This document shows, one piece after another, positions 1 through 64,000 of a stretch of 64,000 nucleotides of DNA (position 1 is its first letter; the number at the start of each line of letters is the position of its first letter). Origin of the DNA: Limisphaerales bacterium. Its GTDB lineage: Bacteria; Verrucomicrobiota; Verrucomicrobiia; Limisphaerales; AAA164-E04. The translations under genes were made by a program, and so were the position numbers. The stretch lies in contig OZ251460.1 of the NCBI GenBank assembly GCA_965242585.1, positions 1,486,692-1,550,691 of the forward strand. Direction: 5' to 3'. The notes under the pieces are model-generated. The model was not told the DNA's origin. It saw only the letters and a list, made by a program, of their open reading frames with translations, and did not search any database.

Positions 1-384
1 CCCCAGCCGAAGCGTCATTCCAAGTTATCGAAACAAAACCGTGGTGCCTCAATACCAAACGCTCCGCCCGTCAACGAGTGGTCGTTCTGCATCTTTGCCG
101 AAGACAACAGCGCGCCCTCCGTCTCGCCAGATGACGACGCCTCGCCGTCAAGTGCCGGCACCGACCTACCGCTCCAAACAATCTCCGACACGAACCTATG
201 CCCCGCCGCAACGAACTTCTCGCCCGCAAGAACTCAAACCTTCCGTTCCTTCAAGAAACCGCGTGGCGCAGCCATCCCGCTCGCGCTCGATTCCATCGAG
301 AAATACTTCGCCAAGTCGCGCCCGCTCCATCCCGCAACGCGCCAAAAGCATTCCTTCGAAATAAGCATTCGGAAGGCTGGAAAA

Positions 385-1398
385 ATGAACGACTCACTAA
401 AAACTATCTTCTGGATTGAGATAGCGGTGCTCCTTGCGATTGTTTCCGTCACTGCCCGCGCCGCCATTCCCAACACGGAAACAAGCGAAATCATCTACTC
501 CACCGGATTCGAAGCCAGTGAAGGATTCAATCGAGATTTAATCACGGGGCATGACGGTTGGCTTGGATCTGTCAACGGTGCAAGTGGATCTATTTTCAAT
601 AAGGGCAACGGTGTGGTGGAAGGTGACTTCTTTGACGAGCCGGGGCGACAACTGGCATTCATCGGTTTCTCCTTGCCCGAGTCTGTCGAAACCGTCGAAT
701 CCTTCAACCTCTTTCACCCGGTCACTGTTACTAATTTTCCCGATAGCGCGCCAATAATCCATTTTGAAGTAACAATGGAGATTGGTGATTCCACAAACAA
801 CGAACGCGACGTCTTCGGCTGGGTTGCCTATAATTCCAACGGTGACGGTTTATTTTCCCTTGACTTCGACAATCAAACCCAGGCGATTTCCTATGTTCTT
901 GATGATGGCAAAGGCGCAATCGACACCGAGTTCTTCTTTGAAGACGATATAGCCTACGATCTCCGAATCAGTATGAACTTTCATCGCAATCTCTGGTGTG
1001 CCTCATTGAACAACACTGTGATCGTCAACAACCAGCCGATCACCACTAAAGATGCCGAACTTACGTTCAGCGGCATTGATGCTGTGTGGGCTATCTCTGC
1101 GCCCGGAAGGCCGGGGGATAATCATATGTTCTTCGACAACTATTCCATTACTCGCGCCGGCCCGCCGCGCATTGCCCCCAGAGTGAACATTCAAGGCATC
1201 CTGTCCGACGGCAAATGCGTTCTTCGAGTTTTTGGCGAACTCGACGCCGAATACCAAATCGAAGCCTCTTCGGATTTGAACGATTGGACGCCGATCAAAA
1301 CCGGCAGAACTTCTGCAGACGAAGGCATTCTCGACTTTGTGGACGACCAAGCGCCCCGTTTTTCCGCCCGTTTTTACCGCGCCGTCACCGTTCAATAG
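385..1398 (+). CDS. Secreted hypothetical protein: signal/anchor, LamG-like jelly-roll body and C-terminal F-Y-R tail
   Basis: 337-aa ORF with purine-rich GGAAGG upstream. N-terminus is MNDSLKTIFWIEIAVLLAIVSVTARA. The body ends with MFFDNYSITRAG, which is typical of concanavalin/LamG-like folds. The last ~70 aa are GKCVLRVFGELDAEYQIEASSDLNDWTP...ARFYRAVTVQ. The frame has no stop back to nt 1, so an upstream start cannot be excluded. Confidence 0.6.
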   Translation: MNDSLKTIFWIEIAVLLAIVSVTARAAIPNTETSEIIYSTGFEASEGFNRDLITGHDGWLGSVNGASGSIFNKGNGVVEGDFFDEPGRQLAFIGFSLPESVETVESFNLFHPVTVTNFPDSAPIIHFEVTMEIGDSTNNERDVFGWVAYNSNGDGLFSLDFDNQTQAISYVLDDGKGAIDTEFFFEDDIAYDLRISMNFHRNLWCASLNNTVIVNNQPITTKDAELTFSGIDAVWAISAPGRPGDNHMFFDNYSITRAGPPRIAPRVNIQGILSDGKCVLRVFGELDAEYQIEASSDLNDWTPIKTGRTSADEGILDFVDDQAPRFSARFYRAVTVQ

Positions 1399-1485
1399 GG
1401 CAAAAGCGAATTCCTTCTTCGACAAGGCAAAGTTTTTTTGCAAAAAATGCTTGCCAAACGGCGCCGGAATCGTTATTTCAACAAC

Positions 1486-1562
<77 letters not shown>

Positions 1563-1645
1563 ATTTTTCCTCTTTTGCTCGCTCAAAAGAAAAGAACGCC
1601 AAACTTCTCTTCCATCTTTCTCGGCTTCGTTTATTGCGCTTTTCC

Positions 1646-2432
1646 TCAATCACCGTTTTGGTTTTGGAAAACTGAGGCTTGTTGTCGTTTCTTTTGCATT
1701 CGGCGGCGATGGAAGAACACAAAGCCGAGGGCAAACAGGCCGAAGATGAGGGCGTATTCTTCCGGTTCGGGGATGACTTGGCTGTTGACGACAACTCGCA
1801 CCGCGCCATTGGATTGCGCCGCAAAACCAGCATTCCCCACAGCCCCACGATTATTGAAGGTTCCCGCAAAGAAGTCGCCGATGGGTTTGTTGATAATGCC
1901 GGAGCCCACCCAAGCCGAAGAATTCCCGCTGGAATAGCTCAAACTGCTCCCGGAGACCCGAATCCCTATGACATCTCTAAAAAGAGTACCTCCGTCATCC
2001 AGGAAAAGATTGGCAATGGTTCGGTTAGTGCTGGCAATAGTGATGGTCGGCGTGTTAGTGGCGTTGGCGGCAAAGGTGATATTGGTTCGGCCGCCGCCCG
2101 GAATTCGGGCTCTCACCGAAGCGATGTCTCTGGTGTTGGAACTGGAAAACAAGGGAGACAGAGAGATCGTCTGGTCGTTGGGCTTATTGGCATCGTAAAA
2201 GTCGTTGTTAGAAGACGTAAAAGCCCAAGAGTCTCGAGAGGAGTAGTTTCCGGAGGTTCGGATGTTCCAGTTGTCTTGCGCGGTGGAAGAGCCGCTAAAA
2301 ATCCAAAGGGTTTGGTTGGTGGGATTGTCTTGGCTGGGATAGACGTCGATGATCAACTGCGCTTGGGCTTCGTACCCCCCCCCCCCCGCAAAGGCAGACG
2401 ACGGCCGCTAAGAAAGAGAATTTCCGCTTCAT
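1646..2432 (-). CDS. PEP-CTERM sorting-domain protein, interrupted by a +1 frameshift at a poly-G(13) tract (putative phase-variable gene)
   Basis: The 236-aa ORF (1646-2356) ends in VIPEPEEYALIFGLFALGFVFFHRRRMQKKR, i.e. PEP motif, TM helix and Arg cluster. A signal peptide MKRKFSFLAAVVCLCGGGG starts at ATG 2432 in another frame. The two frames meet at 13 G (plus-strand C, 2375-2387). Confidence 0.75.
2375..2387 (-). repeat. Homopolymeric tract: 13 G on the coding (minus) strand
   Basis: Counted directly: C at 2375-2387 on the plus strand, between the signal-peptide frame and the mature-protein frame of the PEP-CTERM gene. Confidence 0.95.
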
Positions 2433-2618
2433 ATTGATATGCTGGTTCATAACTGTTCCAGTCAAAAATTTCTTTGTTTCTAATCGCTCCGCCGCAACGA
2501 GTCAAGCCCTAAATCACAAAAAAAAAGAGAAAGTTGAGGAAGCGAAGGATGGCCAAGCGGATTCGATGGACCCCAAGCAAAAATTGGCGAACAAAAATTC
2601 CCTCAAATCGACAAGCGG

Positions 2619-5600
2619 CTATTCCAATAACAAGAGACGGACGAAGGTCTGTTCTCCGTCGTTGGGGAGTGTAACCGTGAGATTGATGGAACCATCGCCG
2701 TTGTCTTCGCTGGAAATTTGGAAATCGGCGCCTTCGTTCCATGCCGTCCACCGGCTGGAAATCACGCTTGGACTTGTTTGCAAAGCGAACTTGCGTCCGC
2801 TGGCCAAGAGAAAAGTGAAGGAAACAGATTCGGCGGAAGCAGAAGCGGACAAAAGTCGGCCTTCGAGAATTTCAAATCGGACGATTCTAGGAGAGACCAG
2901 CGGTTCCGGTATGTTGACAAAGCCGTCCAGAACTTCGACAATGTAATCCGCCAGTATTTGCGGCTCGGTGGTCTCGGTAAGCAACACTGCGCGGTTGGGA
3001 TCGTCGTTGACGGCGGCTAAGGATGCATAGCCGTCGCCGCCGGCTATAAGGAATTCGTTGACTACAAGACCGAAGGTTCGTTGCAGATCGCCTTGGGCTT
3101 CAAAGTTGGCCACCACCAGGTCTTTTGTGCCGTCGGCTTGGAAGATCGTCAGGTTCTTGACGCGGGACGGAGTTGTCAAGCTGGAGGCAGATTCCACGCC
3201 CGGCCGGCTTGGATCATATTCCAGAAAAATGCCGGCTGCTTGGAGAAAGCGCCCATCCACTGCCGGATAACGGCTGACCGCGTTCTCAAAGGTTGCGATC
3301 GCCTCCGCCGCAGTCAATTCGGCAATGGCGAGTCGGTTGTTGAACGCCAAAGCGGTGTTGATGGACAAGCGAGTGATCGCCGGACCTTGAATACTCCGGC
3401 GAATGCCGCCGCTGTTATTCAGCGCAATGTCCACCGAGAGTTCCGAACCTCGGCTTTCCAAGTAGCGACGGGCAAACCATAAAATGGAATCGGTGGCCAA
3501 CTGCCCCAGATTCGTTTCCCGAGTCCGCACTTCGGCGGTTGTAGCAACCAGTTCCGTCGTTGTTTCTCCAACTCGTTGGAACTGCTCGATGATGGAATCC
3601 GTATTCCGAAGCGCGGTAAAGATTTCCCGCACTTCGGCGGTTGCGGCAACTTCCGGCGTTTCTATTCGTCCGGTCAATTTCGTTTGCAACGCAGCCATTG
3701 CTTCGGGTGTGGAAGCAACCGGACCGCTACGATCATCGACGGCGCGAACGCGGCCAGCCTCATCGAAGCTAACTATCAAATTGCCGACATAACGATAGTT
3801 GGGGCCGCTGTTGACCACAACAACCGGATTCCCTTCGCCATCCGTGCGCATAATGGGATAATCCGCCGAGGCTGCGTCTCCCGGTCGCAAGAGATTGAAC
3901 GGGCCGTTGGCTCCGGATCGGGCAAGAAATCCACTGGCGGCGGCGTTCACGATAATGTCGATGCCTCGCAGGTTTTCCGTTGACATTGGATCCGAAGCAA
4001 AGTCTTGAGCGTGATCCAACAGAATGATCTTGTTGATGCCTTGAGATTCCAAAAGGGCAACTTGGGCCAACACCAGGTCCATAGTGTCTTCCAACGGCAG
4101 ATTTGTGTCCGGATCGCGTCCGCCAACGAAGTCCAATCCCGGCAAGGCGGAATCCTCAAGCCAGTTGAAGAAGTCTAAGGGAGCGCGGCCAATCAAACCG
4201 ATTTTCTCGCCGCCAGCTTCTACCCAAGCGCTTTTCGCCACTTTGCCGGCGTTTTCGGCAACGCCGGCCCCATCGCGGCCGATTGCAATGGCCGGCACGC
4301 CTTCCGCCACTTCGACTTGGCTAAAGTCAAGATTGACGGCGAGAAAGGGATAATTCGCAGCATGCAACAGGTGAGCAAAGTTGTTGATGCCGCCGTCAAA
4401 TCCGTGATTGCTGGTGCCGTTGGCCGTCAGTCCCATGGCGTTGTAAAAAGCAATGTCGGCCAAGCCTTGGGCGCCGAAGCCGGCGTGAACTGATGCCTCA
4501 TAAAACGGTCCGGGCAAGATATGATTCCCCGCCGTCAGGTAGATGGATGGAATGCCCTCCTTGGCCGCCAAACCTTGCAAACCGTTGAGGACGGCGCCGT
4601 AGTTGAGGATGGTAGTCTCCAGCGTATTCGGATTTTGGAAGGCCGATTCATTGTCTGAAGAATGTAACACCTGAAGTTTGTATTCGGCCGGAGCCACCAC
4701 TCGCACCGTGTGAACGGTGATCGTGCCGCTGCCTTCGTGAGCCACTGCCAACAAGGGTTTCCCAGAAGGACTTTGATCGGCCGGAATAAAGGTTATTGCA
4801 TCGGGACTAACATCGCCCGCTTGAGAAATGTCTTCGGCGGAGAAGTCCGTAGTATTTAAATACTGAACAAAGAAGGCGGAGTGGGGAGAAGTAATGTCGT
4901 ACATCATAATGCCGCCGACTCTTTCCAAACCTATAAAGGCGTAAACGCGGTCATCAATTTTGCCGATTGCCAACGCTTCCGGTTCCGGTCCCTTGTTGTC
5001 GCTACGCTGGTCAAACGAACCATCCCAATCATTTGCATTGAAGTTTTCGCCGAGAACTTCGGCGGTGATTCGCTCAAAGTCATCCCCAGAATCAAACACG
5101 ATCTTGCCGAATTCATCCCAGATGCTAAATGAACGGGCGCCGTAGGAGAAAATTTGATCGATGTCTCCATCGCCGTCAAAGTCCCCAGTGACAGGAGAGG
5201 CTTGGAGTCTTCCTAAATTTTCGTCCGCCTGCAAAGTTTCCGCATTGGGATAAGAGGCGGGATCCAAAGTTAAATGTTTGACTCTACTTGGACCAATGTC
5301 ACCGTCGCGATGGGCGCCTTCGTTGGCGCCTACAATATAATTCCGGCCAAGGGTTTCATAAGCCGCTGTTGCATCTGGTTGATACATTCCCATAACCGGC
5401 CATGTTTTGATATTGACTGCGCCGTCTCGGTCGCTGGCATCAAAACCTTGTCCTTCAATACTATGATCTTTAAATCCAAGTGAAAATAGTTCCTTCAGTT
5501 CCATAGTCGCCAAGTCAAGAATGGCGGCGGCGTTGTTTTCCTGCATAGTAACATAGGCCAATCGGTTATCGGGAGTGACGGCGATGTATTCCGGTTCTAA

Positions 5601-8177
5601 GTCTTCCGCCACGGTGGAAGGGCGTAAAAACTCGCCTTCCGAGTTGTGGACTTGCCCGAAGATCCGAATTCCCTTTTCTTGTAAAGTATCTTTTGAAGAG
5701 TTGAACGATGTAAAGTCAATGGTAGTAACTTGGGACTGCGTCAACTGAGCCACATCGTCCAGTGAACCGGAGCTTAGATCCACTATGGAGATGGAGCCAA
5801 GTGGATCGATAGTATACTCTTCTAAAGGTTCTCCTTCGTTAGCCGTCAAGAGTTTGGTGCCGTCCGGACTGAAGGTTATCATATTCGGCTGCACACCCAC
5901 TTGGACGCGGCTTAATTCCGTTCCGCTCTGCGCGTCTAGAAAAACTACAAATCCATTCTGGTCCCGAAATTTACTAAAAAAACCAACGGCAACTATGCCG
6001 TTGGCGGCAACTATGCCGTTGGCGGCAACTATGCCGTTGGCGGCAACTCCTAAATCGGAAATTAAAAATTCTAGAGACGGTGTCTCTGGGTTGCTGAGAT
6101 CTAAGACGAGAATCCCATCGATGGAAAGGGCGGTCACGAAGAGCCGTTTGGTGGACGGATCATAAGCGATGCCTTCATCAACGCCGCCGTCGGGCGAGTC
6201 CTTTCTGAATCTAGCGAACTTTCCTAGTTCGTTGAAGATGCGGACGCGTGGATTGGTCAAGTCATCGGACAAATGGACTTCTCCGTCCAGCGCATTTTGA
6301 ATGTATTCAGTGAGAACTTGCCGCTCTCCAATTTTGGGTTGTAGATTTATGCGCTCCGGATTTGATTTGGCGGCGCTAAAAGCGCGATAGCCGTCGCCTC
6401 CGGTGGCCAGAAATTCATTGGCGGCTAACACGAAGGTTTGGGAGAGATTTCCGACAACTTGGAAGTTTTCGATCAAGGGGACGAGCGTTCCATTCTCACG
6501 GCGGACGGTCAAATAGATGACGCGCGACGGAATATCCAAAGTCAAGGCGTCGGGAATTCCCGGACGGCGAGAATCAAACTCGAAATCCAAACCGGCGATT
6601 TGCGGAAAGGAGCCAGAGCGATGGGGAAAATGGGAAACGGCGTTTTCCACCGCTGCGAGCAATTCGTTTCCGCTCAATTCGATGATTTCCAAAGTGTTGT
6701 CAAAGGCTAAGGCCGACTCAATCGAGAACTTGGTGATGTTCGGGCCGGATATTGAATTGCGAATGCCGCCGCTGTTTTTTAGCGCAAGGTCCACGCTGAC
6801 TTCCCTTCCCTCTTGACGAACATATTGGCGAGCCCACCAAAGATACGAATCGGCGACTAAACGGCCTAAGTTGGTTTCCCGGCTTCGGACATGGTCTTCT
6901 GCGCCGTTTAGCGGCGAGGAAGTGGTGCCGACGATGGCGAACAAATCCTGGATTAACGGCGTTTTTGTGAGCGTCTCAAAAGTGGATCGCACTTCTTCCG
7001 GCGCTTGCAAGGTTGGCACCAGCAATTCCGCGCTCAAAGCCGCAACTGCTTCGGTGGTGCTGGCAACCGGCCCGCTGCGATCATCTATTTGAGCAATCAA
7101 GCCTTGGTCGTCAAAAGTCACTATCAAGTTGCCGACGTAGCGATAGTTTTGGCCGCTGTTGACAATGCAAACCGGATTCCCATCGGCATCGGCGCCCAAG
7201 ATTGGATAGTCGACCACGGGTTTGTCGTCGGGACGCAAAAGATTGAACGGGCCGTCGGGCTCGGCTTTCGCCATGAAGTCTGTGTTGCCGGCAAAGACGA
7301 TAATGTCGACGTCGCGCAATTCGCTGGCCGGAACGGGATCGCCGCTAAAGTCCAACGGATGGTCCAAAAGAATGATTTTGTTGATTCCCTGCGCTTTCAA
7401 AAGATCGACTTGCTCTAGAATTTGAGGAATCGCCGGCGCCAACGGCCGGTTGGTTTCCGGATGGCGTCCGCCAACAAAGTCCAGTCCGGGCAAGTTTGCT
7501 TCCGGGTCCAGCGTGATGTCAAAAAGGTCGCTCGGAGCGCGGCCAATCAAGCCGATGCGTTCTCCGTTCAGTTCCACCCAAGCGCTTTTGGCCACCTTGC
7601 CTTGGTTCGCTTCGACGCTGGCGGCGTCTTCTCCAATCTCAATGGCGGGAACGCCTTCGGAGAGACGGACTTTGGAGAAGTCCAAGTTTACCGCTAAAAA
7701 CGGATATTTGGCGAAGCGCAATCGGCGCGCAAAACCTTCAATCCAACCGTCAATGCTACCGTTAAACTCATGGTCGCCAATGCTGGTGGCCGTCAGTCCC
7801 GTGGCGTTGAAAAAGTGGATGTCGGCCAATCCCTGCAGGCCTAAGGAATCCACTTGGGCGGAGGCTTGATAAAAAGGCCCGGGCAAGGTTTGATCCCCGG
7901 CGGCCACATACAGAGAGGGAATGTTCTCCCGCTCCGCCAGCAGTTTCAAACCGTGAAGCACGGCGCCGTAGTGGAGAAGCTTCGGCTCCAAAGTGTTCGG
8001 ATCCTGAAAAGCAGATTCGTGATTCGAAGCATGCAAAACTTGCAGCGGAAAACCTTCGACAGGAGGAGTTTCCTGCGCAACGGCCGACCGCAAAAAGAGC
8101 GCCCCAACCGCGCCCGCAAGGAAGGTTAAAGTTTGTTTTTTATAGACTTCTCGCATAGATAGTAAGTTTCCATTCAT
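2619..8177 (-). CDS. Giant secreted phosphoesterase: two UshA-like metallophosphoesterase/5'-nucleotidase modules flanking a central beta-propeller, plus C-terminal F-V-R tail
   Basis: 1852 aa with signal peptide MREVYKKQTLTFLAGAVGALFLRSAVAQ. Module 1 has LQVLHASNHESAF...AAGDQTLPGPFY...IGDHEFN...LDHP...RSRETNLGRLVAD...LKNSGGIRNS...GGDGY. Module 2 repeats the same order: LQVLHSSDNESAF...TAGNHILPGPFY...SNHGFD...RTRETNLGQLATD...LNNSGGIRRS...GGDGY. The middle ~550 aa (GFDASDRDGAVNIKTWPVMGMYQPDA...GANEGAHRDGD...DFDGDGDIDQ) resembles phytase-like/choice-of-anchor-I propellers. Confidence 0.8.
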   Translation of the reverse strand: MNGNLLSMREVYKKQTLTFLAGAVGALFLRSAVAQETPPVEGFPLQVLHASNHESAFQDPNTLEPKLLHYGAVLHGLKLLAERENIPSLYVAAGDQTLPGPFYQASAQVDSLGLQGLADIHFFNATGLTATSIGDHEFNGSIDGWIEGFARRLRFAKYPFLAVNLDFSKVRLSEGVPAIEIGEDAASVEANQGKVAKSAWVELNGERIGLIGRAPSDLFDITLDPEANLPGLDFVGGRHPETNRPLAPAIPQILEQVDLLKAQGINKIILLDHPLDFSGDPVPASELRDVDIIVFAGNTDFMAKAEPDGPFNLLRPDDKPVVDYPILGADADGNPVCIVNSGQNYRYVGNLIVTFDDQGLIAQIDDRSGPVASTTEAVAALSAELLVPTLQAPEEVRSTFETLTKTPLIQDLFAIVGTTSSPLNGAEDHVRSRETNLGRLVADSYLWWARQYVRQEGREVSVDLALKNSGGIRNSISGPNITKFSIESALAFDNTLEIIELSGNELLAAVENAVSHFPHRSGSFPQIAGLDFEFDSRRPGIPDALTLDIPSRVIYLTVRRENGTLVPLIENFQVVGNLSQTFVLAANEFLATGGDGYRAFSAAKSNPERINLQPKIGERQVLTEYIQNALDGEVHLSDDLTNPRVRIFNELGKFARFRKDSPDGGVDEGIAYDPSTKRLFVTALSIDGILVLDLSNPETPSLEFLISDLGVAANGIVAANGIVAANGIVAVGFFSKFRDQNGFVVFLDAQSGTELSRVQVGVQPNMITFSPDGTKLLTANEGEPLEEYTIDPLGSISIVDLSSGSLDDVAQLTQSQVTTIDFTSFNSSKDTLQEKGIRIFGQVHNSEGEFLRPSTVAEDLEPEYIAVTPDNRLAYVTMQENNAAAILDLATMELKELFSLGFKDHSIEGQGFDASDRDGAVNIKTWPVMGMYQPDATAAYETLGRNYIVGANEGAHRDGDIGPSRVKHLTLDPASYPNAETLQADENLGRLQASPVTGDFDGDGDIDQIFSYGARSFSIWDEFGKIVFDSGDDFERITAEVLGENFNANDWDGSFDQRSDNKGPEPEALAIGKIDDRVYAFIGLERVGGIMMYDITSPHSAFFVQYLNTTDFSAEDISQAGDVSPDAITFIPADQSPSGKPLLAVAHEGSGTITVHTVRVVAPAEYKLQVLHSSDNESAFQNPNTLETTILNYGAVLNGLQGLAAKEGIPSIYLTAGNHILPGPFYEASVHAGFGAQGLADIAFYNAMGLTANGTSNHGFDGGINNFAHLLHAANYPFLAVNLDFSQVEVAEGVPAIAIGRDGAGVAENAGKVAKSAWVEAGGEKIGLIGRAPLDFFNWLEDSALPGLDFVGGRDPDTNLPLEDTMDLVLAQVALLESQGINKIILLDHAQDFASDPMSTENLRGIDIIVNAAASGFLARSGANGPFNLLRPGDAASADYPIMRTDGEGNPVVVVNSGPNYRYVGNLIVSFDEAGRVRAVDDRSGPVASTPEAMAALQTKLTGRIETPEVAATAEVREIFTALRNTDSIIEQFQRVGETTTELVATTAEVRTRETNLGQLATDSILWFARRYLESRGSELSVDIALNNSGGIRRSIQGPAITRLSINTALAFNNRLAIAELTAAEAIATFENAVSRYPAVDGRFLQAAGIFLEYDPSRPGVESASSLTTPSRVKNLTIFQADGTKDLVVANFEAQGDLQRTFGLVVNEFLIAGGDGYASLAAVNDDPNRAVLLTETTEPQILADYIVEVLDGFVNIPEPLVSPRIVRFEILEGRLLSASASAESVSFTFLLASGRKFALQTSPSVISSRWTAWNEGADFQISSEDNGDGSINLTVTLPNDGEQTFVRLLLLE
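5991..6044 (-). repeat. Perfect 18-bp x3 in-frame tandem repeat inside the phosphoesterase gene
   Basis: AACTATGCCGTTGGCGGC occurs three times without a mismatch (5991-6008, 6009-6026, 6027-6044), with partial copies on both sides. It encodes (AANGIV)3 on the minus strand. Confidence 0.95.
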
Positions 8178-8427
8178 GAATTATTCAGCGTTTCAACGCG
8201 CCAAACTGCTTTTCCGCATTATGATTGAAGGAAAGCAGACCGCAAGCGTTTTGATCCGCCAAAAGAAAGAATTCACGCTGCTGTAAACTATCGATTGCAA
8301 CGCGGAAACCAGCGACACCAAAATCCTTCTCCGCAGTCCATAGGTAACAACGAATGGACCAATTCCCCGACACAAAATGCCAAGCTTGCCCAAAGCCTTT
8401 TCCTTTGCCGACGCCGTTTCTCCAATC

Positions 8428-9474
8428 CTAAGCGCTCCCTGCCCTGCCTTCGGCCAAAGCAAGCGCCATTTCTTTGGCAAAATACGAAAGGATCAAATCC
8501 GCTCCCGCCCGCTTGATGGCCAACACCGATTCGTCGCGACAACGCTCATACTCCAACCATCCCATCTTCGCCGCCGCATGAATTTGCGCATACTCTCCGG
8601 AAACCTGATACGCCGCCAACGGCATCGTCGTCGCCTCCCGAAGCCGCGCCAAAACATCCAAATAAGGCCCGGCCGGCTTCACCATCAGCAAATCCGCTCC
8701 TTCCGCCTCGTCCAAAAGAGCGTCCCGCAACGCCTCGCGCGCATTCGCCGGATTCAATTGATACGTCCCTTTGTCCAAATAATCCGCGCCCGCCGCCATC
8801 CCGCTTCCCACCGCCTCTCGAAAAGGACCGTAGAAAGCCGAATTGAACTTCGCCGAATAAGCGAGAATCGCCGTGTTCACCATGCCGTCCGCATCCAAAG
8901 CCCGCCGAATGGCCGCCACTCTGCCGTCCATCATATCCGAAGGCGCCACCCAATCGCTCCCCGCCTGCGCCAACACCACCGCCATCTCCGACAAAACCTT
9001 CACCGTAGCATCGTTATCCACTTCCTCTCCACTCGCAACCAACACGCCGTCGTGCCCGTGATCCGTATAAGGATCCAACGCAACGTCGCCAATCACCGTC
9101 ATCTCCGTCACCGCCCCTTTGATCGCCCGCACAACCGAAGGAATCAAACCGTTCGGATTCAAAGCCTCCCCGCCGCAGGCATCCTTTACTTCCGGCGCCA
9201 CGCAAGGAAACAACGCCGCCGCTCGAATTCCCAACTCCCCAAGCTTCCGACATTCCGCAACCGCATCTTCCGGCGAATGCCGAAAAATGCCCGGCATCGA
9301 CCCAATCGGTTCCGGCATCGACAAATCCGCCTTCACAAACAGCGGCATCACCAAGTCCTCCGCCGTTACCCGACACTCCCGCACCAAATCCCGCACCCCC
9401 GCCGAACGACGCATCCGCCGCATCCGCCGAGTCCACTGCCTCATTAACTTCGCTTCCATAACCAAAAACTCCAA
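8428..9474 (-). CDS. hemB: Porphobilinogen synthase (delta-aminolevulinate dehydratase), Asp-rich (Zn-independent) type
   Basis: Motifs seen: RRMRRSAGVRDLVRE...LVMPLFV, SDMMDGRV, AYSAKFNSAFYGPFREA, MVKPAGPYLDV, AYQVSGEYA. The metal site reads DVALDPYTDHGHDG, the Asp-rich rather than Cys-rich motif. The exact start among several Met codons is uncertain. Confidence 0.93.
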   Translation of the reverse strand: MEFLVMEAKLMRQWTRRMRRMRRSAGVRDLVRECRVTAEDLVMPLFVKADLSMPEPIGSMPGIFRHSPEDAVAECRKLGELGIRAAALFPCVAPEVKDACGGEALNPNGLIPSVVRAIKGAVTEMTVIGDVALDPYTDHGHDGVLVASGEEVDNDATVKVLSEMAVVLAQAGSDWVAPSDMMDGRVAAIRRALDADGMVNTAILAYSAKFNSAFYGPFREAVGSGMAAGADYLDKGTYQLNPANAREALRDALLDEAEGADLLMVKPAGPYLDVLARLREATTMPLAAYQVSGEYAQIHAAAKMGWLEYERCRDESVLAIKRAGADLILSYFAKEMALALAEGRAGSA

Positions 9475-9513
9475 ATCTCATATCCAACTAGCACACCGCC
9501 CCACCACCATTAA

Positions 9514-10200
9514 TTAGAAATCAAAAAGTCGAATCATGCTGAAAAGCAAAAACATATCTAGCAATCTTTGATCAGCTAACTTGTTTTCCCCACCATCTTC
9601 AATCGTTTGGAGTAATCTCGGATTTTGGTGACCGCCATCAGCATAGTGGACTCGATGTAGCAGCGCCGATATGCCTCCGGACCTATCCAAGAAACAATCT
9701 GCCTCTTCAGGTAGTTGAGCCGGTGTTCTAGCCTTAACGGGAATGGGAAAACCTTCCTCGCTTTCATAGATTGTTTTGGCGGCCACTAACGGCCGCAACA
9801 TCTCCTCAATCACATCCAACTCGGCAAACGCCAAATCTACTCGCCTTTGAATGTCTTCCATTGTGCGCTGGCTCTTCATTGGAACGAAATTCCCGCCCAC
9901 GAAAGATAAACACCAATGAAAGTGGGAACCATCGCGCTGATAATAATCCAAAAATAGCGGCTCGCTAGTTTCTTGGAATTCTCCAAGCGATCGGAACGGA
10001 CGTTCATGCCGTTTTTTGCCGTTGCCGCGAATGTCTTCGTCGATTTTGTCCAGCTTGGCGGTCAAGGTGGTCTCCATCCTCTTCAAATTCTCTTCAAACC
10101 GCTGGAACCGCTCGTCGATGACCGTCTCCAATTTGCTGACGCTCTTCTCCAGATTTCCAATTCGGGTTAGGCATTCGTTCATGTTTGACGGTTCGTTCAT
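9514..10200 (-). CDS. Hypothetical cytoplasmic protein with N-terminal coiled coil
   Basis: 228-aa ORF with a heptad-like N-terminus (LEKSVSKLETVIDERFQRFEENLKRMETTLTAKLDKIDEDI). No recognisable domain. The DNA is visibly more AT-rich than the flanking hemB. Confidence 0.55.
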   Translation of the reverse strand: MNEPSNMNECLTRIGNLEKSVSKLETVIDERFQRFEENLKRMETTLTAKLDKIDEDIRGNGKKRHERPFRSLGEFQETSEPLFLDYYQRDGSHFHWCLSFVGGNFVPMKSQRTMEDIQRRVDLAFAELDVIEEMLRPLVAAKTIYESEEGFPIPVKARTPAQLPEEADCFLDRSGGISALLHRVHYADGGHQNPRLLQTIEDGGENKLADQRLLDMFLLFSMIRLFDF

Positions 10201-10307
10201 GCCTTCCAGTCAAGCCTCGCGCCGCCCCGCTGTCAAGCCAACGCCAAAAAAAGAAACCGCCGAGAAACCAATCTCGACGGTTGTTTTCCGCAAGGGCAAA
10301 GATTAGT

Positions 10308-11411
10308 TCACTTGATTAACAACGGATCACCATCTTTCAATTCCCTCTCGTATGTGCTGTTGTAGGCGAACACCTCGTTACCCATCTTCAAGAATCCTTC
10401 CGCCGGGATTTCATTGAGCAGACGCTCTTGAATTTTCGTTGCTAGTTCTTTGGACATTAGCGGTTGCCGGGTTCGATGATCCATGAGCAAGGCGCCAATG
10501 ATGGTGCCTTTCAGGTGTTCGGCTCGATCTTGCCACGTCATGTCCACGGTTTCGTATCGTTGGCTGGCTTGGAAGGCTTCGATTCGCCGCCGCATTTCTT
10601 GGGCGCGTTCTTCTCGAAGTTCCTTCGTCATGGACATCTGTTCGCTTCTGGGCAAAGCTCGGTAGACTGCCAATTGTTCCGGCGTCAAGCCGTCCAGCAC
10701 GCTGGGCGGGTTTTGCGGCGGCGGCTGCGGTTGATACACTTGGACGTTCTTCCGATAGATTGCATCGGGTGCTTTTGCCATTGCTTGATGGTATTTCTTA
10801 AGAGAATTAAATGCCCAACCGAGATCGAAGACAGAGTCAAACTCGCCGACTTCTTCGGTGATGATGTCGTGCATCTGTTCGAACTCTTCGGTGTAGGGCA
10901 AACGGCTTTCGTAGAACTTCCGCAGGAAGCTGTGGTTCCAAACTAAGTCGCGCATTTCCCAGTAGGCGTCGTCCTTCTTCTCTTCCGGCCATTCTCTTAC
11001 CCTGCTCGGATCGTAGGCGGTTGGATCGTAGGTGATCTCTGGATGATAGGTTGGCTCGAACGGGAATCGATCAACCCAATCCTGCCTGCTTTCCCACCAT
11101 TCCTTCTCCGCCTTTTTCTCCGCTTCTTTGCGTTTGAGTTCTTCTTCGTAAGCCAAGCCGCCATCAATTTGTTCTTGAGTGAGCCAGACTTTGTTTCCGT
11201 TCTCATCCACCCTGTAGGCGACGTAGCCTTCTGGCATCGTTACCTCATCCAACGCCGAAGCGGGTTCCTTCGTTTCTGGCTCGGTTTGCGGAGGCTCGGC
11301 GGTTTCTTCCGCTTGTTTTGGCGAGGAGAAAACCGTCACCAACATGGCGACGATGACGGCTAATGCAACCACGCCAAAGCCGCCGTAAAGAAGTTTATCT
11401 GTCTTGTTCAT
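10308..11411 (-). CDS. Hypothetical single-pass membrane protein (large W/Y/E-rich extracytoplasmic part)
   Basis: The ORF runs 10308-11495. The likely start is ATG 11411 (MNKTDKLLYGGFGVVALAVIVAMLVTVF), which avoids overlap with the upstream gene. No domain recognised. Confidence 0.6.
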   Translation of the reverse strand: MNKTDKLLYGGFGVVALAVIVAMLVTVFSSPKQAEETAEPPQTEPETKEPASALDEVTMPEGYVAYRVDENGNKVWLTQEQIDGGLAYEEELKRKEAEKKAEKEWWESRQDWVDRFPFEPTYHPEITYDPTAYDPSRVREWPEEKKDDAYWEMRDLVWNHSFLRKFYESRLPYTEEFEQMHDIITEEVGEFDSVFDLGWAFNSLKKYHQAMAKAPDAIYRKNVQVYQPQPPPQNPPSVLDGLTPEQLAVYRALPRSEQMSMTKELREERAQEMRRRIEAFQASQRYETVDMTWQDRAEHLKGTIIGALLMDHRTRQPLMSKELATKIQERLLNEIPAEGFLKMGNEVFAYNSTYERELKDGDPLLIK

Positions 11412-11437
11412 GGGTCTTGCTCTCCTTTCTTGCTTGC

Positions 11438-12598
11438 TTAGTCTTCTTCTTGAACGACAACGCGCTTGACTCTCTTCTCCGTAGACCAACCCCATCTGCT
11501 GTAGCGTCCCGAATGAATGGGGCCGTACGTTAGGACTTCGTATTTTTGATTTTCGAATCGGCGTCGGGCGGAGTTGTTAATGTCCGGCGCTATGCTGAGG
11601 GATTGATTGTTCTTGCAGAGATCTGTCACCCAGCTGCTGTCGGGTTCGTAGGATTTGAACTCGTAGTCTCTTGATGTTTCTTCTCCTGGGTACACTGACG
11701 TGCCGTCTTCGTTTACATCGTTGTACGTCCAATAGACCGTGCCTTCGTAGTCGTTGGCATCGGGGTCGTCGGGAGTGTTATCGCTCAATGCGGCATGGCC
11801 GGTGACGTTCTCAAACTTGCTTTCCATTTCGTAGGAGCCGACGTTGTAGGTTGTCGTTTGTTGTTCAAACGCATGGCCAGCATAGACGGCTTCGCCCTTG
11901 GTTATTGCCAGTCGCTTGAGAAATTTCGCCTTTTCCTTTTCAATGGCATCGGCTCTGGCATAGACCCAGTAATCATCTACATAGAAGTCGTCTGAGGAGT
12001 AAAACACCTCAAACTTGTGCCATTTGTAGGAGACTTTTGAGTGGTACAAATACCATTTGGCTTGGGCTTGGGTCATGGCCTCCCCGTTGGCAAACCTTCC
12101 GCTGAGGGACTCGTTGTTGTCTTCTCGCAGTTGGCTGGCGTTTTCGGTTGTGGTCGTCCAGTTGCCCGTCCAGCGTTGGTTGGCAGAATCCCATTCGTCT
12201 TCCTTCGTGATTTGCTCGAAGGAGTTGGAAAGCCAGTAGGCCGTGTTTGCAACGGCTTTGGCGGTCGGGGCAAGGGTAGCGCCGGGTGTTTTGCTTGAGC
12301 CTCCGTTGAGGGCCAACAATTCTTTTTTGCCCGTGGACAAAAACTCGCCAACCGCCCAAGAGACGATCATATCAATGGTGAATATTGCCGCCTTGGTTTG
12401 GATGGGCGTCAACGCGGTGGCGATGCCGGTGAGCGCAAGAACGGCGAGAACGCCGATGCGCTTGCGTGTCCAGCGCGATTCCTTCGCCGTTGCCGGCGAT
12501 TCTTTGTTTTCCGATGCAGGTTGCATGGCTTCGTTGGGGTTATCTTGACCGATTCCAGAGGAATTATCAAGCCTGTTTTCGTTATTTAATTTGCGCAT
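11438..12598 (-). CDS. Hypothetical single-pass membrane protein
   Basis: 386-aa ORF with a polar N-terminus followed by the TM helix RKRIGVLAVLALTGIATALTPI. No domain recognised. It lies 26 nt upstream of the next gene on the same strand. Confidence 0.6.
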   Translation of the reverse strand: MRKLNNENRLDNSSGIGQDNPNEAMQPASENKESPATAKESRWTRKRIGVLAVLALTGIATALTPIQTKAAIFTIDMIVSWAVGEFLSTGKKELLALNGGSSKTPGATLAPTAKAVANTAYWLSNSFEQITKEDEWDSANQRWTGNWTTTTENASQLREDNNESLSGRFANGEAMTQAQAKWYLYHSKVSYKWHKFEVFYSSDDFYVDDYWVYARADAIEKEKAKFLKRLAITKGEAVYAGHAFEQQTTTYNVGSYEMESKFENVTGHAALSDNTPDDPDANDYEGTVYWTYNDVNEDGTSVYPGEETSRDYEFKSYEPDSSWVTDLCKNNQSLSIAPDINNSARRRFENQKYEVLTYGPIHSGRYSRWGWSTEKRVKRVVVQEED

Positions 12599-13209
12599 AA
12601 AACGATCTTTCTCTGCTGATTGGTGTCTTTAAGTGTCATTAATTCAGGCCGATTAAGCCACTCCCGGCAGAGTAAAAAGCGCGAGTTCCTGCCCGTTCGC
12701 CGAAGCAAACGGGAAAGGAAACGTTGGTCTTTCCCGCCAAAATTCATAATCAAACTGTGATATTCAGCAAGGAGACCCGACAACGAATCTTCCCTGCCGA
12801 AAGTGGCTTGAGAGCAAGAAAATCAAAAATCCAGCTGGTTGGCAAGCTTTTTTTGAACTTTTTTTGCGGCTTTGGAAAATTCGGCTTTTCGGCCGGTTTT
12901 TTGAGGATTTTTTCTGGTGAAGTAAGGCTGAGGTGGTGTTCGTTTCCTTCTTTGGAGAAGCCTTCGGCAATGGCTTAGCATCCTATTAGTAGAGGTTTTG
13001 TAACGACGTTGTTGCCGTATTTGGGGCGGGTGTTTGGCGGTTGCCGGGAGGTGTTTCCGTCTTGGTAATTGGTTAACATAGGGATGAGTTGTTGGGTTTC
13101 TGATGGTTTACGCTGGCTGCGGCTGGTTGGCGGGCGGTTGCGTTTTTATCGCATTGGCGTAGATTGGGTGGAAGCCGAGCAAAGAACGATACTTTACGAA
13201 AATGTAAAA

Positions 13210-14049
13210 ATGAGTGGGATTCGATGTTCCGAGACTGCCGAGATTGTTCGTTTCCATTCCTCGAATGGAAATACGGAGCGGGTTGAGGACGTCGTCAGCG
13301 CCGAGCAACCGTTGGAAATTCGGGTGCGCGGGCAAAGCGTGGCGATTACGATGCGAACGCCGGGGCACGACCGGGAGTTGGCGGCGGGCTTTGCCATTTC
13401 CGAAGGACTCATCGACGATTCAGCGCAACTTTTGGAGGTGGATCATTGCCGCCGGGAAGAGGCCGAGCATCCGGAGAACATCGTCAACTTGTATCTGGAT
13501 GCCGACGCTCCCTGCGATCTGCAAAAACTCTCCCGGCACGTCTTTGCTTCGTCCAGTTGCGGCATCTGCGGCAAGGCGTCTTTGGAAGCGATTCGAAATC
13601 TTTGGCCGCCTGTTCGGTCGGACTTTCGCATCGCATCGGCGCAAGTTCTTTCACTTCCGCAACAACTTTGGCGGGCGCAAGCGGAGTTTCAACGGACTGG
13701 CGGGCTTCACGCTGCGGCCTTGTTCGATTCAGACGGGGCCATTGTCTGCGTCCGGGAAGACGTGGGGCGGCACAATGCCGTCGACAAAGTTATCGGTTGG
13801 AGCTTTCTTAACGGTTGTTTTCCTTTGGAAAGCCGCCTGCTGCTGGTCAGTGGCCGGGCGTCTTTTGAGATTATGCAGAAGGCGTTGGCCGGGCGCGTCC
13901 CTTTTGTCGCCGCCGTGTCGGCGCCGTCAAGCCTAGCCGTCGAATTCGCCAAAGAAAACGGGCAAACTTTGGTAGGCTTTCTTCGCTCCGCCGGTTTCAA
14001 TGTCTATTCGGCTCCGGAACGCATTCAAGCGTCTTCGAGTTTTTCCTAA
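13210..14049 (+). CDS. fdhD: Formate dehydrogenase accessory sulfurtransferase FdhD
   Basis: Motifs seen: RVRGQSVAITMRTPGHDRELAAGFAISEGL, SSCGICGKASLE, GGLHAAALF, VREDVGRHNAVDKVIGW, LLVSGRASFEIMQKA, VAAVSAPSSLAVEFA. The ORF opens at 13069, but Met at 13210 fits family length. Confidence 0.9.
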   Translation: MSGIRCSETAEIVRFHSSNGNTERVEDVVSAEQPLEIRVRGQSVAITMRTPGHDRELAAGFAISEGLIDDSAQLLEVDHCRREEAEHPENIVNLYLDADAPCDLQKLSRHVFASSSCGICGKASLEAIRNLWPPVRSDFRIASAQVLSLPQQLWRAQAEFQRTGGLHAAALFDSDGAIVCVREDVGRHNAVDKVIGWSFLNGCFPLESRLLLVSGRASFEIMQKALAGRVPFVAAVSAPSSLAVEFAKENGQTLVGFLRSAGFNVYSAPERIQASSSFS

Positions 14050-14168
14050 AAATTCTCTGGACAATCCGCGCCGCCCGGCTGGATACTCCCGCTTGCGAAA
14101 AACAGCCGGCATTCCGCTCCAAATTTGGCGTTGTTTTCAGACTGCGCGCTCGGCTATATTGTCCGCCG

Positions 14169-15146
14169 ATGGAACCGAAAAATCCAACCGAAGCCAATAA
14201 GTGTACCCGGCGCCAAGCCATAAGCACGGTCGGCGCGGTCGGGGCGTCTTCCGTTCTGACTGCCTGCGCCACAACGCGAAAAGCGGCCAGGCCTTCTTCC
14301 GCCTTTCGTTATTGCCTGAACATGAGCACGATCCGAGGCCAAAAGCTTTCCGCCGCTGAGGAAATTGAAGTGGCCGGCAAGTCCGGCTATGACGGCATCG
14401 AGCCGTGGATGGGAAAGCTCCGTCAGTATGTCGAGGAAGGAGGCTCGCCGGCCGAGTTGCGAAGGCGGATCGAGGATTACGGGATGACCGTCGAGAGTGC
14501 GATCGGTTTTGCCAGTTGGATCGTCAATGATCCTGAAAAACGCAAACAGGGATTCGAAGAGGCAAAACGGGATATGGAACTTCTCGCCAAAATCGGTGGC
14601 AAACGCATTGCCGCGCCGCCGGCCGGCGTTCCACGAGGGGAACCGGCCGAACCTTTGGCCGCAGCAGAGCGTTATCGCCAATTGCTGGAACTGGGCGAAC
14701 AGATCGGCGTAGTTCCCCAAATCGAAATGTGGGGCGGCAATGAAAGCATCGGGAAAGTCAGCACCGCCATTTTTATAGCAGTCGAGAGCGGCCATCCCGA
14801 CGCCTGTTTCTTGGGCGACGTGTTCCACACTTACAAAGGCGGATCGGATTTTGACAGCTTTCGCCTTCTCAGCGCCCAGGCGCTCCAAGTGTTTCACGTC
14901 AACGATTATCCCGCCGCTCCTCCGCCAAACGCCATTGGCGACGAACACCGCGTCTATCCCGGCGACGGCATTGCTCCCCTTACCAAAATTCTGAACATCT
15001 TCCAGTCCGTAGGCGCGGCCCCGGCGCTGTCCTTGGAACTTTTCAACCGCGAGTATTGGAAGAAGGACGCCTTGGACGCCGCCCAAATCGGACTGGCGAA
15101 AATGCGGCAGATAGTCGCCCAAGCAACAGTTCAAATGGCGAAGTAG
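14169..15146 (+). CDS. Tat-exported sugar phosphate isomerase/epimerase (xylose-isomerase-like TIM barrel)
   Basis: Twin-arginine signal TRRQAISTVGAVGASSVLTACA. This is followed by FRYCLNMSTIRG...SGYDGIEPW...IGGKRIAAPPAG...VPQIEMWG...HVNDYPA, typical of the AP-endonuclease-2/TIM-barrel family. Confidence 0.8.
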   Translation: MEPKNPTEANKCTRRQAISTVGAVGASSVLTACATTRKAARPSSAFRYCLNMSTIRGQKLSAAEEIEVAGKSGYDGIEPWMGKLRQYVEEGGSPAELRRRIEDYGMTVESAIGFASWIVNDPEKRKQGFEEAKRDMELLAKIGGKRIAAPPAGVPRGEPAEPLAAAERYRQLLELGEQIGVVPQIEMWGGNESIGKVSTAIFIAVESGHPDACFLGDVFHTYKGGSDFDSFRLLSAQALQVFHVNDYPAAPPPNAIGDEHRVYPGDGIAPLTKILNIFQSVGAAPALSLELFNREYWKKDALDAAQIGLAKMRQIVAQATVQMAK

Positions 15147-15289
15147 TTTAACAAATCCTGTTTTCGTTTCCAGGATGATGGAAAAACAACCACGTTTTTG
15201 TGTTGTAGTGGGATTTGCGGGTTCAACTCCTGCCTTCGCCTCCTTCCACTGGCAAAGGTAGTTTCATCCATCCATTGTAGAGATAACCT

Positions 15290-15871
15290 TTATTGCTTGG
15301 AGTCCGCCGAATTCAGTGATTTAACGGCCTCTTTCCGCTCTTCGTCCCCAATCTTTCCGTCCCCGTCCTTGTCAAACCGTTTGAGAATGTCTTCAGGGCG
15401 CAACCGTTTGCTTGACGGAAACGAAGGAAGGAAAGTTCCTTGATTGGTGGAAACGGCCTCCGGTTTGGACAATAACAGCGCGGAGGAAACCGTTTCCACT
15501 CCGGGAAGAAACACTTGCAGGCGCGGTTTGCCGCTCTTGGAAGAACGGAAAACCGCGTAGTTGAAGTGGCCGAACAACCGTTTCAGCGCCGAGGCTGGCG
15601 GCAAGTCTTCAAAAGTTCCCGAAACAACCACGCCTGAGTCCACGGGGATTTGGACGTCCCAATCCGTCGCCAAAGCAATTTGGGTCAAGACTTTTTCAAT
15701 AGGCCAGTCTTTGAATCCGGCGCTCACTTGGTTTTTCTTTTTGTCCCAAAGAAACCAATCCTCCGCCACATCCTCCGCGCTCAAAGAAAGTGCAAACATC
15801 GCCCAGAAAGTGCAAAACGCCCAAGCAAAGCCCTGTCGTTTATGGAACCAAAAATCTTTCATCGTTTCCAT
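15290..15871 (-). CDS. Hypothetical exported protein with C-terminal EF-hand Ca-binding loop
   Basis: 193 aa with N-terminal hydrophobic segment FAWAFCTFWAMFALSLSA. The central part resembles an STN/secretin-N-like fold. The C-terminus carries DKDGDGKIGDEE, the canonical 12-residue EF-hand loop. Confidence 0.6.
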   Translation of the reverse strand: METMKDFWFHKRQGFAWAFCTFWAMFALSLSAEDVAEDWFLWDKKKNQVSAGFKDWPIEKVLTQIALATDWDVQIPVDSGVVVSGTFEDLPPASALKRLFGHFNYAVFRSSKSGKPRLQVFLPGVETVSSALLLSKPEAVSTNQGTFLPSFPSSKRLRPEDILKRFDKDGDGKIGDEERKEAVKSLNSADSKQ

Positions 15872-16470
15872 TTTCGCAGAAATAGAGGTTTTGGACGATA
15901 TTTTTCTAATGCTTGAAACGCCCGCTTTTCTAACTCCTCGTCAAAATTATTGAGTTCTCCTCTGAGATTGATTTGCATCGCGCAAAGAATCTCTTTCGCA
16001 ATCATTTTGTTGTATTCTCTGCTTTTTCGTTTGCGGATTCTGGAAAAACGAGGCGGACGATGCTTTTCCAACAATCGAAACGCCTGATTTTTCACTAATT
16101 CGTTGAAGTGATTAGGATTACTGCCACTTCCCTCTACAGCCCATTTAATCTTTTCCGCAATCTCTCTGTGCCGAGCCGTGCGTTTTTCCAAACAGCGTTG
16201 ATTCAACTTAACAATCAACCCAATGAGTGATTCTAATGTTGCGAATAATAGCGCAAGAACAGCGGCAACAGCCGCAACATTCGCTCCCGCTAATCCAAGT
16301 ATTTCAAGCCATTCTTCATCGCATTCTTGGAAAATTGTGGCAAAAACAATAAAGTTTCCCAAAATTGAACCAAAGCCGAAATACCAGAATTTCCATTTTT
16401 GAGGAACTGAGAAGAAATCAACTCTCGGTTCTTCTTTAGTCTCGTTTTTTCGATCTGTTTTTCGATCCAT
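15859..16470 (-). CDS. Hypothetical membrane protein with internal AF(R/Q)xLEK(H/Y)RP repeat
   Basis: 203 aa with two predicted TM helices (WYFGFGSILGNFIVFATIF and ANVAAVAAVLALLFATL). A duplicated motif is present: AFRLLEKHRPPRF and AFQALEKYRPKPLF. It overlaps the downstream gene by 13 nt. Confidence 0.5.
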   Translation of the reverse strand: MDRKTDRKNETKEEPRVDFFSVPQKWKFWYFGFGSILGNFIVFATIFQECDEEWLEILGLAGANVAAVAAVLALLFATLESLIGLIVKLNQRCLEKRTARHREIAEKIKWAVEGSGSNPNHFNELVKNQAFRLLEKHRPPRFSRIRKRKSREYNKMIAKEILCAMQINLRGELNNFDEELEKRAFQALEKYRPKPLFLRKWKR

Positions 16471-16556
16471 TCAACAAACCTCTCTTATCCAGCGACCCCA
16501 AAACGACCACGACAGTAAAGCCAGCGAGGCTAATACCCGCGCCAATCATGCAAATT

Positions 16557-17427
16557 TCATAACCGCCCATAACTACCACCTCCTTTCTTCGTTTTCTTTT
16601 GAAATTGACGGAAAAAGATAAAACCAAGCGCAAATAATCCAAACACGAGCGCATATTCCTCTGGTTCGGGGATGACTCGATGGTAGATGCTCACATGAAC
16701 ACCGCCAAAATAAGGGCGGTCGGTGAGGGTTTGAATGCTGTCAAAACCTAATAGACTAAAATGTTCCGAAGCCCTGAAGTCACCAATGGGTTTGTCCATG
16801 ATGCCAGAGCCAAACCATCGAAATGTTTGCCCGTTGGTATAAGACAGATTGCCGCCGCCCGGTGTGCCTCGAATGCCGATTTCGTCAACAGCGGCGTCGT
16901 TCATAAAAATCGAGCCGATGTTTTTAGTGGCGATTCCAGCGGTCATTGTCGGCGTGTTGGTGACGTCGACGTTATCAAACAAGATAGTGTTTCCGCTAAA
17001 CTGCCCAAAACTAGTAGCGCCGGGCAGTCTTCTCGTTATCGAATCGATGTCTTTTGGATGGTTGGTACTGGAAAACAGCGGAGAAATGGAAAACAACTCG
17101 TTGGTTGGCTTGTTAGATGAATAAAAGCCCCCAATGTCTTGGTGGTCTGAAGTTTTCCAAGAGTCTCTTCGGTGGAAGTTTCCGCTACTTCGGATGGAGC
17201 TTCCATAAACAGCGCGTTTGGCGATGTTTGAGTTTATCTCGTTCGGTCCAAAAATCCAAATCGTTTTGTTGTTGTCGTCTTGGCTTGGAAAAACTGAGAT
17301 GGCAAGTTGCGCTTGCCCCCCCCGTCGTTGCCAAAAATCCCGTCAGCGCCAGCCAAAAGAAGCCGAAAGTCGTCCATTTCGTCCACCGTGCATTGAAATC
17401 ACTCATGTCGAAATCACTTTTGCCCAC
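16557..17427 (-). CDS. PEP-CTERM sorting-domain protein (paralogue of 1646-2432), interrupted by a +1 frameshift at a poly-G(8) tract
   Basis: The C-terminus VIPEPEEYALVFGLFALGFIFFRQFQKKTKK is nearly identical to that of the first paralogue. The mature-part frame reads QAQLAISVFPSQDDNNKTIWIFG...SISPLFSSTNHPKD, which parallels AQAQLIIDVYPSQDNPTNQTLWIFSG...SLSPLFSSSNTRD. The signal peptide MSDFNARWTKWTTFGFFWLALTGFLATTGG sits in another frame, and the frames meet at 8 G (17316-17323). Confidence 0.75.
17316..17323 (-). repeat. Homopolymeric tract: 8 G on the coding (minus) strand
   Basis: Counted directly: C at 17316-17323 on the plus strand, at the signal-peptide/mature-protein junction of the second PEP-CTERM gene. 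Confidence 0.95.
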
Positions 17428-17440
17428 TTCGGCGGCGTTG

Positions 17441-20400
17441 TCAAATTTTTATTTTGGAATCATCGGCAACGGCGGACGGCAGGGACAAAAGAAGTCTCCG
17501 CAGTTCTTTGAGTTTGGCTTCCGGCGTTTTTCCGGTGAGACGGGGAAAGCGCCCGTCAAACATGATAAAATCGCGGTTTCTCTCCAGCATCACCTTGTCG
17601 TCTCGAGTTTCGACCGAGCGGAGGTTGCGCTCGCCGGCCAGCCACTTTACTTCAGCAACTAATAAAAGCAATTTTACGGCTCGAGGCAAAGGGCCGTATC
17701 GGTCTCGCAATTCGTTTTTTAGTTGCTTTAGAGAATCTCGGTCGTTGACTTGCGCCAATTTGCGATAGATTTCAATTCTTTGCCGGGTCTCCGCAATATA
17801 ATTGTATGGTAGGCGAGCGATAGTTATAGAAGGCAATTGCAAACTGGTCGACAGGCTCTTGTCGCTTGCCTTTGGCTCTGGCGGCTTTCCGAGTCTTTGC
17901 GCTCCCACGGTTCTCCAAGTTCTTATGCGGCGGGCTTCTCTTGGTTTGTCTCCGGGATTGAGAGCGAGGAAATCGAACTTCACCGGCACTGTTGTTCTGG
18001 GTTTTACGGTTTTTCCTTGAAGTGAGGCCACGCTTTGTTTGAGGAGCTGGCAATAGAGTTCGAAGCCGACTGCGGTGATGTGTCCGCTTTGTTGCGGTCC
18101 TAGCATGTTGCCGGCGCCGCGAATTTCAAGGTCACGCATGGCGATTTTGAAACCGCTGCCCAGGCGGGAGTATTGTTTCATGGCGTGGATTCGCTTGCGA
18201 GCGTCGGACAACAATCCGGCGTGTCGGGGAAGAAGCAAGTAGGCGTAAGCTTGGTGTTTGTAACGGCCTACCCGCCCGCGCAGTTGATATAAATCGCTCA
18301 GTCCGAATCGATCGGCTCGGTCGATGATGATGGTGTTGGCGTTGGGGATATCCAGTCCGCTTTCAATAATGGTCGTCGAGACTAACACGTCGATTTTGCC
18401 GTCGACAAAGTCGATCATTGTTGGTTCCAATGTTTTGGCGGCCATTTGCCCATGCCCGACAACCACGCAGGCTTCAGGAACAAGACGCCGAATTTTCTCG
18501 GCCACTGCGTCGATTGTGGTGACTCGATTGTGCAGAAAGTAGACTTGGCCTTGGCGGTTTAGTTCTTTTTGGATGGCGTCTTGAATGACGCGCTCATCGT
18601 AGGGCATCACAAAGGTTTTGACCGGCAAACGGTCGTGCGGCGGGGTTTCGATAGTGCTCATGTCGCGGGCGCCGACCAGCGCCATGTGCAACGTGCGCGG
18701 AATGGGCGTTGCGCTCAACGTAAGCACATCGACTAATTGGCGCAGCTGTTTGAATTTTTCCTTGTGCGCCACGCCAAAACGTTGCTCTTCGTCAATAATC
18801 GCCAAACCCAGATTTTTGAACGTCACATCATTTTGCACGAGACGATGAGTGCCCACCACAATGTCCGCCGAACCGTTGGCCAACGATTGCAGGACGGCGG
18901 CGCGTCGCTTTTGAAACCGCGAGAGGAGCTCGATTCGGACGGGATAATCCAGCATTCGCTCCGACAGGTTTTTGTAGTGCTGTTGCGCAAGAATCGTCGT
19001 CGGCACCAACATCGCCACCTGTTTGCCGCCCATCACCGCCTTGAACGCCGCTCGAATAGCCACCTCGGTTTTGCCGAAGCCAACGTCGCCGCAAATCAAG
19101 CGGTCCATCGGCTTGCAAGACTCCATGTCCTGTTTGCTACTCTCAATGGCGCGACTTTGGTCGGCTGTTTCCTCGTAGAGAAAGGCGCTTTCAAACTCGC
19201 GCTGCCAATGCGTGTCCGGCGGGAAGGCGTATCCTTCTTTGGACTCGCGCGCCGCTTGAATCGCCAACATCTCTCCGGCCAAATCAACGACCGCCTTCTC
19301 CGCGCGCGCCTTTGCCTTGCTCCATTGATTTCCTCCCAAAACGCTCAGCGCCGGCGAGGCCTTGCCGGCGCCGACGTACTTGCTCACCAAGTGCGCCTCA
19401 ATCACGGGAACATACAACCGCGGCAAAGTCTGTTGCGGATCCCGCGACGCATACTCAATCACCAAACACTCAGGCCCTAAATCCCCCAGGGCTTCGGAAT
19501 CCGGCCCTTCTGAAAACCCAGACGCCGGAAGCATCCGTTGCAACCCGACAAACCGCCCGATGCCGTGTTGCAGATGAACCACATAGTCTCCTTCCTCCAA
19601 ATCGGAAAAATCTATCTCCAGCGCAGACCGCAACGCGGCGGCGTGCTTCGACTTCAACCGCCGAGCCTTCTGCACTTTGTACCGCCCAAAAATCTCGGCA
19701 TCCGTAACCGCCGCCCATCGGACGCTTTCCACCAAAAAACCGCGCCCCAGCATGCCGATTTCAACGCTCAACGACCCGGCGAAGGACTCTTCCGCCCAAC
19801 CCAATTCCGACCAAATTTCCAAGAATCTGTCCCGCTCTCCCGCATTGTTGCAGAAAACATCCACCCGATACCCTTGCCGAAGCCACCGATGCATTTGCTC
19901 GAAAAACTGCCGCCGCCATTGCTCCGCCGCCGGCAAGTCAAGCGCCTCGGCGTTGGACGGGCGATGCGCCTCCAAACTCTCGAAAACGGGAAAACCAACG
20001 CAACCGTCTTCCCCGGCATCCGCCGCCGCAAAATGCGTCCGCTCTCCATCCAAGCCATCCGCCCAGCGCAAAATCCGAATCCCGTTCGCTCGAATGCGAT
20101 TCAGAAAAGTCGGCCAGGTTTCTGAAAAAGGATCATTGTTCGGAACGCGTTCGGCATAGCGCTCGGCCTGCGCTTCCACTTCTTCAGGATCGCACACAAC
20201 CAGAACCGCCGACTTGGGCAGATAACCGTCCAAACTGGAAACTATTCTGCTTTGCCCGGACTTGGGCGCCTGATCCATCTCTTGCAACAAAATGCCAACT
20301 TCGCCGGCAGGAGAGACGACTGCGGAGTCCATTTTCTGGCGCGACATCTGAGTTTGCGGGTCAAACTGCCGAATCGAATCGACTTCGTTCCCAAAAAACT

Positions 20401-21100
20401 CGACGCGAATCGGCCACGGACTTGCCAAAGGAAACACGTCCACAATGCCGCCGCGCAGTGCCAGCTCCCCTTTCTGGGTGACTTTCGCTTCAGGTTCGTA
20501 TGCTTGCTCCTCCAACCATTCCACAAAGTCCAGAGGATCCAAAGATTGTCCCGCCTGAATTGTCTTTACTCGGCGCGCCAGCTCTTGGGGCGGAAAAGTT
20601 TTCTGCAACACGGCGGCAACACTCGCAACCACCAGCGGCGCCGCTTCGCCCGCCCTTCCGCGAAACGCTCGCAAAGCCATCAAAGTTTCCAGCCGTTCGC
20701 TAATCACGTCGACGTGCGAAAGATTGGCCTCGTGCGGCAAACTCTCCCAAGCGGGAAAAAAAGCCGGCGGCGGACACTCAAAGGCTTTCCCTTTTTTCTT
20801 TGCCGTCGGCTTTTGATTTGGACGCGCCGCCAGCCAGTTTTGCCAAGTTTGGAGGTCTTGGTGCAGATTTTCTTGCTGCTTTGACCCCGAAGTCACCAAC
20901 AGAATTGGAGCTTGGGGATCCAATCGGTGAAGCAGAGCCGCCAAAAAAGGCCACGAAGACGGCGCCAAGTTGGCTTCCACATTGTCCCCGGAAACCCCAA
21001 GACTCGCCCGCAACGCTTCGGCGATTTCCTTCCCGGCAAAACGAGACTGGAACCGATCGGCCGGACTTGGTTTTGGCGGCGAGGGTTTGTTTTGGATCAA
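17441..21100 (-). CDS. mfd: Transcription-repair coupling factor Mfd
   Basis: CarD-like motif [16 protein letters not shown]. Helicase motifs are [36 protein letters not shown] and QLRGRVGR, followed by a TRCF C-terminal domain. The ORF is open to 21307, but that would overlap the upstream gene by 175 nt. TTG at 21100 is my guess for the start and is uncertain. Confidence 0.9.
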
Positions 21101-21132
21101 GGAGGCTTCTATTGTTCTAGTTGCCGTGTTCG

Positions 21133-22977
21133 TCACTTTTCCCAAATTTCGATCGTTCGACCGAGGGGAACGTCTTCCACCGCCTGCGCCTTGCCTCCCG
21201 GCCAAATGATTTCCAAACTTTGGACCGCCGTCGCCATTCCCAAGCCAATTGTGACCGGCAACTCCGATTGCGACAAGTAGCCTCGAAAAGGCATCACCTG
21301 CCTCCAAAGCGACCGCCCATCAACCACCAGATGAATCCAAGCGCCAATGCCTTCCCGATTCTGGCGAACACCCCGCAAGCGAATTCGAACCCAATTTCCG
21401 GTTGCCGGAAGCTCGTTGCGAAACAAACGCGGCGGCCCGTCAATCTGCGTCAGCACAAAATCCAAGTCTCCATCGGCGTCAATGTCCGCAAACGCAGAGC
21501 CTCGCCCAACAATCGGCTCAAACAAGTCGCCGCCCGCCTGCTCGGCCTTTACTTCAAGAAACCGGCATCCATGCTCTGGGCCGCTGTTCCAAAACAACTG
21601 GGCGGGCTGTCGATATTGCTGGCTCTTCTGAATTTGAGAAATGGCCTCCTCCAAATGGCCGTTGGCAGTCAACAAATCCTGCCAGCCATCCAAATCGTAG
21701 TCGAAAAAGAACAACCCGAACTTCAAAAGCAGACGGCTGGCAGGACCAATTCCCGCCGGAACGGCCTCGTCCGTGAAAATCATGGGACGGTTCTGCTCGA
21801 CGTAAAGCGCCGTCATTTCGTTGGCAAAGTTTCCAATGCCCACCGCCAACGCCCCGTCCTCGCGATACCGCGCCGTGTCAATGCCCATCGCTCCCCGCGC
21901 CTTGCCGTAAGCGTCATAAGCAATCCCCGTCAGCGCCCCAACCTCCAGAAAAGTTCGATCCCAACGGTTGCTAAAAACAAAGTTGCGAACCGTGTCGTTG
22001 GCCACAACCAAGTCCATCCAACCATCCCGATTCAAATCCACCGGCGCCGCTCCCAACGACTTCGCTTCAGGCACGCCCGTCGCCCGATTCGCCACCTGAA
22101 CGCCAGCTGACTCCGACGCGTCTTCAAACGAACCATCTCCTCGATTCAAGAAAAGACGCGGAAACGAGCCTTCAAAATTCATCGGCTGCCCGTATGCCCG
22201 GCCTATCCCCACTAAAGTGCTGCCTAACTGGAAGTCAATCTCCCGGCTCCACTTCACATAGTTGCCGACAAACAAATCCAAATCGCCGTCGTTCTCGACG
22301 TCAAACCACGCAGCGCAAGTGCTCCATTCAGACGCCAACCCGCCCACGCCCGCCAACGCGGTCACATCGGCAAACCGTCCCTCGCCCACATTTTGGAACA
22401 AACGATTTCGCCCCACGGCGGTGAAATAAACATCCGGCCGGCCGTCGCCGTCATAGTCGGCAATAGCGGCGCCCATTCCGTAAAAAGGCACATCCAAGCC
22501 GGAACCGTCCGTCACTTCCGTGAACCGTCCGTCGCCATCGTTTTCGTAAAGCGCCGCCGCCGTCGACCAAGCAGTTTCCGACCAACCCGTCCCGTTCACA
22601 AAGAGCAAATCTTGATCGCCGTCGCCATCGAAATCAAAAAAAGCCACGCCCCCGCCCATCGTTTCCGGCAACAGCTTGTCCCCTTCCGCGCCGCTGTTAT
22701 GAACAAAGTCAATTCCCGCTTCCGCAGCAATTTCCCGAAACACAACCCTTGGAATCACCGCCGCAGATTCTTTGGGAATTTCAGGAGCCGCCAACTCGGT
22801 AATCCGCTCAGGCGTCCGCTCCGCAAAACAGCCGCGCAGCAAAAACAACCCCCCAGCGAAAAGCAGAAGCGCAACAAGAGCAAAAGCCGACCACCAAAAC
22901 GCCCGGCCAATGACCGCATCATCCTCGTGATCCGTGACCTCCGCTTCCTCGTCCGCGCCAAAATCCGAATTTCGCAT
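21133..22977 (-). CDS. FG-GAP repeat / ASPIC-UnbV (CRTAC1-family) protein, N-terminally membrane-anchored
   Basis: Six Ca-binding FG-GAP-like loops are present: FDFDGDGDQDLLF, ADYDGDGRPDVYF, DVENDGDLDLFVGNY, DLNRDGWMDLVVAND, FDYDLDGWQDLL, ADIDADGDLDFVL. The C-terminus is an UnbV/ASPIC-type segment: GIGAWIHLVVDGRSLWRQVMPFRGYLSQSELPVTIGLG. Confidence 0.85.
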   Translation of the reverse strand: MRNSDFGADEEAEVTDHEDDAVIGRAFWWSAFALVALLLFAGGLFLLRGCFAERTPERITELAAPEIPKESAAVIPRVVFREIAAEAGIDFVHNSGAEGDKLLPETMGGGVAFFDFDGDGDQDLLFVNGTGWSETAWSTAAALYENDGDGRFTEVTDGSGLDVPFYGMGAAIADYDGDGRPDVYFTAVGRNRLFQNVGEGRFADVTALAGVGGLASEWSTCAAWFDVENDGDLDLFVGNYVKWSREIDFQLGSTLVGIGRAYGQPMNFEGSFPRLFLNRGDGSFEDASESAGVQVANRATGVPEAKSLGAAPVDLNRDGWMDLVVANDTVRNFVFSNRWDRTFLEVGALTGIAYDAYGKARGAMGIDTARYREDGALAVGIGNFANEMTALYVEQNRPMIFTDEAVPAGIGPASRLLLKFGLFFFDYDLDGWQDLLTANGHLEEAISQIQKSQQYRQPAQLFWNSGPEHGCRFLEVKAEQAGGDLFEPIVGRGSAFADIDADGDLDFVLTQIDGPPRLFRNELPATGNWVRIRLRGVRQNREGIGAWIHLVVDGRSLWRQVMPFRGYLSQSELPVTIGLGMATAVQSLEIIWPGGKAQAVEDVPLGRTIEIWEK

Positions 22978-23025
22978 GGCCTTGATCTTTAAGGCAGACT
23001 TCCGCCGGGAGCAACCCGCCGAACC

Positions 23026-25614
23026 TCACAAACCCGGCGCGCCCGGACGATGCAAGTCATAAATCACCACCGGTTGCGCCGCATTGCGAGCCGCCGGATC
23101 CCGCTCGCGGGCAATGGCGATCACCCGATCCCGCGCGTTGTCGTCAGAGCGATAGCGCTCGTGCAATCGACGATGCTCGGCCGCCTCCTCTTCCTCGTCC
23201 AACAACGCGTAGAGAATCCCCAAATTATGATGCGCCGTTTCGTTCTCCGGGTCCAAAGCGAGGGTCCTTCCAAAAGCCTCCGTCGCCAGACGCAACGTCG
23301 CCTCATATTGCTCCGGCCGGCCGCGCAACGTCGTAGCCCTGGCGTAATAAGTCAAACCCAGCTCGTTCCACACTTCGTAATCCATGGAAAAATCCAATCG
23401 GCGCCGGATAATCTCCGCATAGCGATCCTCCAAAATACTGCGAAATTCCCGAATCGCCTCGTCAAACAAGCCATTCTGCCGGTTCGCCAAAGCACTCAAC
23501 CACGCCAAAGTCCAACGCGGCGCCGGAGGATCAAACATAGAAGCCCGACGCAGCGCCTCAACCGCCTCCTCCACCCTCCCTTCCTTCAAATAAACCCGCG
23601 CCAAATTTAGAGGACCGTCCGGCCGTCCCAGTTTCTCTACCATCGCAAAGGCGCGTTCCGCCTGGCGCAGTTGCCCCTTTCCGCCGCCGCCCTGTAACAA
23701 CAAGCCGATTCCATAATCATTCCACCGCTGCCATTGGGGAATCGGATCGTTCTCACCAATCTCCGGCGGAGGCTCTTTCCCATCGGCAGACCCCACCGGC
23801 AACACCACCCGATCTTCGGCAATCAGTGTAATGGGCAAAGAGTTGACAAAGTTCGCGCCGTAAACGTGCTGCATGTAGGTTGTGTCAAACTTCCGATAAT
23901 TCAGCCGAGCCCTCAATTCAATAGAACCTACATGATTTGGCGGAACATCAAGACGATAATGTAATACATCCGCCGCCCCGGGAGGAATTTGATGATCGTA
24001 AAGCGGAGTAAAAATATCTTGAGCATTGCGCCGATCAATTCGATTCCCTTCCCGGTCTAACATATAAACGTTCACAAAATGCGCCCACGGGTCCACTTGA
24101 TTGAACTCGCCCAAACCGCCGCTCCTGCCCAGCATCACACCATTGGACGCCGCTTCCACATCCACCCATACCTCGTTGGAATCCGCAGTGCCCTGAGTAA
24201 AGACGTGTCCGACCGTCAACGTTCTCAAAACTATTTCAACCAAATACGTCCGTCCGGCTGCCAACGACGCAGATCGCCCCCCCAGCGGTGCCAATAATTC
24301 TCCGTCAATCGTACCGCCTTCGCGAATCCCAAAAATATCAACCCGCAACGAATCCTTCAAAATCTCTTGCTGCGCCGCCACCGAATCCCAATCGCCCCGC
24401 AATGCTGGCACGCCGGTGTTCCCCCCCGGAAAAAGGTGATCATGAATCGACAAAACCGAAGAAGTATCAAAGAAATCCGCGCCAAAGTCATCCGACTCCC
24501 GCAACGGCATGTGGCAACCGTTGCAGTTGGCTTCCGCGCGTTCAGGATAGTAAAAGGCCTTCGCATTTCCACCAGAAACCCCACTTAACAAAAAACTGTC
24601 ATAGTGATTCTGCCCGCGATGCCATTCCTTATAGTGCGTCACCTCATACGGCAAACTAACCTTGTGGCAAGTGGAACAAAACTCCGCTGTCTTGTGCAAT
24701 GGCTTAAGAAAGGTCTTTTTGTGAAAGGCCGGCTTCGCCTTAATCATCTGCCGATTGAGGAATCGAAGCCAGCGGTTTTTGCTTCGAGCAAAAGGATAAT
24801 GCACTGGTTCTTCAATAGTATAATCCGCATTGCCTCTTGGACTGTTCACATGTGTAATCGCATGGCATGCCGTACAGGTAATTCCCGCATGAGCGGTTGG
24901 ATCGTTTTCCACATCAAAATTCGGATCATCAAAAGCTCCACTAAAAAATGGCACCACATCGTGACAACCCGCACACCACCGAGAAGCCTTTACATTGCCG
25001 TCCCGCTCCATCAAAAGCCGCCGCGTTTCCTGCACGCTAAACAAATAAGGCGGATTGTTGAAAGAACTGAAATGATGCGCACTGTGGAACCAACTTTCAT
25101 AGGCATCCGGGTGACACTCTTGGCAATACTGATCCATCATTAACGTCTCCGCCGGAATAAAATTTCCGCTCGCCGTCCTCGCCAAAGACGGCTCAAAATA
25201 ACGACTCCCCTCTTTGGGACCGGCGACATTCCACTGCCGAGGATCCTGGGAGTGAAAGAACACCATCACTAAGACAACCACGCCAACCGCTAACGACCAA
25301 CCCAGACCCGTCCGCCATCGAATCCTTGGACCAGCCAGACGATGTAGCACATACAGCCATACCACCAAAAACGGAGTGACGACGTGAATCCAATAAACCA
25401 CAGACCGAGTGTTTGGATTCCGAATCTCCAATCCCTCCACCCGCATCAAAGCCACACCCGAAAACAACAACACTAAACTTGTCCCAAACAGAACATATCC
25501 GGCCCGGACCGCCCGGCGATTCGGCTGATGGCGAGCATTACGCATATGGAAGACTCCGAAAACAATCACCGGTGCCAGCAACACAAGCCCTAAAAGCAAA
25601 TGTCCCAAAAACAT
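23026..25614 (-). CDS. Membrane-anchored multihaem c-type cytochrome fused to TPR repeats
   Basis: N-terminal TM helices and five CxxCH motifs (CQECH, CAGCH, CTACH, CSTCH, CNGCH). The C-terminal ~250 aa are TPR-like (ARVYLKEGRVEEAVEALRRA...AHHNLGILYALLDEEEEA). A further 43 codons containing a TM helix lie upstream in the same frame, separated only by TGA at 25651-25653 (see findings). Confidence 0.8.
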   Translation of the reverse strand: MFLGHLLLGLVLLAPVIVFGVFHMRNARHQPNRRAVRAGYVLFGTSLVLLFSGVALMRVEGLEIRNPNTRSVVYWIHVVTPFLVVWLYVLHRLAGPRIRWRTGLGWSLAVGVVVLVMVFFHSQDPRQWNVAGPKEGSRYFEPSLARTASGNFIPAETLMMDQYCQECHPDAYESWFHSAHHFSSFNNPPYLFSVQETRRLLMERDGNVKASRWCAGCHDVVPFFSGAFDDPNFDVENDPTAHAGITCTACHAITHVNSPRGNADYTIEEPVHYPFARSKNRWLRFLNRQMIKAKPAFHKKTFLKPLHKTAEFCSTCHKVSLPYEVTHYKEWHRGQNHYDSFLLSGVSGGNAKAFYYPERAEANCNGCHMPLRESDDFGADFFDTSSVLSIHDHLFPGGNTGVPALRGDWDSVAAQQEILKDSLRVDIFGIREGGTIDGELLAPLGGRSASLAAGRTYLVEIVLRTLTVGHVFTQGTADSNEVWVDVEAASNGVMLGRSGGLGEFNQVDPWAHFVNVYMLDREGNRIDRRNAQDIFTPLYDHQIPPGAADVLHYRLDVPPNHVGSIELRARLNYRKFDTTYMQHVYGANFVNSLPITLIAEDRVVLPVGSADGKEPPPEIGENDPIPQWQRWNDYGIGLLLQGGGGKGQLRQAERAFAMVEKLGRPDGPLNLARVYLKEGRVEEAVEALRRASMFDPPAPRWTLAWLSALANRQNGLFDEAIREFRSILEDRYAEIIRRRLDFSMDYEVWNELGLTYYARATTLRGRPEQYEATLRLATEAFGRTLALDPENETAHHNLGILYALLDEEEEAAEHRRLHERYRSDDNARDRVIAIARERDPAARNAAQPVVIYDLHRPGAPGL

Positions 25615-25968
25615 GCACTGGTAAAAATAGTTCTGATAAGTTTCCTCGCGTCACCACTCTAATAACGTAATCCCGCCCAAATAAGCGGAATTCGCGCCCA
25701 ATACGGCAACTAAACCCAAGACCACGCGAAGCAATATTCGCAACCGCGGACCGACTGCCCGAACATATTTCTTTTGAGCCATCAAGCTGGATCTGGACGA
25801 AACATCAGACATTGTTTTCCTTTATCCTTCGTCACTATGCCATGAACATATAAAACAAAACCTTCCGACAAAAAGAGAAAAAAGTCCTTGAGCGAACAAT
25901 AAAATCTTCTTTACAAGGAAAATTCCACTCCTAATCTTTGCCTTGGCGAAAAATCGTCAGAGATTTTA

Positions 25969-27750
25969 CTAGAACTTATCCGGGCCGGGCCAAATTTCTA
26001 TCACCAACTCGGCCAACTGCCGGCTGCGTTTCCAAATAGCGGCTTCATCCCATACAGCGGGAGGGTTTTCGAGCAGATTTTTGTTGAGGAATAGGCCGCT
26101 GTGCTTGCCAAGAGTTTCCCGCTTTTCTTCCCAAGCACCATTGGAAAGGCGCGCATTCAATTTTCCCGAAGTCAAAGTCAAGTTGCCAATGGCTTTGACC
26201 GCCTTGTTGCGATCTTCCGTCGATTCTTCTTTATCCACAACCGCGGACGGCAAGGGCCAATTCTTTTCCCATTTCTGCGGCAGAATATGCTCAACAGTTA
26301 ATTGACTGGTATTGCCCAGGGTTTCCGCCATATCGCTTCGCATCTGCTTTTCTATGACTTCCATCACCATTTTTTGTTTAGCAGCACTCTTACAATGCAT
26401 TGAATTGTCGCCAAGTTCTCCAAGCACCATGTTGTCTTTGGGCCAAAGACGATGATCTACCGTCCCTGACGAAAACTTCTCGATTAGAAAATTATCTGCG
26501 TTGTGAGGGCCAATTTCGCGCAAAATCATCTCGAGGAAAAACTTGTTGAGCCCCGTAGGACGCAGACCACAGAGCATCCGCCGCACCATATAACTTTCCA
26601 AGACTTGCACAAACCGTATCCGCCGCTCTTCGGAGACTTCAGCAGTATACAACCATAGCAACAAAGGCATTGTTGTGCCACCTACCTCCATAGTTTTTAT
26701 TCGCGACAAGAAAGTTTCTATTCCCGGATATATGGCTTTCTCCATATCCATGTATACCTTGCCGGCCTTCCTAACACCTGCGACAATATCTTCTATGGAT
26801 TGTTTACAGTCCATGTTCTTTGGATTGATGTATTCGCGAAAAGATGCCGCTAAACGATCCGCCGAGACCTCCTTCCGAGTGAGCACAATCATCCAATAAT
26901 TCAGGAAGCGATCCAGATGAATTCTTTTCAGGCGGCCGTCTCTTATGTCAGCATGCCACCATTCATTTTCAAACATTCCCCAAAGGTCGTTGGCTTTGTC
27001 GGAATCATCAACCACCTTGGACTCATACATCACGGTGTTTTTGATGAGATCCGATTGATTCAGAGATTCTCCCCGGGCATTCAGAGTTTCAAAAATGATA
27101 TGCGGTTCCTCGTCTTCGTCCAAGTCAATGGCGGCCGTTTGAAAACACTTGGTGAGTGTTTCTTCCAGAGCGTTTGACCGGTTCTGGCGACCCGTTGGAT
27201 CCTCGTTTAACCATTTCTCTACCTCGGTAACAAAGTATTCGTACGCTCCCCGGATCCCGGAATTTGCGTCCATTTTGCCCTTTTTGCCATTGCGGATTAC
27301 TCCTTGAAAAGCGTATTTGTCGTTGGAATTGGACTGGCGAATTTTGGTCTCGTTGTCGTTATTCTTGGCCCAGTAGCTTTCTTCGTTAAAAGTCAGACGC
27401 CGCAAGCGAGTCGCTCTTTCGGAATCATTCAAACCGGTAAAGACCTCTTGCGCCGCCCGGATGAGCAGTTGCAGGGTGGTGAGCCGTTGTTGCCCGTCCA
27501 CGACAATCCGCTTTTCGACTTCCGAACTGTCGTTATTCTGCCGTTGCAAGACGATGGCGCCCATGAAGTGCGGGCGCAACTTGGCGTTCTGTTGGCGGCA
27601 GAGCCAGCCATCAGCAAGGTTGCGAACGTCGTCCCAAAGAGGCACCCATTGCTCGCCCTTTTTCCAAGCATAGGGGCGTTGAAACTGCGGTATTCGATAA
27701 GATACCGGCTTGCCGAACAAGGTTTGTAAATCGACCATTTCCGCTTTCAT
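25969..27750 (-). CDS. GmrSD-like type IV (modification-dependent) restriction enzyme: DUF262 + DUF1524
   Basis: The N-terminus has IPQFQRPYAW and VVDGQQRLTTL, the ParB-like DUF262 signature. The C-terminus has QLTVEHILPQKW...IGNLTLTSGKLNARLSN, the His-Me finger of DUF1524. The gene and its flanks are visibly AT-richer than the neighbours. Confidence 0.85.
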   Translation of the reverse strand: MKAEMVDLQTLFGKPVSYRIPQFQRPYAWKKGEQWVPLWDDVRNLADGWLCRQQNAKLRPHFMGAIVLQRQNNDSSEVEKRIVVDGQQRLTTLQLLIRAAQEVFTGLNDSERATRLRRLTFNEESYWAKNNDNETKIRQSNSNDKYAFQGVIRNGKKGKMDANSGIRGAYEYFVTEVEKWLNEDPTGRQNRSNALEETLTKCFQTAAIDLDEDEEPHIIFETLNARGESLNQSDLIKNTVMYESKVVDDSDKANDLWGMFENEWWHADIRDGRLKRIHLDRFLNYWMIVLTRKEVSADRLAASFREYINPKNMDCKQSIEDIVAGVRKAGKVYMDMEKAIYPGIETFLSRIKTMEVGGTTMPLLLWLYTAEVSEERRIRFVQVLESYMVRRMLCGLRPTGLNKFFLEMILREIGPHNADNFLIEKFSSGTVDHRLWPKDNMVLGELGDNSMHCKSAAKQKMVMEVIEKQMRSDMAETLGNTSQLTVEHILPQKWEKNWPLPSAVVDKEESTEDRNKAVKAIGNLTLTSGKLNARLSNGAWEEKRETLGKHSGLFLNKNLLENPPAVWDEAAIWKRSRQLAELVIEIWPGPDKF

Positions 27751-28092
27751 AATTGGCTTTGCTTAAACTGATATTTGAAAAAACGCAGATGATTTTATGG
27801 ACAATGCGTTTCTTTGCAAGCGGAAAAATCTATTCTCGGCAGAATTGAAAAGCCTCACAATTTCCGTTTTCAAAAAATCTGGGAAAACGCTTGCCGGAAG
27901 AGATAAATGGAAAAAATGGAGATTTTACGGCAAATCATTTAACAACGAATCCATTCCTCCGCTGTTTTCGTTGGCTATTTCAGCAGTCAAAATTTTAAGG
28001 ACAGGATTGCGGCAAGGCAGCAGATGGACAAAGAAAACTTCATCGAAGATCAAAGTTCACTTCCGACAAGGTTTGGGATAAGGTTTGGCAAA

Positions 28093-29181
28093 ATGAAAGC
28101 GCGGTCATTAGGCACAACGGTTGTGGGGAGTTATTCATTTCCATCTTGGTTGGAATATGCGCGTCGGCATCTGGAAGATTTTGGAAGCGCGGAGCGGGAG
28201 GAAATGATTGAGGACGCGGTGTTGACCGCCATTCACGATCAAGTCTCGGCGGGGTTGGACGTGATTACCGATGGAGAACAAACGCGGCTGGATTTCAATT
28301 TGTCCTTTTACGGATTTTTGGAGGGGATTGACTTGGAGAGCGATCCGCCTCGCCTTTATGGACCGCCGGCGCACGATCAGCGAGGCAAGCACCGAATCAT
28401 AGGCGAGTTGACGGCGCCGAAAGGTTTGGGAACGGTTAAGGATTTCGAGCGCTTGAAGAAACTTGCGCACGACTACCTTGCAAATGGCGCGGCGAATGGG
28501 AAAGATTGTTCCTCCTTTCCCTCTCCCAAGCTCAAGGCTAGCGTGCCGGGACCCTACACACTTAGCGGACGCTTAGTCCCAAACGATCGCTATCCGAATC
28601 GCTACGCAGTGACAGAGGCTTTATTGCCCATTGTTCGAATGGAGTTGGAGAACTTAGTCGACGCCGGATGCATGGAAATGGCCATAGACGAGCCGTCAAT
28701 GAGTTGTTACGCCCATCGCGAAGACCCCGAACGATTTGTCGATATTTTCAATCGAACAGTCGAGACCGTCGCCGACAAGTGCCGCTTGTCAACACACCTT
28801 TGCTTCGGCAACTTCAAAGGCCACGCAGTGGGTCTGCGCCGCTACTCGCCTATGTTCCCCGCCTTTCAAAAACTGAAAGTCAGCGAGATACATGTCGAGA
28901 TGGCTAGTCGGGAGTTTGCCGAATTACCAATCATTGCCACCATTGCCGAAACAGCCTGTGTTGCCGTCGGCATCGTCGATGTCAAAAGCTACTATATTGA
29001 AACAGCGGAAGACATTACCCAGCGGGTAAGAAAATGCCTGAAACACGCGCCAGCGGAACGGCTTTCCTTCGCGCCGGATTGCGGACTCAGTCAAACTGCA
29101 CGATGGGCGGCAAAACAGAAACTGCAGAACCTAGTAAACGGAGTGCGAAAAGCGCGAAAGAAACTCGGCATACCATCGTAA
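28093..29181 (+). CDS. Cobalamin-independent methionine-synthase-like protein (MetE C-terminal catalytic domain only)
   Basis: Motifs seen: TTVVGSYSFPSWL, VITDGEQTRLDF, IDEPS. Likely Zn ligands are in STHLCFGNF and FAPDCGLSQ. The ORF opens at 28024; Met at 28093 fits the family N-terminus. Confidence 0.8.
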   Translation: MKARSLGTTVVGSYSFPSWLEYARRHLEDFGSAEREEMIEDAVLTAIHDQVSAGLDVITDGEQTRLDFNLSFYGFLEGIDLESDPPRLYGPPAHDQRGKHRIIGELTAPKGLGTVKDFERLKKLAHDYLANGAANGKDCSSFPSPKLKASVPGPYTLSGRLVPNDRYPNRYAVTEALLPIVRMELENLVDAGCMEMAIDEPSMSCYAHREDPERFVDIFNRTVETVADKCRLSTHLCFGNFKGHAVGLRRYSPMFPAFQKLKVSEIHVEMASREFAELPIIATIAETACVAVGIVDVKSYYIETAEDITQRVRKCLKHAPAERLSFAPDCGLSQTARWAAKQKLQNLVNGVRKARKKLGIPS

Positions 29182-29189
29182 GATCGGAA

Positions 29190-30068
29190 ATGAGGAAAGA
29201 AGCTAAAAAGATGATCAAAGCTTATCAAAAAGGAAAAGCATTTCTGGCCGACGTGCGCAAAACAATCCAAGACAAGTCTCGATTCCGTTGCTGGTGGTTG
29301 GGGCAAAGCGGTTTTCTCATTCAATGGCAAGGGAAACATCTCCTATTCGACCCCTACCTTTCCGATTCACTCACAAAAAAGTACGCCTCTACAGACAAAC
29401 CTCACGTGCGCATGACAGAGCAGGTCATTGCGCCGGAGCATCTCAATTTCATCCAGGTAGTTATCTCAAGCCACAACCACACAGATCATCTGGACGCAGA
29501 AACCCTAATCCCACTCTTGTCTATCAATCCCAATCTCAAACTGATCATCCCAGAAGCCAACCGGGAACTGGTCGTTGAGCGTCTCGGTCTAGATGCATCT
29601 CAACCTCTCGGACTGGATGCCGGGAGGCAAAAGTTCGTTGCCGGATTTGAATTTCACGGGATTCCCGCGGCGCACGAAACTTGGGACGTCAACAAATTCG
29701 GACAACATCGCTACCTCGGCTATATTGTCCGATTTGATTCCTGGACAGTTTATCATAGCGGAGATACTGTTCTATATAAAGGTATAGAAAATTGGTTGCA
29801 ACATTGGAGAATTGATCTGGCACTTTTGCCCATTAACGGGCGGCTGTCGGAGCGCCGAGTAGCCGGCAACCTTTGGGGACGAGAAGCGGCGCAGTTGGCG
29901 AAAAACATTGGCGCACGGATGGTAATTCCGTGCCATTACGAAATGTTTGAATTCAATACTGCAAGCCCAAATGAATTTTGCAAAAAATGCCGCGAAATTG
30001 GGCAACCGTTCTGTCTATTGAGGGCCGGTGAAAGCTGGACATCGCCGGGGAAAGAACAGGTAAATTAA
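29190..30068 (+). CDS. MBL-fold metallo-hydrolase
   Basis: Motifs seen: WWLGQSGFLIQWQGKHLLFDPYLSD and ISSHNHTDHLD (the HxHxDH motif), then YHSGDT and IPCHYEMF. The start is either ATG 29190 or 29211; earlier Met codons overlap the upstream gene. Confidence 0.8.
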   Translation: MRKEAKKMIKAYQKGKAFLADVRKTIQDKSRFRCWWLGQSGFLIQWQGKHLLFDPYLSDSLTKKYASTDKPHVRMTEQVIAPEHLNFIQVVISSHNHTDHLDAETLIPLLSINPNLKLIIPEANRELVVERLGLDASQPLGLDAGRQKFVAGFEFHGIPAAHETWDVNKFGQHRYLGYIVRFDSWTVYHSGDTVLYKGIENWLQHWRIDLALLPINGRLSERRVAGNLWGREAAQLAKNIGARMVIPCHYEMFEFNTASPNEFCKKCREIGQPFCLLRAGESWTSPGKEQVN

Positions 30069-30190
30069 CATAGTAAAAGCTTTGCGTGCCTCAACCTTCA
30101 AACGCCGCTGCAACAACGCTCACAAACAAAGATAGCCACCGAATAATGTCAAAACAATTTATCCACATGTAAAAAGATTATAGTGGATAC

Positions 30191-30322
30191 ATGATTTTTT
30201 ACTTCCTCGCGGTGTCCGCCTTGCTGCTTAGCGGATGCGGCGACGGTCGACATGACAAGTCTCTTTTGCCAAGTTATATCTACGAGAGACGTTTCCTTGT
30301 TGAAAATTTAGGAATAAATTGA
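30191..30322 (+). CDS. Possible 43-aa lipoprotein
   Basis: MIFYFLAVSALLLSGCGDGRHDK... carries a lipobox (LLSGC). It is below the ORF-track cut-off, and its very short length and absence of an obvious RBS keep confidence low. Confidence 0.3.
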   Translation: MIFYFLAVSALLLSGCGDGRHDKSLLPSYIYERRFLVENLGIN

Positions 30323-30421
30323 ATTGGCAAATACAAATAGGGCGGAGCGCAATTACAAAAAAACCGCCAAGTTGCCTTGGCGGTCGTGGATTGCAAAGCG
30401 CTTTCCTAATGCGGTTTTCGA

Positions 30422-32650
30422 CTATTGTAGTTGGATTACCCGAAAAAACTCGGCGCTATTGGACTGCATTTCTAACGGTTGCTCCAGTATTTCGCCGGTT
30501 CCCGTCAAGGGAGCAAAGCGATTGGTCCAGTCCGCGTCGATGTCGCCGGACTTGACTTGCACTTGGTATTGTTTGCCGGTTTGCGAATGCCACCGGAGCG
30601 TTAGGCGGCCATCGGCGTTGAATCCGATGGAGAGGCTCTCATCTAAGATCTCGAAGGTGAATGTTTCTACTTTGCTGGCGCTTGCTTGGCTTTCGGCGGC
30701 CAAGGTTCCTGACGCTTGCAATCCAACTCGATAAACGCCCGGCGCGGTGAAGCCCCAATTCTGATGGGAATGGCCGGCGGCGGAGAGCGAAAACACATCG
30801 CTTTGGCTAATGCCGTCTTCTGAATTGAAGAACACCGTTGGGTTGCCAAGGGCGTCCACGCTATAAAGCGAAACTGCGCCCGGCCCTTCGACGCTTACCA
30901 AGTTCAACGCAACCGCGTCGTTTTCAAAAACGCCGGCTTCGATTTCATCCGCGGCAATACCGAGAAAGAGGACGCCGGGCATTTCTTCTTGCGGCAAGAC
31001 GTTGACGACGGCGCCAGGTTCGCCGAGAAAACGAAAGGCCTCGTGGTCCGGCACGCGGATTTGGGTTGCCGCCCCGCCTTGAAGGATTAACTCCGACGGG
31101 CAAATCTCTCGCTCGTTGGCTTCATCCAAAGCGGCGATTTCCCATTCGCCATCTTCATAGACGATTTCGAGGTCCAACTCGCCATCGTTGAAAATCGTTG
31201 GCCCAAAGACTTCAAACAGAAAGGTGGTTTCTTCGCTGGAAACCGTTTGTCCGCCCGCATTGAGAACGCCGGAGGCCGTCAATCCAACGCGGTAGATTCC
31301 CGGCGCGGTGAAGCCCCAATTCTGATGGGAATGGCCGCCGGCGGAGAGCGAAAACACATCGCTTTGGCTAATGCCGTCTCCCGAATTGAAAAACACCGTC
31401 GGATTGCCGAAAGTATCGGTTGCGTAGAGAAAGACGGCGCCGGGTCCTTCCACATTCTCCAAGTTCAACGCAACCGCGTCGTTTTCAAAAATGCCGGACT
31501 CGATTTCATCTCCCGCAATGCCGAGGAACAAGACTCCTTCCCGTTCGCTTTGCGGCAAGAGATACACGGTGTCGCCCGGATTTCCCAGAAAGGCAAAGGC
31601 CGGGTCGTTTGGCACTTTCTGCCAAGTGGACGGCCCGGCGTGCAAGGCCGCTTCGTTGGCTTCAAATTTTTGGCCGCTGTGTTCGCCCTCATGGTCGTGT
31701 CCGTCTTCACCCTCATGGTCGTGTCCGTCTTCACCCTCATGGTCGTGTCCGTCTTCGCCCTCATGGTCGTGTCCGTCTTCACCCTCATGGTCGTGTCCGT
31801 CTTCACCCTCATGGTCGTGTCCGTCTTCGCCCTCATGGTCGTGTCCGTCTTCGCCCTCATGGTCGTGTCCGTCTTCACCCTCATGGTCGTGTCCGTCTTC
31901 GCCCTCATGGTCGCTGTGTCTGTCCAGCAGAACCAATTCCAATTCGCTGTCTTCAAAGGCGACTTCCATTTCCACTTCTCCGCGATCCAGAACGTTCACG
32001 GCGAAGCGATAGAGTTGCTCGTCGCTGGTGATTGGCTCCGAAGCGTCGGCCAAAGTTCCCCGCATTTGGAATCCGACAAAATGCGTTCCCGGCGAGGTAA
32101 AACCCCAGTTTTTGTGAAGATGCCCTCCCCCGGCGCGCAGCTCTATCTGATCCGTTTCATCGATGCCGTCGCGTGAATTCAGTAGGACTTCCACTTGCGC
32201 GGTGCCGGCCCTCCAGGTCACAAAATCTCCCGGCCCCTCTACGCTGCTCAGCAGCAAATCGAAACGATTCTCGGCAAAAATTCCGGACTCAATTTCATCC
32301 GTTGAAATGCCCAGAAACCAAGTGCCCTCTCGGGACACTTGCGGAAGAACCCAAATTGGGTTTCCCGCTTCGCCCAAGAAACTGAAGTTGGCATTGTCGG
32401 GAACGAGAAGTTTGGTGTTTTGATTCAGGGCAACGATCCATTCCTCCGGCGGGTGAATTCCCGGCGGGCTGTCCAAACGCAATCCCAACTGCCATTGGTT
32501 TTCGGCGTAGTCGATGGCTACATCGCCGTGTCCATCGGACCTAACCTCTCGATCTCCCGCCGTGATTGACGTCGCCAGCACGAAAAGCGCCGCCCCAATG
32601 CCGGTCCAAAAGGAGACGCGGCCCTTGTATGTTTGATTGGTCGTTATCAT
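30422..32650 (-). CDS. Secreted three-domain surface protein (H-x-H-x-NWGFT domain x3, resembling the TIGR03769 / choice-of-anchor-M type) with a His/Asp/Glu-rich insert and C-terminal F-F-R tail
   Basis: Three ~190-aa repeats each end in GGHLHKNWGFTSPGTHFVG, GGHSHQNWGFTAPGIYRVG or AGHSHQNWGFTAPGVYRVG. About ten HDHEGEDG units are inserted in domain 2. The tail reads YQVQVKSGDIDADWT...AEFFRVIQLQ. The ORF opens at 32728, but the AT-rich stretch before Met at 32650 (MITTNQTYKGRVSFWTGIGAALFVLATSITA) looks intergenic. Confidence 0.75.
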   Translation of the reverse strand: MITTNQTYKGRVSFWTGIGAALFVLATSITAGDREVRSDGHGDVAIDYAENQWQLGLRLDSPPGIHPPEEWIVALNQNTKLLVPDNANFSFLGEAGNPIWVLPQVSREGTWFLGISTDEIESGIFAENRFDLLLSSVEGPGDFVTWRAGTAQVEVLLNSRDGIDETDQIELRAGGGHLHKNWGFTSPGTHFVGFQMRGTLADASEPITSDEQLYRFAVNVLDRGEVEMEVAFEDSELELVLLDRHSDHEGEDGHDHEGEDGHDHEGEDGHDHEGEDGHDHEGEDGHDHEGEDGHDHEGEDGHDHEGEDGHDHEGEDGHDHEGEHSGQKFEANEAALHAGPSTWQKVPNDPAFAFLGNPGDTVYLLPQSEREGVLFLGIAGDEIESGIFENDAVALNLENVEGPGAVFLYATDTFGNPTVFFNSGDGISQSDVFSLSAGGHSHQNWGFTAPGIYRVGLTASGVLNAGGQTVSSEETTFLFEVFGPTIFNDGELDLEIVYEDGEWEIAALDEANEREICPSELILQGGAATQIRVPDHEAFRFLGEPGAVVNVLPQEEMPGVLFLGIAADEIEAGVFENDAVALNLVSVEGPGAVSLYSVDALGNPTVFFNSEDGISQSDVFSLSAAGHSHQNWGFTAPGVYRVGLQASGTLAAESQASASKVETFTFEILDESLSIGFNADGRLTLRWHSQTGKQYQVQVKSGDIDADWTNRFAPLTGTGEILEQPLEMQSNSAEFFRVIQLQ
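31681..31920 (-). repeat. 24-bp x10 in-frame tandem repeat encoding HDHEGEDG
   Basis: The unit CTTC[A/G]CCCTCATGGTCGTGTCCGT repeats head-to-tail, with CTCATGGTCG recurring every 24 nt from 31688 to 31904. Only the A/G position varies, except in the two degenerate end copies. Confidence 0.95.
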
Positions 32651-32724
32651 CTCTGTTGCTATATTTTGTATTATCGTATTTCTAGTTTTGTCCAAAACGG
32701 CGCTACTTGGCCGTCGGACGAAAT

Positions 32725-33474
32725 TCATTCGGGGGGTTGGGCGATGTTGACGCCCTGTTCAATTTGTCGTTTGACTTCGGCGGCGTCAATGCTTTCCACA
32801 TGGCCGTCGACAAAAAGGTAGTTGGCGCGCCCTTGGCTTCGGTCTTCTTTGGGAGCGCCGGTTCGGTGGCGGTCGGGTTGAATGTCGCCGAGCACACTGT
32901 CCCATCCTCCCGATAGCCAAATCCGAGAATGAGTGTGATCCTCGCCCACGGTCGGAGCGTTGTCATCAGCGGTTTCAAACAGCAAAATGGTTTCGGTCGG
33001 TTGCTTTAACTGGTCCAACTTTGGCAAAGGCTCAATCAGCCGACCAAACGGATCCACGCGCGGCACGGACAAAAATTCATTCAATATGTAACTGGTGCCG
33101 CTCAATTGATGCCGCTTGTTGCGCTTGGGATCGGCGGGGCAAAGTCGAATCTTTTCCGAGTTGCCGACATACGGACGCAGTTGGTAAATCCACATTTTGT
33201 TTGTGATCTGGGTTTCGTGCCCGGTCATCGGCAGCAACCCTTCAAAGTCATCGGCATACATTCGGAAACCCAAGCCAATCTGCCGCAAGTTCGACACGCA
33301 CTTTATCCGTTTGGCTTGAGCGGACGCCTTGCTCAAGGCCGGCAAAAGCAACGAGGCCAAGATCACGATGATCACAATCACCACAAGCAGCTCAATTAAC
33401 GTAAAAGCGCGGACATTTTGGCGGTTCCCCGCCGATCCGGGCACTTCCCGGACGTAGTTCTGACAATTCATCAT
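32725..33474 (-). CDS. Prepilin-type N-terminal cleavage/methylation protein with H-X9-DG C-terminus (DUF1559 pseudopilin-like)
   Basis: The motif [29 protein letters not shown] is the class III signal. The C-terminus [15 protein letters not shown] matches the H-X9-DG motif. The start is assumed at MMNCQ (33474); the ORF opens at 33552. The stop overlaps the long form of the downstream ORF by 4 nt. Confidence 0.85.
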
Positions 33475-33575
33475 ACTTAGTTTTGGTTCAGTTAGCTTCT
33501 GTTCCCGACGGCATTTGCCAAAACAACGGGAAACTTTTTCCGCCGCCCGCAAAAGGCGCCGGAGACGAAGAATGC

Positions 33576-33971
33576 TTAAACCAAAACCGGAGGCGCACGA
33601 GGAGGGCCGTCGGAGAAACGAACGAGCCCTTCAGAAAGGATGGAACACAGACAAGAAAGATCGACTGGCAACCAATGCTCCAAAACCAGTTCCGCGGCTT
33701 GGATGCCGTGCCAAAAACCAGCCCAAAAACCGGCGTGACAAAAGGTATCCAGTGGAGCATCGCGATCGGGAGGAGGAGACTCTGGCGCGGAATCCCGTTC
33801 TTCAACCGGATGGCAGGCAGAATGATAGGTCAACGAACACTCCACCTCGTCGCCGTGCAACAACCAATGGAAATCGACGCTGCGAGCGCCAAGCGAGAGC
33901 AAAAGGAACAAAACGACCAGACTTCCGCCCGTCCCCCCGACAACGATTCGATTGTTTCGAAACAGTTTCAC
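33576..33971 (-). CDS. Possible small membrane-anchored His/Cys/Trp-rich protein
   Basis: A GTG at 33971 gives [29 protein letters not shown] followed by [11 protein letters not shown]...YHSACHP...[13 protein letters not shown]...EHW. It is on the same strand and directly upstream of the pseudopilin gene. Several other frames are also open here, so the coding call is tentative. Confidence 0.35.
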
Positions 33972-34079
33972 GTCTCTCTCGTTCCCCAATCCAAAACCAT
34001 CCACCAGCCAATGGCAAGCTTTTTAATCACCTTTTTTTAATAAAAATTTGTCCAGTGCCAAAAAAATCTTTTTATTTTC

Positions 34080-37000
34080 ATGATTGACAGCCAATCCGGA
34101 CTGAAACAGACTCCTCCGCAGATGAAAAGTTTACCTTTCAGCAAAAACAACCAAATGAAGCCCAAAAACCAGTTTTATCGATCCTTCGCTTGGGGACGGC
34201 GCGCCGCCTTCTCCTGCCTCCTCCTTGCCAGTCTTCCTGCCGCCAACGCCGCCACATTCACAGAGCGCAATCCCGCGCAGGACTTTGACGGACTGGAACT
34301 GAGACTCGCGGGAAATACTTCGCCTCAAGGCCTCTGGTCCAACGGCACCACGATGTGGGTGGCAGACGGCGCCGACGGCAAACTCTACGCCTACAAAATG
34401 AGCGACAAAACACGCGATGCCCTCAAAGACTTCAACACTTTGAGCGCCGCCGGAAATAATCTTCCCACCGGCCTGTGGTCTAACGGCACGACAATGTGGG
34501 TGACGGATTGGCAGGATGCTAAGATTTATGCCTACAAGATGAGCGACAAAAGCCGCGATCCCGCCAAAGATTTCGACACTTTGAGCGCCGCCGGAAATAT
34601 TCGCCCCACAGGAATCTGGTCCGACGGCGCCACGATGTGGGTCTCGGACACTGCGGACACAATCTACGCCTACAAAATGAGCGACAAGAGCCGCTCCCCC
34701 ACCAAAGACTTCAACATCCGAAGCCTTATTGGAAATCGATACATCCAAGACATCTGGTCTGACGGAACGACGCTGTGGGCGGCGGATTTTGCGGGGAGCC
34801 GCGGCGACGATAAACTCTACGCATTCGGCCTGCCGAAGCAAAACCGGGACGCCTCCAAAGACTTCAACACGCTGGAAGCCGCCGGAAATCATCAGCCTCG
34901 CGGCCTATGGTCGGACGGAACCACCATGTGGGTTGCAGACGCTAAGGATGACAAAATTTACGCCTACCATTTGTCAACACAAGAACCGTCGCGTTCCGAC
35001 AACAACAGACTGGCGTCTCTCCAACTGAGTGGAGTCGAGTGGCTTCCCGACTTTGACGGCCGCGCCGATTTTTTCAGAGCGGTAACCTTGGACTACGATG
35101 TTGCCCACGTCGGTGTTGTTGCAGTGGCTATTCACGAAGGCGCCTCAGTAGAAATTTCGCCGCCGGACGACGCTCCCAACACCCCCGGACATCATGTGGC
35201 TTTATCCGCCGGCGACAACACAACAATCACCATCACCGTTACCAGCGAAAACGGAAATGTGCGGGTCTATACCCTACTTGTTTCTCGGTCCACTTCGTGG
35301 CACAGAGATCTAGATTTTAATGCGCTGAATGCCGCCGGAAACAGCCAGCCTCGAGGCCTGTGGTCGGACGGAATTCACATGTGGGTGGCCGACGCTTCCG
35401 ACGCCAGAATATACGCCTACAAAACAGCCGACAAAACGCGCAATCCCGCCCAAGACTTCAATACACTAAGCGCCGCCGGAAATACCAGCCCCACGGGAAT
35501 CTGGTCAGACGGGACAACCATGTGGGTAGCGGACTGGCAGGATGACAAGCTTTACGCCTACAACATGTCCGACAAAAGCCACGATCCCGACAAAGACTTT
35601 GATACACTAAGCGCCGCCGGAAATACCAACCCCACGGGAATCTGGTCAGACGGGACAACCATGTGGGTGGCGGACACTGCGGACAGGATTTATGCCTACA
35701 ACATGTCCGACAAAAGCCGGAATCCATCCGAAGACTTTGACACATATAATACCATCGGAAATCGATACATTCAGGGAATCTGGTCGGACGGGACAACTAT
35801 GTGGGCGGCAGACTTTGCCGGCACAAACGGAATCAGCAAGATTTATGCTTTCAATCTGTTGAGCAAAAATCGAGACGTAGCCAAAGAATTCAACATGCTG
35901 TCGCCAGCGGGGAATAATCAACCCCGCGGTCTGTGGTCTGGCGGAGAGACGATGTGGGTAGTAGATTCTTCCTACGACAAGCTTTACGCTTACCACCTTT
36001 CAGACACGGCGGGCTTGAGTTCTTTAGAAGTCAGCAACGCCCAGTTGTCCCCTGCCTTTCACAAATCTAGCGTTGAATATTCGGCGGAAGTTGCCAATGC
36101 GATCACCAACGTTTCAATCACGGCAGTAGCGGACCGTTCGGAAGCCTCCGTTGCCATCTCGCCAACAGACGCCGATCCCAATACCGATGGACATCAAGTG
36201 GCCTTATCCGAAGGCGCGAACACTATTACAATCACTGTAACTCCGTCCAATACTAGAATCTCTGGTCGCACTTACACCTTGACGGTTCGTCGATCACCTT
36301 CCAGCGATAACACCTTAAGAAATTTAACTATGAGCAATGCCACACTCTCTCCTCCTACTTTTCGTAGCAGCACCACCTACTATACGGCTACCGTCGCTCA
36401 CAACGTCACCTCCACCACCATCACGGCCGAGGCCAACCACGCCAATGCCTCCGTTGTCATCTCACCTCAGGATGCGGACACAGAAACTGAAGGACATCAA
36501 GTTGACCTAACAAGAGGTATCAATGGAATTATCATCGCCGTCACCGCCGCAGACGGGAGCATACGGACCTATACTTTGGATGTTCTGGTTGAAGATGGAT
36601 CCTTTGATAACGCATTGAGAAGCCTGACTCTGAATAACGCAACTCTCTCCCCTGCCTTTCACGGCAACACGACCAACTATACGGCGAGCGTTGGGCAGGC
36701 TGGCGCTGTTACTACGGTGACGGCTCGGGCCAACCATTCTATGGCGAAGACGGTGATTTTGCCGGCGGACGTGGATAGGGAAACTGCCGGACATCAGGTC
36801 GCTCTAACCGAAGGCGATAACTCCATCTTTGTTGTCGTCATTGCGCCGAACGGCAACCCCCGTGCCTATACTATTAGAGTACGCCGAACATTTTCCGGGG
36901 ACGCTTCGTTAAAATCTCTGCAATTGAGCGGGGTAACCATGAGTTCCCAATTTAGCACTGGCACCACGAGCTACAGAGGAAACGTCGCACGAACCACTGC

Positions 37001-37553
37001 CTCGACTACGGTAACCGCCCAAACGAGTCATTCTATGGCGCGGACGGTGATTTTGCCGGCGGACGCGGATAGGGAAACTGCCGGACATCAAGTCGCTCTG
37101 ATCGACGGCATTAACCCCATCACTATTGCCGTCATTGCTCCGGACGGAACTTCCCGAATCTACACTGTGTCTGTGACTCGGACGCCGCAATCTGTTTTAG
37201 AAAATGGCTTGATTGGCCGCCTGAGCCTGAACGATCGTGCAGACAGTGCGCGACTTTTACTTCCATCGACATTATCCATAAGGGCAAGAACTTCGGAAAG
37301 CCGTTTGTCAGCGGTGGAGGCTTCTTCAGAGGGGATTCGCTTTGTTTTTCTCGTAGCGGATTCTATCATGAATGATGAGTTCACGGTGGAGGCTCGTTCG
37401 AGTTTGACAACGGGCCAATGGCAAGTTTTACGCGAGGGAGTGGACTGCACAGTGGTGCGAGAAAAAGACGAGAGAAAGATGGCACGGGTGACGGTGATCT
37501 TGCCGAGTGCCGGGGAGGATCAGATGTTTCTTCGCTTGATACCAAAGCATTAG
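34080..37553 (+). CDS. Large secreted repeat protein: 2 x (five 47-aa WSDG-TMWVAD-KIYAY repeats) + 5 cadherin-like beta-sandwich domains + C-terminal F-L-R tail
   Basis: The signal peptide is ...RRAAFSCLLLASLPAANA, with likely start at Met 34122 or 34155. There are ten repeats of the form KDFNTLSAAGNxxPxGLWSDGTTMWVADxxDxKIYAYKMSDKSRDPA. The intervening domains match the cadherin-like beta-sandwich pattern (LSSLEVSNAQLSPAF...Y...V...ITA...ASV.ISP.DAD...GHQVAL.EG.N.I.I.VT...YT..V.R). The tail is IRFVFLVADS...ARVTVILPSAGEDQMFLRLIPKH. Confidence 0.8.
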   Translation: MIDSQSGLKQTPPQMKSLPFSKNNQMKPKNQFYRSFAWGRRAAFSCLLLASLPAANAATFTERNPAQDFDGLELRLAGNTSPQGLWSNGTTMWVADGADGKLYAYKMSDKTRDALKDFNTLSAAGNNLPTGLWSNGTTMWVTDWQDAKIYAYKMSDKSRDPAKDFDTLSAAGNIRPTGIWSDGATMWVSDTADTIYAYKMSDKSRSPTKDFNIRSLIGNRYIQDIWSDGTTLWAADFAGSRGDDKLYAFGLPKQNRDASKDFNTLEAAGNHQPRGLWSDGTTMWVADAKDDKIYAYHLSTQEPSRSDNNRLASLQLSGVEWLPDFDGRADFFRAVTLDYDVAHVGVVAVAIHEGASVEISPPDDAPNTPGHHVALSAGDNTTITITVTSENGNVRVYTLLVSRSTSWHRDLDFNALNAAGNSQPRGLWSDGIHMWVADASDARIYAYKTADKTRNPAQDFNTLSAAGNTSPTGIWSDGTTMWVADWQDDKLYAYNMSDKSHDPDKDFDTLSAAGNTNPTGIWSDGTTMWVADTADRIYAYNMSDKSRNPSEDFDTYNTIGNRYIQGIWSDGTTMWAADFAGTNGISKIYAFNLLSKNRDVAKEFNMLSPAGNNQPRGLWSGGETMWVVDSSYDKLYAYHLSDTAGLSSLEVSNAQLSPAFHKSSVEYSAEVANAITNVSITAVADRSEASVAISPTDADPNTDGHQVALSEGANTITITVTPSNTRISGRTYTLTVRRSPSSDNTLRNLTMSNATLSPPTFRSSTTYYTATVAHNVTSTTITAEANHANASVVISPQDADTETEGHQVDLTRGINGIIIAVTAADGSIRTYTLDVLVEDGSFDNALRSLTLNNATLSPAFHGNTTNYTASVGQAGAVTTVTARANHSMAKTVILPADVDRETAGHQVALTEGDNSIFVVVIAPNGNPRAYTIRVRRTFSGDASLKSLQLSGVTMSSQFSTGTTSYRGNVARTTASTTVTAQTSHSMARTVILPADADRETAGHQVALIDGINPITIAVIAPDGTSRIYTVSVTRTPQSVLENGLIGRLSLNDRADSARLLLPSTLSIRARTSESRLSAVEASSEGIRFVFLVADSIMNDEFTVEARSSLTTGQWQVLREGVDCTVVREKDERKMARVTVILPSAGEDQMFLRLIPKH

Positions 37554-37912
37554 CGCATTTAGATTTGAAGGTGTCTTGTTGCAGCTCGGGCGGCAAGATT
37601 CCATTTGAAATCATCGTGTCGGAAGTAGAAATCTATTTGGCGGTAGTGAAAATGGTAAATATTCACATCGATGTCGGGAAATCGTAGGCGATAGCAATTC
37701 GAAGAACGGAAGAACGAATTTCTTGCGCACATGAAGCGCCACAATCTTAATCATCAGGCCTGCTGGCAATATCTTGGCTTTTGTAATTACAGATACGTGT
37801 ATCTCGACGAATCCAGAATGGCTTGTATGTTTACCATTAACGTGACGAACATACGCAATCGTATTCTGTTTGCCTACAATTTTATCCCAGCGGAGTTTTA
37901 AAAGGAAGTCAA

Positions 37913-39454
37913 GTGCCAGCTACGGAACACATTCGCAACAAAGTGAACCACTTGCCTCACAAACCGGGGATCTACTTGATGAGAGATCGTTTTGGAACGG
38001 TAATTTACGTCGGCAAAGCTCGAGACCTTCGCCGGCGAGTAAGCCAATATTTTCAACGATCAAGACGGCAGTCTTGGGATCCTAAGCTATTAGCCTTGAT
38101 CGATGCGATCCACGATTTTGACACTCACAAGGTTAAAAGCGATGCCGACGCCTTGCTCCTCGAAGGCAAACTTATCAAGGAATTCAAACCGCGCTATAAC
38201 GTCAGCTTTCGAGATGACAAACGATTCCTGCTGCTCAAGATTAATCTCAACGACCCTATACCCCGCTTCACTTTGACACGATTAAAACAAGACGACGATT
38301 GCCGATATTACGGCCCTTTTGCCAGTTCGGGAGCGATCCGCCGGACGCTCACCAACGTCCGCAAGAAGTTTAACTTGCGCGGCTGTCGGCCTCTTACTCC
38401 AAACGAACACGATTACAAACACTGCCTTTACGCTCATATTAAATGTTGCACCGCTCCGTGTATCAACAATGTTTCGCGAGAGGACTACTTGAAACAAGTT
38501 GAAGCCGCCTGCGAATTCCTCGACGGTCAATCCAAAGAGATGGAAGCGGAGCTCGAACAAGAGATGAAGAAAGCCGCAGCGAAACTTGACTTTGAAAAGG
38601 CCGCCGAACTCCGCGATATGCTGAACGACCTTCGCAATAGTACAAAAAAGCGCGGCCGCTACCAACGTTTGCCCCAAAGACTTTCCGTCGCGATTCAACC
38701 GGATCAAGACCTCATGGCTTTGACTCAAGCATTGCAACTGCCGCAACCTCCCGCGCATATTGAGGGCTTCGACATCTCCAACATCAGCGGCACTTTTGCC
38801 GTCGCTTCTATGGTGAGTTTCAAGAACGGCCGTCCTGACCGAGCCGGCTACCGACGGTTCAAGATGAAAAGTGTAGAGGGACAAGACGACTGCGCTTGTA
38901 TAGCAGAAACAGTAAGGCGGCGATACTCGCGCCTTAAGAGAGAAGCGGCAGCATGCGATTCAACAGATACGAACAATTCACCTTTACTCCCCGCCAAAAT
39001 GCCCAACCTCATTCTTATTGACGGCGGCAAAGGCCAACTCAACGCCGCTCTGGACGAACTCCGAAAGCTGGGACTGGAACAAATCCCGATCATTGGCTTG
39101 GCAAAAGAATTCGAAGAAATCTACTTGCCGAACCGAACGCCTCCTCTCCGCCTCAGTCGCCATTCCGGAGCACTCAAACTTCTCCAGCGCGTCCGCGACG
39201 AATCCCACCGCTTCGCCAACACCTACAACGCCCGGCTCCGCTTGAAAAAAATCTCTGAAAGCCTCCTTGACGAATTCCCCGGCATGGGCAAAAGCCGCAA
39301 AACCGCCATCCTTAAACACTTCGGATCTGTCCAAAAACTCAGGCTCGCCAGCATCGAGGAAATCGCCGCCATGCCGGGCTTTGGCGACAAAACCGCCGAA
39401 AAACTCAAATCCTTCCTCGCCGCCCGAACTCCCCGCCATCTGCAAAAATCCTGA
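37913..39454 (+). CDS. uvrC: Excinuclease ABC subunit C
   Basis: GIY-YIG N-terminus (KPGIYLMRDRFGTVIYVGKARDLRRRVSQYF...YN). UVR motif LDFEKAAELRDMLNDL. The endonuclease-V-like core has IEGFDISN and LILIDGGKGQL. The C-terminal (HhH)2 region is FPGMGKSRKTAILKHFGS...IAAMPGFGDKTAEKL. GTG start. Confidence 0.92.
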   Translation: MPATEHIRNKVNHLPHKPGIYLMRDRFGTVIYVGKARDLRRRVSQYFQRSRRQSWDPKLLALIDAIHDFDTHKVKSDADALLLEGKLIKEFKPRYNVSFRDDKRFLLLKINLNDPIPRFTLTRLKQDDDCRYYGPFASSGAIRRTLTNVRKKFNLRGCRPLTPNEHDYKHCLYAHIKCCTAPCINNVSREDYLKQVEAACEFLDGQSKEMEAELEQEMKKAAAKLDFEKAAELRDMLNDLRNSTKKRGRYQRLPQRLSVAIQPDQDLMALTQALQLPQPPAHIEGFDISNISGTFAVASMVSFKNGRPDRAGYRRFKMKSVEGQDDCACIAETVRRRYSRLKREAAACDSTDTNNSPLLPAKMPNLILIDGGKGQLNAALDELRKLGLEQIPIIGLAKEFEEIYLPNRTPPLRLSRHSGALKLLQRVRDESHRFANTYNARLRLKKISESLLDEFPGMGKSRKTAILKHFGSVQKLRLASIEEIAAMPGFGDKTAEKLKSFLAARTPRHLQKS

Positions 39455-40002
39455 ATTACACCGTCAATCATATAGATGAAACCAAAATCCTCCAACAATG
39501 CCCCGTCGACAGTATTGTTCAGGGACGCCAAAAATAATTATTTTCTTTTTTAAAAAGCTTCGTTCTATATTCGTTTTGTGATTTGTCCGTGATCATCACA
39601 AGTTAGGCATGGATTCCATGTTGTCGGGGGTCCTGCTTGTTAGAACAATCTGAACAAGGCATTAGGTGAGTCGCGATTCTTCTGGCTTGCTTGGTTAAAT
39701 AAGAGAGTCTCAGCGGAAGCTGATTCACTTAAGGTAACTTCAAAGAGAACTTGTTCAACCTAATTGCTTGTAGCCTTGTCAATGCGGTTTACTATTTGTT
39801 GGGAGCTATATTTCCATGCTGGAAGGAATCGATTCCAAAGTGATGGATTAACGAAGTTTTAGAAACCCGAAGCGGTTTCAGCCGGCGATTCGTTGGGGAT
39901 TCGTTAGCCCGCGTTTTCCGCTGTTACGCTTTTTTGACCGTGCTGTTTTTGCAAGCGATAATTCGGCAGAGAAACAAATGCCGGTCAAACTCTTGCGCTT
40001 GA

Positions 40003-42051
<2,049 letters not shown>

Positions 42052-42105
42052 ACTAAAAAGCCGGTATTGTCAAGGTTTTCGGAGTCTTCCAAGTTCGCGA
42101 GCAAA

Positions 42106-45100
42106 TTACGAGCATCCTAAGCTTTCGCCGCAGTTCAGGCACTTGTAACAAGCGCCGTTGCGCACCGTGACGTGGCCGCAACAGGGACAGATTGGCGCGT
42201 CTTGTTGAAAGTGAGCCACTGCGTCGCTGATCGTCTCAATCCGTTTGCGGCGACGAGGCATGGAAGGCAAAGACGTCGGGTGAGACGGATCGTTTCTTTG
42301 CAAAATTTCCGCCTCCTTATTCCGCGGCAGCTCCGGAACGGGGCGGTTCACTTTTTTTTTTACTTCCGATTCAAGTCCGGGCATTACTAATTCTACTTGA
42401 TTGGATTCTTGCGCATCGTCGGTGGCGGTGAATTCTTGCGACATCCAGCGGAATACGTAATCGGTAATGGAGGTTGCTTGGCGGATGTTGGGGTTTTTTG
42501 TCCAGCCGGAGGGTTCGAAGCGTTGATGAGAGAACTTTCGCGCAAGGATGTCTAGGGGGACGCCGTATTGTAGCGCCATGCTTGTCAGTGTGCCGATGGT
42601 GTCCATGAGTCCGCCGATGGTAGATCCTTCTTTGGCCATGGTGACGAACAATTCGCCGGGCGATCCGTCCGCAAATAATCCCACAGTCAGGTAGCCTTCG
42701 TGTCCGGCGATGTCGAATTTGTGCGTCTTTGCCATCCTTGTTGCCGGGAGCCGGCGTCTCACAGGTTGGGTGGAGGCATGTTTTAGGCTTTCCACCTGTT
42801 CTTTCAACTGGGCGACTTGTTTTAGCAGGTCTTCATCAGCTGCCGACGAGTCTTCGCCGGCCTTTGACGTACTGAGCGGTTGGGATCGTTTGGAACCGTC
42901 GCGGTAGATTGCTACGCACTTGAGTCCGAGACGCCAGGCCTGCACGTAGGCTTCTTGAATTTCCGCTATCGAACAGTGGTTTGGCAAGTTGACTGTTTTA
43001 GAAATGGCGCCGCTGATGAAGGGTTGGGCGGCGGCCATCATCTTCAAATGCGCCGAGTAGTGAATGCTGCGAGTTCCTTGAAAGGGCTTGAAGGCGCAGT
43101 CAAACACTTGAAGATGTTCCGGCTTCAGTCCACTGACAAAGGCGTTTCCGTCCTTGCGGACGTCTTCGATGGTGTCGTGTTCTTCCACGTGCGTGATGAT
43201 TTGCTGGACGGCGGGTTCTTCATAGCCTAAGCGTTGCAATGCTTCCGGCACGGTTTGGTTGACGATTTTGAGCATGCCGCCGCCGGCCAGAAGTTTGTAC
43301 TTCGCCAGCGCGATGTCGGGTTCGATGCCGGTTGTGTCGCAGTCCATCATGAACGAGATCGTGCCGGTAGGCGCCAGCACGGTGACCTGCGCATTGCGGA
43401 ATCCGTATTTTTCTCCCGCTGATTCGGCTCGTTGCCAGCAAGCTTGGGCCTCGTCTTTTAGATGGTCGAATGAGCTTGCCGCGATGGCGTCCACCGCACC
43501 TCGATGCCGACGCACTACGGCTTGCATAAAGTCTGCATTGCTCTCAGCTACGGGGCGGTCGACGCCGGCGCATTTGGCGTCTCGCCAGCCCTGGAACGGC
43601 CCCATAGCGGCGGCGATAGCGGCGGACTGCGTGTATGCTTCGCCGGTCATAATCGCCGTGATGGCGCCGGCCAGCGCCCGGGATTCCTGCGAGTCGTAAG
43701 GCAGTCCGTAGCTCATAATCAACGCGCCCAAGTTGGCGTAGCCCAGTCCCAAAGTGCGGAAAATGTGGGAGTTTTCGGCAATGGCGGGCGTGGGATAGCT
43801 GGCGTTGTCCACCAAAATTTCTTGGGCAGTGATAAAAATGCGCACCGCGGCTTTGAATCGCTCCGCGTCAAAACCATCGGCGCCAGAGAATTTCATTAAG
43901 TTCAAGGAAGCCAAGTTGCAGGCAGTGTTGTCGAGGAAGACGTATTCGGAGCAAGGGTTGGTGGAGTGGATTGGCGCAGTTCCCTTGCACGTATGCCAAC
44001 GCTGGATGGCGGAGTCGAATTGAAGGCCGGGATCGCCGCACAGATGAGCGCCTTCGGCAATCTTGCGGAGGAGATTCGCAGCGTCTTTTTTTTCCAGAGG
44101 CTCGCCGGTGGTGATGGCGCGAGTCCACCAAGATCGGCCTTCAATGGCAGCTTGCATGAAATCGTCGCTGACGCGGACCGAGAGATTCTCATTTTGGTAC
44201 ATAATGCTCCCATAAGCGTCCCCATTGTACGAGCCGTCGTATCCGGCGTCGATCAAAGCCCAAGCCTTTTTCTCCTCCTTTTGTTTTGCGTCGATGAACT
44301 CCTCGATGTCTCCGTGCCAATCGCGCAAAGTGTTCATCTTGGCAGCGCGGCGGGTTTTGCCCCCCGATTTCACCACGTTGGCCACTTGGTCGTAAACGCG
44401 CAGGAACGACAACGGCCCGCTGGGTCGCCCGCCGCCGCTGAGCTTCTCTCGGCTGGATCGCAAGGGAGTTAAATCCGTGCCGGTGCCGGAACCGTGCTTG
44501 AAGAGCATCGCCTCGCTAGCCGCCAAGCGCATGATGTCTTCCATGTTGTCCTCCACAGATTGGATGAAGCAGGCGCTACACTGCGGATATTCGTATTGAG
44601 TGGGCGACCGAGCCGCCTTATTCGCGCTCCGATGGTAAAACCAGTTGCCCTGCGCCGAGTTCTTTCCCACGCGGTATTGATGCCAGAGGCCGACGTTGAA
44701 CCAGACCGGAGAATTGAAAGCGCCGAATTGATGCAAACAAAGCCAGCACAACTCCGCGTAAAACACCTCGCCGTCGACCTCGCTGAAATAACCGTCCCGA
44801 ACCCCCCAATCCGCAATCGTCCGACACACCCGATGGATCATTTGGCGGACGGAACGCTCTCGCTCCGCAGTTCCCTGCTCGCCGTAAAAATACTTGGACA
44901 CCACCACTTTCGCCGCCAGCAACGACCACGATTTCGGCACTTCCACGTCGTCTTGGCGGAAAATTGTGCCGCCGCGCTCGTCGGTGATCTCCACACTTCG
45001 CTTCTCCCAAGCCACCGAATCAAAGGGATCCTCCCCCTCTTCGCTGAAAACTCGCTCAATCGACAACCCCTGGCGGCAATCTGCGGCGGTTGCAGACCGC

Positions 45101-45126
45101 ACGGACGGTTCACGGATGCTTATCAT
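42106..45126 (-). CDS. nrdJ: Adenosylcobalamin-dependent ribonucleotide reductase (class II)
   Basis: 1006 aa. Motifs seen: VSKYFYG, QFGAFNSPVWFN, the active-site loop NPCSEYVFLDNTACNLASLNL, APTGTISFMMDCDTTGIEP, IYRDGSK. The C-terminus is a Zn ribbon: CPCCGHVTVRNGACYKCLNCG. Confidence 0.93.
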   Translation of the reverse strand: MISIREPSVRSATAADCRQGLSIERVFSEEGEDPFDSVAWEKRSVEITDERGGTIFRQDDVEVPKSWSLLAAKVVVSKYFYGEQGTAERERSVRQMIHRVCRTIADWGVRDGYFSEVDGEVFYAELCWLCLHQFGAFNSPVWFNVGLWHQYRVGKNSAQGNWFYHRSANKAARSPTQYEYPQCSACFIQSVEDNMEDIMRLAASEAMLFKHGSGTGTDLTPLRSSREKLSGGGRPSGPLSFLRVYDQVANVVKSGGKTRRAAKMNTLRDWHGDIEEFIDAKQKEEKKAWALIDAGYDGSYNGDAYGSIMYQNENLSVRVSDDFMQAAIEGRSWWTRAITTGEPLEKKDAANLLRKIAEGAHLCGDPGLQFDSAIQRWHTCKGTAPIHSTNPCSEYVFLDNTACNLASLNLMKFSGADGFDAERFKAAVRIFITAQEILVDNASYPTPAIAENSHIFRTLGLGYANLGALIMSYGLPYDSQESRALAGAITAIMTGEAYTQSAAIAAAMGPFQGWRDAKCAGVDRPVAESNADFMQAVVRRHRGAVDAIAASSFDHLKDEAQACWQRAESAGEKYGFRNAQVTVLAPTGTISFMMDCDTTGIEPDIALAKYKLLAGGGMLKIVNQTVPEALQRLGYEEPAVQQIITHVEEHDTIEDVRKDGNAFVSGLKPEHLQVFDCAFKPFQGTRSIHYSAHLKMMAAAQPFISGAISKTVNLPNHCSIAEIQEAYVQAWRLGLKCVAIYRDGSKRSQPLSTSKAGEDSSAADEDLLKQVAQLKEQVESLKHASTQPVRRRLPATRMAKTHKFDIAGHEGYLTVGLFADGSPGELFVTMAKEGSTIGGLMDTIGTLTSMALQYGVPLDILARKFSHQRFEPSGWTKNPNIRQATSITDYVFRWMSQEFTATDDAQESNQVELVMPGLESEVKKKVNRPVPELPRNKEAEILQRNDPSHPTSLPSMPRRRKRIETISDAVAHFQQDAPICPCCGHVTVRNGACYKCLNCGESLGCS

Positions 45127-45207
45127 GGCAAATTCAAAATCGGCAAAACCAAAATGTTTCTCCTAATGCTACCGTTTGTCAAACTAAAGATTGGAAAAAT
45201 CTCCAAG

Positions 45208-46956
45208 ATGGACAACCCAATTTTTAGCCTTCGGGAAAAAGATTCAACTTCTTTCGTGGATTATCTCCCCGCTCTGCGGCGGACAATCGTTGACTCTGGC
45301 GGCGCGAGGAGGCAAGTTGGCTTTGTGGATTCAACGACGACCGCCAACTGGTTGCTGTATGGAGATTGTCTGACGTTCTTGCGGGAATGGAAGTGGGATT
45401 TAGTGGACTTAATCTATCTCGATCCGCCGTTCAACAGCAACCGCTCCTACAACGCCATTTACAAAGACGCTACCGGCCGGCCTCTGCCCGCCCAGATCGA
45501 AGCCTTTTGCGATATGTGGCAACTGGACGGCCACTCCGAGCGCGCCCTGCAAAACCTGCCAAAACTTGCCCAGCAGATGAACGTCTCTCCCGTCATCGTC
45601 GATATTTTGCGCATTTGGGCAAACACTTTGCGCCAAACGAACCCGCAGCTACTGGCCTATCTGATTTACATGACCGAACGGCTGATTGGCTTGAAAAGCA
45701 TTTTGAAACCGACCGGCTCGCTGTATTTGCACTGCGACCCCACCGCCTCGCACTACCTCAAAATCACTTTGGACGGCATCTTCGGCCCCGCCAACTTCCG
45801 CAACGAAATCATCTGGAAACGAACTGTTCGCGGATTCAAGGGGTCTCAGTTTCTTCCCCGCAAATTTAACACGAACACAGACACGATCCTTTACTACGCC
45901 AATGGAAAAGAGTCTGTTTTCCGCATGGACAGAGTGCTGGAGCCGTACTCCCCGGAGTATTTAGAGCAGGCGTTCAAGCTAAAAGACGAGAAGGGCAAGT
46001 ATTATTTGGACGTTGCGTTCAATCGTCGGGGTGCCGGCGCTCGCCCTAATCTTTGCTACGAATGGAAGGGCTTTTATCCGCCGCATCCTTCCGGTTGGAA
46101 AGTTGGAAGGGCGCGAATGGAAGAGTTGGAAAAGAGCGGAGAACTTGTTGTCCAGAATGATAATCTTTACCGCAAAATCCGCCCCAAAGCGGGAAAAATC
46201 CGCAACAATCTCTGGGACGACGTTCCCGAAGCCAAAGGTGATGAGCGTTTGGGTTTTCCGACGCAGAAGCCGCTGGCGTTGTTGGAACGCATTATCCAAG
46301 CATCCAGCAACGAGGGCGATTTGGTTTTGGATCCGTTTTGCGGTTGCGGCACAACCGTCGAAGCGGCGCACAAGCTGGAAAGACGATGGATCGGCATTGA
46401 CATCGCCATTCACGCGGTCAAACGGGTGAGCGCGGTGCGTTTGGAAGACCAGCTCGGACTGCTGGCGGGGCGGGATTATGTGTTGGACGGCATCCCCAAA
46501 GATGTGGAAGGCGCTCGGCAACTATGGGAGCAAGACCCGTGGCAGTTCCAAAAATGGGCGGTGGAGCAAGTGGGCGGCTTTGTCACCGCCAAACGTACGG
46601 CGGACGGCGGCATTGACGGGCGCTTATGGTTTGCGGGCGAGGGAAATCGTTTGGAAGAGATGATTTTGGAAGTGAAAGGCGGCAAGCCGAACATCCAGTT
46701 TGTGCGGGCGTTGGCCGGGGTGCGCCAGCAACGCCAGGCGGCGATGGCCGGTTTGATTTTGTTGTCCAGTCCGTCGCTGGTTCAGCGGCGGAACTTCGAG
46801 CGGGAAATGGCCGGCTCGGGAAGTGTGGAAGTGTTGGGCCAATCTTATGCGCGGTTGCAGCTATTGACGGTGGAAGAGATACTGGCGGGCAAGCGTTTTC
46901 AAACCCCCGGCGTAGCCGGCAAAACCGCCTCCGCCCCCGTCCTCCCCATGGGATAA
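45208..46956 (+). CDS. Beta-class N6/N4 DNA methyltransferase fused to a C-terminal Mrr-like PD-(D/E)xK domain
   Basis: Motif IV (DLIYLDPPFNSNRSYN) precedes motif I (FPTQKPLALLERII...VLDPFCGCGTTVEAA), which is the beta-class order. The C-terminal ~200 aa read FQKWAVEQVGGF...ADGGIDGRLWF...ILEVKGGK...VRALAG...AGLILLSS, matching the Mrr catalytic-domain pattern. The listed 820-aa ORF starts far upstream only because it is open antisense to nrdJ; the real start is ATG 45208 or 45154. Confidence 0.85.
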   Translation: MDNPIFSLREKDSTSFVDYLPALRRTIVDSGGARRQVGFVDSTTTANWLLYGDCLTFLREWKWDLVDLIYLDPPFNSNRSYNAIYKDATGRPLPAQIEAFCDMWQLDGHSERALQNLPKLAQQMNVSPVIVDILRIWANTLRQTNPQLLAYLIYMTERLIGLKSILKPTGSLYLHCDPTASHYLKITLDGIFGPANFRNEIIWKRTVRGFKGSQFLPRKFNTNTDTILYYANGKESVFRMDRVLEPYSPEYLEQAFKLKDEKGKYYLDVAFNRRGAGARPNLCYEWKGFYPPHPSGWKVGRARMEELEKSGELVVQNDNLYRKIRPKAGKIRNNLWDDVPEAKGDERLGFPTQKPLALLERIIQASSNEGDLVLDPFCGCGTTVEAAHKLERRWIGIDIAIHAVKRVSAVRLEDQLGLLAGRDYVLDGIPKDVEGARQLWEQDPWQFQKWAVEQVGGFVTAKRTADGGIDGRLWFAGEGNRLEEMILEVKGGKPNIQFVRALAGVRQQRQAAMAGLILLSSPSLVQRRNFEREMAGSGSVEVLGQSYARLQLLTVEEILAGKRFQTPGVAGKTASAPVLPMG

Positions 46957-47018
46957 GGGCAAAATTTCTCACAAGAAACTTGGCCAAAGCCTTCTTTTTT
47001 CGCTACGGTTCTTTCCTC

Positions 47019-49211
47019 ATGAGATTCGTCCGGTGGTTTTTCCTCGCCAGTCTCTTCATCGCCAACGCCTTGCCGAGCCTTTCCGCTCAGGAGAGCGCCG
47101 AGTGGGAAATTGAGTCGGCGTCCGAAGAAAGCAGTCTCTCTTACGATCCCGATTCCGGCGTGGGAACGGCAGAAAACGGCGTCATCGTCAAGTATAAAGA
47201 TGCGGCGCACGGGGAAGCGTCGCTTTATGCCGACCGCGTTACTTTCAACCAAACATCCGGCCAAGTCACCGCCGAAGGATCGGTCACTTTGCAACGCGAC
47301 GGCCAAGCATGGAGCGGCGAGCGTTTGGAATACAACTTCCGGACTGGAACTATGGGCGCGGCCAATTATCGCACGGGGAAAACCCCTTTCTTTGCCGCCG
47401 GCGATTCTCTGATTGGTTCCGGCGAAGCTGGGAATTACACCGCCGAGGACGCTTATTTGACTACCGACGACGTCAAGAATCCCAACTATCGAATCCGAGC
47501 CAAACGCATCCAAATTGTTTCCGGAAAACACTTTGTCGCCCGCAACGCCGTTGTTTACATAGGAAAGATTCCCGTCATGTATTTGCCTTGGTTTAAAGCC
47601 AATCTGGATCGACGCGGAAATCGATGGTCCATCACGCCCGGCTATCGTTCCCGTCACGGCGGCTACTTGCTTTCCACTTACCATTATCAAGTTTTCACAA
47701 ACCTGAGCGCCCGCCTCAATTTGGATTATCGAACGCAGCGCGGACTCGGCGGAGGGCCGGATTTGCAATACGATTTGGGCAGGTTCGGAAGCGGCGAAGT
47801 TCAATCCTACTACTTGCGTGACAAGACTCCGGGAAAAGAAGACGATAATCGAATTGCCAACGAGCGCTTTCGTTTCCGCTTCAGTCACCACGTTCCCATT
47901 CGAACGAACTTCACCGCCAAAGCCGTGATTAACAAGCTGAGCGACGAGTGGGTCAATCGCGATTTCTTCGAGTCCGAACACCGCCGCAACACGCAGCCTC
48001 TCTCGTTTCTCGAAATCGAACAACTCGGCCGAAACTTCTCGCTCTCGCTGTTGGCGCAACCACGTGTGAACGACTTCTACGAGCGAATAGAACGACTCCC
48101 AGAAATCAAACTTAGCGCCTTCAGACAGCAAATTGGACAACTTCCACTCTACTACGAAAGCGAATCGAGCGCCGGCTATCTAGGGCATCAGTTTGCCAAC
48201 AACGCAACCAATGACTTCCACGCCGCTCGGCTGGATACCTGGCACCAAATCGTGCTCCCGATCACTTTTTTCAACTGGCTGAACGTCGTTCCCCGAAGCG
48301 GCGGGCGTTACACTTATTACACGACTACCCACGGCGACTCCTTAGAGGAACAGAGGCGAGAAGTTTTCCACGCCGGCATGGAAGCAAACTTCCGCGCTTC
48401 TCGCACCTACAACGCCGTCACCAACCGCTTCTGGTCCATCCGAGGATTGAGGCATATAGTGCAACCCTCCATAAACTACGCCTATATCCCAGAGCCGTCC
48501 ACTTTGCCTTCGGCGCTGCCTCGGTTCGACGGCGAACTGCCCAGCCTAAGGCAACAGCCCATCCAGTTTCCCAATTACAATTCAATAGACAGCATCGATG
48601 CCCAGAACGTCCTACGCTTGGGACTGCGTAACAAGCTGCAAACCAAACGAGGCCCAAACAACACAGTGCAATCGTTTGTCGATTGGAATTTGTTTGCCGA
48701 TTGGAGCATCAATCCCCGGCCTGCGCAAACTAGCGACCTGAACTCCGACCTGGATCTCTATCCTCGGGACTGGATATCCCTTCGCTCCTTCATTCGGTAT
48801 AACCTTGACGAAGGCGATTTTCGCCTTGCCAACCATCAAGTCACACTGCTTCCAAACGACGTTTGGAATCTTACCTTCGGACATCTTTACCTAAGAGATG
48901 AACCGATGTACCCCGTTTCCTGGGGCGAAGGGAACAACGTCTTCTACAATACTCTCTACTATCGCTTCAACGAAAACTGGGGAGTTCGTCTAAGCCATCA
49001 ATTCGAAGCTCGGGACGGCACTCTGGAAGAACAGTCCTACACCGTATATCGCGATTTCAGAAGTTGGACGGGGGCTTTCAGTTTTCGCGTCCGTGATGAA
49101 CGAGATGACCCGCAAGATTATACCCTTGCCGCTATTCTATCTCTCAAAGCCTTCCCGCGCTTCGGATTGGGCGACGACACACTACACAACTCTCTTCTCT
49201 ACGGAAGATAA
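47019..49211 (+). CDS. lptD: LPS-assembly outer-membrane protein LptD (OstA family)
   Basis: Signal peptide MRFVRWFFLASLFIANALPSLSA. The OstA-N-like beta-jellyroll reads SLYADRVTFNQTSGQVTAEGSVTLQRDGQAWSGERLEYNFRTG, followed by NAVVYIGKIPVMYLPWF and a long Y/R/N-rich beta-barrel. The ORF opens at 46626 inside the upstream gene. Confidence 0.8.
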   Translation: MRFVRWFFLASLFIANALPSLSAQESAEWEIESASEESSLSYDPDSGVGTAENGVIVKYKDAAHGEASLYADRVTFNQTSGQVTAEGSVTLQRDGQAWSGERLEYNFRTGTMGAANYRTGKTPFFAAGDSLIGSGEAGNYTAEDAYLTTDDVKNPNYRIRAKRIQIVSGKHFVARNAVVYIGKIPVMYLPWFKANLDRRGNRWSITPGYRSRHGGYLLSTYHYQVFTNLSARLNLDYRTQRGLGGGPDLQYDLGRFGSGEVQSYYLRDKTPGKEDDNRIANERFRFRFSHHVPIRTNFTAKAVINKLSDEWVNRDFFESEHRRNTQPLSFLEIEQLGRNFSLSLLAQPRVNDFYERIERLPEIKLSAFRQQIGQLPLYYESESSAGYLGHQFANNATNDFHAARLDTWHQIVLPITFFNWLNVVPRSGGRYTYYTTTHGDSLEEQRREVFHAGMEANFRASRTYNAVTNRFWSIRGLRHIVQPSINYAYIPEPSTLPSALPRFDGELPSLRQQPIQFPNYNSIDSIDAQNVLRLGLRNKLQTKRGPNNTVQSFVDWNLFADWSINPRPAQTSDLNSDLDLYPRDWISLRSFIRYNLDEGDFRLANHQVTLLPNDVWNLTFGHLYLRDEPMYPVSWGEGNNVFYNTLYYRFNENWGVRLSHQFEARDGTLEEQSYTVYRDFRSWTGAFSFRVRDERDDPQDYTLAAILSLKAFPRFGLGDDTLHNSLLYGR

Positions 49212-49377
49212 ACCCAACGGGACAAAGACCGGTATAGCGTCTGCCTTTCTCTTGTTTTTAAGCTGTTATCTTTTGGACAGAGCCTCTTTCTTCTCAATAA
49301 AGCTTGTTTTTACCAAGGATAAGTCCGGGGCATGTTTCTAGAACCTATTAAAACTATCCAGGATCTAATCCTTCGAA

Positions 49378-51831
49378 TCATGAGGATAATTGATTTTCCG
49401 CGTATTCAACTTCTACCTCGCAACGAGCGAACTCCAACACAATTCTCGCGTTCACAGTATAGTTAGTGTGACTAGCGTCAATCTCGACTAGCTTCGCATT
49501 ATGCTTATCGTTTGTTGGGGGTTCTTTGTAAACCAAACTCTTGCCAAGTGAGGAAGTTGTCGCCATGGAAGTTGGCTTGACCGTCCCCATCCCAAGCTAC
49601 TTTCCAAGTTTCGTAAATTCCCTCATAGCCTAACACATTTTGCCCGGCGCCGGTGGTTTGGCTAGGCGCCTCTTCTTGCCCGCGGACTTCGCGAGCACCA
49701 TAACTGCTTCCTACTTGCGCCAGCAAAACTACCCAACCTGCTAACGAACCAAGATGGTTGGCACCGCTCACTTCCACCACCGCATAACTCTGCCCAATGA
49801 TGCCGATAGTGGGATTGATACCCAACTACTCCGCCGGCTAAGGTTGCGCTTTCCGCTTTGTCCTTGCGCACAACCGGTCTTTAGCGAGCCGGGGTTCCTA
49901 AACCGACTAAGTCGCCGGCACTGGTTGCGCCATTCACTCTCCCTTGCGCCGAACTGGACTCGATAGAACCACCAACATTCCACCCCACGAAGACGCTAAC
50001 GCCGATAACGCCGCTCACTTCTGCGTTGACGAAGCTGTGCGCAATGTTCCCAAAGTTATGTCCAACTAGGCCGCCGACGCTGTTCGAGCCCACCACTTGC
50101 CCGCTCACCGAACAATGGCTGATAACCCCTTGACTCAACCCGGCGATGGCGCCGACCCAGTTCACACCTTTTATATCCACCTCTTCTAATCCTAAGCCAA
50201 CCACTTGCCCGCGATTGCCAATAGCTCCAAACAAGCCACTGGGTTTCCCGGCAAACCGGGAAGCATCGCTCTGGTCTTGGAACAAGTTGTGGATGGTATG
50301 ACCGTTGCCTGCTAACACGGCTTGGAAGGGGTTGGCGAACAGGCCGATGGGCTCCCAGCTTTGGTAGGTCTGCCTCTCGCCGGCGGTGATGAGTGGTTGC
50401 AGGTCAAAAGCGCCGGCAGTCACGGTCACGGTTTGGTAGGTCTGCCAATCAGACGGGGTGAACATTAGCTTGCTGGGGTTCACCGTGATTCCAGAATGCG
50501 CTGTTTCTAGGTTGACAATCGTATTCCCAACACCACGGGAGGAAGCGGCGCGCACTTGGTAGCTGGTGGAGCCGCCTTCGTTTAGGGACAAGCGGGTTCT
50601 GCTAAAAACGAGCGAAGGCAGGTTAAATCTGGCGGAGGGCGGATGATATACAGGGTTGTTGTTGTTTGCTGAGTTGTCCTCTTTAATGGTAACAGTAGCC
50701 TCCAGCGTTAAGGCATTACCAGCAAAGACAGCGTTAACCGGATTGCTCAGTTGCACAGTGAAAGTTTCGTCCGGTTCGTCCATCCAGTTTTGGCTGTGCC
50801 GTCCCGCGTGGCGTAGTCGACAGTAACGATTTTGCTGGAGACTTGGCTAGATTGCACATGAAAGGAGAAGGCGTGTATTAAAGTGAGACCGCCATCTTTG
50901 GGGTAGGGGACTAATCTCAAAGAGAGGACAGAAAGAGAGAGTGTTGGCGGGCCGTCGTTATCTATGATGAGGACAGTGGTATGCAACAGATTGCCGCCGC
51001 CGTGTAAAATAGCGTTGGTGGGAAGGGCTATGATTAGAGTAAAACCTTCGGTGGGTTCATCTACGGTGTCGTCCAGAATGGGGATGGAAATAGTTTGCAC
51101 CCTCGAGCCCATAGGGAAGGTTAAAGTGCGGCCGGTGGGAGGATCGTAGTCATCCCCGGGTAATGCCCCCATGCCGTTGATAAAATTGAGTCTGTCGACG
51201 GCATAAACGACGGTGATAGGGACGTGGGCGGCTTTATTCAATCGAACTTGAAAGACAGCATTAGGAGTGTCTACATCGCCTTCGGTTATTCTTAAGGAAC
51301 GAGGAGCAAGAGAGATGGATCTGAAGTGTTGACTATACAGTTTTTTCATTCGCGTAGACAGCTCGAAAGGGAGCTTGTCGAATATCCCGTCCGGCAATAA
51401 GACCGACAAGTTACCGGAAAGATCTAGACTTTGCAGGCTGACAAGTTTGTCAAAGACACCGGACGGTAAGGTTAAGATAGTCGAGGAAATGCTGGAAAAA
51501 ATCAGGTCTTGTAAATTGGTGAGGCCGTCGAAGTCACTTGCTCGGAGGGAAACGGGTCATTCTATGGATGTGATGATCAGTCGGGTGATATCGCTGAGTT
51601 GGTTGGCGTTGATGACTTGGTTGTATAGAGAACACTGAATCGGATGTCAAAACCTAAAGCAGCCAAGATGGAGTCGGCCACTTCTTTTGTCCATTCGTGG
51701 AGAACGGATCCGAGGCTGTTGACCACTTTCTCTTGTTGTGTTGCTTGTGCAAATGCAGTTTGCTGAGCAAAAATAACGACTAGAATCATACCACTCAATA
51801 GCGGACAGATTCGATCTTTATACGATTTCAT
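49378..51831 (-). pseudogene. Decayed adhesin-like gene (signal peptide - LRR - Calx-beta - GLUG repeats) broken by stops and frameshifts
   Basis: The pieces sit in different frames of the same strand. These are a signal peptide (MILVVIFAQQTAFAQA, 51577-51831) and LRRs (FDGLTNLQDLIFSS...LPSGVFDKLVSLQSLDLSGN...LPDGIFDKLP) preceded by an in-frame TGA. Next come a complete Calx-beta (GDDYDPPTGRTLTFPMGSRVQTISIPILDDTVDEPTEGF) and a second Calx-beta lacking its middle, with a frame change near 50770. The GLUG-type repeats (VGGLVGHNFGNIAHSFVNAEVSG...) are cut by TAA at 49881 and another frameshift near 49826. Confidence 0.55.
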
Positions 51832-51937
51832 GTCTTTGGCTTAAACTTGATTTCTCAGTGTTTCTATTGATTTCCAAAATCCGTTGCAAATTCAAAAAAT
51901 TTTTTGCGCACTGTTTTTCTTCGGCTCTGGAAACTTT

Positions 51938-54900
51938 TTAGCGTTGCGGCATCAATCGAAGAAATCGTTGTTTGCCTTCTGTCCGCGGCAAAATCACCGT
52001 CAAGCGAGCTCTGCCGTCTTCGTTAGCTTCCCGAATCACTTGGACTTTATCATCCGTCAAAAGCCTCCACTCTCCACCAAGCAAATTGAAACTTTCCTCG
52101 ATTCCAAACTCTTCCGCTGAAACAACAAACACAAAGCGAACCACACTCTCAGATAACGTCTCGGCAGAAATCAACCGACTCCACTCACCGCCGGAAAAAG
52201 AACTTGCCAAAGCCGAACGATTGTCGCCAACCGCCAATGGACGGAAGCTCTGCGACGGGATTTGGCTTTGTCCTGAAGTGCCTTCCGAAGACTGAGCCGC
52301 CGCCTCTCGCGTGATAAAAACCGTGTAAGTCCGCGTACTCCCGTCCTCAGCAGTGACGTCAACGGTAATGATATTGCGCCCTTCTTTTAAAGAAACTCGA
52401 CGGTCGCCGCCGGAACCTCCGCCACCCACAGCGTTGCTGCCCGCTGGCGAGATGTTCACAGTAGACTCAGAATGACTGGGGGTAGCCGTAATGGTTGTCG
52501 AAGTGACGGTGTGAGCCACAGTAGCCGTATAAATCGGATTGTGGGAAGAAAAAACAGGATTCAATCTCACTCCGCTGAGCGCCATGGTGTTTAACCCAGG
52601 ATCACCAGAGGGTGAATTCGTAGACGATCGCGGAAGAATGTAGGCATATAGATTATTGTTATTAAATTTATTATCCACTACCCACATCGTTCCCCCATCC
52701 GACCAAATGCCATGAGGATTAAGATTTCCCGCGGACTTCAGTGTGTCAAAATCTTTGTTTGGGGCACGGCAACCAAAATCCTGTTTTGTATTGCCTAGAT
52801 TGTAAGCATAGATTTTATCATCATCAGAATCCGTCACCCACATCGTCATGCCGTTTGACCAGATTCCCGTGGGTTTGTTGTTTCCCGCAGCCTCTAGTGT
52901 GGTAAAGTCTTTTCCAGAATCTCGGCTCTTGTCCGCCATTTTATAGGCGTAAATCTTGGCATCCGCCGTGTCCACCACCCACATCGTCGCGCCGTCCGAC
53001 CAAATAGCCGCAGGAGTGCTATTGTTTGTATCTAGAGTGTTAAATTCTTTGCCACGGACGCGGCTTTTGGCAATCAAGTTGGTATCACCCAGGTTGTAGG
53101 CGTAAATCCTGCGATCATCAAGGTCCGCCACCCACATCGTCGTGCCATTTGACCAGATTCCCGTGGGTCTGTCATTTCCCGCAGCCTTTAGTGTCTTGAA
53201 ATCCTTGCCAGGGACGCGGCTTTTGGCAACTAAGTTCGTATCACTTAGGTTGTAGGCTCGAATTTCAGATTTGAACCAATCTGCCACCCACATCGTCGTG
53301 CCATCCGACCAAAGATCGTAAGGCAAGCCAATGTCTCCAGAGATGTCAAAATCTTTCTCCGGGATTCGTGACGTAGCTCCTCTGCGAGTGACTGTTACGG
53401 TGTAAGTTCGAGGGCTGCAATTCGGAGCTATGGCAGTTATCGTAATGGTGTTACTGCCTATAGCCAAAGCTACTTGATGGCCGGCTGTGTTGGCGTCTGT
53501 ATCCGCCGGCAAAATAAGAATATCCGCATCAGCATGGTTCGCCCTTGCGGTTACTGTAGCAGAACTAGTTGTATGGTTCACAGTGGCCGTATAGTTGCTA
53601 ACGCTGCTGGAAAAATTAGTAATGTTGCCGGAAACAACGCCGCTCATCGACAAAGATCTCAACGAAGCGTCGCTAGAAAAAGCCCGATTGACTGTCACCG
53701 TGTAAATCCGGCCGATCCTGTTTGGAGCGGTGACAGAAAAGGTAATTGTGTTGGCGCCTTCTTCAAGTCTCACCGCATGGCTGTCGATATTCGGCAACGC
53801 GTCCGGCGGCGAGATAATCACAGTAGACTCGGAATAGCTCGGCAGGGCGTTATTAACGACAACGGTGTCATAGCCGTGGACAACGTCGACTGTGTAGTGG
53901 GTGACGACAGGATCAAAATCAGGAAATAACACAATGGTTTTTCTGTTTAGCCCGGAGGAAAGGCTAACTTTATCCAAATCCAGTTCCCTTAGCGATGACG
54001 CACCGGCAAACAGCCGATTATAGGCATACAATTTGTTGTCCATAGAGTCCACGATCCACATTGCGGCGCCATCTGACCATAATCCCCGAGGCGATCCATT
54101 TCCCGCCGCCTGCAAAGTGTTGAAGTCTTTGCCCGATTCTCGCCTCCCATTCGCCAGATTGTAAGCGTATAACTTCGCATCTTCCTTGTCTGCTACCCAT
54201 AAGGTTTTTCCGTCTGACCACATGCCTTCTGGATCGTTGTTCTCCATCGCTAAACCAAATTCCTTTGCAATGTTCCGTATCTTGTCCGCCATGTTGTAGG
54301 CATAAACTCTGTTTGTCATTGCCCCGTCGTCTGCTACCCACATCGTCTCCCCGTTCGACCAAATCCCCCGGGGTGCCGTGTTTGTCGACGCCAAAGTGAA
54401 GTCGTTGGTGGAAACATGACTCTTGCTTGATAGATTGTAGGCGTAGATCTTGTCGTCTCCATTGTCCGAAACCCACATCGTTTGACCATCCGACCACAGG
54501 CCGCGCGGCTGTTCGTTCCCAACTGCCTTTAAAGTGTTAAAGTCCGAACTAGAAGCAAGCCTTCTGCCGTCCGCCAAGTTGTAGGCGTAAAGTTTGTCAT
54601 CCTCGTTGTCCGCTACCCATATAGTCTCTCCATTCGACCATATCCCACGAGGTGCCGTGTTTGTCGACACTAAATCAAAGTCTTGAAGCGGGTTCCAGCC
54701 GGTCATGCCAATCGAAGCCCGGCGAATGGTGAGGATATAGTCTTTGGTGTCGCCGTTGGAGGCGGTAACCGTGACGGTAATGATGTTATTGCCTTCGGCT
54801 AGAACTACCTGATGGCCGACCGTGTTGGCGTCCGCGTCCGGCGGCGAGAGGGCAAGAGTTGCGGCCGGGTGTCTGGCCGATGCGGTGACAGTGGTTGCAG

Positions 54901-57900
54901 CGACGGCGTGATCAACGTTGGCCGTATAACGAGTGCCGATGGGAAGAAAGGCAGGCCATAATGCAGCGTCGCTAACAGAGAGGCTTTGCAAGTTGTTGTC
55001 CCCGGAGCGCGGCGTTCGAGTGACCGCGATGACATAGTTTTTGGCGCTCCCGTTTTCAGCAGTCACGATGATGGTAATGGGGTTGACGCCCTCGGCTAAG
55101 GCTACTTGATGACCGGCGATGGCGCTGTCGGCATCGGCCGGCAAAATGGACACTGAAGCTTGGGCATGGTTGGCTATGGCAGTGACCGTGGTCACAGCGG
55201 TGGTTGTGGCAACGGTGGCCGTGTAGCGGGTTGTGCTGCCAGAAAAAGTGCCAAAGTTAAGGACAGAGGTTAAATTCAAAGTCTTCAATGTGTTGTCGCC
55301 CGATGGCGCCGGCGGCTGCTGATAGGCGTAGATCTTGTCGTCCCACGGATCCGACACCCACATGGTCGTCCCATCGGACCATAAACCGCGAGAATGCTCG
55401 TTGCCAGCAGCGACCAAGGTGTCAAAGTCCTTCGCCGGCTCGCGCTGCTTGCTCGCCACATTGTAGGCGTATATTTTCGCATCTTCCCGATCTGAAACCC
55501 ACATCGTTGTGCCGTCCGACCAGATACGGTTCGGAGTAGTATTCCCTGCGGCGATCAGTGTATTGAAATCTTTGACAGGATCACGGCTCTTGTCAGCCAT
55601 CTTATACGCGTAAATCTTGGCGTCTTCTACGTCCACCACCCACATGGTCGTCCCATCCGACCAGAGGTCGGGAGAATAAGAATTTCCGGCGGCGATTAGG
55701 TTATTGAAGTCTTTGCTTGGATCGCGGCTCTTGTCGGCCATCTTGTAAGCGTAAATCTTGTCATCTTCCCAATCGGCCACCCACATGGTTGTGCCATCCG
55801 ACCAGAGGCCTACAGGAGTAGAATTTCCGGCGGCGATTAGGTTATTGAAGTCTTTACTTGGATCGCGGGTTTTATCGGACAACTTGTACGCGTAAATCTT
55901 GCTATTCCGGGCTTCTGCTACCCAGAGGGTCGTCCCGTTCGACCACATGCTTTGCGGCGAGGTGTTTGTCCTATCCAGCGTATTGAAGTCCTGCGCTGGG
56001 TTGCGCGAGGTGACGAAGGTTCCTCTGCGAACGGCGATGGTGTAAGTGCGGGCAAGGCCGCTTGACGGAGTAACGGTGATAGCAATATCGTTGGTACCTA
56101 CCGCTAAGGCCACTTGATGCCCTTGACTTGCGCTGTCGGCATCCGAAGGCGCTATCGACACCACAGCGTTGGTGTGCCGAGCCGCCGCCGCAATCGTGAG
56201 GTTGGTGATGGCGTAAGAAACGGAAACCGTATATCGAGCAATAGCGCCATCAAATCCGGGCGTCAACTCGGCGCCGTCACTGAGCGTCAAACTGCTCAAT
56301 ACCGCGTCGTTGGATAAATGATAGGCGTAAACTTGAGCGTCCGTATAGTCCGCCACCCACATGGTCGTCCCATCCGACCATAAACCGTGAGGAGCCATAT
56401 TCCCCGCCGCTTCCAAAGTGTCAAAGTCTTTGGCCGGATCGCGGCTCTTATCGCTCATTTTGTAAGCATAAATCTTGTTTTGCCAAGGGTCCGACATCCA
56501 CATGGTCGTTCCATCCGACCAGAGACCATTAGGTCCGTAACTCTCTCCTGTACCGACCAGCGTATTGAAGTCTTTGGCCGGATCGCGGCTTTTATCGCTC
56601 ATTTTGTAAGCGTAAAGCTTGTCATCTTCCCAATCGGCCACCCACATGGTTGTGCCATTCGACCATAAGCCGTGCGGATTTCCATTCCCAGCCGCCCGCA
56701 GGGTATTGAAGTCTTTGGCCGGATCGCGGCTTTTATCGCCCATTTTGTAAGCGTAAAGCTTGTCATCTAAAGCGTCCGTCACCCACATGGTCGTGCCATC
56801 GGACCAAAGATCGCGAGGAGAATTATTCCCGGCAACACTCAGAGTGTCAAAGTCCTCGGCAGGATTGCGATTCTTGGTGGCCAAATTGTAAGCGTAAATC
56901 TTGTTGTTTGCCGCGACGTTGTTCACGGCATCTGTCACCCAGATAGTTTTGCCATCGGACCAAATACCCTGAGGGTGGTTATTCCCGGCAGCGATTAGGG
57001 TGTTGAAGTCCTGCGCCGGATTGCGGAAGGTGAACTGATTGGTGACGGCAACGGTATAGACACGGGCAGTACCTCTGGACGATGTAACGGTGATTGTAAT
57101 AGTGGTTTCGGCGCCGTTCGCCAAAACTACCTGATGCCCGGCGGTTGCGGCGGCGGCATCTGTCGGCGAAATGACAATAGAAGCGTCGGATTGAAACGCC
57201 ATCGCCATCACCGTCGTTTGGATGTCTGAACCAAAAACGGTTCCCGTATATCGAGCGGTGCCGCCGTCAAAAGCAGGATTCAAACTCAATCCGCTCAAAC
57301 TCAAAGAACTCAAAGTCGCTGCATCGGACAAGCGATAAGCGTATATCTTATCCCTGTCGCCATATGGATCCGATACCCACATCGTCGTCCCGTCCGACCA
57401 AATGCCACGAGGATAGTCATTTCCGGCGGCATCCAGTGTATTGAAGTCTTTGCCCGGATCACGTTGTTTGCTAGCCAAATTGTAAGCGTAAAGTTTGTCA
57501 TCCCAATAGTCTCCCACCCACAGCGTCGTGCCGTCCGACCACATGCGGATGGGTGCAATATTTCCCGCATCAATTAAGCTATTGAAGTCTTTAGTAGGAT
57601 CTCGTTGTTTGGTAGTCAAATTGTAAGCGTAAATCTTGCCGTCCGCAGAGTCTGCCACCCACATGGTTGTGCTGTCCGACCAGAGGCCGCTAGGGGAAGT
57701 ATTTCCAACGGCGATCAAGCTATTGAAGTCTTTAGTAGGATCACGTTGCTTGGTAATCAAGTTGTACGCGTAAATCTTGGCGTCTTGTCCATTCTCCACC
57801 CACATGGTTGTGCCATCGGACCAGAGGCCGCGGGGAGAAGTATTTCCGGCGGCGATCAAGCTATTGAAGTCTTTAGTAGGATCTCGTTGCTTGGTAACCA

Positions 57901-60289
57901 AGTTGTACGCGTAAAGTTTGTCATCCACACTGTCTCCTACCCACATTGTCGTGCCGTCTGACCAAAGACTGTGAGGATATCTGTTCCCCGCGGCAATTAG
58001 TGTGTCAAAATCCTGCGCTGGGTTGCGCGAGGTGAGGAACGCTCCTCTGGTCACGGCAATGGCATAAGTGCGGGCAAGGCCGCTGGCAGGCGTAACCGTG
58101 ATGGTGATGTCGTTGACGCCAACCGCCAAGGACGCCTGATGGCCAGCCGTGTTTGTGTCAGCGTCCGTCGGCAAAATGGACACCGTCGCATTGGTGTGAA
58201 TCGCCGTCGCCAAAACCGTGAGGTTGGTGACAGCGTAAGGAGCGGAGGCTGTATACCGAGCGATGCCTCCGTCAAAACTAGGCGTTAGATCGATGTTATC
58301 GCTCAAACTCAAGTTGCTCAATACAGCGGCGTTGGACAAATGATAGGCGTAAAGTTTATTGCCTCCAGAATCTGAACTATAACTTAGCCTGTCGATTCCA
58401 TCATCTGCCACCCACATCGTTGTGCCATCCGACCATAGCCCTCGAATCGCCACGTTTCCGGCAATGCTCAAGGTGTCAAAATCTTTGGCAGAGTCACGGC
58501 TTTTATCGCTCATCTTGTAAGCGTAAATCTTATTGTCCTCATTGTCCGTTACCCACATCGTTGTGCCATCCGACCATATGCCTCCCCAAGGCGCCGTGTT
58601 TCCAGCAGCTCTCAAGGCGTTAAAGTCTTTAGCAGAATCCCGGCGCTTGTTCGACATCCGGTAGGCATAAATCTTGGCGTCCCAATAGTCTGCCACCCAC
58701 ATGGTGACGCCGTCTGACCAAAGACCCACAGGATTGACGTTTCCGTTGACTCTCATGTCGACAAAGTCCTTAGTAGGATCGCGGCTTTTATCACTTATCT
58801 TATAGGCATAAATCTTGTCATCTCCATCATCTACCACCCACATGGTGATGCCGTCTGACCACAAGCCACGGGGTCCTCCGTTTCCAGCTGCGCTTAGGGT
58901 ATTGAAGTCCTTGTCGGGACTGCGAGTTTTAGTTGCCAAGTCGTAGGCGTAAAGTTTGTCCTTCTTAGCATCCGCTACCCACATGGTCTCGCCGTCTGAC
59001 CACAGACTGCGGGGAGCAGTATTTCCCACGGCATCCAAAGTGTCTATATCTTGCATTGCATTGCGCACGGAGAACTGGTTGGTGACGGCAACAATGTAAG
59101 CGCGATCCTGTCCGCTGGACGGAGTAACGGTGATATTGATGTAGGTTTCCGCCCCGTTGGCCAAAACCACCTGATGCCCTGCTGTCGCCGTATCTGCATC
59201 CGCCGGCAAAACGGACACTGACGCAGTAGACTGAGCCGCCGTGGCCACCACCGTCGTTTGGGCGCCCGATTGAATAATGCTGGCCGTGTATTGAACGGTA
59301 CCGCTATCAAAAGCGGGACTCAAACTCAACCCGCTCAAACTCAAAGAACTCAAAGCCCCCGCATCTGACAAGCGATAGGCGTATATCTTGTCGTCCTGCG
59401 AATCCCCCACCCACATGGTCCTCCCATCCGACCAAAGGGCCCGAGGTTGATTGTTTCCCGCCGCGCTCAATGTGTCAAAATCCTTGCTCGCATCCCGAGT
59501 CCGCGCCGACAGATTGAGCGCGTATATCTTGTTGTTTGCGTTGTTGTCCGAGCCCGCATAATCCGCCGCCCACAGCGTCGTCCCATCCGACCAGATGCCT
59601 TGAATGTAGCGATTCCCAATGAGGCTGTTGGTGTCGATCTCTTTGGCAGTGTCCCGGCTCTTGTCGCTCATCTTGTAAGCGTAAATCCTGTCCGCCGTGT
59701 CGGCCACCCACATGGTTGCGCCATCCGACCAGATTCCCGTTGGATTGGTGTTGCCAGCGGCCTTCAAGGTGTCAAAGTCTTTGGCGGAATCGCGGCTTTT
59801 GTCGCTCATCTTGTAAGCGTAAATCTTGTCGTCAATCCATTCGGCCACCCACATGGTTGTGCCGTCCGACCAGATGCCCATTGGATTGGTGTTGCCGGCG
59901 GCTTTCAAGGTGTCAAAGTCTTTGGCGGGATCGCGGCTTTTCGTGGCTAAGTCATAAGCGTAGAGTTTGGGGTTCGACCATCCATTATTTACTACCCACA
60001 GGGTTTGTCCGTCAGACCAAAGGCCTTGCGGCCAAGGAATCCCATCGGCATTCAGATTGTCAAAGTCCTGCGCCGGATTGCGGGCGGCGAAGGTTGTTTG
60101 AGCGGTTGCGGTTGGGATGGAAAGGATTAAAAGGGCGAGCGGAATTCCGAGAGTCCTTCCCCGGAGCGCGGCGCAGGAGGCGCGAAGGGGATGCAAAAGG
60201 GAAAAGAGAACGTCGTTTTTCTCCCGAGCGATTTTGCGCGGTCGGTTTTTGGTCGGCTTGTTCGTCTCACAAATTAAATATGTCTTCAT
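51938..60289 (-). CDS. Giant (2783 aa) secreted repeat protein: 7 x (five 47-aa WSDG-TMWVAD-KIYAY repeats) alternating with 9 cadherin-like beta-sandwich domains, plus C-terminal F-L-R tail
   Basis: Uninterrupted 8.35-kb ORF with signal peptide LGIPLALLILSIPTATA. I counted 35 copies of the W-S-[DN]-G-x-T-[MLI]-W core, in seven groups of five. Each group is followed by one or two domains of the L.SL.LS...L.P.F...Y...V...V.A...A.V.I.P.DAD...GHQV.L..G.N.I.I.VT...Y...V.R type. The tail VVRFVFVVSAEE...ARLTVILPRTEGKQRFLRLMPQR parallels that of 34080-37553. Confidence 0.85.
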   Translation of the reverse strand: MKTYLICETNKPTKNRPRKIAREKNDVLFSLLHPLRASCAALRGRTLGIPLALLILSIPTATAQTTFAARNPAQDFDNLNADGIPWPQGLWSDGQTLWVVNNGWSNPKLYAYDLATKSRDPAKDFDTLKAAGNTNPMGIWSDGTTMWVAEWIDDKIYAYKMSDKSRDSAKDFDTLKAAGNTNPTGIWSDGATMWVADTADRIYAYKMSDKSRDTAKEIDTNSLIGNRYIQGIWSDGTTLWAADYAGSDNNANNKIYALNLSARTRDASKDFDTLSAAGNNQPRALWSDGRTMWVGDSQDDKIYAYRLSDAGALSSLSLSGLSLSPAFDSGTVQYTASIIQSGAQTTVVATAAQSTASVSVLPADADTATAGHQVVLANGAETYINITVTPSSGQDRAYIVAVTNQFSVRNAMQDIDTLDAVGNTAPRSLWSDGETMWVADAKKDKLYAYDLATKTRSPDKDFNTLSAAGNGGPRGLWSDGITMWVVDDGDDKIYAYKISDKSRDPTKDFVDMRVNGNVNPVGLWSDGVTMWVADYWDAKIYAYRMSNKRRDSAKDFNALRAAGNTAPWGGIWSDGTTMWVTDNEDNKIYAYKMSDKSRDSAKDFDTLSIAGNVAIRGLWSDGTTMWVADDGIDRLSYSSDSGGNKLYAYHLSNAAVLSNLSLSDNIDLTPSFDGGIARYTASAPYAVTNLTVLATAIHTNATVSILPTDADTNTAGHQASLAVGVNDITITVTPASGLARTYAIAVTRGAFLTSRNPAQDFDTLIAAGNRYPHSLWSDGTTMWVGDSVDDKLYAYNLVTKQRDPTKDFNSLIAAGNTSPRGLWSDGTTMWVENGQDAKIYAYNLITKQRDPTKDFNSLIAVGNTSPSGLWSDSTTMWVADSADGKIYAYNLTTKQRDPTKDFNSLIDAGNIAPIRMWSDGTTLWVGDYWDDKLYAYNLASKQRDPGKDFNTLDAAGNDYPRGIWSDGTTMWVSDPYGDRDKIYAYRLSDAATLSSLSLSGLSLNPAFDGGTARYTGTVFGSDIQTTVMAMAFQSDASIVISPTDAAAATAGHQVVLANGAETTITITVTSSRGTARVYTVAVTNQFTFRNPAQDFNTLIAAGNNHPQGIWSDGKTIWVTDAVNNVAANNKIYAYNLATKNRNPAEDFDTLSVAGNNSPRDLWSDGTTMWVTDALDDKLYAYKMGDKSRDPAKDFNTLRAAGNGNPHGLWSNGTTMWVADWEDDKLYAYKMSDKSRDPAKDFNTLVGTGESYGPNGLWSDGTTMWMSDPWQNKIYAYKMSDKSRDPAKDFDTLEAAGNMAPHGLWSDGTTMWVADYTDAQVYAYHLSNDAVLSSLTLSDGAELTPGFDGAIARYTVSVSYAITNLTIAAAARHTNAVVSIAPSDADSASQGHQVALAVGTNDIAITVTPSSGLARTYTIAVRRGTFVTSRNPAQDFNTLDRTNTSPQSMWSNGTTLWVAEARNSKIYAYKLSDKTRDPSKDFNNLIAAGNSTPVGLWSDGTTMWVADWEDDKIYAYKMADKSRDPSKDFNNLIAAGNSYSPDLWSDGTTMWVVDVEDAKIYAYKMADKSRDPVKDFNTLIAAGNTTPNRIWSDGTTMWVSDREDAKIYAYNVASKQREPAKDFDTLVAAGNEHSRGLWSDGTTMWVSDPWDDKIYAYQQPPAPSGDNTLKTLNLTSVLNFGTFSGSTTRYTATVATTTAVTTVTAIANHAQASVSILPADADSAIAGHQVALAEGVNPITIIVTAENGSAKNYVIAVTRTPRSGDNNLQSLSVSDAALWPAFLPIGTRYTANVDHAVAATTVTASARHPAATLALSPPDADANTVGHQVVLAEGNNIITVTVTASNGDTKDYILTIRRASIGMTGWNPLQDFDLVSTNTAPRGIWSNGETIWVADNEDDKLYAYNLADGRRLASSSDFNTLKAVGNEQPRGLWSDGQTMWVSDNGDDKIYAYNLSSKSHVSTNDFTLASTNTAPRGIWSNGETMWVADDGAMTNRVYAYNMADKIRNIAKEFGLAMENNDPEGMWSDGKTLWVADKEDAKLYAYNLANGRRESGKDFNTLQAAGNGSPRGLWSDGAAMWIVDSMDNKLYAYNRLFAGASSLRELDLDKVSLSSGLNRKTIVLFPDFDPVVTHYTVDVVHGYDTVVVNNALPSYSESTVIISPPDALPNIDSHAVRLEEGANTITFSVTAPNRIGRIYTVTVNRAFSSDASLRSLSMSGVVSGNITNFSSSVSNYTATVNHTTSSATVTARANHADADILILPADTDANTAGHQVALAIGSNTITITAIAPNCSPRTYTVTVTRRGATSRIPEKDFDISGDIGLPYDLWSDGTTMWVADWFKSEIRAYNLSDTNLVAKSRVPGKDFKTLKAAGNDRPTGIWSNGTTMWVADLDDRRIYAYNLGDTNLIAKSRVRGKEFNTLDTNNSTPAAIWSDGATMWVVDTADAKIYAYKMADKSRDSGKDFTTLEAAGNNKPTGIWSNGMTMWVTDSDDDKIYAYNLGNTKQDFGCRAPNKDFDTLKSAGNLNPHGIWSDGGTMWVVDNKFNNNNLYAYILPRSSTNSPSGDPGLNTMALSGVRLNPVFSSHNPIYTATVAHTVTSTTITATPSHSESTVNISPAGSNAVGGGGSGGDRRVSLKEGRNIITVDVTAEDGSTRTYTVFITREAAAQSSEGTSGQSQIPSQSFRPLAVGDNRSALASSFSGGEWSRLISAETLSESVVRFVFVVSAEEFGIEESFNLLGGEWRLLTDDKVQVIREANEDGRARLTVILPRTEGKQRFLRLMPQR

Positions 60290-60534
60290 GATTGTCTTAG
60301 ATTCTCAGCGCCAAAAAGAAAGATAGAATGGATTGGAATCAAGGCTAAGTCAATTTTTATTTTTTTCGTTGGTTTGGGCGTGGATTTGCGGGTTGCCGTG
60401 GTTTAATGGGCGGAGTTGGTTTGGGTCAGATTGTGTTTTTTGGGCTTGCGGAACGGGGTGTTTTTTGTTTTGCTTTGCAAAAGCGATATGTTTGGGAAAA
60501 TTCGTCTGGCTGGAGTTTTGATGAGAAGAAAGCG

Positions 60535-61659
60535 ATGAGGGATTCTCGATATGAGAAGTTGGCCGATTTGTTGGTGGACTATTCTGTTGCCTTGAAGAAA
60601 GGCGATTTTGTTTTGATTGACGCTAGCGACGTGCCGGAGGCTTTTACAATTGCTTTGATTCGCGCCGCGCGGAGGCTGGGGGCGATTTCAGTGGTGGAAA
60701 CTCGCAACCCGCGCATTGGTCGGGAGTGTTTGCGTTGGATGACCGAGGCGGAGGCGAAGGTTCTTCGGGATATTGAGCTGCATCGTTTGAAGAAGGTTCA
60801 GGCATATATTGCGGTGCGCGGGGCGTGGAATGCGAATGAGAATGCGGACGTGCCGAGCGAGCGGTTGGCGGAATATTCGCGGACTCTTCGGCCGGCGCAA
60901 AACTATCGGGTGAACAAGACTCGCTGGTGCGTTCTGCGTTGGCCGACGCCGAGTATGGCGCAGGCGGCGGGGATGAGCACGGAGGCGTTTGAGGATTTTT
61001 TCTTCGAGGTTTGCACTTTGGATTATCGGAAGATGGGCAAGGCGATGGCGCCGTTGGTGAAGCGAATGGAAAGGGCGGATCGGGTGCGTTTGAAGGCGCC
61101 GGGGACGGATTTGACGTTCAGCATTCGAGGCATGGGCGCTCAGTCGTGTCCGGGAGACCGCAATATTCCTGATGGGGAGGTGTTTTCCTGTCCGGTGAAG
61201 CGTTCGGTAAACGGCGTCATTCAGTTCAACGCGCCTACTTTGTATTCCGGCACGCGGTTTGAGAATGTGCGGTTGGAGTTTCGGAAGGGGAAGATTGTGG
61301 ATGCGGCGGCGGCGAATCATACGCGGCGGTTGAATGAGATTTTGGATACGGATGCGGGCGCCCGCTATGTGGGCGAATTTTCTTTGGGATTGAATCCAAA
61401 AATTCAAAATCCGATGGGGGATATTCTTTTTGACGAGAAGATTGCCGGTTCCCTGCACTTCACGCCGGGACAAGCTTACAAAGAGTGCGACAACGGAAAC
61501 CGATCGGCGGTGCATTGGGACATGGTGCTAATTCAGCGGCCAGAATGGGGCGGCGGCGAGGTATGGTTTGATAAGACTTTGATTCGAAGGGACGGCCTCT
61601 TTCAACCGAAAGACCTGCAAGGGCTGAACCCCGAAAACCTTGCCGGCAAGAGGGAATGA
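60535..61659 (+). CDS. Aminopeptidase, M29 (AmpS/PepS) family
   Basis: RYEKLADLLVDYSVALKKGDFVLI...EAFTIALIRAARRLGA, then VGEFSLGLNP, LFDEKIAGSLHFTPGQAY and NRSAVHWDMV are typical of thermophilic-metalloprotease M29 enzymes. Met at 60535 is chosen; the ORF opens at 60406. Confidence 0.85.
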   Translation: MRDSRYEKLADLLVDYSVALKKGDFVLIDASDVPEAFTIALIRAARRLGAISVVETRNPRIGRECLRWMTEAEAKVLRDIELHRLKKVQAYIAVRGAWNANENADVPSERLAEYSRTLRPAQNYRVNKTRWCVLRWPTPSMAQAAGMSTEAFEDFFFEVCTLDYRKMGKAMAPLVKRMERADRVRLKAPGTDLTFSIRGMGAQSCPGDRNIPDGEVFSCPVKRSVNGVIQFNAPTLYSGTRFENVRLEFRKGKIVDAAAANHTRRLNEILDTDAGARYVGEFSLGLNPKIQNPMGDILFDEKIAGSLHFTPGQAYKECDNGNRSAVHWDMVLIQRPEWGGGEVWFDKTLIRRDGLFQPKDLQGLNPENLAGKRE

Positions 61660-61777
61660 GGAAGCAACGAGGATCTCTTCTGGCAAGGGCTGGTGTTGAA
61701 AACGGCAAAAATGCGGAATTGTTGCGTTTTTTGCTTGGCAGATTCACTCAGAAGGTGGATTTTGGACTCGGAAGAAG

Positions 61778-62428
61778 GTGACGGCGAAGTTGGGCATTTT
61801 GGGTTCCGGGTCGGGATCCAATATGGCGGCGATTGACGATTGTTGCCGTATGGGAAGGCTGGACGCCGAAGTTGTTTTGGTGTTGAGCGACGTGGAAGAG
61901 ACGGGTATTTTGGTTCGCGCCAAAGAGCGCTCTTTGCCCCATGCCTATATTGATCCCGGAGGATATCGGGCTAAACTGGACGACCGGGCGGAGAAAAAGT
62001 TTATTGATCGATTGAAAACAGCGCAGGTGGATTGGGTGGTTTTGGCCGGCTTTATGCGGATTATTAAGAGCGACTTTCTCAAAGCCTTCCCCGAACGCAT
62101 TGTGAACGTTCATCCCTCTTTGTTGCCCTCTTTTCCCGGCTTGGACGCTACAGCACAAGCTTTGGACTACGGCGCCAAGATGACGGGAACGACCGTTCAC
62201 TTGGTGGACCAAGGCATCGACACCGGAGCTATTGTCGCCCAAGAAGCCGTCTGGATTGAAGAAAACGACACCCCGGAAACGCTTCACGAAAGAATCAAAA
62301 CCGTCGAGCATTGGCTCTATCCTCAAGCATTGGCGGACTTGATCGCCGGACGAATCCAAATCTGCGGGCGCAAAACCTTCCGGCAAGGGAGCCGCTTGGA
62401 AACCGAATTGCATCGGACTCGGCCATGA
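61778..62428 (+). CDS. purN: Phosphoribosylglycinamide formyltransferase
   Basis: Motifs seen: [21 protein letters not shown], the formyltransferase motif [12 protein letters not shown], and [22 protein letters not shown] start. Confidence 0.92.
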
Positions 62429-63315
62429 CGACGCAAAAAGACGCTCCGATATTGAGATTGGGACTTCCCAAAGGCAGCTTGCAAGAAGCCGCGCTTGAGA
62501 AGTTGAGCAAGGCGGGATACCACGTTCGGTTAGATGAAAGGTCTTATCTACCGATCGTGGATGATGAGGAGTTGAGCATTCGGCTAATTCGCGCCCAAGA
62601 AATTAGTCGCTACGTCGAGCGCGGCTATTTGGACTGCGGCATCACTGGGAAAGACTGGATTGAAGAAAACGGCTCCAAAGTTCACGAAATTGACGAATTA
62701 CTTTTCAGCAAGGCCACCCGGCAGGCAACGCGATGGGTGCTTGCCGTTCCCCAAAACTCCCCCGTCCAATCCGTCAAAGACTTGGAAGGCAAGCGGATTG
62801 CCACCGAAGCGGTCCTCTTGACGAAAAAATATCTTCGGCGACATCAAGTTCGGGCGGAGGTGGAGTTCTCCTGGGGAGCCACCGAAGTCAAAGCGCACGA
62901 GTGGGTCGATGCCATTGTAGAGATCACTGAAACCGGTTCGTCTCTGCAGGCCAATCACCTGCGCATTGTGGACACGCTTATGAGTTCCACGCCTCGGCTG
63001 ATCGCCAACCACAAGGCTTGGAGCGATGCCTGGAAGCGGTGCAAGATGGAAACCCTCTCCATGCTTTTGCGCGGCGCCATAAACGCTGAAACCAAAGCGG
63101 GCTTGAAACTCAACTTGCCGGAAAAGAATTTGCCAAAATTGTTGCAAAGTTTGCCCGCATTGCGTAATCCAACGGTTTCTCCTCTCAGCCAATCGGGCTG
63201 GGTGGCGGTAGAAACGGTCATTGACGAGCCGGTGGCACGCGAAATTATTCCGCAGCTAAAACAACTTGGCGCTGAAGGAATCATTGAATATCCGTTGAAC
63301 AAAGTAGTATATTAG
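62425..63315 (+). CDS. hisG: ATP phosphoribosyltransferase, long form with C-terminal regulatory domain
   Basis: Motifs seen: [53 protein letters not shown]. The C-terminus is HisG_C-like (VAVETVI...[22 protein letters not shown]). The ATG at 62425 overlaps the purN stop (ATGA), implying translational coupling. Confidence 0.92.
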
Positions 63316-63338
63316 CCAGCGACCTAAAGACAAACTTT

Positions 63339-63440
63339 ATGGGATCCTTAAAGAAACGCCGAAAAACTAAGATCAACAAGCATAAACGCCGAAAGAAACT
63401 CCGCGCAAACCGCCATAAGAAGCGCACGTGGCAGAAATAG
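63339..63440 (+). CDS. 33-aa highly basic microprotein, ribosomal bS22 / AURKAIP1-COX24-like
   Basis: [33 protein letters not shown]. The MGS-x-KKRRK...KHK-x-RK pattern matches the small ribosomal protein family described in Actinobacteria and Bacteroidetes as I remember it. It is below the ORF-track cut-off. Confidence 0.6.
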
Positions 63441-63519
63441 CGGCGATGCTCCGAAAGCAAACCAGATCCCCGGATCGGCCGCATCCACCGCTCGATTCTC
63501 TCTTTCCCGTTGCCTAGCC

Positions 63520-64000
63520 ATGAAACGCCAAAGAATGCTCTCCACGTTGACCGTTGCCGCGTTGCTCCTCCTCGGCGCCAAACGGCAAGTTGCCCTTGCT
63601 CAATCCCCGACGCCGGAGGAAGAACCTCGTCCTTCGCGCCACCATTCGGCAGACGCCAGCCAGAGACGCATCCAATCCAACGCTCGTTACGCTGCGGGAA
63701 TCCTCTTCCACGCCAAAGGCAACCTCCACGCAGCCGTCAAAGAACTTCTCTCGGCCGTGGACGCAGACCCGGAAAATACGGCGCTCAAACTCCAAGTTGC
63801 CCAAAAACTCCTCGAATGGAAAATGCCCTTGCCCGCTCTAAAATCGCTTGAGACGTCGGCTTGGCCAAAGACCCCGCCCGCGGAGTTTTTCTTGCGGAAA
63901 GCGGAAGCTCTGCGCGCATTGGGCGAAGAATCCAAAGCCCGCGCCGCCTTTGCCCAAGCCCTTGAAACTTCACCCGGGAACATGCAAGCCAGAAGGGAAC
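63520..64000 (+). CDS. Secreted TPR-like protein (5' part; runs off the window)
   Basis: The ATG at 63520 gives MKRQRMLSTLTVAALLLLGAKRQVALAQS (signal peptide). This is followed by helical-repeat sequence (ARYAAGILFHAKGNLHAAVKELLSAVDADPEN...RKAEALRALGEESKARAAFAQALETSPGN). The frame is open to the window end and is absent from the ORF track for that reason. Confidence 0.6.
   Translation, partial: MKRQRMLSTLTVAALLLLGAKRQVALAQSPTPEEEPRPSRHHSADASQRRIQSNARYAAGILFHAKGNLHAAVKELLSAVDADPENTALKLQVAQKLLEWKMPLPALKSLETSAWPKTPPAEFFLRKAEALRALGEESKARAAFAQALETSPGNMQARRE

What the first reader, a model, noticed from the sequence alone, without database searches (positions are those of the whole stretch)
1646..2450. 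Poly-G(13) tract at the signal-peptide junction of a PEP-CTERM gene: candidate slipped-strand phase switch (currently OFF)
On the minus strand, ATG 2432 opens MKRKFSFLAAVVCLC and then runs into 13 consecutive G (2387-2375). After GGGG the frame is one base out of register with the 236-aa ORF that carries the PEP-CTERM anchor. With 12 or 15 G the product would read MKRKFSFLAAVVCLCGGGG(G)YEAQAQLIIDVYPSQ..., a standard signal peptide with an AQA|Q cleavage site. A generic homopolymer sequencing artefact looks less likely, because other long runs inside conserved genes are in frame (A10 at 42352-42361 in nrdJ; two G7 runs in the cytochrome gene). The paralogue at 16557-17427 has the same architecture. 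As far as I know, contingency loci of this kind are not described for PEP-CTERM/exosortase cargo.
Basis: partly seen in the sequence, partly recalled or inferred. Interest (0 to 1): 0.7.

Follow-up and report, generated by a model that had tools for sequence, protein, structure and literature searches.

The report
Poly-G on/off switch in surface-protein family
A run of 13 G's sits inside the export-signal coding part of a cell-surface protein gene and knocks it one base out of frame; the same kind of run, at every length from 8 to 32 bases, occurs in about 50 sister genes in related Verrucomicrobia genomes, which marks it as a heritable, reversible on/off switch of a type so far described mainly in pathogens.

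Summary
G13 lies at 2387-2375 (-), and ATG 2432 is one base out of register with the intact 236-codon PEP-CTERM-like ORF; 12 or 15 G restore a standard signal peptide.

The gene belongs to a large family of unknown function. At least 37-43 copies occur in each of two complete Limisphaerales MAGs.
- 50 of 80 fetched loci carry a G or C tract of 8-32 nt at the 5' end, about 170-fold enriched over their flanks.
- Of 30 junction-tract loci, 9 are in frame, 11 are off by 1 and 10 are off by 2.
- All 21 out-of-frame copies keep a full-length body with the PEP motif.
- Copies with 99-100% identical flanks differ only in tract length.
- The syntenic orthologue of this gene has G16 instead of G13.

Best reading: a slipped-strand contingency locus, closest to gonococcal pilC and opa, in a new phylum and a new cargo class. 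Switching itself, and the true population state (OFF), cannot be shown without reads. I found no prior description.

The parts
2375..2387 (-). G13 homopolymer tract, the proposed switch. It encodes GGGG plus one extra base, in the c-region of the signal peptide.
   Evidence: homologous tracts of 9-27 G in 30 related loci
2388..2432 (-). Start codon ATG 2432 and the n- and h-regions of the signal peptide, MKRKFSFLAAVVCLC. A second in-frame ATG lies at 2450 (MNQHIN-).
   Evidence: the same peptide M[KN][RQH]K[LF]S[LF]LAAV.C[LI]C occurs in in-frame homologues
2360..2374 (-). YEAQA, the rest of the c-region with an A-x-A signal-peptidase site (AQA|Q). It is readable only in the +1 frame at 13 G.
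   Evidence: AQAQL is nearly invariant in alignment A1
1646..2359 (-). Body of the gene: a mature domain of about 200 aa (predicted beta-sandwich, no known family), the sorting signal and the stop codon. It is intact, with no stop or second frameshift.
   Evidence: (74% identity to the best homologue)
1700..1774 (-). PEP-CTERM-like sorting signal IPEPEEYALIFGLFALGFVFFHRRR.
   Evidence: TIGR02595 15.2 bits, cut-off 16; IPEP..YA.FGLFAL invariant
2295..2432 (-). Truncated 45-aa product made from ATG 2432 at 13 G (MKRKFSFLAAVVCLCGGGGVRSPSAVDHRRLSQPRQSHQPNPLDF*).
2477..2505 (-). Promoter-like element TTGACT-17 nt-TAGAAA, conserved in the upstream cassette of 25 aligned paralogues. This is inferred; the consensus scan did not flag it because the second hexamer does not end in T.
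2518..2526 (-). T9 run just upstream of the -35-like hexamer. A T-rich run of variable length (about T5-T9) occupies this position in the paralogues.
17316..17323 (-). G8 tract of the window paralogue, at the homologous signal-peptide/mature junction.
17324..17406 (-). Paralogue start ATG 17406 and signal peptide MSDFNARWTKWTTFGFFWLALTGFLATT(GG). This frame stops at 17185.
16557..17315 (-). Paralogue body (QAQLAISVFPSQD...), 42% identical to gene 1 and one base out of frame with ATG 17406. It includes the PEP-CTERM-like signal at 16584-16673.

Best explanation
The G13 tract is a simple-sequence contingency switch.

Proposed mechanism: slipped-strand mispairing during replication gains or loses G's. 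Only lengths of 12, 15, 18... join the signal peptide (ATG 2432, MKRKFSFLAAVVCLC-Gly(n)-YEAQA|Q) to the body of a PEP-CTERM-type cell-envelope protein. At 13 G, as assembled, translation ends after 45 codons, and the body cannot be exported because its frame has no signal peptide. The gene is therefore OFF but intact and reversible.

Because the tract lies in the cleaved leader, in-frame length changes alter only the number of glycines in the c-region, not the mature protein.

The gene is one member of a family of dozens of paralogues per genome in Limisphaerales (Verrucomicrobiota). These share a conserved promoter/5'UTR/leader cassette and a conserved C-terminal anchor around a fast-evolving body. 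Each copy carries its own tract, so a population would display many combinations of these surface proteins.

Shown: the tract, the frames, the family, the tract-length differences between near-identical and orthologous copies, and the intact bodies of out-of-frame copies.

Inferred: that the length changes at high frequency within a lineage, that ON copies are exported and processed by an exosortase, and what the proteins do (unknown; surface display is assumed).
For: Anatomy.
- G13 sits between ATG 2432 and the +1-frame body. 12 or 15 G give a continuous protein with a canonical leader.
- The second family member in the window has G8 at the same junction and is also one base out of frame.

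Family.
- 292 homologues were found.
- 133 tblastn-confirmed loci were found. The best 80 all come from two complete Limisphaerales MAGs: 43 in OZ241891 and 37 in OZ242022.

Tracts.
- 50 of 80 loci have a G/C run of at least 8 nt (median 16, range 8-32) within -210..+60 of the gene start. Only 6 such runs occur in the other 440 kb fetched, an enrichment of about 170-fold.

Frames.
- Of 30 junction-tract loci, 9 are in frame, 11 are off by 1 and 10 are off by 2.
- Among the 120 best database proteins, the type-1 gene calls split into about 27 in-frame, 25 in the frame reading 'LPLRGGGG/MRGGG' and 24 in the frame reading 'AFAGGGG' or truncated.

Mutability relative to flanks.
- L034/L035: flanks 100% identical over 1100 nt, G11 versus G12.
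- L010/L011: 99.8% identical, G10 versus G11.
- L004/L012: 99.1% identical, C19 versus C20.
- L017/L026: 99.0% identical, G18 versus G14.
- L042/L044: 96% identical, G27 versus G21.

Orthologue.
- L027 has the same neighbours: a 5'-nucleotidase-like gene at 87% aa identity, tRNA-Met at 100% and ORF385 at 85%. It has the same C-terminal tail VFQNQN[GC]D.
- It carries G16 instead of G13, is also out of frame, and has an intact body.

Not pseudogenes.
- All 21 out-of-frame junction-tract loci keep a 224-260-codon open body ending in the PEP motif.

Independent assemblies.
- ENA scaffolds from different samples hold G9 in-frame and G8 out-of-frame versions of genes that are 93-96% identical.

Window quality.
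- Long ORFs of 1853, 1292 and 2788 codons are intact, and other homopolymers lie in frame.
Against: - No reads are available, so neither within-population length heterogeneity nor the true modal length at this locus has been seen.
- Consensus lengths of long homopolymers can be miscalled by one base. A roughly even split over three frames is also what random miscalls, or neutral drift of a tract whose length does not matter, would give.
- The two complete MAGs are of unknown sequencing technology.
- PEP-CTERM status is just below the curated threshold.
- No exosortase was found in the 10 window ORFs scanned.
- The function of the mature domain is unknown: no Pfam or NCBIfam family and no PDB fold match.
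- The window tract and its orthologue are both +1 (13 and 16 G). That could be coincidence (chance about 1/3) or could hint at a frame preference I cannot explain.
Confidence: 0.75

Rival explanations
1. Consensus miscall at this locus. The tract is real and may be a switch, but the true or majority length in the sampled population is 12 or 15 G, so the gene is ON. The 'OFF' call would then be an artefact of homopolymer length calling or of collapsing a mixed population into one consensus. This rival concerns the state of the locus, not its nature, and is compatible with the best explanation.
For: - Length calls for runs of at least 10 bases are error-prone on several platforms (general knowledge).
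- Many near-identical pairs differ by exactly one base: G11/G12, G10/G11, C19/C20.
- The technology behind the window is unknown.
Against: - The window has intact long ORFs and in-frame A10/T8/C7 runs.
- The shorter, easier G8 tract of the paralogue is also one base out.
- Length differences of 4-12 bases between close copies cannot be miscalls: G18/G14, G27/G21, G11/G23.
- Scaffold assemblies show G8 versus G9.
Confidence: 0.2
2. Expression-level slippage. RNA polymerase stutters on the long G tract, or ribosomes shift on GGG codons, so a fraction of products is in frame whatever the DNA length. On this view tract length drifts neutrally and the genes are always expressed at reduced yield rather than switched.
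For: - All three frames are equally populated and all bodies are intact. This is what one expects if frame does not matter.
- Tracts reach 27-32 nt, lengths at which transcriptional slippage is plausible. Precedent is known for A/T runs of at least 9 in bacteria (own knowledge).
Against: - No consistent frame offset exists, as a programmed +1 or -1 ribosomal shift would require (11 versus 10 versus 9).
- Many family tracts are short (G8-G9: window gene 2, L059, and ENA loci L082-L085), where slippage on G/C runs should be rare.
- Conservation of tracts at three different positions, including one outside the coding region, fits DNA-level switching better.
- The two mechanisms could coexist.
Confidence: 0.12
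3. Plain pseudogene. A frameshift fixed in a decaying copy of a redundant multigene family.
For: The gene is out of frame as assembled, and the family is highly redundant.
Against: - The body has no stop or second frameshift over 236 codons and keeps all family-invariant residues.
- The orthologue in another species is likewise out of frame yet intact, although the flanking genes have diverged to 85-87%.
- 21 of 21 out-of-frame relatives are intact.
- The only lesion lies exactly in the tract.
Confidence: 0.03

Closest known systems
Neisseria gonorrhoeae pilC1/pilC2 (homo-G tract in the signal-peptide coding region)
   Same: A poly-G run inside the leader-coding part of an exported surface-protein gene. 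Frameshifts in the run give RecA-independent ON/OFF switching (PMC5354566). In-frame length changes touch only the leader.
   Different: - Two copies in Neisseria, against dozens here.
- Different protein family, phylum and anchoring system (pilus-associated adhesin versus PEP-CTERM-type).
- Tracts here reach 27-32 nt.
- Switching here is not demonstrated.
Neisseria opa gene family (CTCTT repeats in the leader-coding region); own knowledge
   Same: A multigene family of outer-surface proteins. Each copy has its own repeat in the leader-coding region and switches independently, giving combinatorial display. The ends are conserved and the middle is variable.
   Different: - A pentanucleotide repeat rather than a homopolymer.
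- About 11 copies, against at least 37-43 family members here, of which 24-26 per genome bear a tract.
- A beta-barrel outer-membrane protein rather than a PEP-CTERM protein.
Campylobacter jejuni polyG/polyC phasome
   Same: G/C homopolymers of at least 7 nt in reading frames switch surface-structure genes. NCTC11168 has 29 such loci (PMC4965091).
   Different: - In Campylobacter the loci are spread over many unrelated genes, mostly glycosylation enzymes.
- Here a single paralogous protein family alone supplies a comparable number of loci per genome, with longer tracts (median 16).
Akkermansia muciniphila homopolymer-bearing genes (same phylum)
   Same: A Verrucomicrobiota genome with 17 genes carrying homopolymers longer than 8 bp, proposed as phase variable, and with 21 PEP-CTERM proteins plus an exosortase (PMC3048395).
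   Different: - The paper does not connect the repeats with the PEP-CTERM proteins. The cited examples are capsule genes with G8 and C10.
- No multigene family with leader tracts is described.
Promoter-spacer homopolymer switches (for example Bordetella fim poly-C, Neisseria porA/opc, Treponema tpr poly-G); own knowledge, see also PMC1891110 and PMC7864442 (titles seen)
   Same: Family members L024 and L030 carry G16 and G14 directly after a TTGACA hexamer about 110 nt upstream of the ATG. This is the layout of transcriptional homopolymer switches.
   Different: This does not apply to the window gene, whose tract is inside the coding region. A promoter role in L024/L030 is inferred from position only.

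Membership tests
Simple-sequence-repeat contingency locus (translational phase variation) | Homopolymer or short repeat of mutable length (about 7 units or more) inside the 5' part of the reading frame | tested here: met
   G13 at 2387-2375, 15 codons after ATG 2432. G8 at 17323-17316 in the paralogue.
Simple-sequence-repeat contingency locus (translational phase variation) | Repeat length alone decides whether the full protein is made, with no other lesion | tested here: met
   12 or 15 G give a continuous 261/262-aa protein; the body is intact. 21 of 21 out-of-frame relatives are intact.
Simple-sequence-repeat contingency locus (translational phase variation) | Repeat length differs between closely related sequences while the flanks are conserved | tested here: met
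   - Pairs with 99-100% identical flanks differ in tract length.
- Syntenic orthologue G16 versus G13.
- ENA loci G8 versus G9.
Simple-sequence-repeat contingency locus (translational phase variation) | High-frequency, reversible length change within a clonal population, with matching ON/OFF phenotype | not testable with these tools
   No reads, cultures or expression data are available.
Simple-sequence-repeat contingency locus (translational phase variation) | Gene product acts at the cell surface or modifies it | tested here: inconclusive
   A signal peptide with an AQA|Q site after repair, and a C-terminal PEP + TM + basic signal. Localisation is not shown.
PEP-CTERM / exosortase cargo | C-terminal PEP motif, hydrophobic helix and basic cluster matching TIGR02595 | tested here: inconclusive
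   IPEPEEYALIFGLFALGFVFFHRRR. TIGR02595 aligns over the full model at 15.2 bits (gene 1) and 15.6 bits (gene 2), against a cut-off of 16. It is not reported when the whole protein is scanned.
PEP-CTERM / exosortase cargo | N-terminal signal peptide | tested here: met
   Present once the tract is in frame. It has an n-region (MKRK), an h-region and an A-x-A site, and is conserved in in-frame homologues. No signal-peptide predictor was available.
PEP-CTERM / exosortase cargo | Exosortase (EpsH/Xrt) gene in the same genome | not tested
   Only 10 window ORFs were scanned, with no exosortase hit. The rest of the genome is not available.
Programmed ribosomal frameshift gene | One fixed frame offset conserved across homologues, with a defined slippery site | tested here: not met
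   Offsets 0, 1 and 2 occur 9, 11 and 10 times among 30 homologous loci.

The most novel reading that the evidence does not exclude
Limisphaerales (Verrucomicrobiota that are not known pathogens) run one of the largest single-family phasomes seen so far. At least 24-26 independently switchable copies per genome belong to one PEP-CTERM-type surface-protein family. Tracts sit at three different positions: poly-G in the leader c-region, poly-C in the leader n-region, and poly-G next to a promoter hexamer. Similar tracts occur in prepilin leaders. Together these would give combinatorial, heritable surface variation, perhaps against phages, grazers or a host. The unusually long tracts (up to 32 nt) may additionally give graded expression through transcriptional slippage.
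Probability: 0.5. Interest if true: 0.75.

Novelty: new member of a known kind. Interest (0 to 1): 0.62.

Why it matters
Homopolymer contingency loci are textbook features of small-genome, host-adapted pathogens such as Neisseria, Haemophilus, Campylobacter and Helicobacter. Four consequences follow if this reading is right.

- **Scope of the strategy.** A multigene family of exosortase-type cargo with dozens of leader-embedded tracts per genome, in an uncultured verrucomicrobial order, would extend the strategy to a new phylum and a new sorting system. It would also give a first functional handle on this unannotated protein family: variable surface display.
- **Annotation.** About two thirds of family members in public databases are mis-called. 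Some are truncated at the residue after the cleavage site. Others carry spurious N-terminal extensions that are translations of the promoter and 5'UTR.
- **Assembly polishing.** 'Fixing' these frameshifts would erase biology.
- **Testability.** Long-read metagenomes containing these organisms could show tract-length heterogeneity directly.

Tried and rejected
- **Exact-sequence look-ups.** Look-ups of the window's own gene, its neighbour ORF385 and P0007 found nothing. The source genome is not in the collection, so no strain-level comparison of this exact locus was possible.
- **JGI metagenome scans.** Both failed. A DNA pattern with the gene-1 flanks gave 0 hits. The protein-alignment scan gave one marginal C-terminal hit (L081). 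The lineage seems absent from that collection.
- **Family and fold assignment.** Pfam and NCBIfam on the repaired proteins gave no family. The AlphaFold model (pLDDT 77, beta-sandwich) had no PDB fold match (best E 0.045, TM 0.25). Function remains unassigned.
- **Promoter scan.** The consensus scan did not flag the conserved TTGACT-17-TAGAAA. The promoter call rests on conservation only.
- **Strict orthology of the ENA ON/OFF pairs.** This was not supported, because the upstream neighbours differ. They count as close relatives, not the same locus.
- **Stable poly-glycine linker.** Rejected, because two thirds of tracts are not in frame.
- **Lipoprotein lipobox at ..VVCLC|G.** Rejected on sequence, because the -1 and -3 positions do not fit.
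- **Habitat of the ENA samples.** It could not be established. My guess that 'PANK22-1' is a sponge-microbiome study is unverified.

Full report
**1. The observation**

On the minus strand the window reads ATG(2432) AAG CGG AAA TTC TCT TTC TTA GCG GCC GTC GTC TGC CTT TGC. Thirteen G follow (2387-2375), then TACGAAGCCCAAGCGCAGTTG.
- It is the only homopolymer longer than 10 in 64 kb. None of 100 dinucleotide-preserving shuffles contains a G13.
- In the ATG frame the product is MKRKFSFLAAVVCLCGGGGVRSPSAV... and stops at 2295.
- The long ORF with the C-terminal IPEPEEYALIFGLFALGFVFFHRRR lies in the +1 frame. Behind the tract it reads ...AFAGGGGYEAQAQLIIDVYPSQ.
- Between the upstream TAG and the TTG at 2356 there is no start codon. 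2356 is the residue right after the AQA|Q site.
- Deleting one G or adding two yields a continuous 261/262-aa protein with an n-region, an h-region and an A-x-A site.
The window as a whole is 94% covered by long open frames, including ORFs of 1853, 1292 and 2788 codons.

**2.

The only other family member in the window (42% identical) has a G8 run at 17323-17316, at the homologous leader/mature junction.
- Its ATG 17406 frame (MSDFNARWTKWTTFGFFWLALTGFLATTGG...) runs into a stop at 17185.
- The body (QAQLAISVFPSQD...IPEPEEYALVFGLFALGFIFF...) is one base out of register. Seven G would join them.
- So the two longest G/C runs in the window sit at the same codon position of the only two members of one family, and both genes are off by +1.

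**3. The family**

The repaired protein has no Pfam or NCBIfam family.
- The C-terminal 50 residues align to the whole PEP-CTERM model TIGR02595 at 15.2 and 15.6 bits, just under the cut-off of 16.
- A search of public proteins returned 292 homologues, up to 74% identical, from ENA metagenome assemblies and three complete genomes of 4.2-4.5 Mb.
- A genome scan confirmed 133 loci. The best 80 all lie in two complete MAGs labelled Limisphaerales bacterium: OZ241891.1 with 43 loci and OZ242022.1 with 37.
- An AlphaFold model (pLDDT 77) is a beta-sandwich followed by the C-terminal helix. It has no significant PDB neighbour. The biochemical function is unknown.

**4. Tracts are a family trait**

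In-frame homologues read M[KN][RQH]K[LF]S[LF]LAAV.C[LI]C, then 2 to 9 glycines, then (Y)xAQAQL.

At DNA level, 50 of the 80 loci carry a G or C run of at least 8 nt (median 16, range 8-32) within -210..+60 of the gene start. Only 6 such runs exist in the remaining 440 kb of fetched flanks, an enrichment of about 170-fold.

Three placements occur.
- Poly-G in the leader c-region, as in the window: 30 loci, G9-G27.
- Poly-C directly after codon 5-6 (MKIQST-Pro(n)-ANRKGLAFGAF...LEQSQAQL): 10 loci, C10-C32. Some have two overlapping ATGs in different frames.
- G14 or G16 immediately after a TTGACA hexamer about 110 nt upstream of the ATG (L024, L030).

Upstream of the junction-tract genes, a T-rich run, TTGAC(T), a 17-nt spacer, TA[GA]AAA and AGAAATTTTTGAC are conserved across 25 aligned loci, including the window gene. 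The consensus promoter scan does not flag this.

**5. Evidence that length is unstable and decides expression**

- Frames. Among the 30 junction-tract loci the body is in frame with the leader in 9, off by one in 11 and off by two in 10. The poly-C loci split 5 in frame and 5 out.
- Database proteins. Gene callers produced about 27 in-frame proteins and about 25 reading ...RRLPLRGGGG or MRGGGG. The latter start at the TTG inside cTTTGCGGG, or extend through the 5'UTR and promoter. About 24 more read ...AFAGGGG or start at the residue after the cleavage site, as the window gene does.
- Near-identical paralogues differ essentially only in the tract:
  - 100% identity over 1100 nt, G11 versus G12
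  - 99.8%, G10 versus G11
  - 99.1%, C19 versus C20
  - 99.0%, G18 versus G14
  - 96%, G27 versus G21
- Clusters at 90% identity contain in-frame and out-of-frame versions of the same gene.
- ENA scaffolds from four different samples show G9 (in frame) against G8 (out of frame) in genes 93-96% identical. Their upstream neighbours differ, so they are close relatives rather than proven orthologues.
- All 21 out-of-frame junction-tract loci retain a 224-260-codon open body ending in the PEP motif, exactly like the 9 in-frame ones.

**6. The orthologous locus**

L027 (OZ242022, 1066629-1072336) has the same neighbours as the window gene.
- The 5'-nucleotidase-like giant ORF is 87% identical, tRNA-Met is 100% identical and ORF385 is 85% identical.
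- It has the same unusual C-terminal tail (VFQNQNCD against VFQNQNGD).
- It carries G16 where the window has G13, is also out of frame by +1, and is intact.
- Its body is only 59% identical to the window protein, far below the neighbours.
- The tract has therefore been kept at this locus across a species-level divergence while its length changed. The gene evolves much faster than its surroundings, as expected of an exposed, selected surface protein or of gene conversion within the family.
- The partly syntenic counterpart of window gene 2 (L058) has no tract and is in frame. Another relative (L059) has G9 and is out of frame.

**7. Interpretation**

The simplest account of all this is a slipped-strand contingency switch embedded in the cleaved leader. 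This is the arrangement known from gonococcal pilC (homo-G tract in the signal-peptide region; PMC5354566) and, with a pentamer, from the opa family (own knowledge).

Rivals:
- A one-base consensus miscall at this particular tract cannot be excluded. That would change the state (ON rather than OFF), not the nature of the locus.
- Transcriptional or ribosomal slippage that makes frame irrelevant would also explain equal frame occupancy with intact bodies, and may contribute at tracts of 20-30 nt. It fits poorly with the G8-G9 members and with the tract placed outside the coding region.
- A fixed programmed frameshift is contradicted by the absence of a preferred offset.
- A decaying pseudogene is contradicted by the intact bodies here, in the orthologue and in all 21 out-of-frame relatives.

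**8. Novelty**

Full-text searches found no paper linking PEP-CTERM or exosortase cargo with repeat-mediated phase variation, and none on Limisphaerales.
- The Akkermansia genome paper lists 17 homopolymer-bearing genes and, separately, 21 PEP-CTERM proteins, without connecting them.
- For scale, C. jejuni NCTC11168 has 29 polyG/C loci in its whole genome (PMC4965091). Here one protein family alone supplies 24-26 per genome.
- The mechanism is a known kind. The phylum, the cargo class, the family size, the tract lengths and the three placements are new instances.

**9. Limits**

- No reads, no expression data and no whole genome for the window were available.
- The sequencing technology and habitat are unknown.
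- Switching itself is inferred from comparative patterns.

Noticed in passing
L001, L004, L012, L018, L019, L023, L025, L040, L054, L056 (about 45-100 nt upstream of match start 2501): A second subfamily (leader ...LLSLAPLEQSQAQL) carries poly-C tracts of 10-32 nt right after codon 5-6 (MKIQST-Pro(n)-ANRKG...). Five are in frame and five are out. Several have two overlapping ATGs in different frames (ATGAATCATGAAAAT), so two of the three tract phases could be translated.
   Followed up: partly
L024 2328-2343; L030 2331-2344: G16 and G14 tracts lie immediately after a TTGACA hexamer, about 110 nt upstream of the ATG of family members that have no coding tract. This is the layout of a promoter-spacer (transcriptional) homopolymer switch.
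   Followed up: partly
L052 around 4837-4848; L075 around 5317-5334 (gene on the minus strand of the locus): Prepilin-type proteins (MNSSI.NQS-Pro(n)[20 protein letters not shown]...) carry a 12- or 18-nt C tract (G on the + strand of the locus) in their leader peptide. Homopolymer switching in these genomes therefore seems to extend beyond the PEP-CTERM family. The window's own prepilin-type ORF (32725-33630, -) has no such tract.
   Followed up: partly
L004 567-584; L019 471-491 and 601-618; L040 5593-5611: Further long tracts (G18, G21, C18, C19) occur in or next to unrelated small ORFs in the flanks of family loci. One ORF reads ...IVEFS-Gly(n)-ILQTTESLLGEW.... These genes were not identified.
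   Followed up: no
Database proteins such as P0005, P0016, P0027, P0032, P0039, P0104, P0112, P0115; window 2353-2505 (-): N-terminal extensions such as MTRCGGAIRNKEIFD...EAEILFLSGRRLPLRGGGG are translations of the conserved promoter, 5'UTR and leader in the wrong frame, starting at the TTG of the TTGACT hexamer. About two thirds of family members in public protein sets are therefore mis-started or truncated.
   Followed up: yes
Window 1646-2432 versus L027 2440-3210; clusters: The family gene is only 59% identical between syntenic loci whose neighbours are 85-87% identical. Proteins more than 90% identical in the body carry different leader/junction sequences (P0013, P0121, P0123). This suggests diversifying selection or cassette-like recombination between the conserved 5' end and the body.
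   Followed up: partly
L034 (OZ242022 967228-972966) and L035 (1529199-1534938): Two copies in one genome are 100% identical over at least 1100 nt around the tract and differ only by G11 versus G12. This points to a very recent duplication or gene conversion. The extent of the duplicated segment was not measured.
   Followed up: no
Window 5987-6048: A perfect 18-nt tandem repeat, 3.4 copies (CGGCAACTATGCCGTTGG), lies in frame inside the 1852-aa duplicated 5'-nucleotidase-like ORF (2619-8177, -). It encodes the repeated (V)AANGI motif and could be a length-variable repeat.
   Followed up: no
Window 2518-2526: A T9 run (minus strand) lies just upstream of the -35-like hexamer of gene 1. The paralogues have T5-T9 at this position. 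It could be an UP-like element or a second variable tract.
   Followed up: no
Window 1486-1562: tRNA-Met (CAT) lies directly downstream of gene 1 on the opposite strand. It is 100% identical in the syntenic locus L027 and served as the synteny anchor.
   Followed up: yes

What the first reader, a model, noticed from the sequence alone, without database searches (positions are those of the whole stretch)
2619..2900. Five unrelated secreted proteins share a C-terminal ~70-90 aa tail ending F-[FYLV]-R-[LVA]-x3-4: possible uncharacterised sorting/anchoring tag
The tails are listed with approximate coordinates. 1180-1395: CVLRVFGELDAEYQIEASSDLNDWTP...ARFYRAVTVQ. 30425-30630 (minus): RLTLRWHSQTGKQYQVQVKSGDIDADWT...AEFFRVIQLQ. 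2622-2890 (minus): VSFTFLLASGRKFALQTS...WTAW...INLTVTLPNDGEQTFVRLLLLE. 37300-37550: IRFVFLVADS...EFTVEARSSLTTGQWQVL...ARVTVILPSAGEDQMFLRLIPKH. 51941-52180 (minus): VRFVFVVSAEEFGIEESFNLLGGEWRLL...ARLTVILPRTEGKQRFLRLMPQR. All five are strictly C-terminal, sit on proteins with N-terminal signal peptides and otherwise different architectures, and end 3-4 residues after the F-x-R motif. That positional behaviour is what defines sorting domains such as PEP-CTERM, LPXTG or the T9SS CTD. However, this tail has no TM helix and is distinct from the PEP-CTERM tails in the same window. There appear to be two subtypes: the YQ[IV][EQ]..S.D...W type and the [IV]RF.F...W...TV.LP type.
Basis: partly seen in the sequence, partly recalled or inferred. 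Interest (0 to 1): 0.65.

Follow-up and report, generated by a model that had tools for sequence, protein, structure and literature searches.

The report
C-terminal mini-discoidin beta-sandwich tail domains
Five exported proteins in this window end in a small folded beta-sandwich domain, a shortened relative of the sugar-binding discoidin/CBM32 fold that no curated database lists; in its wider family the domain almost always sits at the very end of secreted proteins, often in tandem, so it is more likely a terminal binding or retention module than a classical cleaved sorting signal.

Summary
All five ORFs exist, each has a signal-peptide-like N-terminus, and each ends 3-5 residues after an F-x-R strand. 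The tails form two families. A and B (type 1) match a profile built from 147-157 public domain copies at E=5e-26 and 2e-14. C, D and E (type 2) match each other at E=1e-7 to 1e-11. Type 2 links to type 1 only by profile-profile comparison: score 30.3 against 8.9±1.8 for shuffles and 16.4 for an unrelated beta-sandwich.

Neither type hits Pfam or NCBIfam, including the T9SS-CTD and PEP-CTERM models. Both are predicted to be autonomous beta-sandwiches (pLDDT 97 and 83). Type 1 is homologous to the C-terminal half of discoidin/CBM32 (hhalign 98%, E=4e-14; PDB E=2e-4).

In the wider family the domain forms arrays of 1-10 copies. The array runs to the stop codon in 101 of 126 proteins, and internal copies also carry RFYR.

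The sorting-tag reading is partly supported. The terminal bias and the choice-of-anchor hosts fit it. The tandem copies, the CBM32 ancestry and the lack of a partner gene point instead to a terminal binding/retention module. Its function is untested.

The parts
2622..2900 (-). Type-2 tail domain of protein C (residues ~1760-1852); this is the finding's own interval
   Evidence: The type-2 HMM covers ORF residues 1761-1852. phmmer to the D and E tails gives E=3e-8 and 1e-7. No Pfam or NCBIfam hit.
37257..37550 (+). Type-2 tail domain of protein D (residues ~1060-1157)
   Evidence: Type-2 HMM hit. phmmer to the E tail gives E=1.5e-10.
51941..52213 (-). Type-2 tail domain of protein E (residues ~2693-2783)
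   Evidence: Type-2 HMM hit. AF2 model has pLDDT 82.8 and is a 6-7-strand sandwich. The only outside relative is P0001, at 38% identity to D's tail, the query's first sequence, and 82-83% to E's tail in the A3/A4 alignments.
1177..1395 (+). Type-1 tail domain of protein A (residues 265-337)
   Evidence: Family HMM E=5e-26. AF2 model has pLDDT 97.3 and six strands. Orthologue P0190 keeps the tail.
30425..30637 (-). Type-1 tail domain of protein B (residues ~698-768)
   Evidence: Family HMM E=2e-14. Orthologues P0005 and P0198 keep the tail at the C-terminus, even though P0005 has a ~400-aa insertion upstream of it.
385..1398 (+). Host protein A: signal peptide, an unannotated N-terminal domain, then the type-1 tail
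30422..32728 (-). Host protein B: three choice-of-anchor M repeats, a His-rich HDHEGEDG insert, then the type-1 tail
2619..8177 (-). Host protein C: two 5'-nucleotidase modules, a choice-of-anchor I propeller, then the type-2 tail
34080..37553 (+). Host protein D: 47-aa repeats, five Cadherin-like domains, then the type-2 tail
51938..60289 (-). Host protein E: giant paralogue of D with nine Cadherin-like domains, then the type-2 tail

Best explanation
What it is (shown). The tails are autonomous small beta-sandwich domains, not linear sorting peptides.
- Type 1 (A and B, ~72 aa, six strands) belongs to a widespread family that no curated database covers. It is a truncated derivative of the discoidin / F5-8 type C / CBM32 fold. 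It corresponds to roughly the last 70 residues of that domain without its final strand. The invariant Trp and the D...R-F-Y-R last strand are fold determinants.
- Type 2 (C, D and E, ~90 aa, one extra hairpin) is a rare, lineage-restricted sister family.
- In the wider family the domain is appended singly or as head-to-tail arrays of up to 10 copies. These arrays run to the very C-terminus of multi-domain proteins such as S8 proteases, a GH16 enzyme, an astacin, and LRR, cohesin and DUF11 proteins; about half of the complete ones pass a crude signal-peptide check.

How it most likely works (inferred).
1. The host protein is exported by its Sec signal peptide.
2. The terminal module or modules fold independently.
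3. They act as a non-covalent binding or retention module, lectin-like as in CBM32. This keeps the enzyme or adhesin attached to an envelope glycan or to its substrate.
4. Extra tandem copies add avidity or reach.
5. The tail is not removed by a sortase-type enzyme.

I put about 0.85 on the identity (a folded discoidin-derived domain with a terminal-array bias) and about 0.4 on the binding/retention function.
For: Domain family:
- Profile search of 1.84e9 proteins gave 238 hits at E<=1e-3, most with 2-10 stretches.
- The median gap between copies is 5 aa.

Fold:
- AF2 gives pLDDT 97.3 for type 1 and 82.8 for type 2.

Discoidin ancestry:
- hhalign of type 1 against discoidin segments gives Prob 98.2%, E=3.8e-14 over 70 columns.
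- hmmsearch of PDB sequences has its best hits in the CBM32/discoidin domains of a chitosanase (4zy9, 2rv9, 4zxe; E=2.3e-4), followed by other CBM32 entries.
- Weak hits to F5_F8_type_C recur in Pfam (9 of 36 members).
- CBM32 chains recur among the weak Foldseek hits.

Motif is structural:
- Internal copies keep the motif.

Terminal bias:
- 101 of 126 proteins have the last copy flush with the C-terminus. Stop codons were verified at DNA level.

Passenger diversity.

No match to T9SS-CTD, PEP-CTERM or LPXTG models.

No conserved neighbouring processing gene.
Against: - Ordinary CBM32 and Ig-like modules show no such near-absolute preference for the extreme C-terminus. Binding alone does not explain why the array must be last.
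- The truncation removes the N-terminal half of discoidin, which contributes ligand-binding loops. Binding capacity is therefore not assured.
- Terminal copies are better conserved than internal copies in the same proteins. R[FY][YF]R is present in 83% against 54%, and the mean HMM score is 62.9 against 54.6. Terminal copies also tend to be each other's nearest neighbours, 37 against 17. This hints at a terminal-specific constraint, although orthology and search bias could produce the same pattern.
- Two hosts are choice-of-anchor proteins.
- No ligand, localisation or processing data exist.
- The link from type 2 to type 1 rests on a profile of only four sequences.
Confidence: 0.45

Rival explanations
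1. The terminal copy is a CTD-type secretion or attachment signal. It would be recognised by an as yet unidentified outer-membrane translocon or attachment machinery in Verrucomicrobiota and other phyla without a T9SS. It would work like the T9SS C-terminal domain and might be cleaved and replaced by a lipid or glycan anchor. Upstream copies would be spacers.
For: - The array is flush with the C-terminus in 101 of 126 proteins. It is flush with the stop codon in all fetched loci, including an unselected astacin gene.
- Terminal copies are more conserved than internal copies and tend to resemble each other.
- Two hosts belong to choice-of-anchor M and I, and C has LPXTG-anchored homologues.
- Passenger regions are very diverse.
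- The size and the beta-sandwich fold resemble those of the T9SS CTD.
- An independent paper proposes a T9SS-like CTD on the surface-bound sulfatase Amuc_0953 of the verrucomicrobium Akkermansia (PMC13524802).
Against: - No sequence match to TIGR04183/PF18962 or TIGR04131/PF13585.
- No T9SS CTD structure appears among the 50 Foldseek matches listed for either model.
- Tandem arrays of up to 10 copies occur, and internal copies retain the motif.
- Ancestry lies in a carbohydrate-binding fold.
- No candidate machinery lies beside the genes in 7 independent contexts.
- The profile did not match the PDB sequence set in which the Akkermansia enzyme would be expected.
Confidence: 0.2
2. The tail is a passive structural module. 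It would be a stable C-terminal cap or spacer that aids folding or protease resistance of long beta-rich extracellular proteins, with no specific ligand and no role in sorting.
For: - The conserved residues (W, D, RFYR) look like fold determinants and are shared by internal and terminal copies.
- The tandem arrays have very short linkers, median 5 aa, like stalks.
- The truncated discoidin lacks the usual ligand-binding half.
- No structural neighbour has a defined function.
Against: - A spacer would be expected between domains, not obligatorily last.
- Single-copy tails on small proteins such as A (337 aa) are hard to explain as spacers.
- The tail is conserved in orthologues at 40-55% overall identity.
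Confidence: 0.2
3. The resemblance among the five tails is chance or compositional: generic beta-strand patterns that happen to end in F-x-R.
For: - A/B against C/D/E are not detectable by pairwise search or by HMM-to-sequence search (C at E=0.35, D at E=0.44).
- The type-2 profile has only 4 sequences.
Against: - Similarity within each type is highly significant.
- The cross-type hhalign score of 30.3 is far above the shuffled, reversed and unrelated beta-sandwich controls. The alignment is colinear over the whole domain.
Confidence: 0.03

Closest known systems
Discoidin / F5-8 type C / CBM32 domain (PF00754, PF22633)
   Same: There is significant profile similarity over ~70 columns (hhalign 98%, E=4e-14; PDB CBM32 hits at E=2e-4). 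Both share the Y-x-[IV]-[QE]-x-S-x-D..W and R-[FY]-[YV]-R strands. Both are appended, often in tandem, to secreted enzymes.
   Different: The tail is about half the size, ~72 aa against 130-150. It lacks the N-terminal ~75 residues and the final GYSLWEFEVYG strand. It falls below Pfam thresholds. It has a strong bias to the extreme C-terminus. Full discoidin domains and the mini domain co-occur in the same protein (P0112).
T9SS C-terminal domain (type A TIGR04183/PF18962; type B TIGR04131/PF13585)
   Same: Both are small beta-sandwiches at the extreme C-terminus of Sec-exported proteins with very diverse passenger regions.
   Different: There is no sequence match and no close structural match. 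The tail occurs in tandem arrays. Members for which a source gives an organism come from Verrucomicrobiota and Hydrogenedentota MAGs, phyla not known to carry a T9SS (my own knowledge). No T9SS genes were seen.
PPC, the bacterial pre-peptidase C-terminal domain (PF04151)
   Same: It is a ~70-aa beta-sandwich found in one or two copies at the C-terminus of secreted proteases. By my own knowledge it is removed after secretion. It co-occurs with type 1 in P0146 and P0038.
   Different: There is no sequence similarity. In those proteins PPC lies upstream of the type-1 copies.
Tripartite sorting signals (PEP-CTERM/exosortase, LPXTG/sortase, MYXO-CTERM and similar)
   Same: All are C-terminal, sit on exported proteins, and are found on choice-of-anchor family proteins.
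   Different: The tail has no signature-motif-plus-TM-helix-plus-basic-cluster layout. It is a folded domain three to four times longer. A PEP-CTERM-like tail of the classical layout is present separately in the window (1646-2356, minus strand).
C-terminal domain of Akkermansia muciniphila sulfatase Amuc_0953 (PMC13524802)
   Same: It is a verrucomicrobial surface-bound enzyme whose last domain was proposed, from an AF3 model, to act like a T9SS CTD.
   Different: The type-1 and type-2 profiles found no sequence relationship in the PDB sequence set. That proposal is also untested.

Membership tests
T9SS C-terminal sorting domain | Match to the curated CTD models (TIGR04183/PF18962 or TIGR04131/PF13585) | tested here: not met
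   No hit at E<=1 for the five tails. No hit at E<=10 for 36 family members.
T9SS C-terminal sorting domain | Single copy at the extreme C-terminus | tested here: inconclusive
   The tail is single and terminal in all five window proteins. In the wider type-1 family it forms arrays of 1-10 copies, with the array flush to the C-terminus in 101 of 126 proteins.
T9SS C-terminal sorting domain | Ig-like beta-sandwich close to solved CTD structures | tested here: not met
   The models are beta-sandwiches. Foldseek against the PDB gave no hit at E<0.001 and no T9SS CTD among the 50 matches listed.
T9SS C-terminal sorting domain | Genome encodes the T9SS core (SprA, PorK/L/M/N, PorU/V) | not testable with these tools
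   Only 64 kb of the genome is available, and none of these genes was seen in it. The source genome is not on record.
PEP-CTERM / LPXTG-type tripartite signals | Short motif, then a hydrophobic TM helix, then a basic cluster at the C-terminus | tested here: not met
   The tail sequences contain no hydrophobic helix. There are no NCBIfam hits.
Discoidin / F5-8 type C / CBM32 | Significant sequence-profile similarity | tested here: met
   For type 1: hhalign 98.2%, E=3.8e-14, and PDB CBM32 hits at E=2.3e-4. For type 2 the similarity is only weak (P=0.01).
Discoidin / F5-8 type C / CBM32 | Complete ~130-150 aa eight-strand jelly roll that scores above the Pfam gathering threshold | tested here: not met
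   The unit is ~72 aa with 5-aa linkers in arrays. It aligns only to discoidin columns 78-147 of 163. Pfam scores are well below the cut-off.
Discoidin / F5-8 type C / CBM32 | Carbohydrate or ligand binding | not testable with these tools
   This needs binding assays with the isolated domain.
Choice-of-anchor host families (context, not the tail) | The host matches NF038134 or NF038117 above the curated cut-off | tested here: met
   B scores 360.7 bits against a cut-off of 55. C scores 525 bits against a cut-off of 300.

The most novel reading that the evidence does not exclude
The terminal copy of this mini-discoidin domain is the cargo signal of an unrecognised outer-membrane export or attachment pathway. 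That pathway would operate in Verrucomicrobiota, Hydrogenedentota and allied phyla, would be functionally analogous to the T9SS CTD, and would have evolved from a CBM32-like fold. Type 2 would be a lineage-specific version of the same signal.
Probability: 0.17. Interest if true: 0.85.

Novelty: new variant of a known kind. Interest (0 to 1): 0.45.

Why it matters
How PVC-group and related diderm bacteria move very large enzymes and adhesins across the outer membrane, or hold them at the surface, is poorly understood.

This domain is short and easy to recognise. It marks the C-terminal end of hundreds of such proteins and is missing from Pfam and NCBIfam. Adding it would improve annotation of many 'hypothetical' surface proteins in environmental genomes. 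It would also give a concrete handle for testing surface retention against secretion, through tail deletion, reporter fusion, glycan binding and C-terminomics.

The domain is also an example of a half-size, autonomously folding derivative of the discoidin fold.

If it proves to be only a binding or spacer module, the result is a useful annotation but not a new mechanism.

Tried and rejected
- Word-indexed protein searches with the tail alignments were nearly blind. Type 2 gave one fragment, P0001. The two-sequence type-1 alignment gave nothing. The 36-sequence alignment gave 29 short unnamed fragments.
- Scans for more type-2 members all found nothing: genome contigs with A3, metagenome contigs with A3, and metagenome contigs with the last 330 aa of C. 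Type 2 therefore rests on four sequences.
- My hand-made DNA pattern for type 1 in genome contigs had a spacer of 80 N instead of 78. This broke the reading frame and returned two chance hits, L001 and L002. It wasted the last genome scan, so I have no systematic taxonomic distribution.
- I tested whether a prepilin-type N_methyl gene is the tail's partner. It lies directly upstream of B and its orthologues. It also lies upstream of the giant S8 proteases in L007 and L010. It is absent beside A/P0190, P0007, P0014, P0215 and P0129. I rejected it as a general partner.
- The first family HMM was contaminated by discoidin segments, marked by the ending GYSLWEFEVYG. I removed these and rebuilt the HMM. 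Apparent 'internal copies before a T9SS CTD' in P0040 and P0131 turned out to be ordinary discoidin domains.
- Foldseek against the PDB gave only generic Ig or beta-sandwich matches.
- Literature searches for the motif, for sorting signals and for choice-of-anchor found no description of this domain.
Full report
**1. The observation**

- A: 385-1398 (+), 337 aa
- B: 30422-32728 (-), 768 aa
- C: 2619-8177 (-), 1852 aa
- D: 34080-37553 (+), 1157 aa
- E: 51938-60289 (-), 2783 aa

The quoted C-terminal peptides are exact. Every protein stops 3-5 residues after F-[FYLV]-R-[LVA]. Each N-terminus has a basic stretch, a hydrophobic run and an AxA-type site (read directly from the sequence). None of the tails contains a hydrophobic helix. 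A separate ORF, 1646-2356 (-), ends ...VIPEPEEYALIFGLFALGFVFFHRRRMQKK, the classical PEP-CTERM layout, although no HMM called it.

Host architectures:
- A: no known domain.
- B: three choice-of-anchor M repeats (NF038134, 360.7 bits against a cut-off of 55).
- C: two 5'-nucleotidase modules around a choice-of-anchor I propeller (NF038117, 525 bits against a cut-off of 300).
- D and E: paralogues built from 47-aa WSDGTTMWVAD..KIYAY repeats and Cadherin-like domains.

'Five unrelated proteins' should therefore read 'four architectures'.

**2. Is the similarity real?**

Within the window, phmmer links C, D and E at E=1e-7 to 1e-11. It links A and B only at E=0.006-0.016. It finds nothing between the two groups.

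A profile of the A and B tails, searched against 1.84 billion representative proteins, found 238 proteins at E<=1e-3. An HMM rebuilt from 147-157 domain copies of those public proteins scores A at 5e-26 and B at 2e-14. It scores C at only 0.35 and D at 0.44.

Profile-profile comparison of the type-2 alignment (C, D, E and P0001) with the type-1 family gives a local probability of 85% and P=6e-6. The alignment spans 66-67 colinear columns, with the Trp and the F-x-R strand in register. Controls:
- 200 column shuffles score 8.9±1.8, maximum 15.1, against 30.3 for the real alignment.
- The reversed alignment scores 15.2.
- The Cadherin-like beta-sandwich of D and E scores 16.4 over 15 columns against type 2, and 11.1 against type 1.

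Each type is therefore solid, and the link between them is a moderately supported remote homology.

**3. What the tail is**

Pfam-A and NCBIfam do not match any tail at E<=1. This includes the T9SS CTD, PEP-CTERM and other sorting-signal models. Thirty-six family members scanned at E<=10 give only sub-threshold hits, most often to F5_F8_type_C_2 (9 members) and DUF3999 (8 members).

AlphaFold2 predicts a six-stranded sandwich for A's tail (pLDDT 97.3). It predicts a six-to-seven-stranded sandwich for E's tail (pLDDT 82.8). Foldseek against the PDB finds nothing below E=0.007. Type 2 returns generic Ig C1 domains. Type 1 returns miscellaneous sandwiches, including several CBM32 and F5/8C entries.

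Sequence profiles are more informative. The type-1 profile finds the CBM32/discoidin domains of a Paenibacillus chitosanase/glucanase (4zy9, 2rv9, 4zxe) at E=2.3e-4 in the PDB sequence set, followed by other CBM32 entries. hhalign of type 1 against an alignment of 72 discoidin segments gives 98.2% probability and E=3.8e-14. Type-1 columns 6-78 align to discoidin columns 78-147 of 163. One caveat applies: those discoidin segments came from the same search, so they are pre-selected for similarity. The PDB result is independent of that selection.

Type 1 is therefore a half-size derivative of the discoidin fold. It lacks the N-terminal ~75 residues and the final GYSLWEFEVYG strand. The unit is autonomous, because in arrays it repeats with a median linker of 5 residues.

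**4. Positional behaviour in the wider family**

Most hits carry 2-10 copies. I removed discoidin-type segments and rebuilt the HMM. After that, 126 proteins have at least one full copy, and in 101 of them the last copy ends within 5 residues of the C-terminus.

Genuine exceptions are few. P0034 is one, and P0081 looks frameshifted.

At DNA level, every array in the fetched loci L004-L010 ends at the stop codon. This includes an astacin gene that was merely a neighbour of a queried protein.

The distance from [FY][YF]R to the stop is usually 4-6 residues.

Passenger regions are very diverse: S8/proprotein-convertase proteases, GH16, PKD, FN3, DUF11, LRR ('internalin A'), a protein named by its source as cohesin-domain-containing, PPC and astacin.

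Two source names give taxonomy: Verrucomicrobiota and Candidatus Hydrogenedentota MAGs.

Orthologues of A (P0190, 40% identity) and of B (P0005 at 55%, P0198 at 44%) keep the tail. In P0005 it stays terminal although ~400 residues have been inserted upstream of it.

**5. Evidence for and against a sorting tag**

For:
- The terminal bias is strong.
- Passenger regions are diverse.
- B and C belong to choice-of-anchor families. C resembles LPXTG-anchored 5'-nucleotidases.
- Within the same proteins, terminal copies are better conserved than internal copies. R[FY][YF]R is present in 83% against 54%, and the mean score is 62.9 against 54.6. The nearest neighbour of a terminal copy is another protein's terminal copy 37 times and another protein's internal copy 17 times, although internal copies outnumber terminal ones about 2:1. 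Positional orthology and the use of terminal copies as the search seed could produce this pattern, so I treat it as suggestive only.
- A 2026 paper independently proposes that the last domain of the surface-bound Akkermansia sulfatase Amuc_0953 resembles a T9SS CTD, and that 'a comparable system may exist' (PMC13524802). My profiles found no sequence match to it in the PDB sequence set.

Against:
- The element is a folded domain.
- It is tandemly repeated up to 10 times.
- The F-x-R motif is the last beta-strand and is kept by internal copies.
- Its ancestry is a carbohydrate-binding fold.
- It matches no sorting-signal model.
- Across 7 independent genomic contexts, no protease, transporter or outer-membrane gene recurs.

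A prepilin-type N_methyl gene sits directly upstream of B (4-nt overlap), of B's orthologues, and of the giant S8 proteases in L007 and L010. It is absent in the other five contexts.

**6. Verdict**

The finding is real and is not covered by curated databases. It is best described as a discoidin-derived mini beta-sandwich that terminates exported proteins. It has a widespread subtype (A, B) and a rare subtype (C, D, E; one outside relative, P0001).

I favour a terminal binding/retention module, at 0.4-0.45. A CTD-like export or attachment signal stands at about 0.2, and a passive structural cap at about 0.2. None of these was tested functionally.

Limits:
- Type 2 rests on four sequences.
- The hit list is ranked by summed score, which favours multi-copy proteins.
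- Many hits are metagenomic fragments.
- I lost the chance of a systematic taxonomic survey through a mistyped spacer.

Noticed in passing
window 32725-33552 (-), adjoining B at 30422-32728; also L004 9237-9998, L006 9285-10004, L007 1955-9762, L010 1-7706: A prepilin-type N_methyl/DUF1559 gene overlaps the start of B by 4 nt. The same pairing is conserved in two related genomes. Separately, a conserved operon precedes giant S8 proteases that carry 4 tandem type-1 tails. It consists of three N_methyl genes, two small ORFs and a ~1200-aa ORF. The pairing is not general for tail-bearing proteins (2 of 7 contexts).
   Followed up: partly
window 31682-31913: A 24-bp tandem repeat, 9.7 copies at 97% match, encodes a His/Asp/Glu-rich HDHEGEDG insert inside B. 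The insert is absent from orthologues P0005 and P0198. It may be a metal-binding expansion.
   Followed up: partly
window 34080-37553 and 51938-60289: D and E are giant paralogues built from ~47-aa (141-bp) repeats, WSDGTTMWVAD..KIYAY. These alternate with Cadherin-like domains. The repeat has no Pfam family of its own and gives only weak lactonase/SGL propeller hits.
   Followed up: no
window 5987-6048: A perfect 18-bp repeat, 3.4 copies, encodes GIVAAN repeats inside the choice-of-anchor I region of C.
   Followed up: no
window 37913-45126, compared with L004 1-7208: The UvrC - ThiC - class II ribonucleotide reductase block is syntenic with a 3.8-Mb contig (ENA ERZ25070786) that also carries the B orthologue. 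The window's own proteins are not on record in the collection.
   Followed up: partly
window 49881-51409 (-): Two overlapping ORFs (Calx-beta; GLUG) lie just downstream of E. They lack convincing starts or signal peptides and look like pieces of a disrupted larger surface-protein gene.
   Followed up: no
window 1646-2356 (-): A PEP-CTERM-like C-terminus (VIPEPEE, then a hydrophobic helix, then HRRRMQKKR) that neither Pfam nor NCBIfam called at E<=0.001.
   Followed up: no
L010 20994-23513 (-): An astacin-family protease that was only a neighbour of a queried gene also ends in a single type-1 domain flush with its stop codon.
   Followed up: yes
window 25969-27750 (-): A GmrSD-type restriction endonuclease gene (N- and C-terminal domains) lies among housekeeping genes.
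   Followed up: no

What the first reader, a model, noticed from the sequence alone, without database searches (positions are those of the whole stretch)
16557..17427. Second PEP-CTERM paralogue is also switched off by a poly-G tract (8 G) at the same structural position
The signal-peptide frame ...FFWLALTGFLATTGG enters 8 G (17323-17316) and leaves out of frame, terminating after ~45 junk codons. The adjacent frame continues QAQLAISVFPSQDDNNKTIWIFG... through to the PEP-CTERM anchor. Seven or ten G would restore ...ATTGG(G)QAQLAISVF. There are thus two diverged paralogues, each with a G-run encoding the Gly stretch just before the AQ(A)Q cleavage site, and each exactly +1 out of frame. This argues for a conserved switch rather than two independent accidents. 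The three small downstream same-strand ORFs (to 15290) could be co-regulated.
Basis: partly seen in the sequence, partly recalled or inferred. Interest (0 to 1): 0.65.

Follow-up and report, generated by a model that had tools for sequence, protein, structure and literature searches.

The report
Poly-G on/off switch in surface-protein gene
A run of eight G's in the signal-peptide region of a predicted cell-surface protein gene leaves it out of frame, and comparison with about 80 related genes points to a reversible slippage on/off switch of the kind known from pathogens, here in an uncultured Verrucomicrobiota (Limisphaerales) lineage.

Summary
The minus-strand gene 16557-17406 has G8 at 17323-17316. 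With 8 G it stops after 73 codons. With 7 or 10 G it gives a 282-aa protein with a signal peptide, a beta-rich domain and a PEP-CTERM-like tail. Paralogue A (1646-2450) has G13 at the same structural position and is also +1.

A G8 alone is not rare by chance; the position is what counts. The syntenic orthologue of B has G18 at the same site. That of A has G16.

Of 80 family loci from two complete Limisphaerales genomes, 39 carry G9-G27 at this site: 9 in frame, 15 at +1, 15 at +2. All 39 keep an intact mature ORF. Twelve carry a poly-C (poly-Pro) tract in the n-region; 11 were analysed for frame. Two carry a G tract next to a TTGACA box.

Near-identical copies differ only in tract length. Gly runs inside the mature domain never use GGG GGG GGG.

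Best explanation: a slipped-strand phase-variation locus, OFF in this assembly, in a large family of independently switchable surface proteins. The mechanism is classical (Neisseria pilC and opa); the lineage, protein family and scale are new. No reads were available, so the true tract length and actual switching are untested.

The parts
17316..17323 (-). G8 homopolymer, the proposed slippage switch. It encodes the Gly stretch of the signal-peptide c-region.
   Evidence: The same site holds G18 in L002, G12 in L083 and G9 in L003.
17324..17406 (-). Start codon (ATG 17406) plus the signal-peptide n- and h-regions: MSDFNARWTKWTTFGFFWLALTGFLATT.
   Evidence: The ATG and this peptide are conserved in B-type relatives (alignment A2; P0016, P0005, P0027). 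The signal-peptide assignment is by inspection only.
16557..17315 (-). Open frame for the mature domain (QAQLAISVFPSQDD..., 252 codons plus stop). It is +1 relative to the start-codon frame when the tract is 8 G.
   Evidence: AlphaFold2 model: beta-rich, pLDDT 74.7, pTM 0.71. No Pfam, PDB-sequence or Foldseek match.
16593..16676 (-). PEP-CTERM-like sorting tail: VIPEPEEYALVFGLFALGFIFFRQFQKK.
   Evidence: TIGR02595 covers model positions 1-24 of 24. It scores 15.6 bits on a 49-aa piece and 17.6 bits on a 28-aa piece; the cut-off is 16. I-P-E-P is invariant in the family alignment A1.
17185..17187 (-). Premature stop reached in the OFF (8 G) frame.
   Evidence: ORF 17185..17427.
17407..17456 (-). 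Conserved 5' cassette AAATAAAAATTTGACAACGCCGCCGAAGTGGGCAAAAGTGATTTCGAC. Its TTGACA box (17444-17439) overlaps the mfd stop codon. Putative own promoter.
   Evidence: The cassette is identical in L002 and L083, although L083 has a different upstream neighbour. The consensus promoter scan found nothing here, so the promoter role is inferred.
1646..2450 (-). Paralogue A, with G13 at 2375-2387 at the same structural position. Also +1 out of frame.
   Evidence: Its syntenic orthologue L031 has G16.
16436..16570 (-). Small 44-aa membrane-peptide ORF with an AGGAGG Shine-Dalgarno sequence. Its ATG lies 11 nt before the stop codon of B.
   Evidence: Conserved downstream of L002 at 60% identity.
15290..16470 (-). 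Two further same-strand ORFs: 203 aa with 2 TM segments, and 193 aa with a weak EF-hand match. They overlap or abut each other, which looks like an operon.
   Evidence: The same order occurs in L002 (64% and 84% identity). The 203-aa ORF also follows the family gene in L004.

Best explanation
Gene B is a translational phase-variation (contingency) locus.

Shown by sequence:
- A run of G's sits between the hydrophobic core of the signal peptide and the (A)QAQ cleavage motif.
- The tract is read as Gly codons. Only lengths of 7, 10, 13 and so on join the start codon to the roughly 250-codon mature frame.
- In this assembly the length is 8, so translation ends after a 73-aa product and the gene is OFF.

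Inferred:
- Slipped-strand mispairing during replication adds or removes G's at high frequency, so the gene flips ON and OFF heritably but reversibly.
- The Gly stretch would be cleaved off with the signal peptide, so in-frame length changes cost the mature protein nothing.
- When ON, the protein is exported by Sec. Its PEP-CTERM-like tail is then handled by an exosortase-type system, and the beta-rich domain is displayed on the cell surface.

Gene B is one of a large paralogous family. The scan found 145 relatives in two related genomes. Most of the 80 examined carry their own G or C tract, so a clonal population would display many combinations of surface proteins. That could hedge against phage, grazers or a host. 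The selective agent is speculative.

The downstream 44-aa, 203-aa and 193-aa ORFs may be affected by polarity when B is OFF. This too is inferred.
For: - The tract and both frames are as described.
- The syntenic orthologue has G18 at the same site. Other B-type copies have G12, G9 or no tract.
- The orthologue of paralogue A has G16, against G13 in the window.
- In 80 family loci from two Limisphaerales genomes, 39 have G9-G27 at this site, split 9 in frame, 15 at +1 and 15 at +2. That does not differ from one third each (p=0.23).
- All 39 keep an intact mature ORF. The 6 family loci with internal stops all lack a tract.
- In 457 kb sampled, 52 of 56 G/C runs of 8 or more lie within 250 nt 5' of a family mature start. 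That zone is 4.9% of the sequence.
- All 6 near-identical paralogue pairs (97-100% over 700 nt) differ in tract length.
- L085 and L018 are 99.97% identical over 3345 nt. Both carry the tract at the same site, as G17 and G18, and this flips OFF to ON.
- At least five 90%-identity protein clusters hold both an in-frame signal-peptide form and a wrong-frame N-terminus form.
- Inside mature domains, GGG makes up 17% of Gly codons. Gly triplets are GGC GGC GGC or mixed codons, never GGG GGG GGG, and the longest internal G run is 6 or less. The homopolymer itself is therefore what is kept at this site.
- The family also uses poly-C (poly-Pro) tracts in the n-region and a G tract next to TTGACA.
- The window assembly reads through other homopolymers without frameshifts. 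A class II ribonucleotide reductase is intact across A10 and A8 runs, with a full-length Pfam match.
Against: - No reads were available, so heterogeneity of the tract within this organism's population is unobserved.
- The related complete genomes look like long-read MAGs, and contig names suggest HiFi-type assemblers. That reading rests on my own knowledge. Lengths of 15-27 G there are unreliable, and part of the ON/OFF scatter and of the one-G differences could be consensus noise.
- G8 is at the low end of lengths that switch fast in known systems.
- A bare G8 is not statistically unusual.
- The signal-peptide and PEP-CTERM calls rest on inspection and a borderline HMM score.
- No exosortase gene lies in the window.
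- The function of the mature domain is unknown.
Confidence: 0.75

Rival explanations
1. Homopolymer-length miscall. The real genome has 7 (or 10) G, the gene is simply intact, and the frameshift is an assembly or consensus artefact.
For: Both window frameshifts sit exactly at the two longest G runs, and both are +1. Related assemblies differ by single G's at otherwise near-identical loci, as consensus noise would also produce.
Against: The window reads A10, A9, T8 and C7 runs inside long ORFs without frameshifts. G8 is short enough to be called reliably by most platforms; this rests on my own knowledge. Even if the count is wrong, the tract and its family-wide conservation remain, so the switch reading stands and only the present state changes. 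Scaffold-style assemblies, probably short-read, also carry G12 and G17AGGG tracts.
Confidence: 0.12
2. Decaying pseudogene. B and A are redundant paralogues being lost, and the G run is merely where the first disabling mutation happened.
For: Both copies are out of frame. The family is large and redundant, and 6 of 80 relatives do have internal stops.
Against: After the tract, 252 codons (B) and 242 codons (A) stay open with all family-invariant residues. All of about 30 out-of-frame tract-bearing relatives also have intact mature ORFs, whereas the broken ones lack tracts. The tract is kept as a pure GGG run against the gene's own codon habit.
Confidence: 0.06
3. Non-heritable recoding. RNA polymerase slippage or ribosomal frameshifting on the G run yields a fixed fraction of in-frame product from every allele, so the tract works as an attenuator rather than an on/off switch.
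For: Long homopolymers are known to provoke transcriptional slippage (established knowledge). Tracts of 15-27 G in relatives are long enough. All three frames are tolerated in genomes.
Against: G8 is short for efficient slippage, and G:C hybrids slip less than A:T (established knowledge, not tested here). This reading does not explain why tract length itself changes between near-identical copies. It can coexist with DNA-level switching.
Confidence: 0.07

Closest known systems
Neisseria gonorrhoeae / meningitidis pilC1 and pilC2 (poly-G tract in the signal-peptide coding region)
   Same: A homo-guanine tract inside the signal-peptide region. RecA-independent frameshifts switch the gene on and off. 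Two paralogous copies exist, of which usually one is expressed (PMC5354566, read).
   Different: The protein is unrelated: a pilus tip adhesin rather than a small beta-rich PEP-CTERM-type protein. No sequence or fold similarity was found. PilC has two copies rather than dozens, and it belongs to a human pathogen rather than an uncultured Limisphaerales lineage.
Neisseria opa multigene family (CTCTT repeats in the leader-peptide region)
   Same: A family of up to 12 surface-protein genes, each with its own repeat tract in the leader-peptide coding region. Each switches independently, so a cell expresses none to several (PMC5354566). This is the closest analogue of the family-level design seen here.
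   Different: Opa uses a pentanucleotide repeat rather than a homopolymer. Opa proteins are outer-membrane beta-barrels. The family here is much larger (145 relatives in two genomes) and uses three different tract placements.
Poly-G contingency loci of Campylobacter jejuni, Helicobacter pylori and Haemophilus (from my own knowledge)
   Same: G/C homopolymers of about 8-13 nt at the 5' ends of surface-related genes, with tens of loci per genome and stochastic ON/OFF combinations.
   Different: Those loci are spread over many unrelated gene families, mostly glycosyltransferases and restriction-modification genes. Here one paralogous family holds nearly all of the long tracts sampled (52 of 56), and tracts reach 27-32 nt.
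Akkermansia muciniphila long homopolymers
   Same: The same phylum. Its genome paper notes 17 genes with homopolymers longer than 8 bp, including G8 and C10 in capsule genes, and suggests phase variation (PMC3048395).
   Different: That case involves a few scattered genes, no multigene surface-protein family, no signal-peptide placement and no comparative evidence of length change.
PEP-CTERM / exosortase protein-sorting system (TIGR02595)
   Same: A C-terminal IPEP motif, a hydrophobic helix and a basic cluster at the extreme C-terminus, with a full-length match to the 24-position model.
   Different: Scores straddle the cut-off (15.2-17.6 against 16). There is no Pfam PF07589 hit. No exosortase gene was seen in the window. 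I found no paper linking PEP-CTERM proteins with repeat-mediated phase variation.

Membership tests
Simple-sequence-repeat contingency locus (translational phase variation) | A homopolymer or short repeat of hypermutable length inside the 5' coding region | tested here: met
   G8 at 17323-17316, 83 nt after the ATG. G13 in paralogue A.
Simple-sequence-repeat contingency locus (translational phase variation) | Changing the repeat length by 1-2 units restores or breaks one long ORF | tested here: met
   7 or 10 G give a 282-aa protein. 8 or 9 G give early stops.
Simple-sequence-repeat contingency locus (translational phase variation) | The tract is conserved in position but variable in length between orthologues, strains or near-identical copies | tested here: met
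   Window G8 against syntenic L002 G18. Gene A G13 against L031 G16. L085 G17 against L018 G18 with 99.97% identical flanks. All 6 near-identical paralogue pairs differ.
Simple-sequence-repeat contingency locus (translational phase variation) | OFF alleles keep the downstream ORF intact, which indicates reversibility | tested here: met
   All 39 G-tract loci have an intact mature ORF, although 30 are out of frame. Window genes A and B are both intact after the tract.
Simple-sequence-repeat contingency locus (translational phase variation) | Length heterogeneity within a clonal population, or a measured switching rate | not testable with these tools
   No reads or cultures. Both metagenome scans found nothing useful.
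PEP-CTERM / exosortase substrate | A C-terminal PEP motif, transmembrane helix and basic cluster that match TIGR02595 or PF07589 | tested here: inconclusive
   TIGR02595 scores 15.6 and 15.2 bits on C-terminal pieces and 17.6 bits on the 28-aa motif; the cut-off is 16 and the match covers model positions 1-24 of 24. Full-length proteins give no hit at E<=1, and Pfam gives none.
PEP-CTERM / exosortase substrate | An N-terminal Sec signal peptide | tested here: met
   By inspection only, with no predictor available: a basic n-region (R, K), the hydrophobic stretch TTFGFFWLALTGFLATT and a G-Q-A|Q site in the repaired protein. In-frame homologues share the same architecture.
PEP-CTERM / exosortase substrate | An exosortase (EpsH/Xrt) encoded in the same genome | not testable with these tools
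   None among the window ORFs scanned with Pfam. The rest of the genome is not available.
Neisseria Opa / PilC protein families | Sequence or fold homology of the protein | tested here: not met
   No Pfam family, no PDB sequence match at E<=1, and no Foldseek match better than E=0.1 or TM 0.25. The resemblance is in mechanism only.

The most novel reading that the evidence does not exclude
A Limisphaerales (Verrucomicrobiota) lineage keeps a repertoire of roughly 70 paralogous PEP-CTERM-type surface proteins per genome. Most are individually switched by very long homopolymers placed in three different ways: poly-G in the signal-peptide c-region, poly-C (poly-Pro) in the n-region, and poly-G beside the -35 box. 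This would be an antigenic-variation-like system on a scale matching or exceeding classical pathogens, concentrated in one gene family, in an uncultured bacterium of unknown, possibly host-associated, habitat. The shared 5' cassettes and mosaic 90%-identity clusters hint that the tracts may also serve as junctions for shuffling leader cassettes and mature domains.
Probability: 0.55. Interest if true: 0.75.

Novelty: new member of a known kind. Interest (0 to 1): 0.6.

Why it matters
Repeat-driven contingency loci are textbook features of host-adapted pathogens such as Neisseria, Haemophilus, Campylobacter and Helicobacter. This case would carry the strategy into uncultured Verrucomicrobiota and into the PEP-CTERM/exosortase class of surface proteins. 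I found no report of repeat-mediated switching for that class.

The scale is unusual. In about 5% of the sampled sequence, one family holds 52 of the 56 long G/C tracts seen.

There are two practical consequences:
- Gene callers mis-annotate these genes. They produce wrong-frame N-termini or truncated starts.
- Polishing or 'frameshift-correcting' pipelines would erase real biology.

The finding also supplies a concrete set of loci where long-read metagenomes could measure phase-state frequencies in natural populations.

Tried and rejected
- **Chance.** A G8 alone is expected about 2.4 times per shuffled window, so the run by itself is not evidence. The argument rests on homologous position.
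- **General assembly sloppiness.** Rejected. Long housekeeping ORFs are intact: Mfd at 1288 aa, class II RNR at 1006 aa across A10 and A8 runs, and proteins of 2783 and 1852 aa.
- **Function of the mature domain.** Pfam, NCBIfam, a PDB sequence profile and AlphaFold2 plus Foldseek all gave nothing significant. The weak top Foldseek hits to collagen-adhesin beta-sandwiches (E 0.1, TM 0.25) are not usable.
- **Same-locus variants in JGI metagenomes.** A degenerate flank pattern found nothing. The family profile found only two C-terminal-motif look-alikes.
- **Consensus promoter and terminator scan.** Nothing at the conserved 5' cassette, so the promoter role of the TTGACA box is only inferred.
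- **Lipoprotein reading of '...CLC-GGGG'.** Considered for A-type leaders and rejected by inspection: there is no lipobox, and the conserved AQA|Q motif fits signal peptidase I.
- **Habitat.** Sample names (PANK22-1_SAMN12291530 and similar) and literature searches did not establish it.
- **Literature.** Searches for prior description of this family or of PEP-CTERM phase variation by repeats found none. That is not proof of absence.

Full report
**What is in the window**

On the minus strand, directly after the mfd gene (17441-21307), lies a gene that starts at ATG 17406; an in-frame GTG lies at 17427. The mfd TGA stop lies inside a TTGACA box.

The gene reads MSDFNARWTKWTTFGFFWLALTGFLATT and then enters eight G's at 17323-17316. 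I translated it with 7 to 10 G:
- With 8 G the frame runs into 43 junk codons and stops at 17187-17185.
- With 7 or 10 G it continues as GG(G)QAQLAISVFPSQDD... for 252 more codons, to VIPEPEEYALVFGLFALGFIFFRQFQKK...* at 16557.

Paralogue A (1646-2450) has G13 at 2387-2375 in the same structural place, and 12 or 15 G restore it. The two repaired proteins are 41% identical (E 2e-49).

They are the only family members in the window. They are its only ORFs with a PEP-type tail. They also hold its only G/C runs of 8 or more.

**Is it more than chance?**

A G8 alone is not. Dinucleotide-preserving shuffles give a mean of 2.4 G8 matches per window. What is non-random is that the two longest G runs fall at the same codon position of two diverged paralogues. 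Comparative data then settle the matter.

**Assembly quality**

The window reads through A10, A9, T8 and C7 runs without breaking genes. One example is a class II ribonucleotide reductase with a full-length Pfam match across A10 and A8 runs. ORFs of 2783, 1852, 1288 and 1006 codons are intact. General homopolymer sloppiness is therefore unlikely, although a G-specific miscall cannot be excluded without reads.

**The protein**

- No Pfam or NCBIfam family matches the full-length proteins.
- The C-terminal tail matches TIGR02595 (PEP_CTERM) over the whole 24-position model. Scores are 15.2-17.6 bits against a cut-off of 16, which is borderline.
- An AlphaFold2 model of the mature part is beta-rich (pLDDT 74.7, pTM 0.71). 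It has no significant PDB neighbour by fold (best E 0.1, TM 0.25) or by sequence profile.
- The family is small worldwide: 262 clusters at E<=1e-3 among 1.84 billion representatives.
- No exosortase gene is in the window.

**Relatives**

A protein search found 234 unnamed homologues. A genome scan found 145 relatives, all in two complete MAGs labelled Limisphaerales bacterium, OZ241891.1 and OZ242022.1. The best 80 were kept as L001-L080.

L002 is the syntenic orthologue of B. Mfd is 91% identical upstream, and the 72-aa, 203-aa and 193-aa ORFs follow downstream at 60%, 64% and 84% identity. It has G18 at exactly the same site and is also +1.

An alignment of B-type 5' regions shows:

| Copy | Tract |
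|---|---|
| window B | G8 |
| L002 | G18 |
| L083, a scaffold-style ENA contig | G12, in frame |
| L003 | G9 |
| L001 | none |
| L004 | none |

A 50-nt 5' cassette with a TTGACA box is identical in the window, L002 and L083, even though L083 has a different upstream gene. The orthologue of A is L031, with G16.

**Family-wide pattern**

- Of the 80 loci, 39 have G9-G27 between the signal-peptide core and the AQAQ motif. Nine are in frame, 15 are +1 and 15 are +2. This does not differ from one third each (p=0.23).
- All 39 keep an intact mature ORF of about 230 codons. The six loci with internal stops all lack a tract.
- Twelve loci carry a C10-C32 tract in the signal-peptide n-region. In the 11 analysed for frame it follows four or five codons after the ATG and reads as poly-Pro; 6 are in frame and 5 are out of frame.
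- L041 and L050 have G14 and G16 directly after TTGACAAAC, about 95 nt upstream of the ATG. That placement suggests promoter-spacer switching.
- In the 457 kb sampled, 52 of 56 G/C runs of 8 or more lie within 250 nt 5' of a family mature start.
- Inside mature domains GGG is only 17% of Gly codons. Gly triplets are GGC GGC GGC or mixed, never GGG GGG GGG, and the longest internal G run is 6 or less. The homopolymer, not merely glycine, is what is maintained.

**Hypermutability**

- Six of six paralogue pairs with 97-100% identical flanks over 700 nt differ in tract length. Examples are G10 against G11, G18 against G14, and G20 against G11.
- L085 (an ENA contig) and L018 (OZ241891.1) are 99.97% identical over 3345 nt. 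Both carry the tract at the same site, as G17 and G18, and the predicted protein changes from MRGGGGGYDAQAQ... (wrong-frame start) to MKHKLSLLVAVVCLCGGGGGGYDAQAQ....
- At least five 90%-identity clusters contain both an in-frame leader form and a wrong-frame or truncated form.
- Among the 138 fetched homologues I classified 36 as tract-ON, at least 24 as wrong-frame and 18 as starting at the cleavage site.

**Caveat on technology**

The complete MAGs and some ENA contigs carry names typical of long-read assemblers; this reading rests on my own knowledge. Exact lengths of 15-27 G are unreliable there, and single-G differences may partly be consensus noise. The tracts themselves, their positions, the codon-usage contrast and the intact OFF ORFs do not depend on exact lengths. 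G8 in the window is short enough that the call is probably right.

**Mechanism**

The best-supported reading (confidence 0.75) is a slipped-strand contingency locus. Tract length sets the reading frame, and the gene is OFF in this assembly. The Gly stretch lies in the part of the signal peptide that is cleaved off, so in-frame length changes are free. Many paralogues switch independently.

- Shown: tract, frames, positional conservation with length change, and intact OFF ORFs.
- Inferred: replication slippage, export, cleavage at AQA|Q, exosortase handling, surface display, polarity on the three downstream ORFs, and the selective agent.

Rivals are a miscalled length (0.12), transcriptional or ribosomal recoding (0.07) and pseudogene decay (0.06).

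**Comparison with known systems**

The mechanism is that of Neisseria pilC, which has homo-G tracts in the signal-peptide region. At family level it resembles Neisseria opa: up to 12 genes with CTCTT repeats in the leader region, switching independently (PMC5354566). The proteins are unrelated, so the resemblance is by analogy, not by membership.

Within the phylum, the Akkermansia genome paper noted 17 genes with homopolymers longer than 8 bp and suggested phase variation (PMC3048395). Searches combining PEP-CTERM, Verrucomicrobia or Limisphaerales with phase variation, contingency loci or homopolymers found no description of this family.

**Verdict**

This is a new member of a known kind of system. 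It is of moderate to high interest because of the lineage, the protein class and the scale.

One oddity is unexplained. All nine tracts of 9-13 G in the two reference genomes, and both window tracts, are out of frame, while in-frame alleles with 2-4 Gly do exist in metagenomes.

Noticed in passing
L007, L010, L011, L013, L021, L024, L045, L051, L060, L066, L072 (about 90-105 nt before position 2501): A second leader type in the same family carries poly-C tracts of 10-32 nt right after ATG plus 4-5 codons. They read as poly-Pro (MNHEN-Pn-R..KPLALGAF...LEQSQAQ). Six are in frame and five are out of frame.
   Followed up: partly
L041:2318-2335 and L050:2321-2340 (approx.): G14 and G16 tracts directly after a TTGACAAAC box, about 95 nt upstream of the ATG of a third leader type. 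The placement suggests promoter-spacer (transcriptional) switching rather than frameshifting.
   Followed up: partly
L007:465-485 and L007:595-612; L013:516; L066:5587: Long G/C tracts (G21, C18, G18, C19) outside the family. The two in L007 lie in the 3' part of a leucine-rich-repeat-like ORF, reading as poly-Gly and poly-Pro. The other two were not examined.
   Followed up: partly
window 16436-16570 (-), 15859-16470 (-), 15290-15871 (-): A 44-aa membrane-peptide ORF with a strong AGGAGG Shine-Dalgarno sequence starts 11 nt before the stop of B. A 203-aa two-TM protein and a 193-aa secreted-looking protein with a weak EF-hand match follow. The order is conserved in L002, and the 203-aa ORF also follows the family gene in L004.
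   Followed up: partly
window 17439-17444 (-): The mfd stop codon TGA (17441-17443) lies inside the TTGACA box of gene B's conserved 5' cassette. The putative promoter of B therefore overlaps the end of mfd.
   Followed up: no
proteins P0046/P0121/P0122 and P0092/P0136/P0138: Members of one 90%-identity cluster share near-identical mature domains but have different leader peptides and tract contexts. This suggests mosaic recombination with a junction at or near the tract.
   Followed up: no
window B against L002 and neighbours: The family gene is only 57% identical between syntenic orthologues, while flanking mfd is 91% and the 193-aa ORF is 84% identical. The surface protein evolves much faster than its neighbours.
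   Followed up: no
L003, L012, L014, L019, L035, L037, L038, L039, L058; window 2375-2387 and 17316-17323: All nine tracts of 9-13 G in the two reference genomes, and both window tracts (G8, G13), are out of frame. That is 11 of 11, with a chance probability of about 0.012. In-frame copies there all have 15 G or more. Unexplained.
   Followed up: partly
window 2518-2526 (-: T9): A T9 run lies just upstream of a TTGACT box in front of paralogue A. Similar T-rich stretches precede the TTGACA box in L041 and L050. It may be an UP-element-like feature or another variable tract.
   Followed up: no
window 25969-27750 (-) and 44494-46956 (+): A GmrSD-type restriction endonuclease and an N6/N4 DNA methylase are encoded in the window. 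The methylase ORF as listed overlaps the 5' end of the ribonucleotide reductase gene on the other strand, so its true start is probably further downstream.
   Followed up: no
proteins P0003, P0015, P0020, P0058: Some B-type homologues are predicted as fusions of about 360 aa with an N-terminal coiled-coil and TM region (KIDGVESKLEAKIDGVE...). This is probably an upstream gene read into the family gene, or a real N-terminal extension.
   Followed up: no

Follow-up and report, generated by a model that had tools for sequence, protein, structure and literature searches.

A 2783-residue protein of a Limisphaerales bacterium with seven predicted five-bladed propellers, a probable adhesin with distant kin among phage tail-associated proteins

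On the minus strand of a 64,000-nucleotide stretch of DNA, referred to here as the window, we found a gene for a 2783-aa protein in which 35 copies of a repeat of about 47 aa form seven groups of five. We consider it rather likely that this is a giant secreted, probably cell-surface-held, multivalent binding protein (adhesin). Behind a signal-peptide-like leader it would carry seven five-bladed beta-propellers, whose five 47-aa blades would each be of the SGL/Lactonase/YncE/NHL type, with nine cadherin-like beta-sandwich domains holding the propellers apart along a stalk. A C-terminal beta-sandwich of about 80 aa, common to other large exoproteins of the genome, would probably mediate sorting or attachment to the envelope. 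The propellers would be the working parts and two variable loops on their top face the candidate binding surface; the likeliest candidate ligands would be constituents of a sponge's extracellular matrix or cell surface, or else other microbes' polysaccharides.

The open reading frame begins with ATG. The anchor motif W[SM][DN][GS] occurs in it 35 times in an arrangement of seven times five, at distances of 45-53 aa (mostly 47 aa) within the groups and 144-256 aa across groups. An HMM of the 47-aa unit, as proposed in the preliminary description of this DNA, was built and run on the six-frame translation of the window, where it detected exactly 35 units in this frame, 10 in a paralogue at 34080-37553 and none outside both genes. 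Anchor count and unit HMM thus confirmed the described frame with 35 repeats in seven fives, the spacing agreed with the period of 47 aa given there, and the consensus drawn up by eye matched the computed one (RxPxKDFxTLxAAGNxxPxGLWSDGTTMWVxDxxDxKIYAYxxxxKx). Together the two genes take up 18.5% of the window ((8352+3474)/64000), which had been put at almost a fifth. The gene and its propeller modules are located as follows:

51938..60289, minus strand: whole gene including the stop codon, presumably secreted 2783-aa multi-propeller protein (ORF list and translation)
59357..60091, minus strand: propeller module 1, units 1-5 (repeat spacing; closest to module 1 of relative L001, at 80%)
58358..59074, minus strand: propeller module 2, units 6-10 (repeat spacing and comparison with relatives)
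57323..58036, minus strand: propeller module 3, units 11-15 (holds the adjacent units, 79-83% identical, cited in the preliminary description)
56303..57034, minus strand: propeller module 4, units 16-20 (83% identity to module 2 of relative L002)
55304..56017, minus strand: propeller module 5, units 21-25 (used for the AlphaFold2 model)
54002..54712, minus strand: propeller module 6, units 26-30 (repeat spacing and family scans)
52628..53383, minus strand: propeller module 7, units 31-35 (the most divergent; relatives are without a close counterpart)

Between and around these modules, Pfam detected nine stretches of the Cadherin-like family PF12733 (E 3.8e-89, 293.7 bits against a cut-off of 24.2), and a self-built HMM placed 1, 1, 1, 1, 2, 2 and 1 of them after modules 1 to 7, so that the earlier reading of one or two cadherin-like spacers per module holds. 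A hydrophobic, signal-peptide-like segment near the N-terminus is followed by Q-TTF and then by the first propeller, and both the paralogue and the orthologue L066 have a counterpart of it; translation could actually begin at the ATG at 60289 or at a TTG at codon 32. The C-terminal tail is shared with the paralogue and with an otherwise unrelated 1852-aa exoprotein of the window:

60101..60151, minus strand: hydrophobic signal-peptide-like segment LGIPLALLILSIPTATA (read from the sequence)
59075..59356, minus strand: cadherin-like spacer 1 (this and the following spacers by Pfam and the self-built HMM)
58043..58324, minus strand: cadherin-like spacer 2
57035..57316, minus strand: cadherin-like spacer 3
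56021..56302, minus strand: cadherin-like spacer 4
54716..55291, minus strand: cadherin-like spacers 5 and 6
53381..53974, minus strand: cadherin-like spacers 7 and 8
52304..52597, minus strand: cadherin-like spacer 9
51941..52180, minus strand: C-terminal beta-sandwich tail of about 80 aa ending in GKQRFLRLMPQR, common to the paralogue and the 1852-aa ORF at 2619-8177
34080..37553, plus strand: 1157-aa paralogue that contains 10 units in two propeller modules, has five cadherin-like domains and ends in the same tail (HMMs, Pfam)
2619..8177, minus strand: 1852-aa exoprotein with a 5'-nucleotidase C-terminal domain, a choice-of-anchor I domain and the same C-terminal tail

The tail was modelled as a six-strand beta-sandwich. 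It matched no Pfam or NCBIfam family, and its comparison with PDB structures yielded no significant match (generic Ig-like folds at E >= 4.6e-3); only seven relatives, all short, were found in the databases. Since relatives are so few and no structure matches significantly, a lineage-specific envelope-anchor or sorting domain is our guess for this candidate. No RTX, T1SS or LPXTG features were seen in the 2783-aa protein.

Could the length of the frame be an artefact of mis-assembled, that is expanded or collapsed, repeats? The gene is highly repetitive and relatives with four modules instead of seven are found, but we regard this explanation as barely credible, because DNA identity between units peaks at 85% (units 22-23; median over pairs 54%) and the longest exact direct repeat in the coding sequence measures 41 nt. 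In addition, protein identity between duplicate modules is only 62-65%, the frame is unbroken over 8.3 kb, and relatives with several modules, 1,800-6,400 aa long, are common, some of them on records titled chromosome-level MAG assemblies. The units around 57600-57960 had been described as nearly identical, which was overstated: DNA identity is 83% between units 12 and 13 and 79% between units 13 and 14. Of the length variation that had been suggested, the difference in module number among relatives (four versus seven) stands, whereas its supposed substrate of near-identical DNA units does not.

For the fold, an AlphaFold2 model of module 5 was calculated, which is a five-bladed beta-propeller with five repeated strand sets (pLDDT 93.3, pTM 0.90), in line with the earlier comparison of the groups of five with a five-bladed propeller. 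In the model, each blade comprises three full strands (xGLWS, TMWVAD and KIYAYK) plus an outer element of irregular form (R-D-P-x-K-D-F). At the N-terminus of each module, the conserved segment RNPAQDF probably completes the outer element of the fifth blade in a velcro-like ring closure; this assignment, like that of the top face below, is based on DSSP order and general propeller rules. Among the top 50 Foldseek matches in PDB, which comprised glutaminyl cyclases and NHL, WD40 and YncE propellers with six to eight blades, the best whole-domain superpositions were the five-bladed glutaminyl cyclases 3mbr, 2iwa and 3nol (TM 0.63-0.70 on query and target; 3mbr 0.70 both ways). The best local E-values (1e-8 to 1e-10) were obtained with WD40, NHL, YncE and Lp49 propellers. 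The closest structures of all were predicted phage proteins (TMq 0.79-0.82, rmsd 2.6-3.7 A, 18-22% identity), one of which carries the name 'baseplate wedge subunit'.

The repeat had been described as apparently new and as matching none of the WD40, Kelch, YVTN, NHL, PQQ, RCC1, tectonin or FG-GAP signatures. Indeed no dedicated Pfam or NCBIfam model for it exists, but curated propeller families do respond. The whole protein scores 58.5 bits with Lactonase (cut-off 21.7) and 37.2 bits with SGL (cut-off 26.3), these values being sums across 35 blades, and Arylesterase (PF01731) is also among the curated families matched. Single modules reach 19-29 bits with SGL and, where listed, 15-23 bits with Lactonase, near or below the cut-offs, and 11-20 bits with TEN_NHL (PF25021; cut-off 27.1). 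The NHL repeat (PF01436) and glutaminyl cyclase (PF05096) were not listed for any module at E<=10. The sole NCBIfam match, 6-phosphogluconolactonase, is far below threshold (66 bits against 370). Judged by its blade motif, the repeat does not lie outside the known propeller types and is of the SGL/YncE/NHL type. Among PDB sequences, neither phmmer with one module nor a profile search found anything significant, the best match being an SMP-30 protein (E 0.011); matches to Sm D1, lysozyme and cadherin-3 were noise. A Pfam match to the NACHT C-terminal helical domain 3 (PF22729, NCH3) was rejected as spurious, because it consists of short stretches (model positions of about 35-60) on predicted beta strands of the blades and Pfam detected no NACHT domain in the protein. 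As a counterpoint to the adhesin reading, the related SGL, lactonase and glutaminyl cyclase propellers are enzymes.

A further tie to known propellers is a family of phage tail-associated proteins, to which the module family aligned in hhalign with 99.3% probability (E 6.7e-21, 235 columns), a score that internal repetition can inflate. By sequence comparison, the module family is thus homologous, distantly, to these phage propellers. One of them, gp51 of Lentibacter phage vB_LenP_ICBM2 (AYP28110.1), matches one module in tblastn (E 2e-5), and the predicted structures of both superpose at TMq 0.82 and rmsd 2.6 A. The gp51 gene is flanked by genes annotated 'tail assembly chaperone' and adjoins a 'tail protein' gene. 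The phage family is very large and scores to SGL and Lactonase too; JGI labels its members 'YncE-like DNA-binding beta-propeller' or 'sugar lactone lactonase YvrE'. Owing to this distant kinship to phage tail proteins, the module most likely binds something on a surface. A scan of IMG/VR revealed no close viral carriers of the module, so phage carriage of its close form is without support, and PHROGs gave only weak matches to families of unknown function.

Clustered at 50% identity, the module family has 8,650 representatives. Five is the prevailing length of its unit runs (387 of 674), which extends the grouping in fives noted for the window across the family. Members are present in MAGs labelled Verrucomicrobiota, Latescibacterota, Chloroflexota, Actinomycetota, Gemmatimonadota, Acidobacteriota, Bacteroidota and Spirochaetota as well as Nitrosopumilaceae (archaea), and many of the carrier MAGs bear sponge-symbiont names (Ca. 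Poriferisodalis, Poriferisocius, Spongiisociaceae, AqS4, RHO1_bin). A single module measures 240 aa and is portable: it stands alone behind a signal peptide or is fused to RHS/YD, vWA, LRR, FN3 or cadherin domains. The exact sequence of the 2783-aa protein has no record in the contig collection. The window itself is chromosomal, with HisG, LptD, RNR, ThiC and UvrC encoded nearby, and its lineage shares 87-88% DNA identity with two Limisphaerales MAG chromosomes. The organism is most likely a sponge-associated Limisphaerales (Verrucomicrobiota) bacterium, an association that we infer from the titles of records and the names of MAGs. A sponge genome note confirms that circularised HiFi-based MAGs are produced in such projects, though it does not contain the accessions met here. 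According to published work, sponge symbionts are enriched in cell-adhesion domains and have passed these to one another by lateral transfer (PMC8163846), and 'eukaryote-like' cadherin/FN3 proteins have been reported as enriched there (PMC8163846, PMC11706023). Searches of the literature on the repeat itself, on sponge-symbiont propellers with five blades, on enrichment of SMP-30, on sponge-dwelling Limisphaerales and on 'Poriferisodalis' returned nothing relevant.

Selective constraint is strongest in the propellers, with dN/dS values of 0.11-0.14 compared with 0.33-0.46 for the spacers and 0.45-0.54 for the tail. Purifying selection, measured on the paralogue, supports the view that the family is real coding sequence. 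Variable positions are concentrated at N-xx-P-x-G and D-xx-D of the unit, and the most variable ones fall in two loops (AAGN-xx-P-x-G and D-xx-D-x-K) that would, by propeller convention, form the top face. Between orthologues these loop positions showed no positive selection (dN/dS 0.11-0.35); diversifying ligand recognition is therefore not supported.

How the propellers might act can be read in other ways. The preliminary description had linked them to tachylectin-2, and a multivalent lectin of that kind would carry one sugar site per blade, 35 per protein, and bind host or algal glycans. Five blades per module and the 47-aa period fit this proposal, as does the retention of the residues W, S, D, G, T, W, D, Y, Y, R, D, K, D and F in every blade, per-blade conservation being typical where a lectin has a site on each blade; the phage relatives, moreover, occupy the gene position of receptor-binding proteins. 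However, tachylectin-2 (PDB 1TL2) was absent at E<=10 from the PDB profile search with a 40-module profile, was not listed by phmmer of one module against PDB, and was not within the top 50 Foldseek matches. Because of this failure of retrieval and the SGL/YncE/NHL-type blade motif, membership in the tachylectin-2 family is not supported. We regard the lectin reading as unlikely, although these results speak neither for nor against a lectin-like mode of action as such. An array of surface-displayed enzymes, in which the propellers are metal-dependent hydrolases or cyclases of the SGL, lactonase or glutaminyl cyclase type and each processes host or environmental compounds, is favoured by the fact that all curated matches are to SGL, Lactonase, Arylesterase and 6-phosphogluconolactonase and that glutaminyl cyclases are the best whole-domain matches in PDB. 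These matches span the generic blade scaffold, though, with single modules at or below cut-off and the NCBIfam match far below its own, and identity to glutaminyl cyclases amounts to 10-13% with PF05096 unmatched. Single-site propeller enzymes draw different residues from each blade, but here the five blades are near-copies of each other. A binding module accounts better for seven stalked tandem copies and for the fusion partners (RHS, LRR, FN3 and cadherin domains), which makes the enzyme array improbable.

The protein might instead be shed or exposed as a eukaryote-directed effector or shield that disturbs recognition and phagocytosis by sponge cells and does not serve attachment. An analogous interference has been proposed for ankyrin-repeat proteins of sponge symbionts. 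The concentration of the family in sponge-symbiont-named MAGs of many phyla would fit, and so would the literature, in which the repeat proteins of such symbionts are tied to interaction with the host (PMC8163846). Against it, no eukaryotic homologues were identified in this analysis and the build of stalk and tail resembles a cell-bound adhesin, so that we give this role very little weight. The multivalent, probably surface-held adhesin is the reading we retain.

How very different microbes stay attached to sponges, and how the sponges come to tolerate them, is an open question of the field, currently studied via a fixed list of Pfam repeat families (PMC11706023). The module family is invisible to such lists, with 8,650 clusters at 50% identity and proteins of up to about 6,400 aa, and it recurs in sponge-symbiont-named MAGs over bacterial phyla and an archaeon. 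We tentatively raise the possibility, which we hold to be less probable than its opposite, that the five-bladed 'WSDG' propeller is an unrecognised symbiosis module for host or matrix recognition. Lateral transfer would have carried it through sponge symbionts of nine or more phylum-level lineages, ammonia-oxidising archaea among them; it would have a common origin with the receptor-binding propellers of phages, would have been missed by every Pfam-based 'eukaryote-like' survey, and would have been amplified here to 45 blades in two genes. The link to phage tails offers a hint, open to testing, that surface polymers are what the module recognises. Should free-living lineages commonly carry the family too, it would be just another uncatalogued branch of the familiar propeller superfamily.

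With tachylectin-2 the modules share five blades, 47-residue repeats and strong internal repetition, but there is no detectable sequence similarity, the lectin is not within the top 50 structures and its blade motif is of another type. The scaffold motif P.G.....dG.lyvaD....kIy.y is common to the modules and to the SGL (PF08450), Lactonase (PF10282), Arylesterase and NHL-type (TEN_NHL) families, for which YncE, the NHL domains of TRIM2/3 and Brat, and Lp49 are examples in PDB. Many propellers of these types are enzymes or bind RNA, DNA or protein. Domains of these families have six or seven mutually different blades, whereas the window modules have five near-identical ones. Glutaminyl cyclases of the plant/bacterial type (3mbr, 2iwa, 3nol) agree in number and size of blades; they are, however, single-site enzymes with non-repetitive blades, and the likeness is structural only.

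The gp51 family has the blade core P.G..(S/K)DGT.M(W/Y)V....D.(I/V)Y.Y.L in common with the modules. In contrast to the window modules, the phage blades, to which identity is about 15-23%, are longer and contain an STAWD.STASY insert. Each phage protein has a single domain and 400-650 aa, lies on a contig of phage size and is without the cadherin-like stalk of the window protein. Their role in tails is deduced from gene position, while the window gene is chromosomal and lies outside any phage tail module. Unlike giant bacterial surface adhesins and the 'eukaryote-like' proteins of sponge-symbiont surveys, the window protein displays a propeller, shows no RTX, T1SS or LPXTG features and ends in a lineage-specific tail; because the Pfam lists of the surveys do not contain the propeller, the family has gone uncounted in them. 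In overall build, it resembles giant adhesins with beta-sandwich stalks and sponge-symbiont proteins, being a long, presumably secreted protein in which Ig-like or cadherin-like (PF12733) spacers display modules, and with the cadherin/FN3 proteins of sponge symbionts it shares the ecological setting and evidence of lateral spread among symbiont phyla.

Two ORFs of the window encode the 47-aa repeat; these and other loci mentioned here are:

2619-8177, minus strand: 1852-aa ORF that combines a 5'-nucleotidase C-terminal domain with a choice-of-anchor I domain
25969-27750, minus strand: GmrSD-type restriction endonuclease gene with both the N- and the C-terminal domain
30422-32728, minus strand: 768-aa ORF without Pfam match; a 24-nt tandem repeat inside it (31682-31913, 9.7 copies, 97% matches) encodes an array of the octapeptide DGHDHEGE that looks like a metal-binding His/Asp/Glu-rich segment
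32725-33552: DUF1559/N-methyl pseudopilin-like ORF, adjoining the preceding one
34080-37553, plus strand: 1157-aa paralogue of the large repeat protein
49881-51409, minus strand, just downstream of the large gene: GLUG-motif ORF (49881-50783) and Calx-beta ORF (50747-51409), which have 37 nt in common, read in different frames, and may be one frameshifted surface-protein gene
51938-60289, minus strand: large repeat protein, 2783 aa

The large ORF is real and starts with ATG. The anchor W[SM][DN][GS] occurs in it 35 times, as seven groups of five, with distances between anchors of 45-53 aa (mostly 47) within groups and 144-256 aa between groups. An HMM of the 35 units, run on all six reading frames of the window, detected 35 units in the large ORF, 10 in the paralogue and no others; both genes contain period-141 arrays according to Tandem Repeats Finder. 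Anchor count and HMM thus bear out the preliminary description, which had reported 35 repeats in seven modules of five, and its consensus agrees with the computed one, RxPxKDFxTLxAAGNxxPxGLWSDGTTMWVxDxxDxKIYAYxxxxKx. Nine cadherin-like stretches (PF12733) were found in the protein with Pfam (E 3.8e-89), and an HMM derived from the single-copy gaps places 1, 1, 1, 1, 2, 2 and 1 cadherin-like domains after modules 1 to 7. The near identity of neighbouring DNA units reported around 57600-57960 was overstated: identity is 79-83% there and 85% for the best pair in the gene (median 54%), and the longest exact direct repeat within the coding sequence is 41 nt.

The seven modules were aligned with 33 homologues (alignment A1), and module 5 was modelled with AlphaFold2 (mean pLDDT 93.3, pTM 0.90). 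DSSP assigned five repeats to this model, each with three full strands, on xGLWS, TMWVAD and KIYAYK, and in every repeat R-D-P-x-K-D-F forms an irregular element, with two bridge residues flanking a short turn. Confidence scores and strand pattern support the proposal that the grouping in fives reflects a five-bladed propeller. In sequence order the module starts with one irregular element (conserved RNPAQDF) and ends directly after the fifth KIYAY strand; the N-terminal RNPAQDF element would thus complete the last blade as a velcro closure. Closure of this type is the usual way in which propeller rings close. Foldseek searches of the PDB with the module 5 model gave the best E-values (~1e-10 to 1e-8) for WD40, NHL, YncE, Lp49 and Cj1041c propellers, and the best whole-domain superpositions were glutaminyl cyclases: 3mbr (TM 0.70 both ways), 2iwa (TM 0.69/0.65) and 3nol (TM 0.63/0.64). 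These enzymes are five-bladed like the window module, but all share only 10-13% sequence identity with it. Tachylectin-2, to which the fold had been likened, is absent from the best 50 PDB matches, and this link is unsupported.

Five blades are the rule of the family, since 387/674 runs of units in 270 family proteins consist of exactly five and runs of 10, 15, 20 and 25 occur where modules abut. A word-indexed database searched with one module returned 949 proteins, many of them ~377 aa long and made up of a signal peptide, a single module and a C-terminal domain rich in Cys, and others with the module fused to RHS/YD, vWA, LRR, FN3 or cadherin domains. An exhaustive profile search yielded 8,650 cluster representatives at E<=1e-3 (2,489 at E<=1e-30), many of which are very long proteins with several modules (up to 6,437 aa).

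The surrounding genes are those of an ordinary chromosome (HisG, M29 peptidase, LptD, class II ribonucleotide reductase, ThiC, UvrC); one further gene encodes a DUF1559/N-methyl protein, a type characteristic of the PVC group. Two Limisphaerales MAG chromosomes (L004, L005) share 87-88% DNA identity with the window over 5.8 kb in the paralogue region, and L066 shares 87% across the M29 peptidase gene flanking the large ORF. L066 encodes a positional orthologue of the large gene, in which leader, tail (...GKQRFLRLTPQR) and neighbour are all alike, but it contains only 20 units, arranged as 10+5+5, compared with 35. Leader and tail of the large protein are closest to L066, whereas modules 1 to 6 and their spacers are closest to non-syntenic paralogues of a related genome. 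Two such paralogues in relatives' genomes, L001 and L002, have four modules each. Modules 2 and 4 are both closest to module 2 of the relatives (62% and 83%), and modules 3 and 5 to the equivalent L002/L003b module (71% and 72-76%). These split best matches show that the large gene is a mosaic which gained modules by block duplication or recombination between paralogues, and they suggest that module blocks were exchanged between paralogues. The duplicates share no more than 62-65% identity, so the gain is not a recent event. The length of the ORF could instead be an artefact of assembly; the low DNA identity between units, a reading frame intact over 8.3 kb and the abundance of multi-module relatives make this unlikely. 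In the related Limisphaerales chromosome OZ241891.1 (L003, 818-6180) a four-module member is split into two overlapping 10-unit ORFs, and is a frameshift or pseudogene.

Selective constraint was estimated from Nei-Gojobori counts for the paralogue and its two orthologues. The propellers are the most constrained part (dN/dS 0.11-0.14, against 0.45-0.54 for the C-terminal tail) and the spacers behave as spacers (cadherin-like region 0.33-0.46). The most variable unit positions, N-xx-P-x-G and D-xx-D, are located in the D-A and B-C loops, which by general propeller convention form the top face; between orthologues these positions show no positive selection (dN/dS 0.11-0.35).

The last ~80 aa are common to the large protein, its paralogue and the unrelated ORF 2619-8177, and the proteins of L001, L002 and L066 end with the same tail; only seven relatives of it were found in the database. 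It is modelled as a six-strand beta sandwich (pLDDT ~88 for residues 31-110), for which the PDB yields no significant match. Choice-of-anchor domains are by definition located upstream of varied C-terminal sorting signals, and the presence of choice-of-anchor I in ORF 2619-8177 fits the tail as a sorting or anchoring element; our guess is a lineage-specific domain of this kind. With moderate confidence, the protein most likely serves to bind multivalently at the cell surface, through seven constrained propellers on a stalk. Such surface binding could plausibly be lectin-like, with one site per blade, and an enzymatic role of the propellers is less likely.

Relatives are encoded by at least 558 stretches of the species-representative genomes. 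All of the 77 best loci belong to MAGs, labelled Limisphaerales, Latescibacterota, Dehalococcoidia/SAR202, Acidimicrobiales (including Ca. Poriferisodalis, Ca. Poriferisocius and Ca. Aldehydirespirator), Vicinamibacterales, Gemmatimonadota (RHO1_bin, RHO3_bin), Flavobacteriaceae 'AqS4', Spirochaetales/Salinispira, Ca. Spongiisociaceae and Nitrosopumilaceae archaeon. The archaeal locus (L011, 2782-6444), on a 2.5-Mb record titled 'chromosome: 1', encodes a 1220-aa protein that starts with a hydrophobic leader and carries a single five-blade module ~60% identical to bacterial modules. It adjoins an ORF that reads as aIF6-like and a transposase-like ORF; judged from its translations, the locus appears GC-rich. 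Together these features are consistent with transfer between domains of life. On a 6-Mb contig (L079, 5165-8886) a single-module member is flanked by two FGE-sulfatase (formylglycine-generating enzyme family) genes and a sigma-54 activator with Reg_prop/Y_Y_Y sensor domains. The MAG names point to sponge symbionts, and from these names we infer a sponge association. Circularised, HiFi-based MAGs of similar kind are known from sponge genome notes. Adhesion and repeat proteins are reported to be enriched and laterally transferred among sponge symbionts (PMC8163846), and symbiont surveys use fixed Pfam lists that include PF12733 and nothing able to detect the propeller (PMC11706023).

Pfam and NCBIfam hold no model dedicated to the 47-aa repeat, and no paper describing it was found in the literature. 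Summed over 35 blades, the scores of the whole protein exceed the Pfam cut-offs for Lactonase (58.5 bits) and SGL (37.2 bits); single modules score 19-29 bits with SGL, Lactonase is listed for four of the seven (15-23 bits), and Arylesterase and TEN_NHL match more weakly. The sole NCBIfam match is 6-phosphogluconolactonase (66 bits, cut-off 370), and sequence searches of the PDB with modules returned nothing significant. PF22729 (NACHT C-terminal helical domain 3) matches module 6 (54002-54712) with 45.8 bits (cut-off 27). We judged this identity misleading: the match spans only model positions ~35-60, on a blade core of predicted beta strands, and precomputed annotation tags most family members with PF22729, yet they have no NACHT domain. 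The model is a likely source of wrong annotation across this WSDG-propeller family.

Matches in the viral structure library were much closer than those in the PDB. They include predicted phage proteins that superpose at 18-22% identity with TMq 0.79-0.82 and rmsd 2.6-3.7 A; one is named 'baseplate wedge subunit' and another comes from Lentibacter phage vB_LenP_ICBM2. In tblastn searches of 50,697 phage records with one module, only vB_LenP_ICBM2 was found (two records, one genome; E 2e-5, 23% identity, 95% of the module covered); IMG/VR viral contigs contained no close relative. The matched gene, gp51, is located between 'tail assembly chaperone' genes and adjoins a 'tail protein', a position where tail fibre or receptor-binding proteins are usually encoded. 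Its very large family has at least 7,822 members, many of them encoded on contigs of phage size; JGI names them 'YncE-like DNA-binding beta-propeller' or 'sugar lactone lactonase YvrE', and they score to SGL and Lactonase. Profile-profile comparison with the window module family gave 99.3% probability (E 6.7e-21, 235 columns), values that internal repetition can inflate. Together with the SGL and Lactonase scores, this homology leaves the idea of an orphan repeat without support and shows that the repeat forms a separate branch, so far uncurated, of the SGL/Lactonase/YncE-type blade superfamily, with its blades packaged in fives. The wider interest lies in the family, which is large and uncatalogued, has relatives among phage tail proteins and is present in MAGs labelled as many different phyla, often under names of sponge symbionts.
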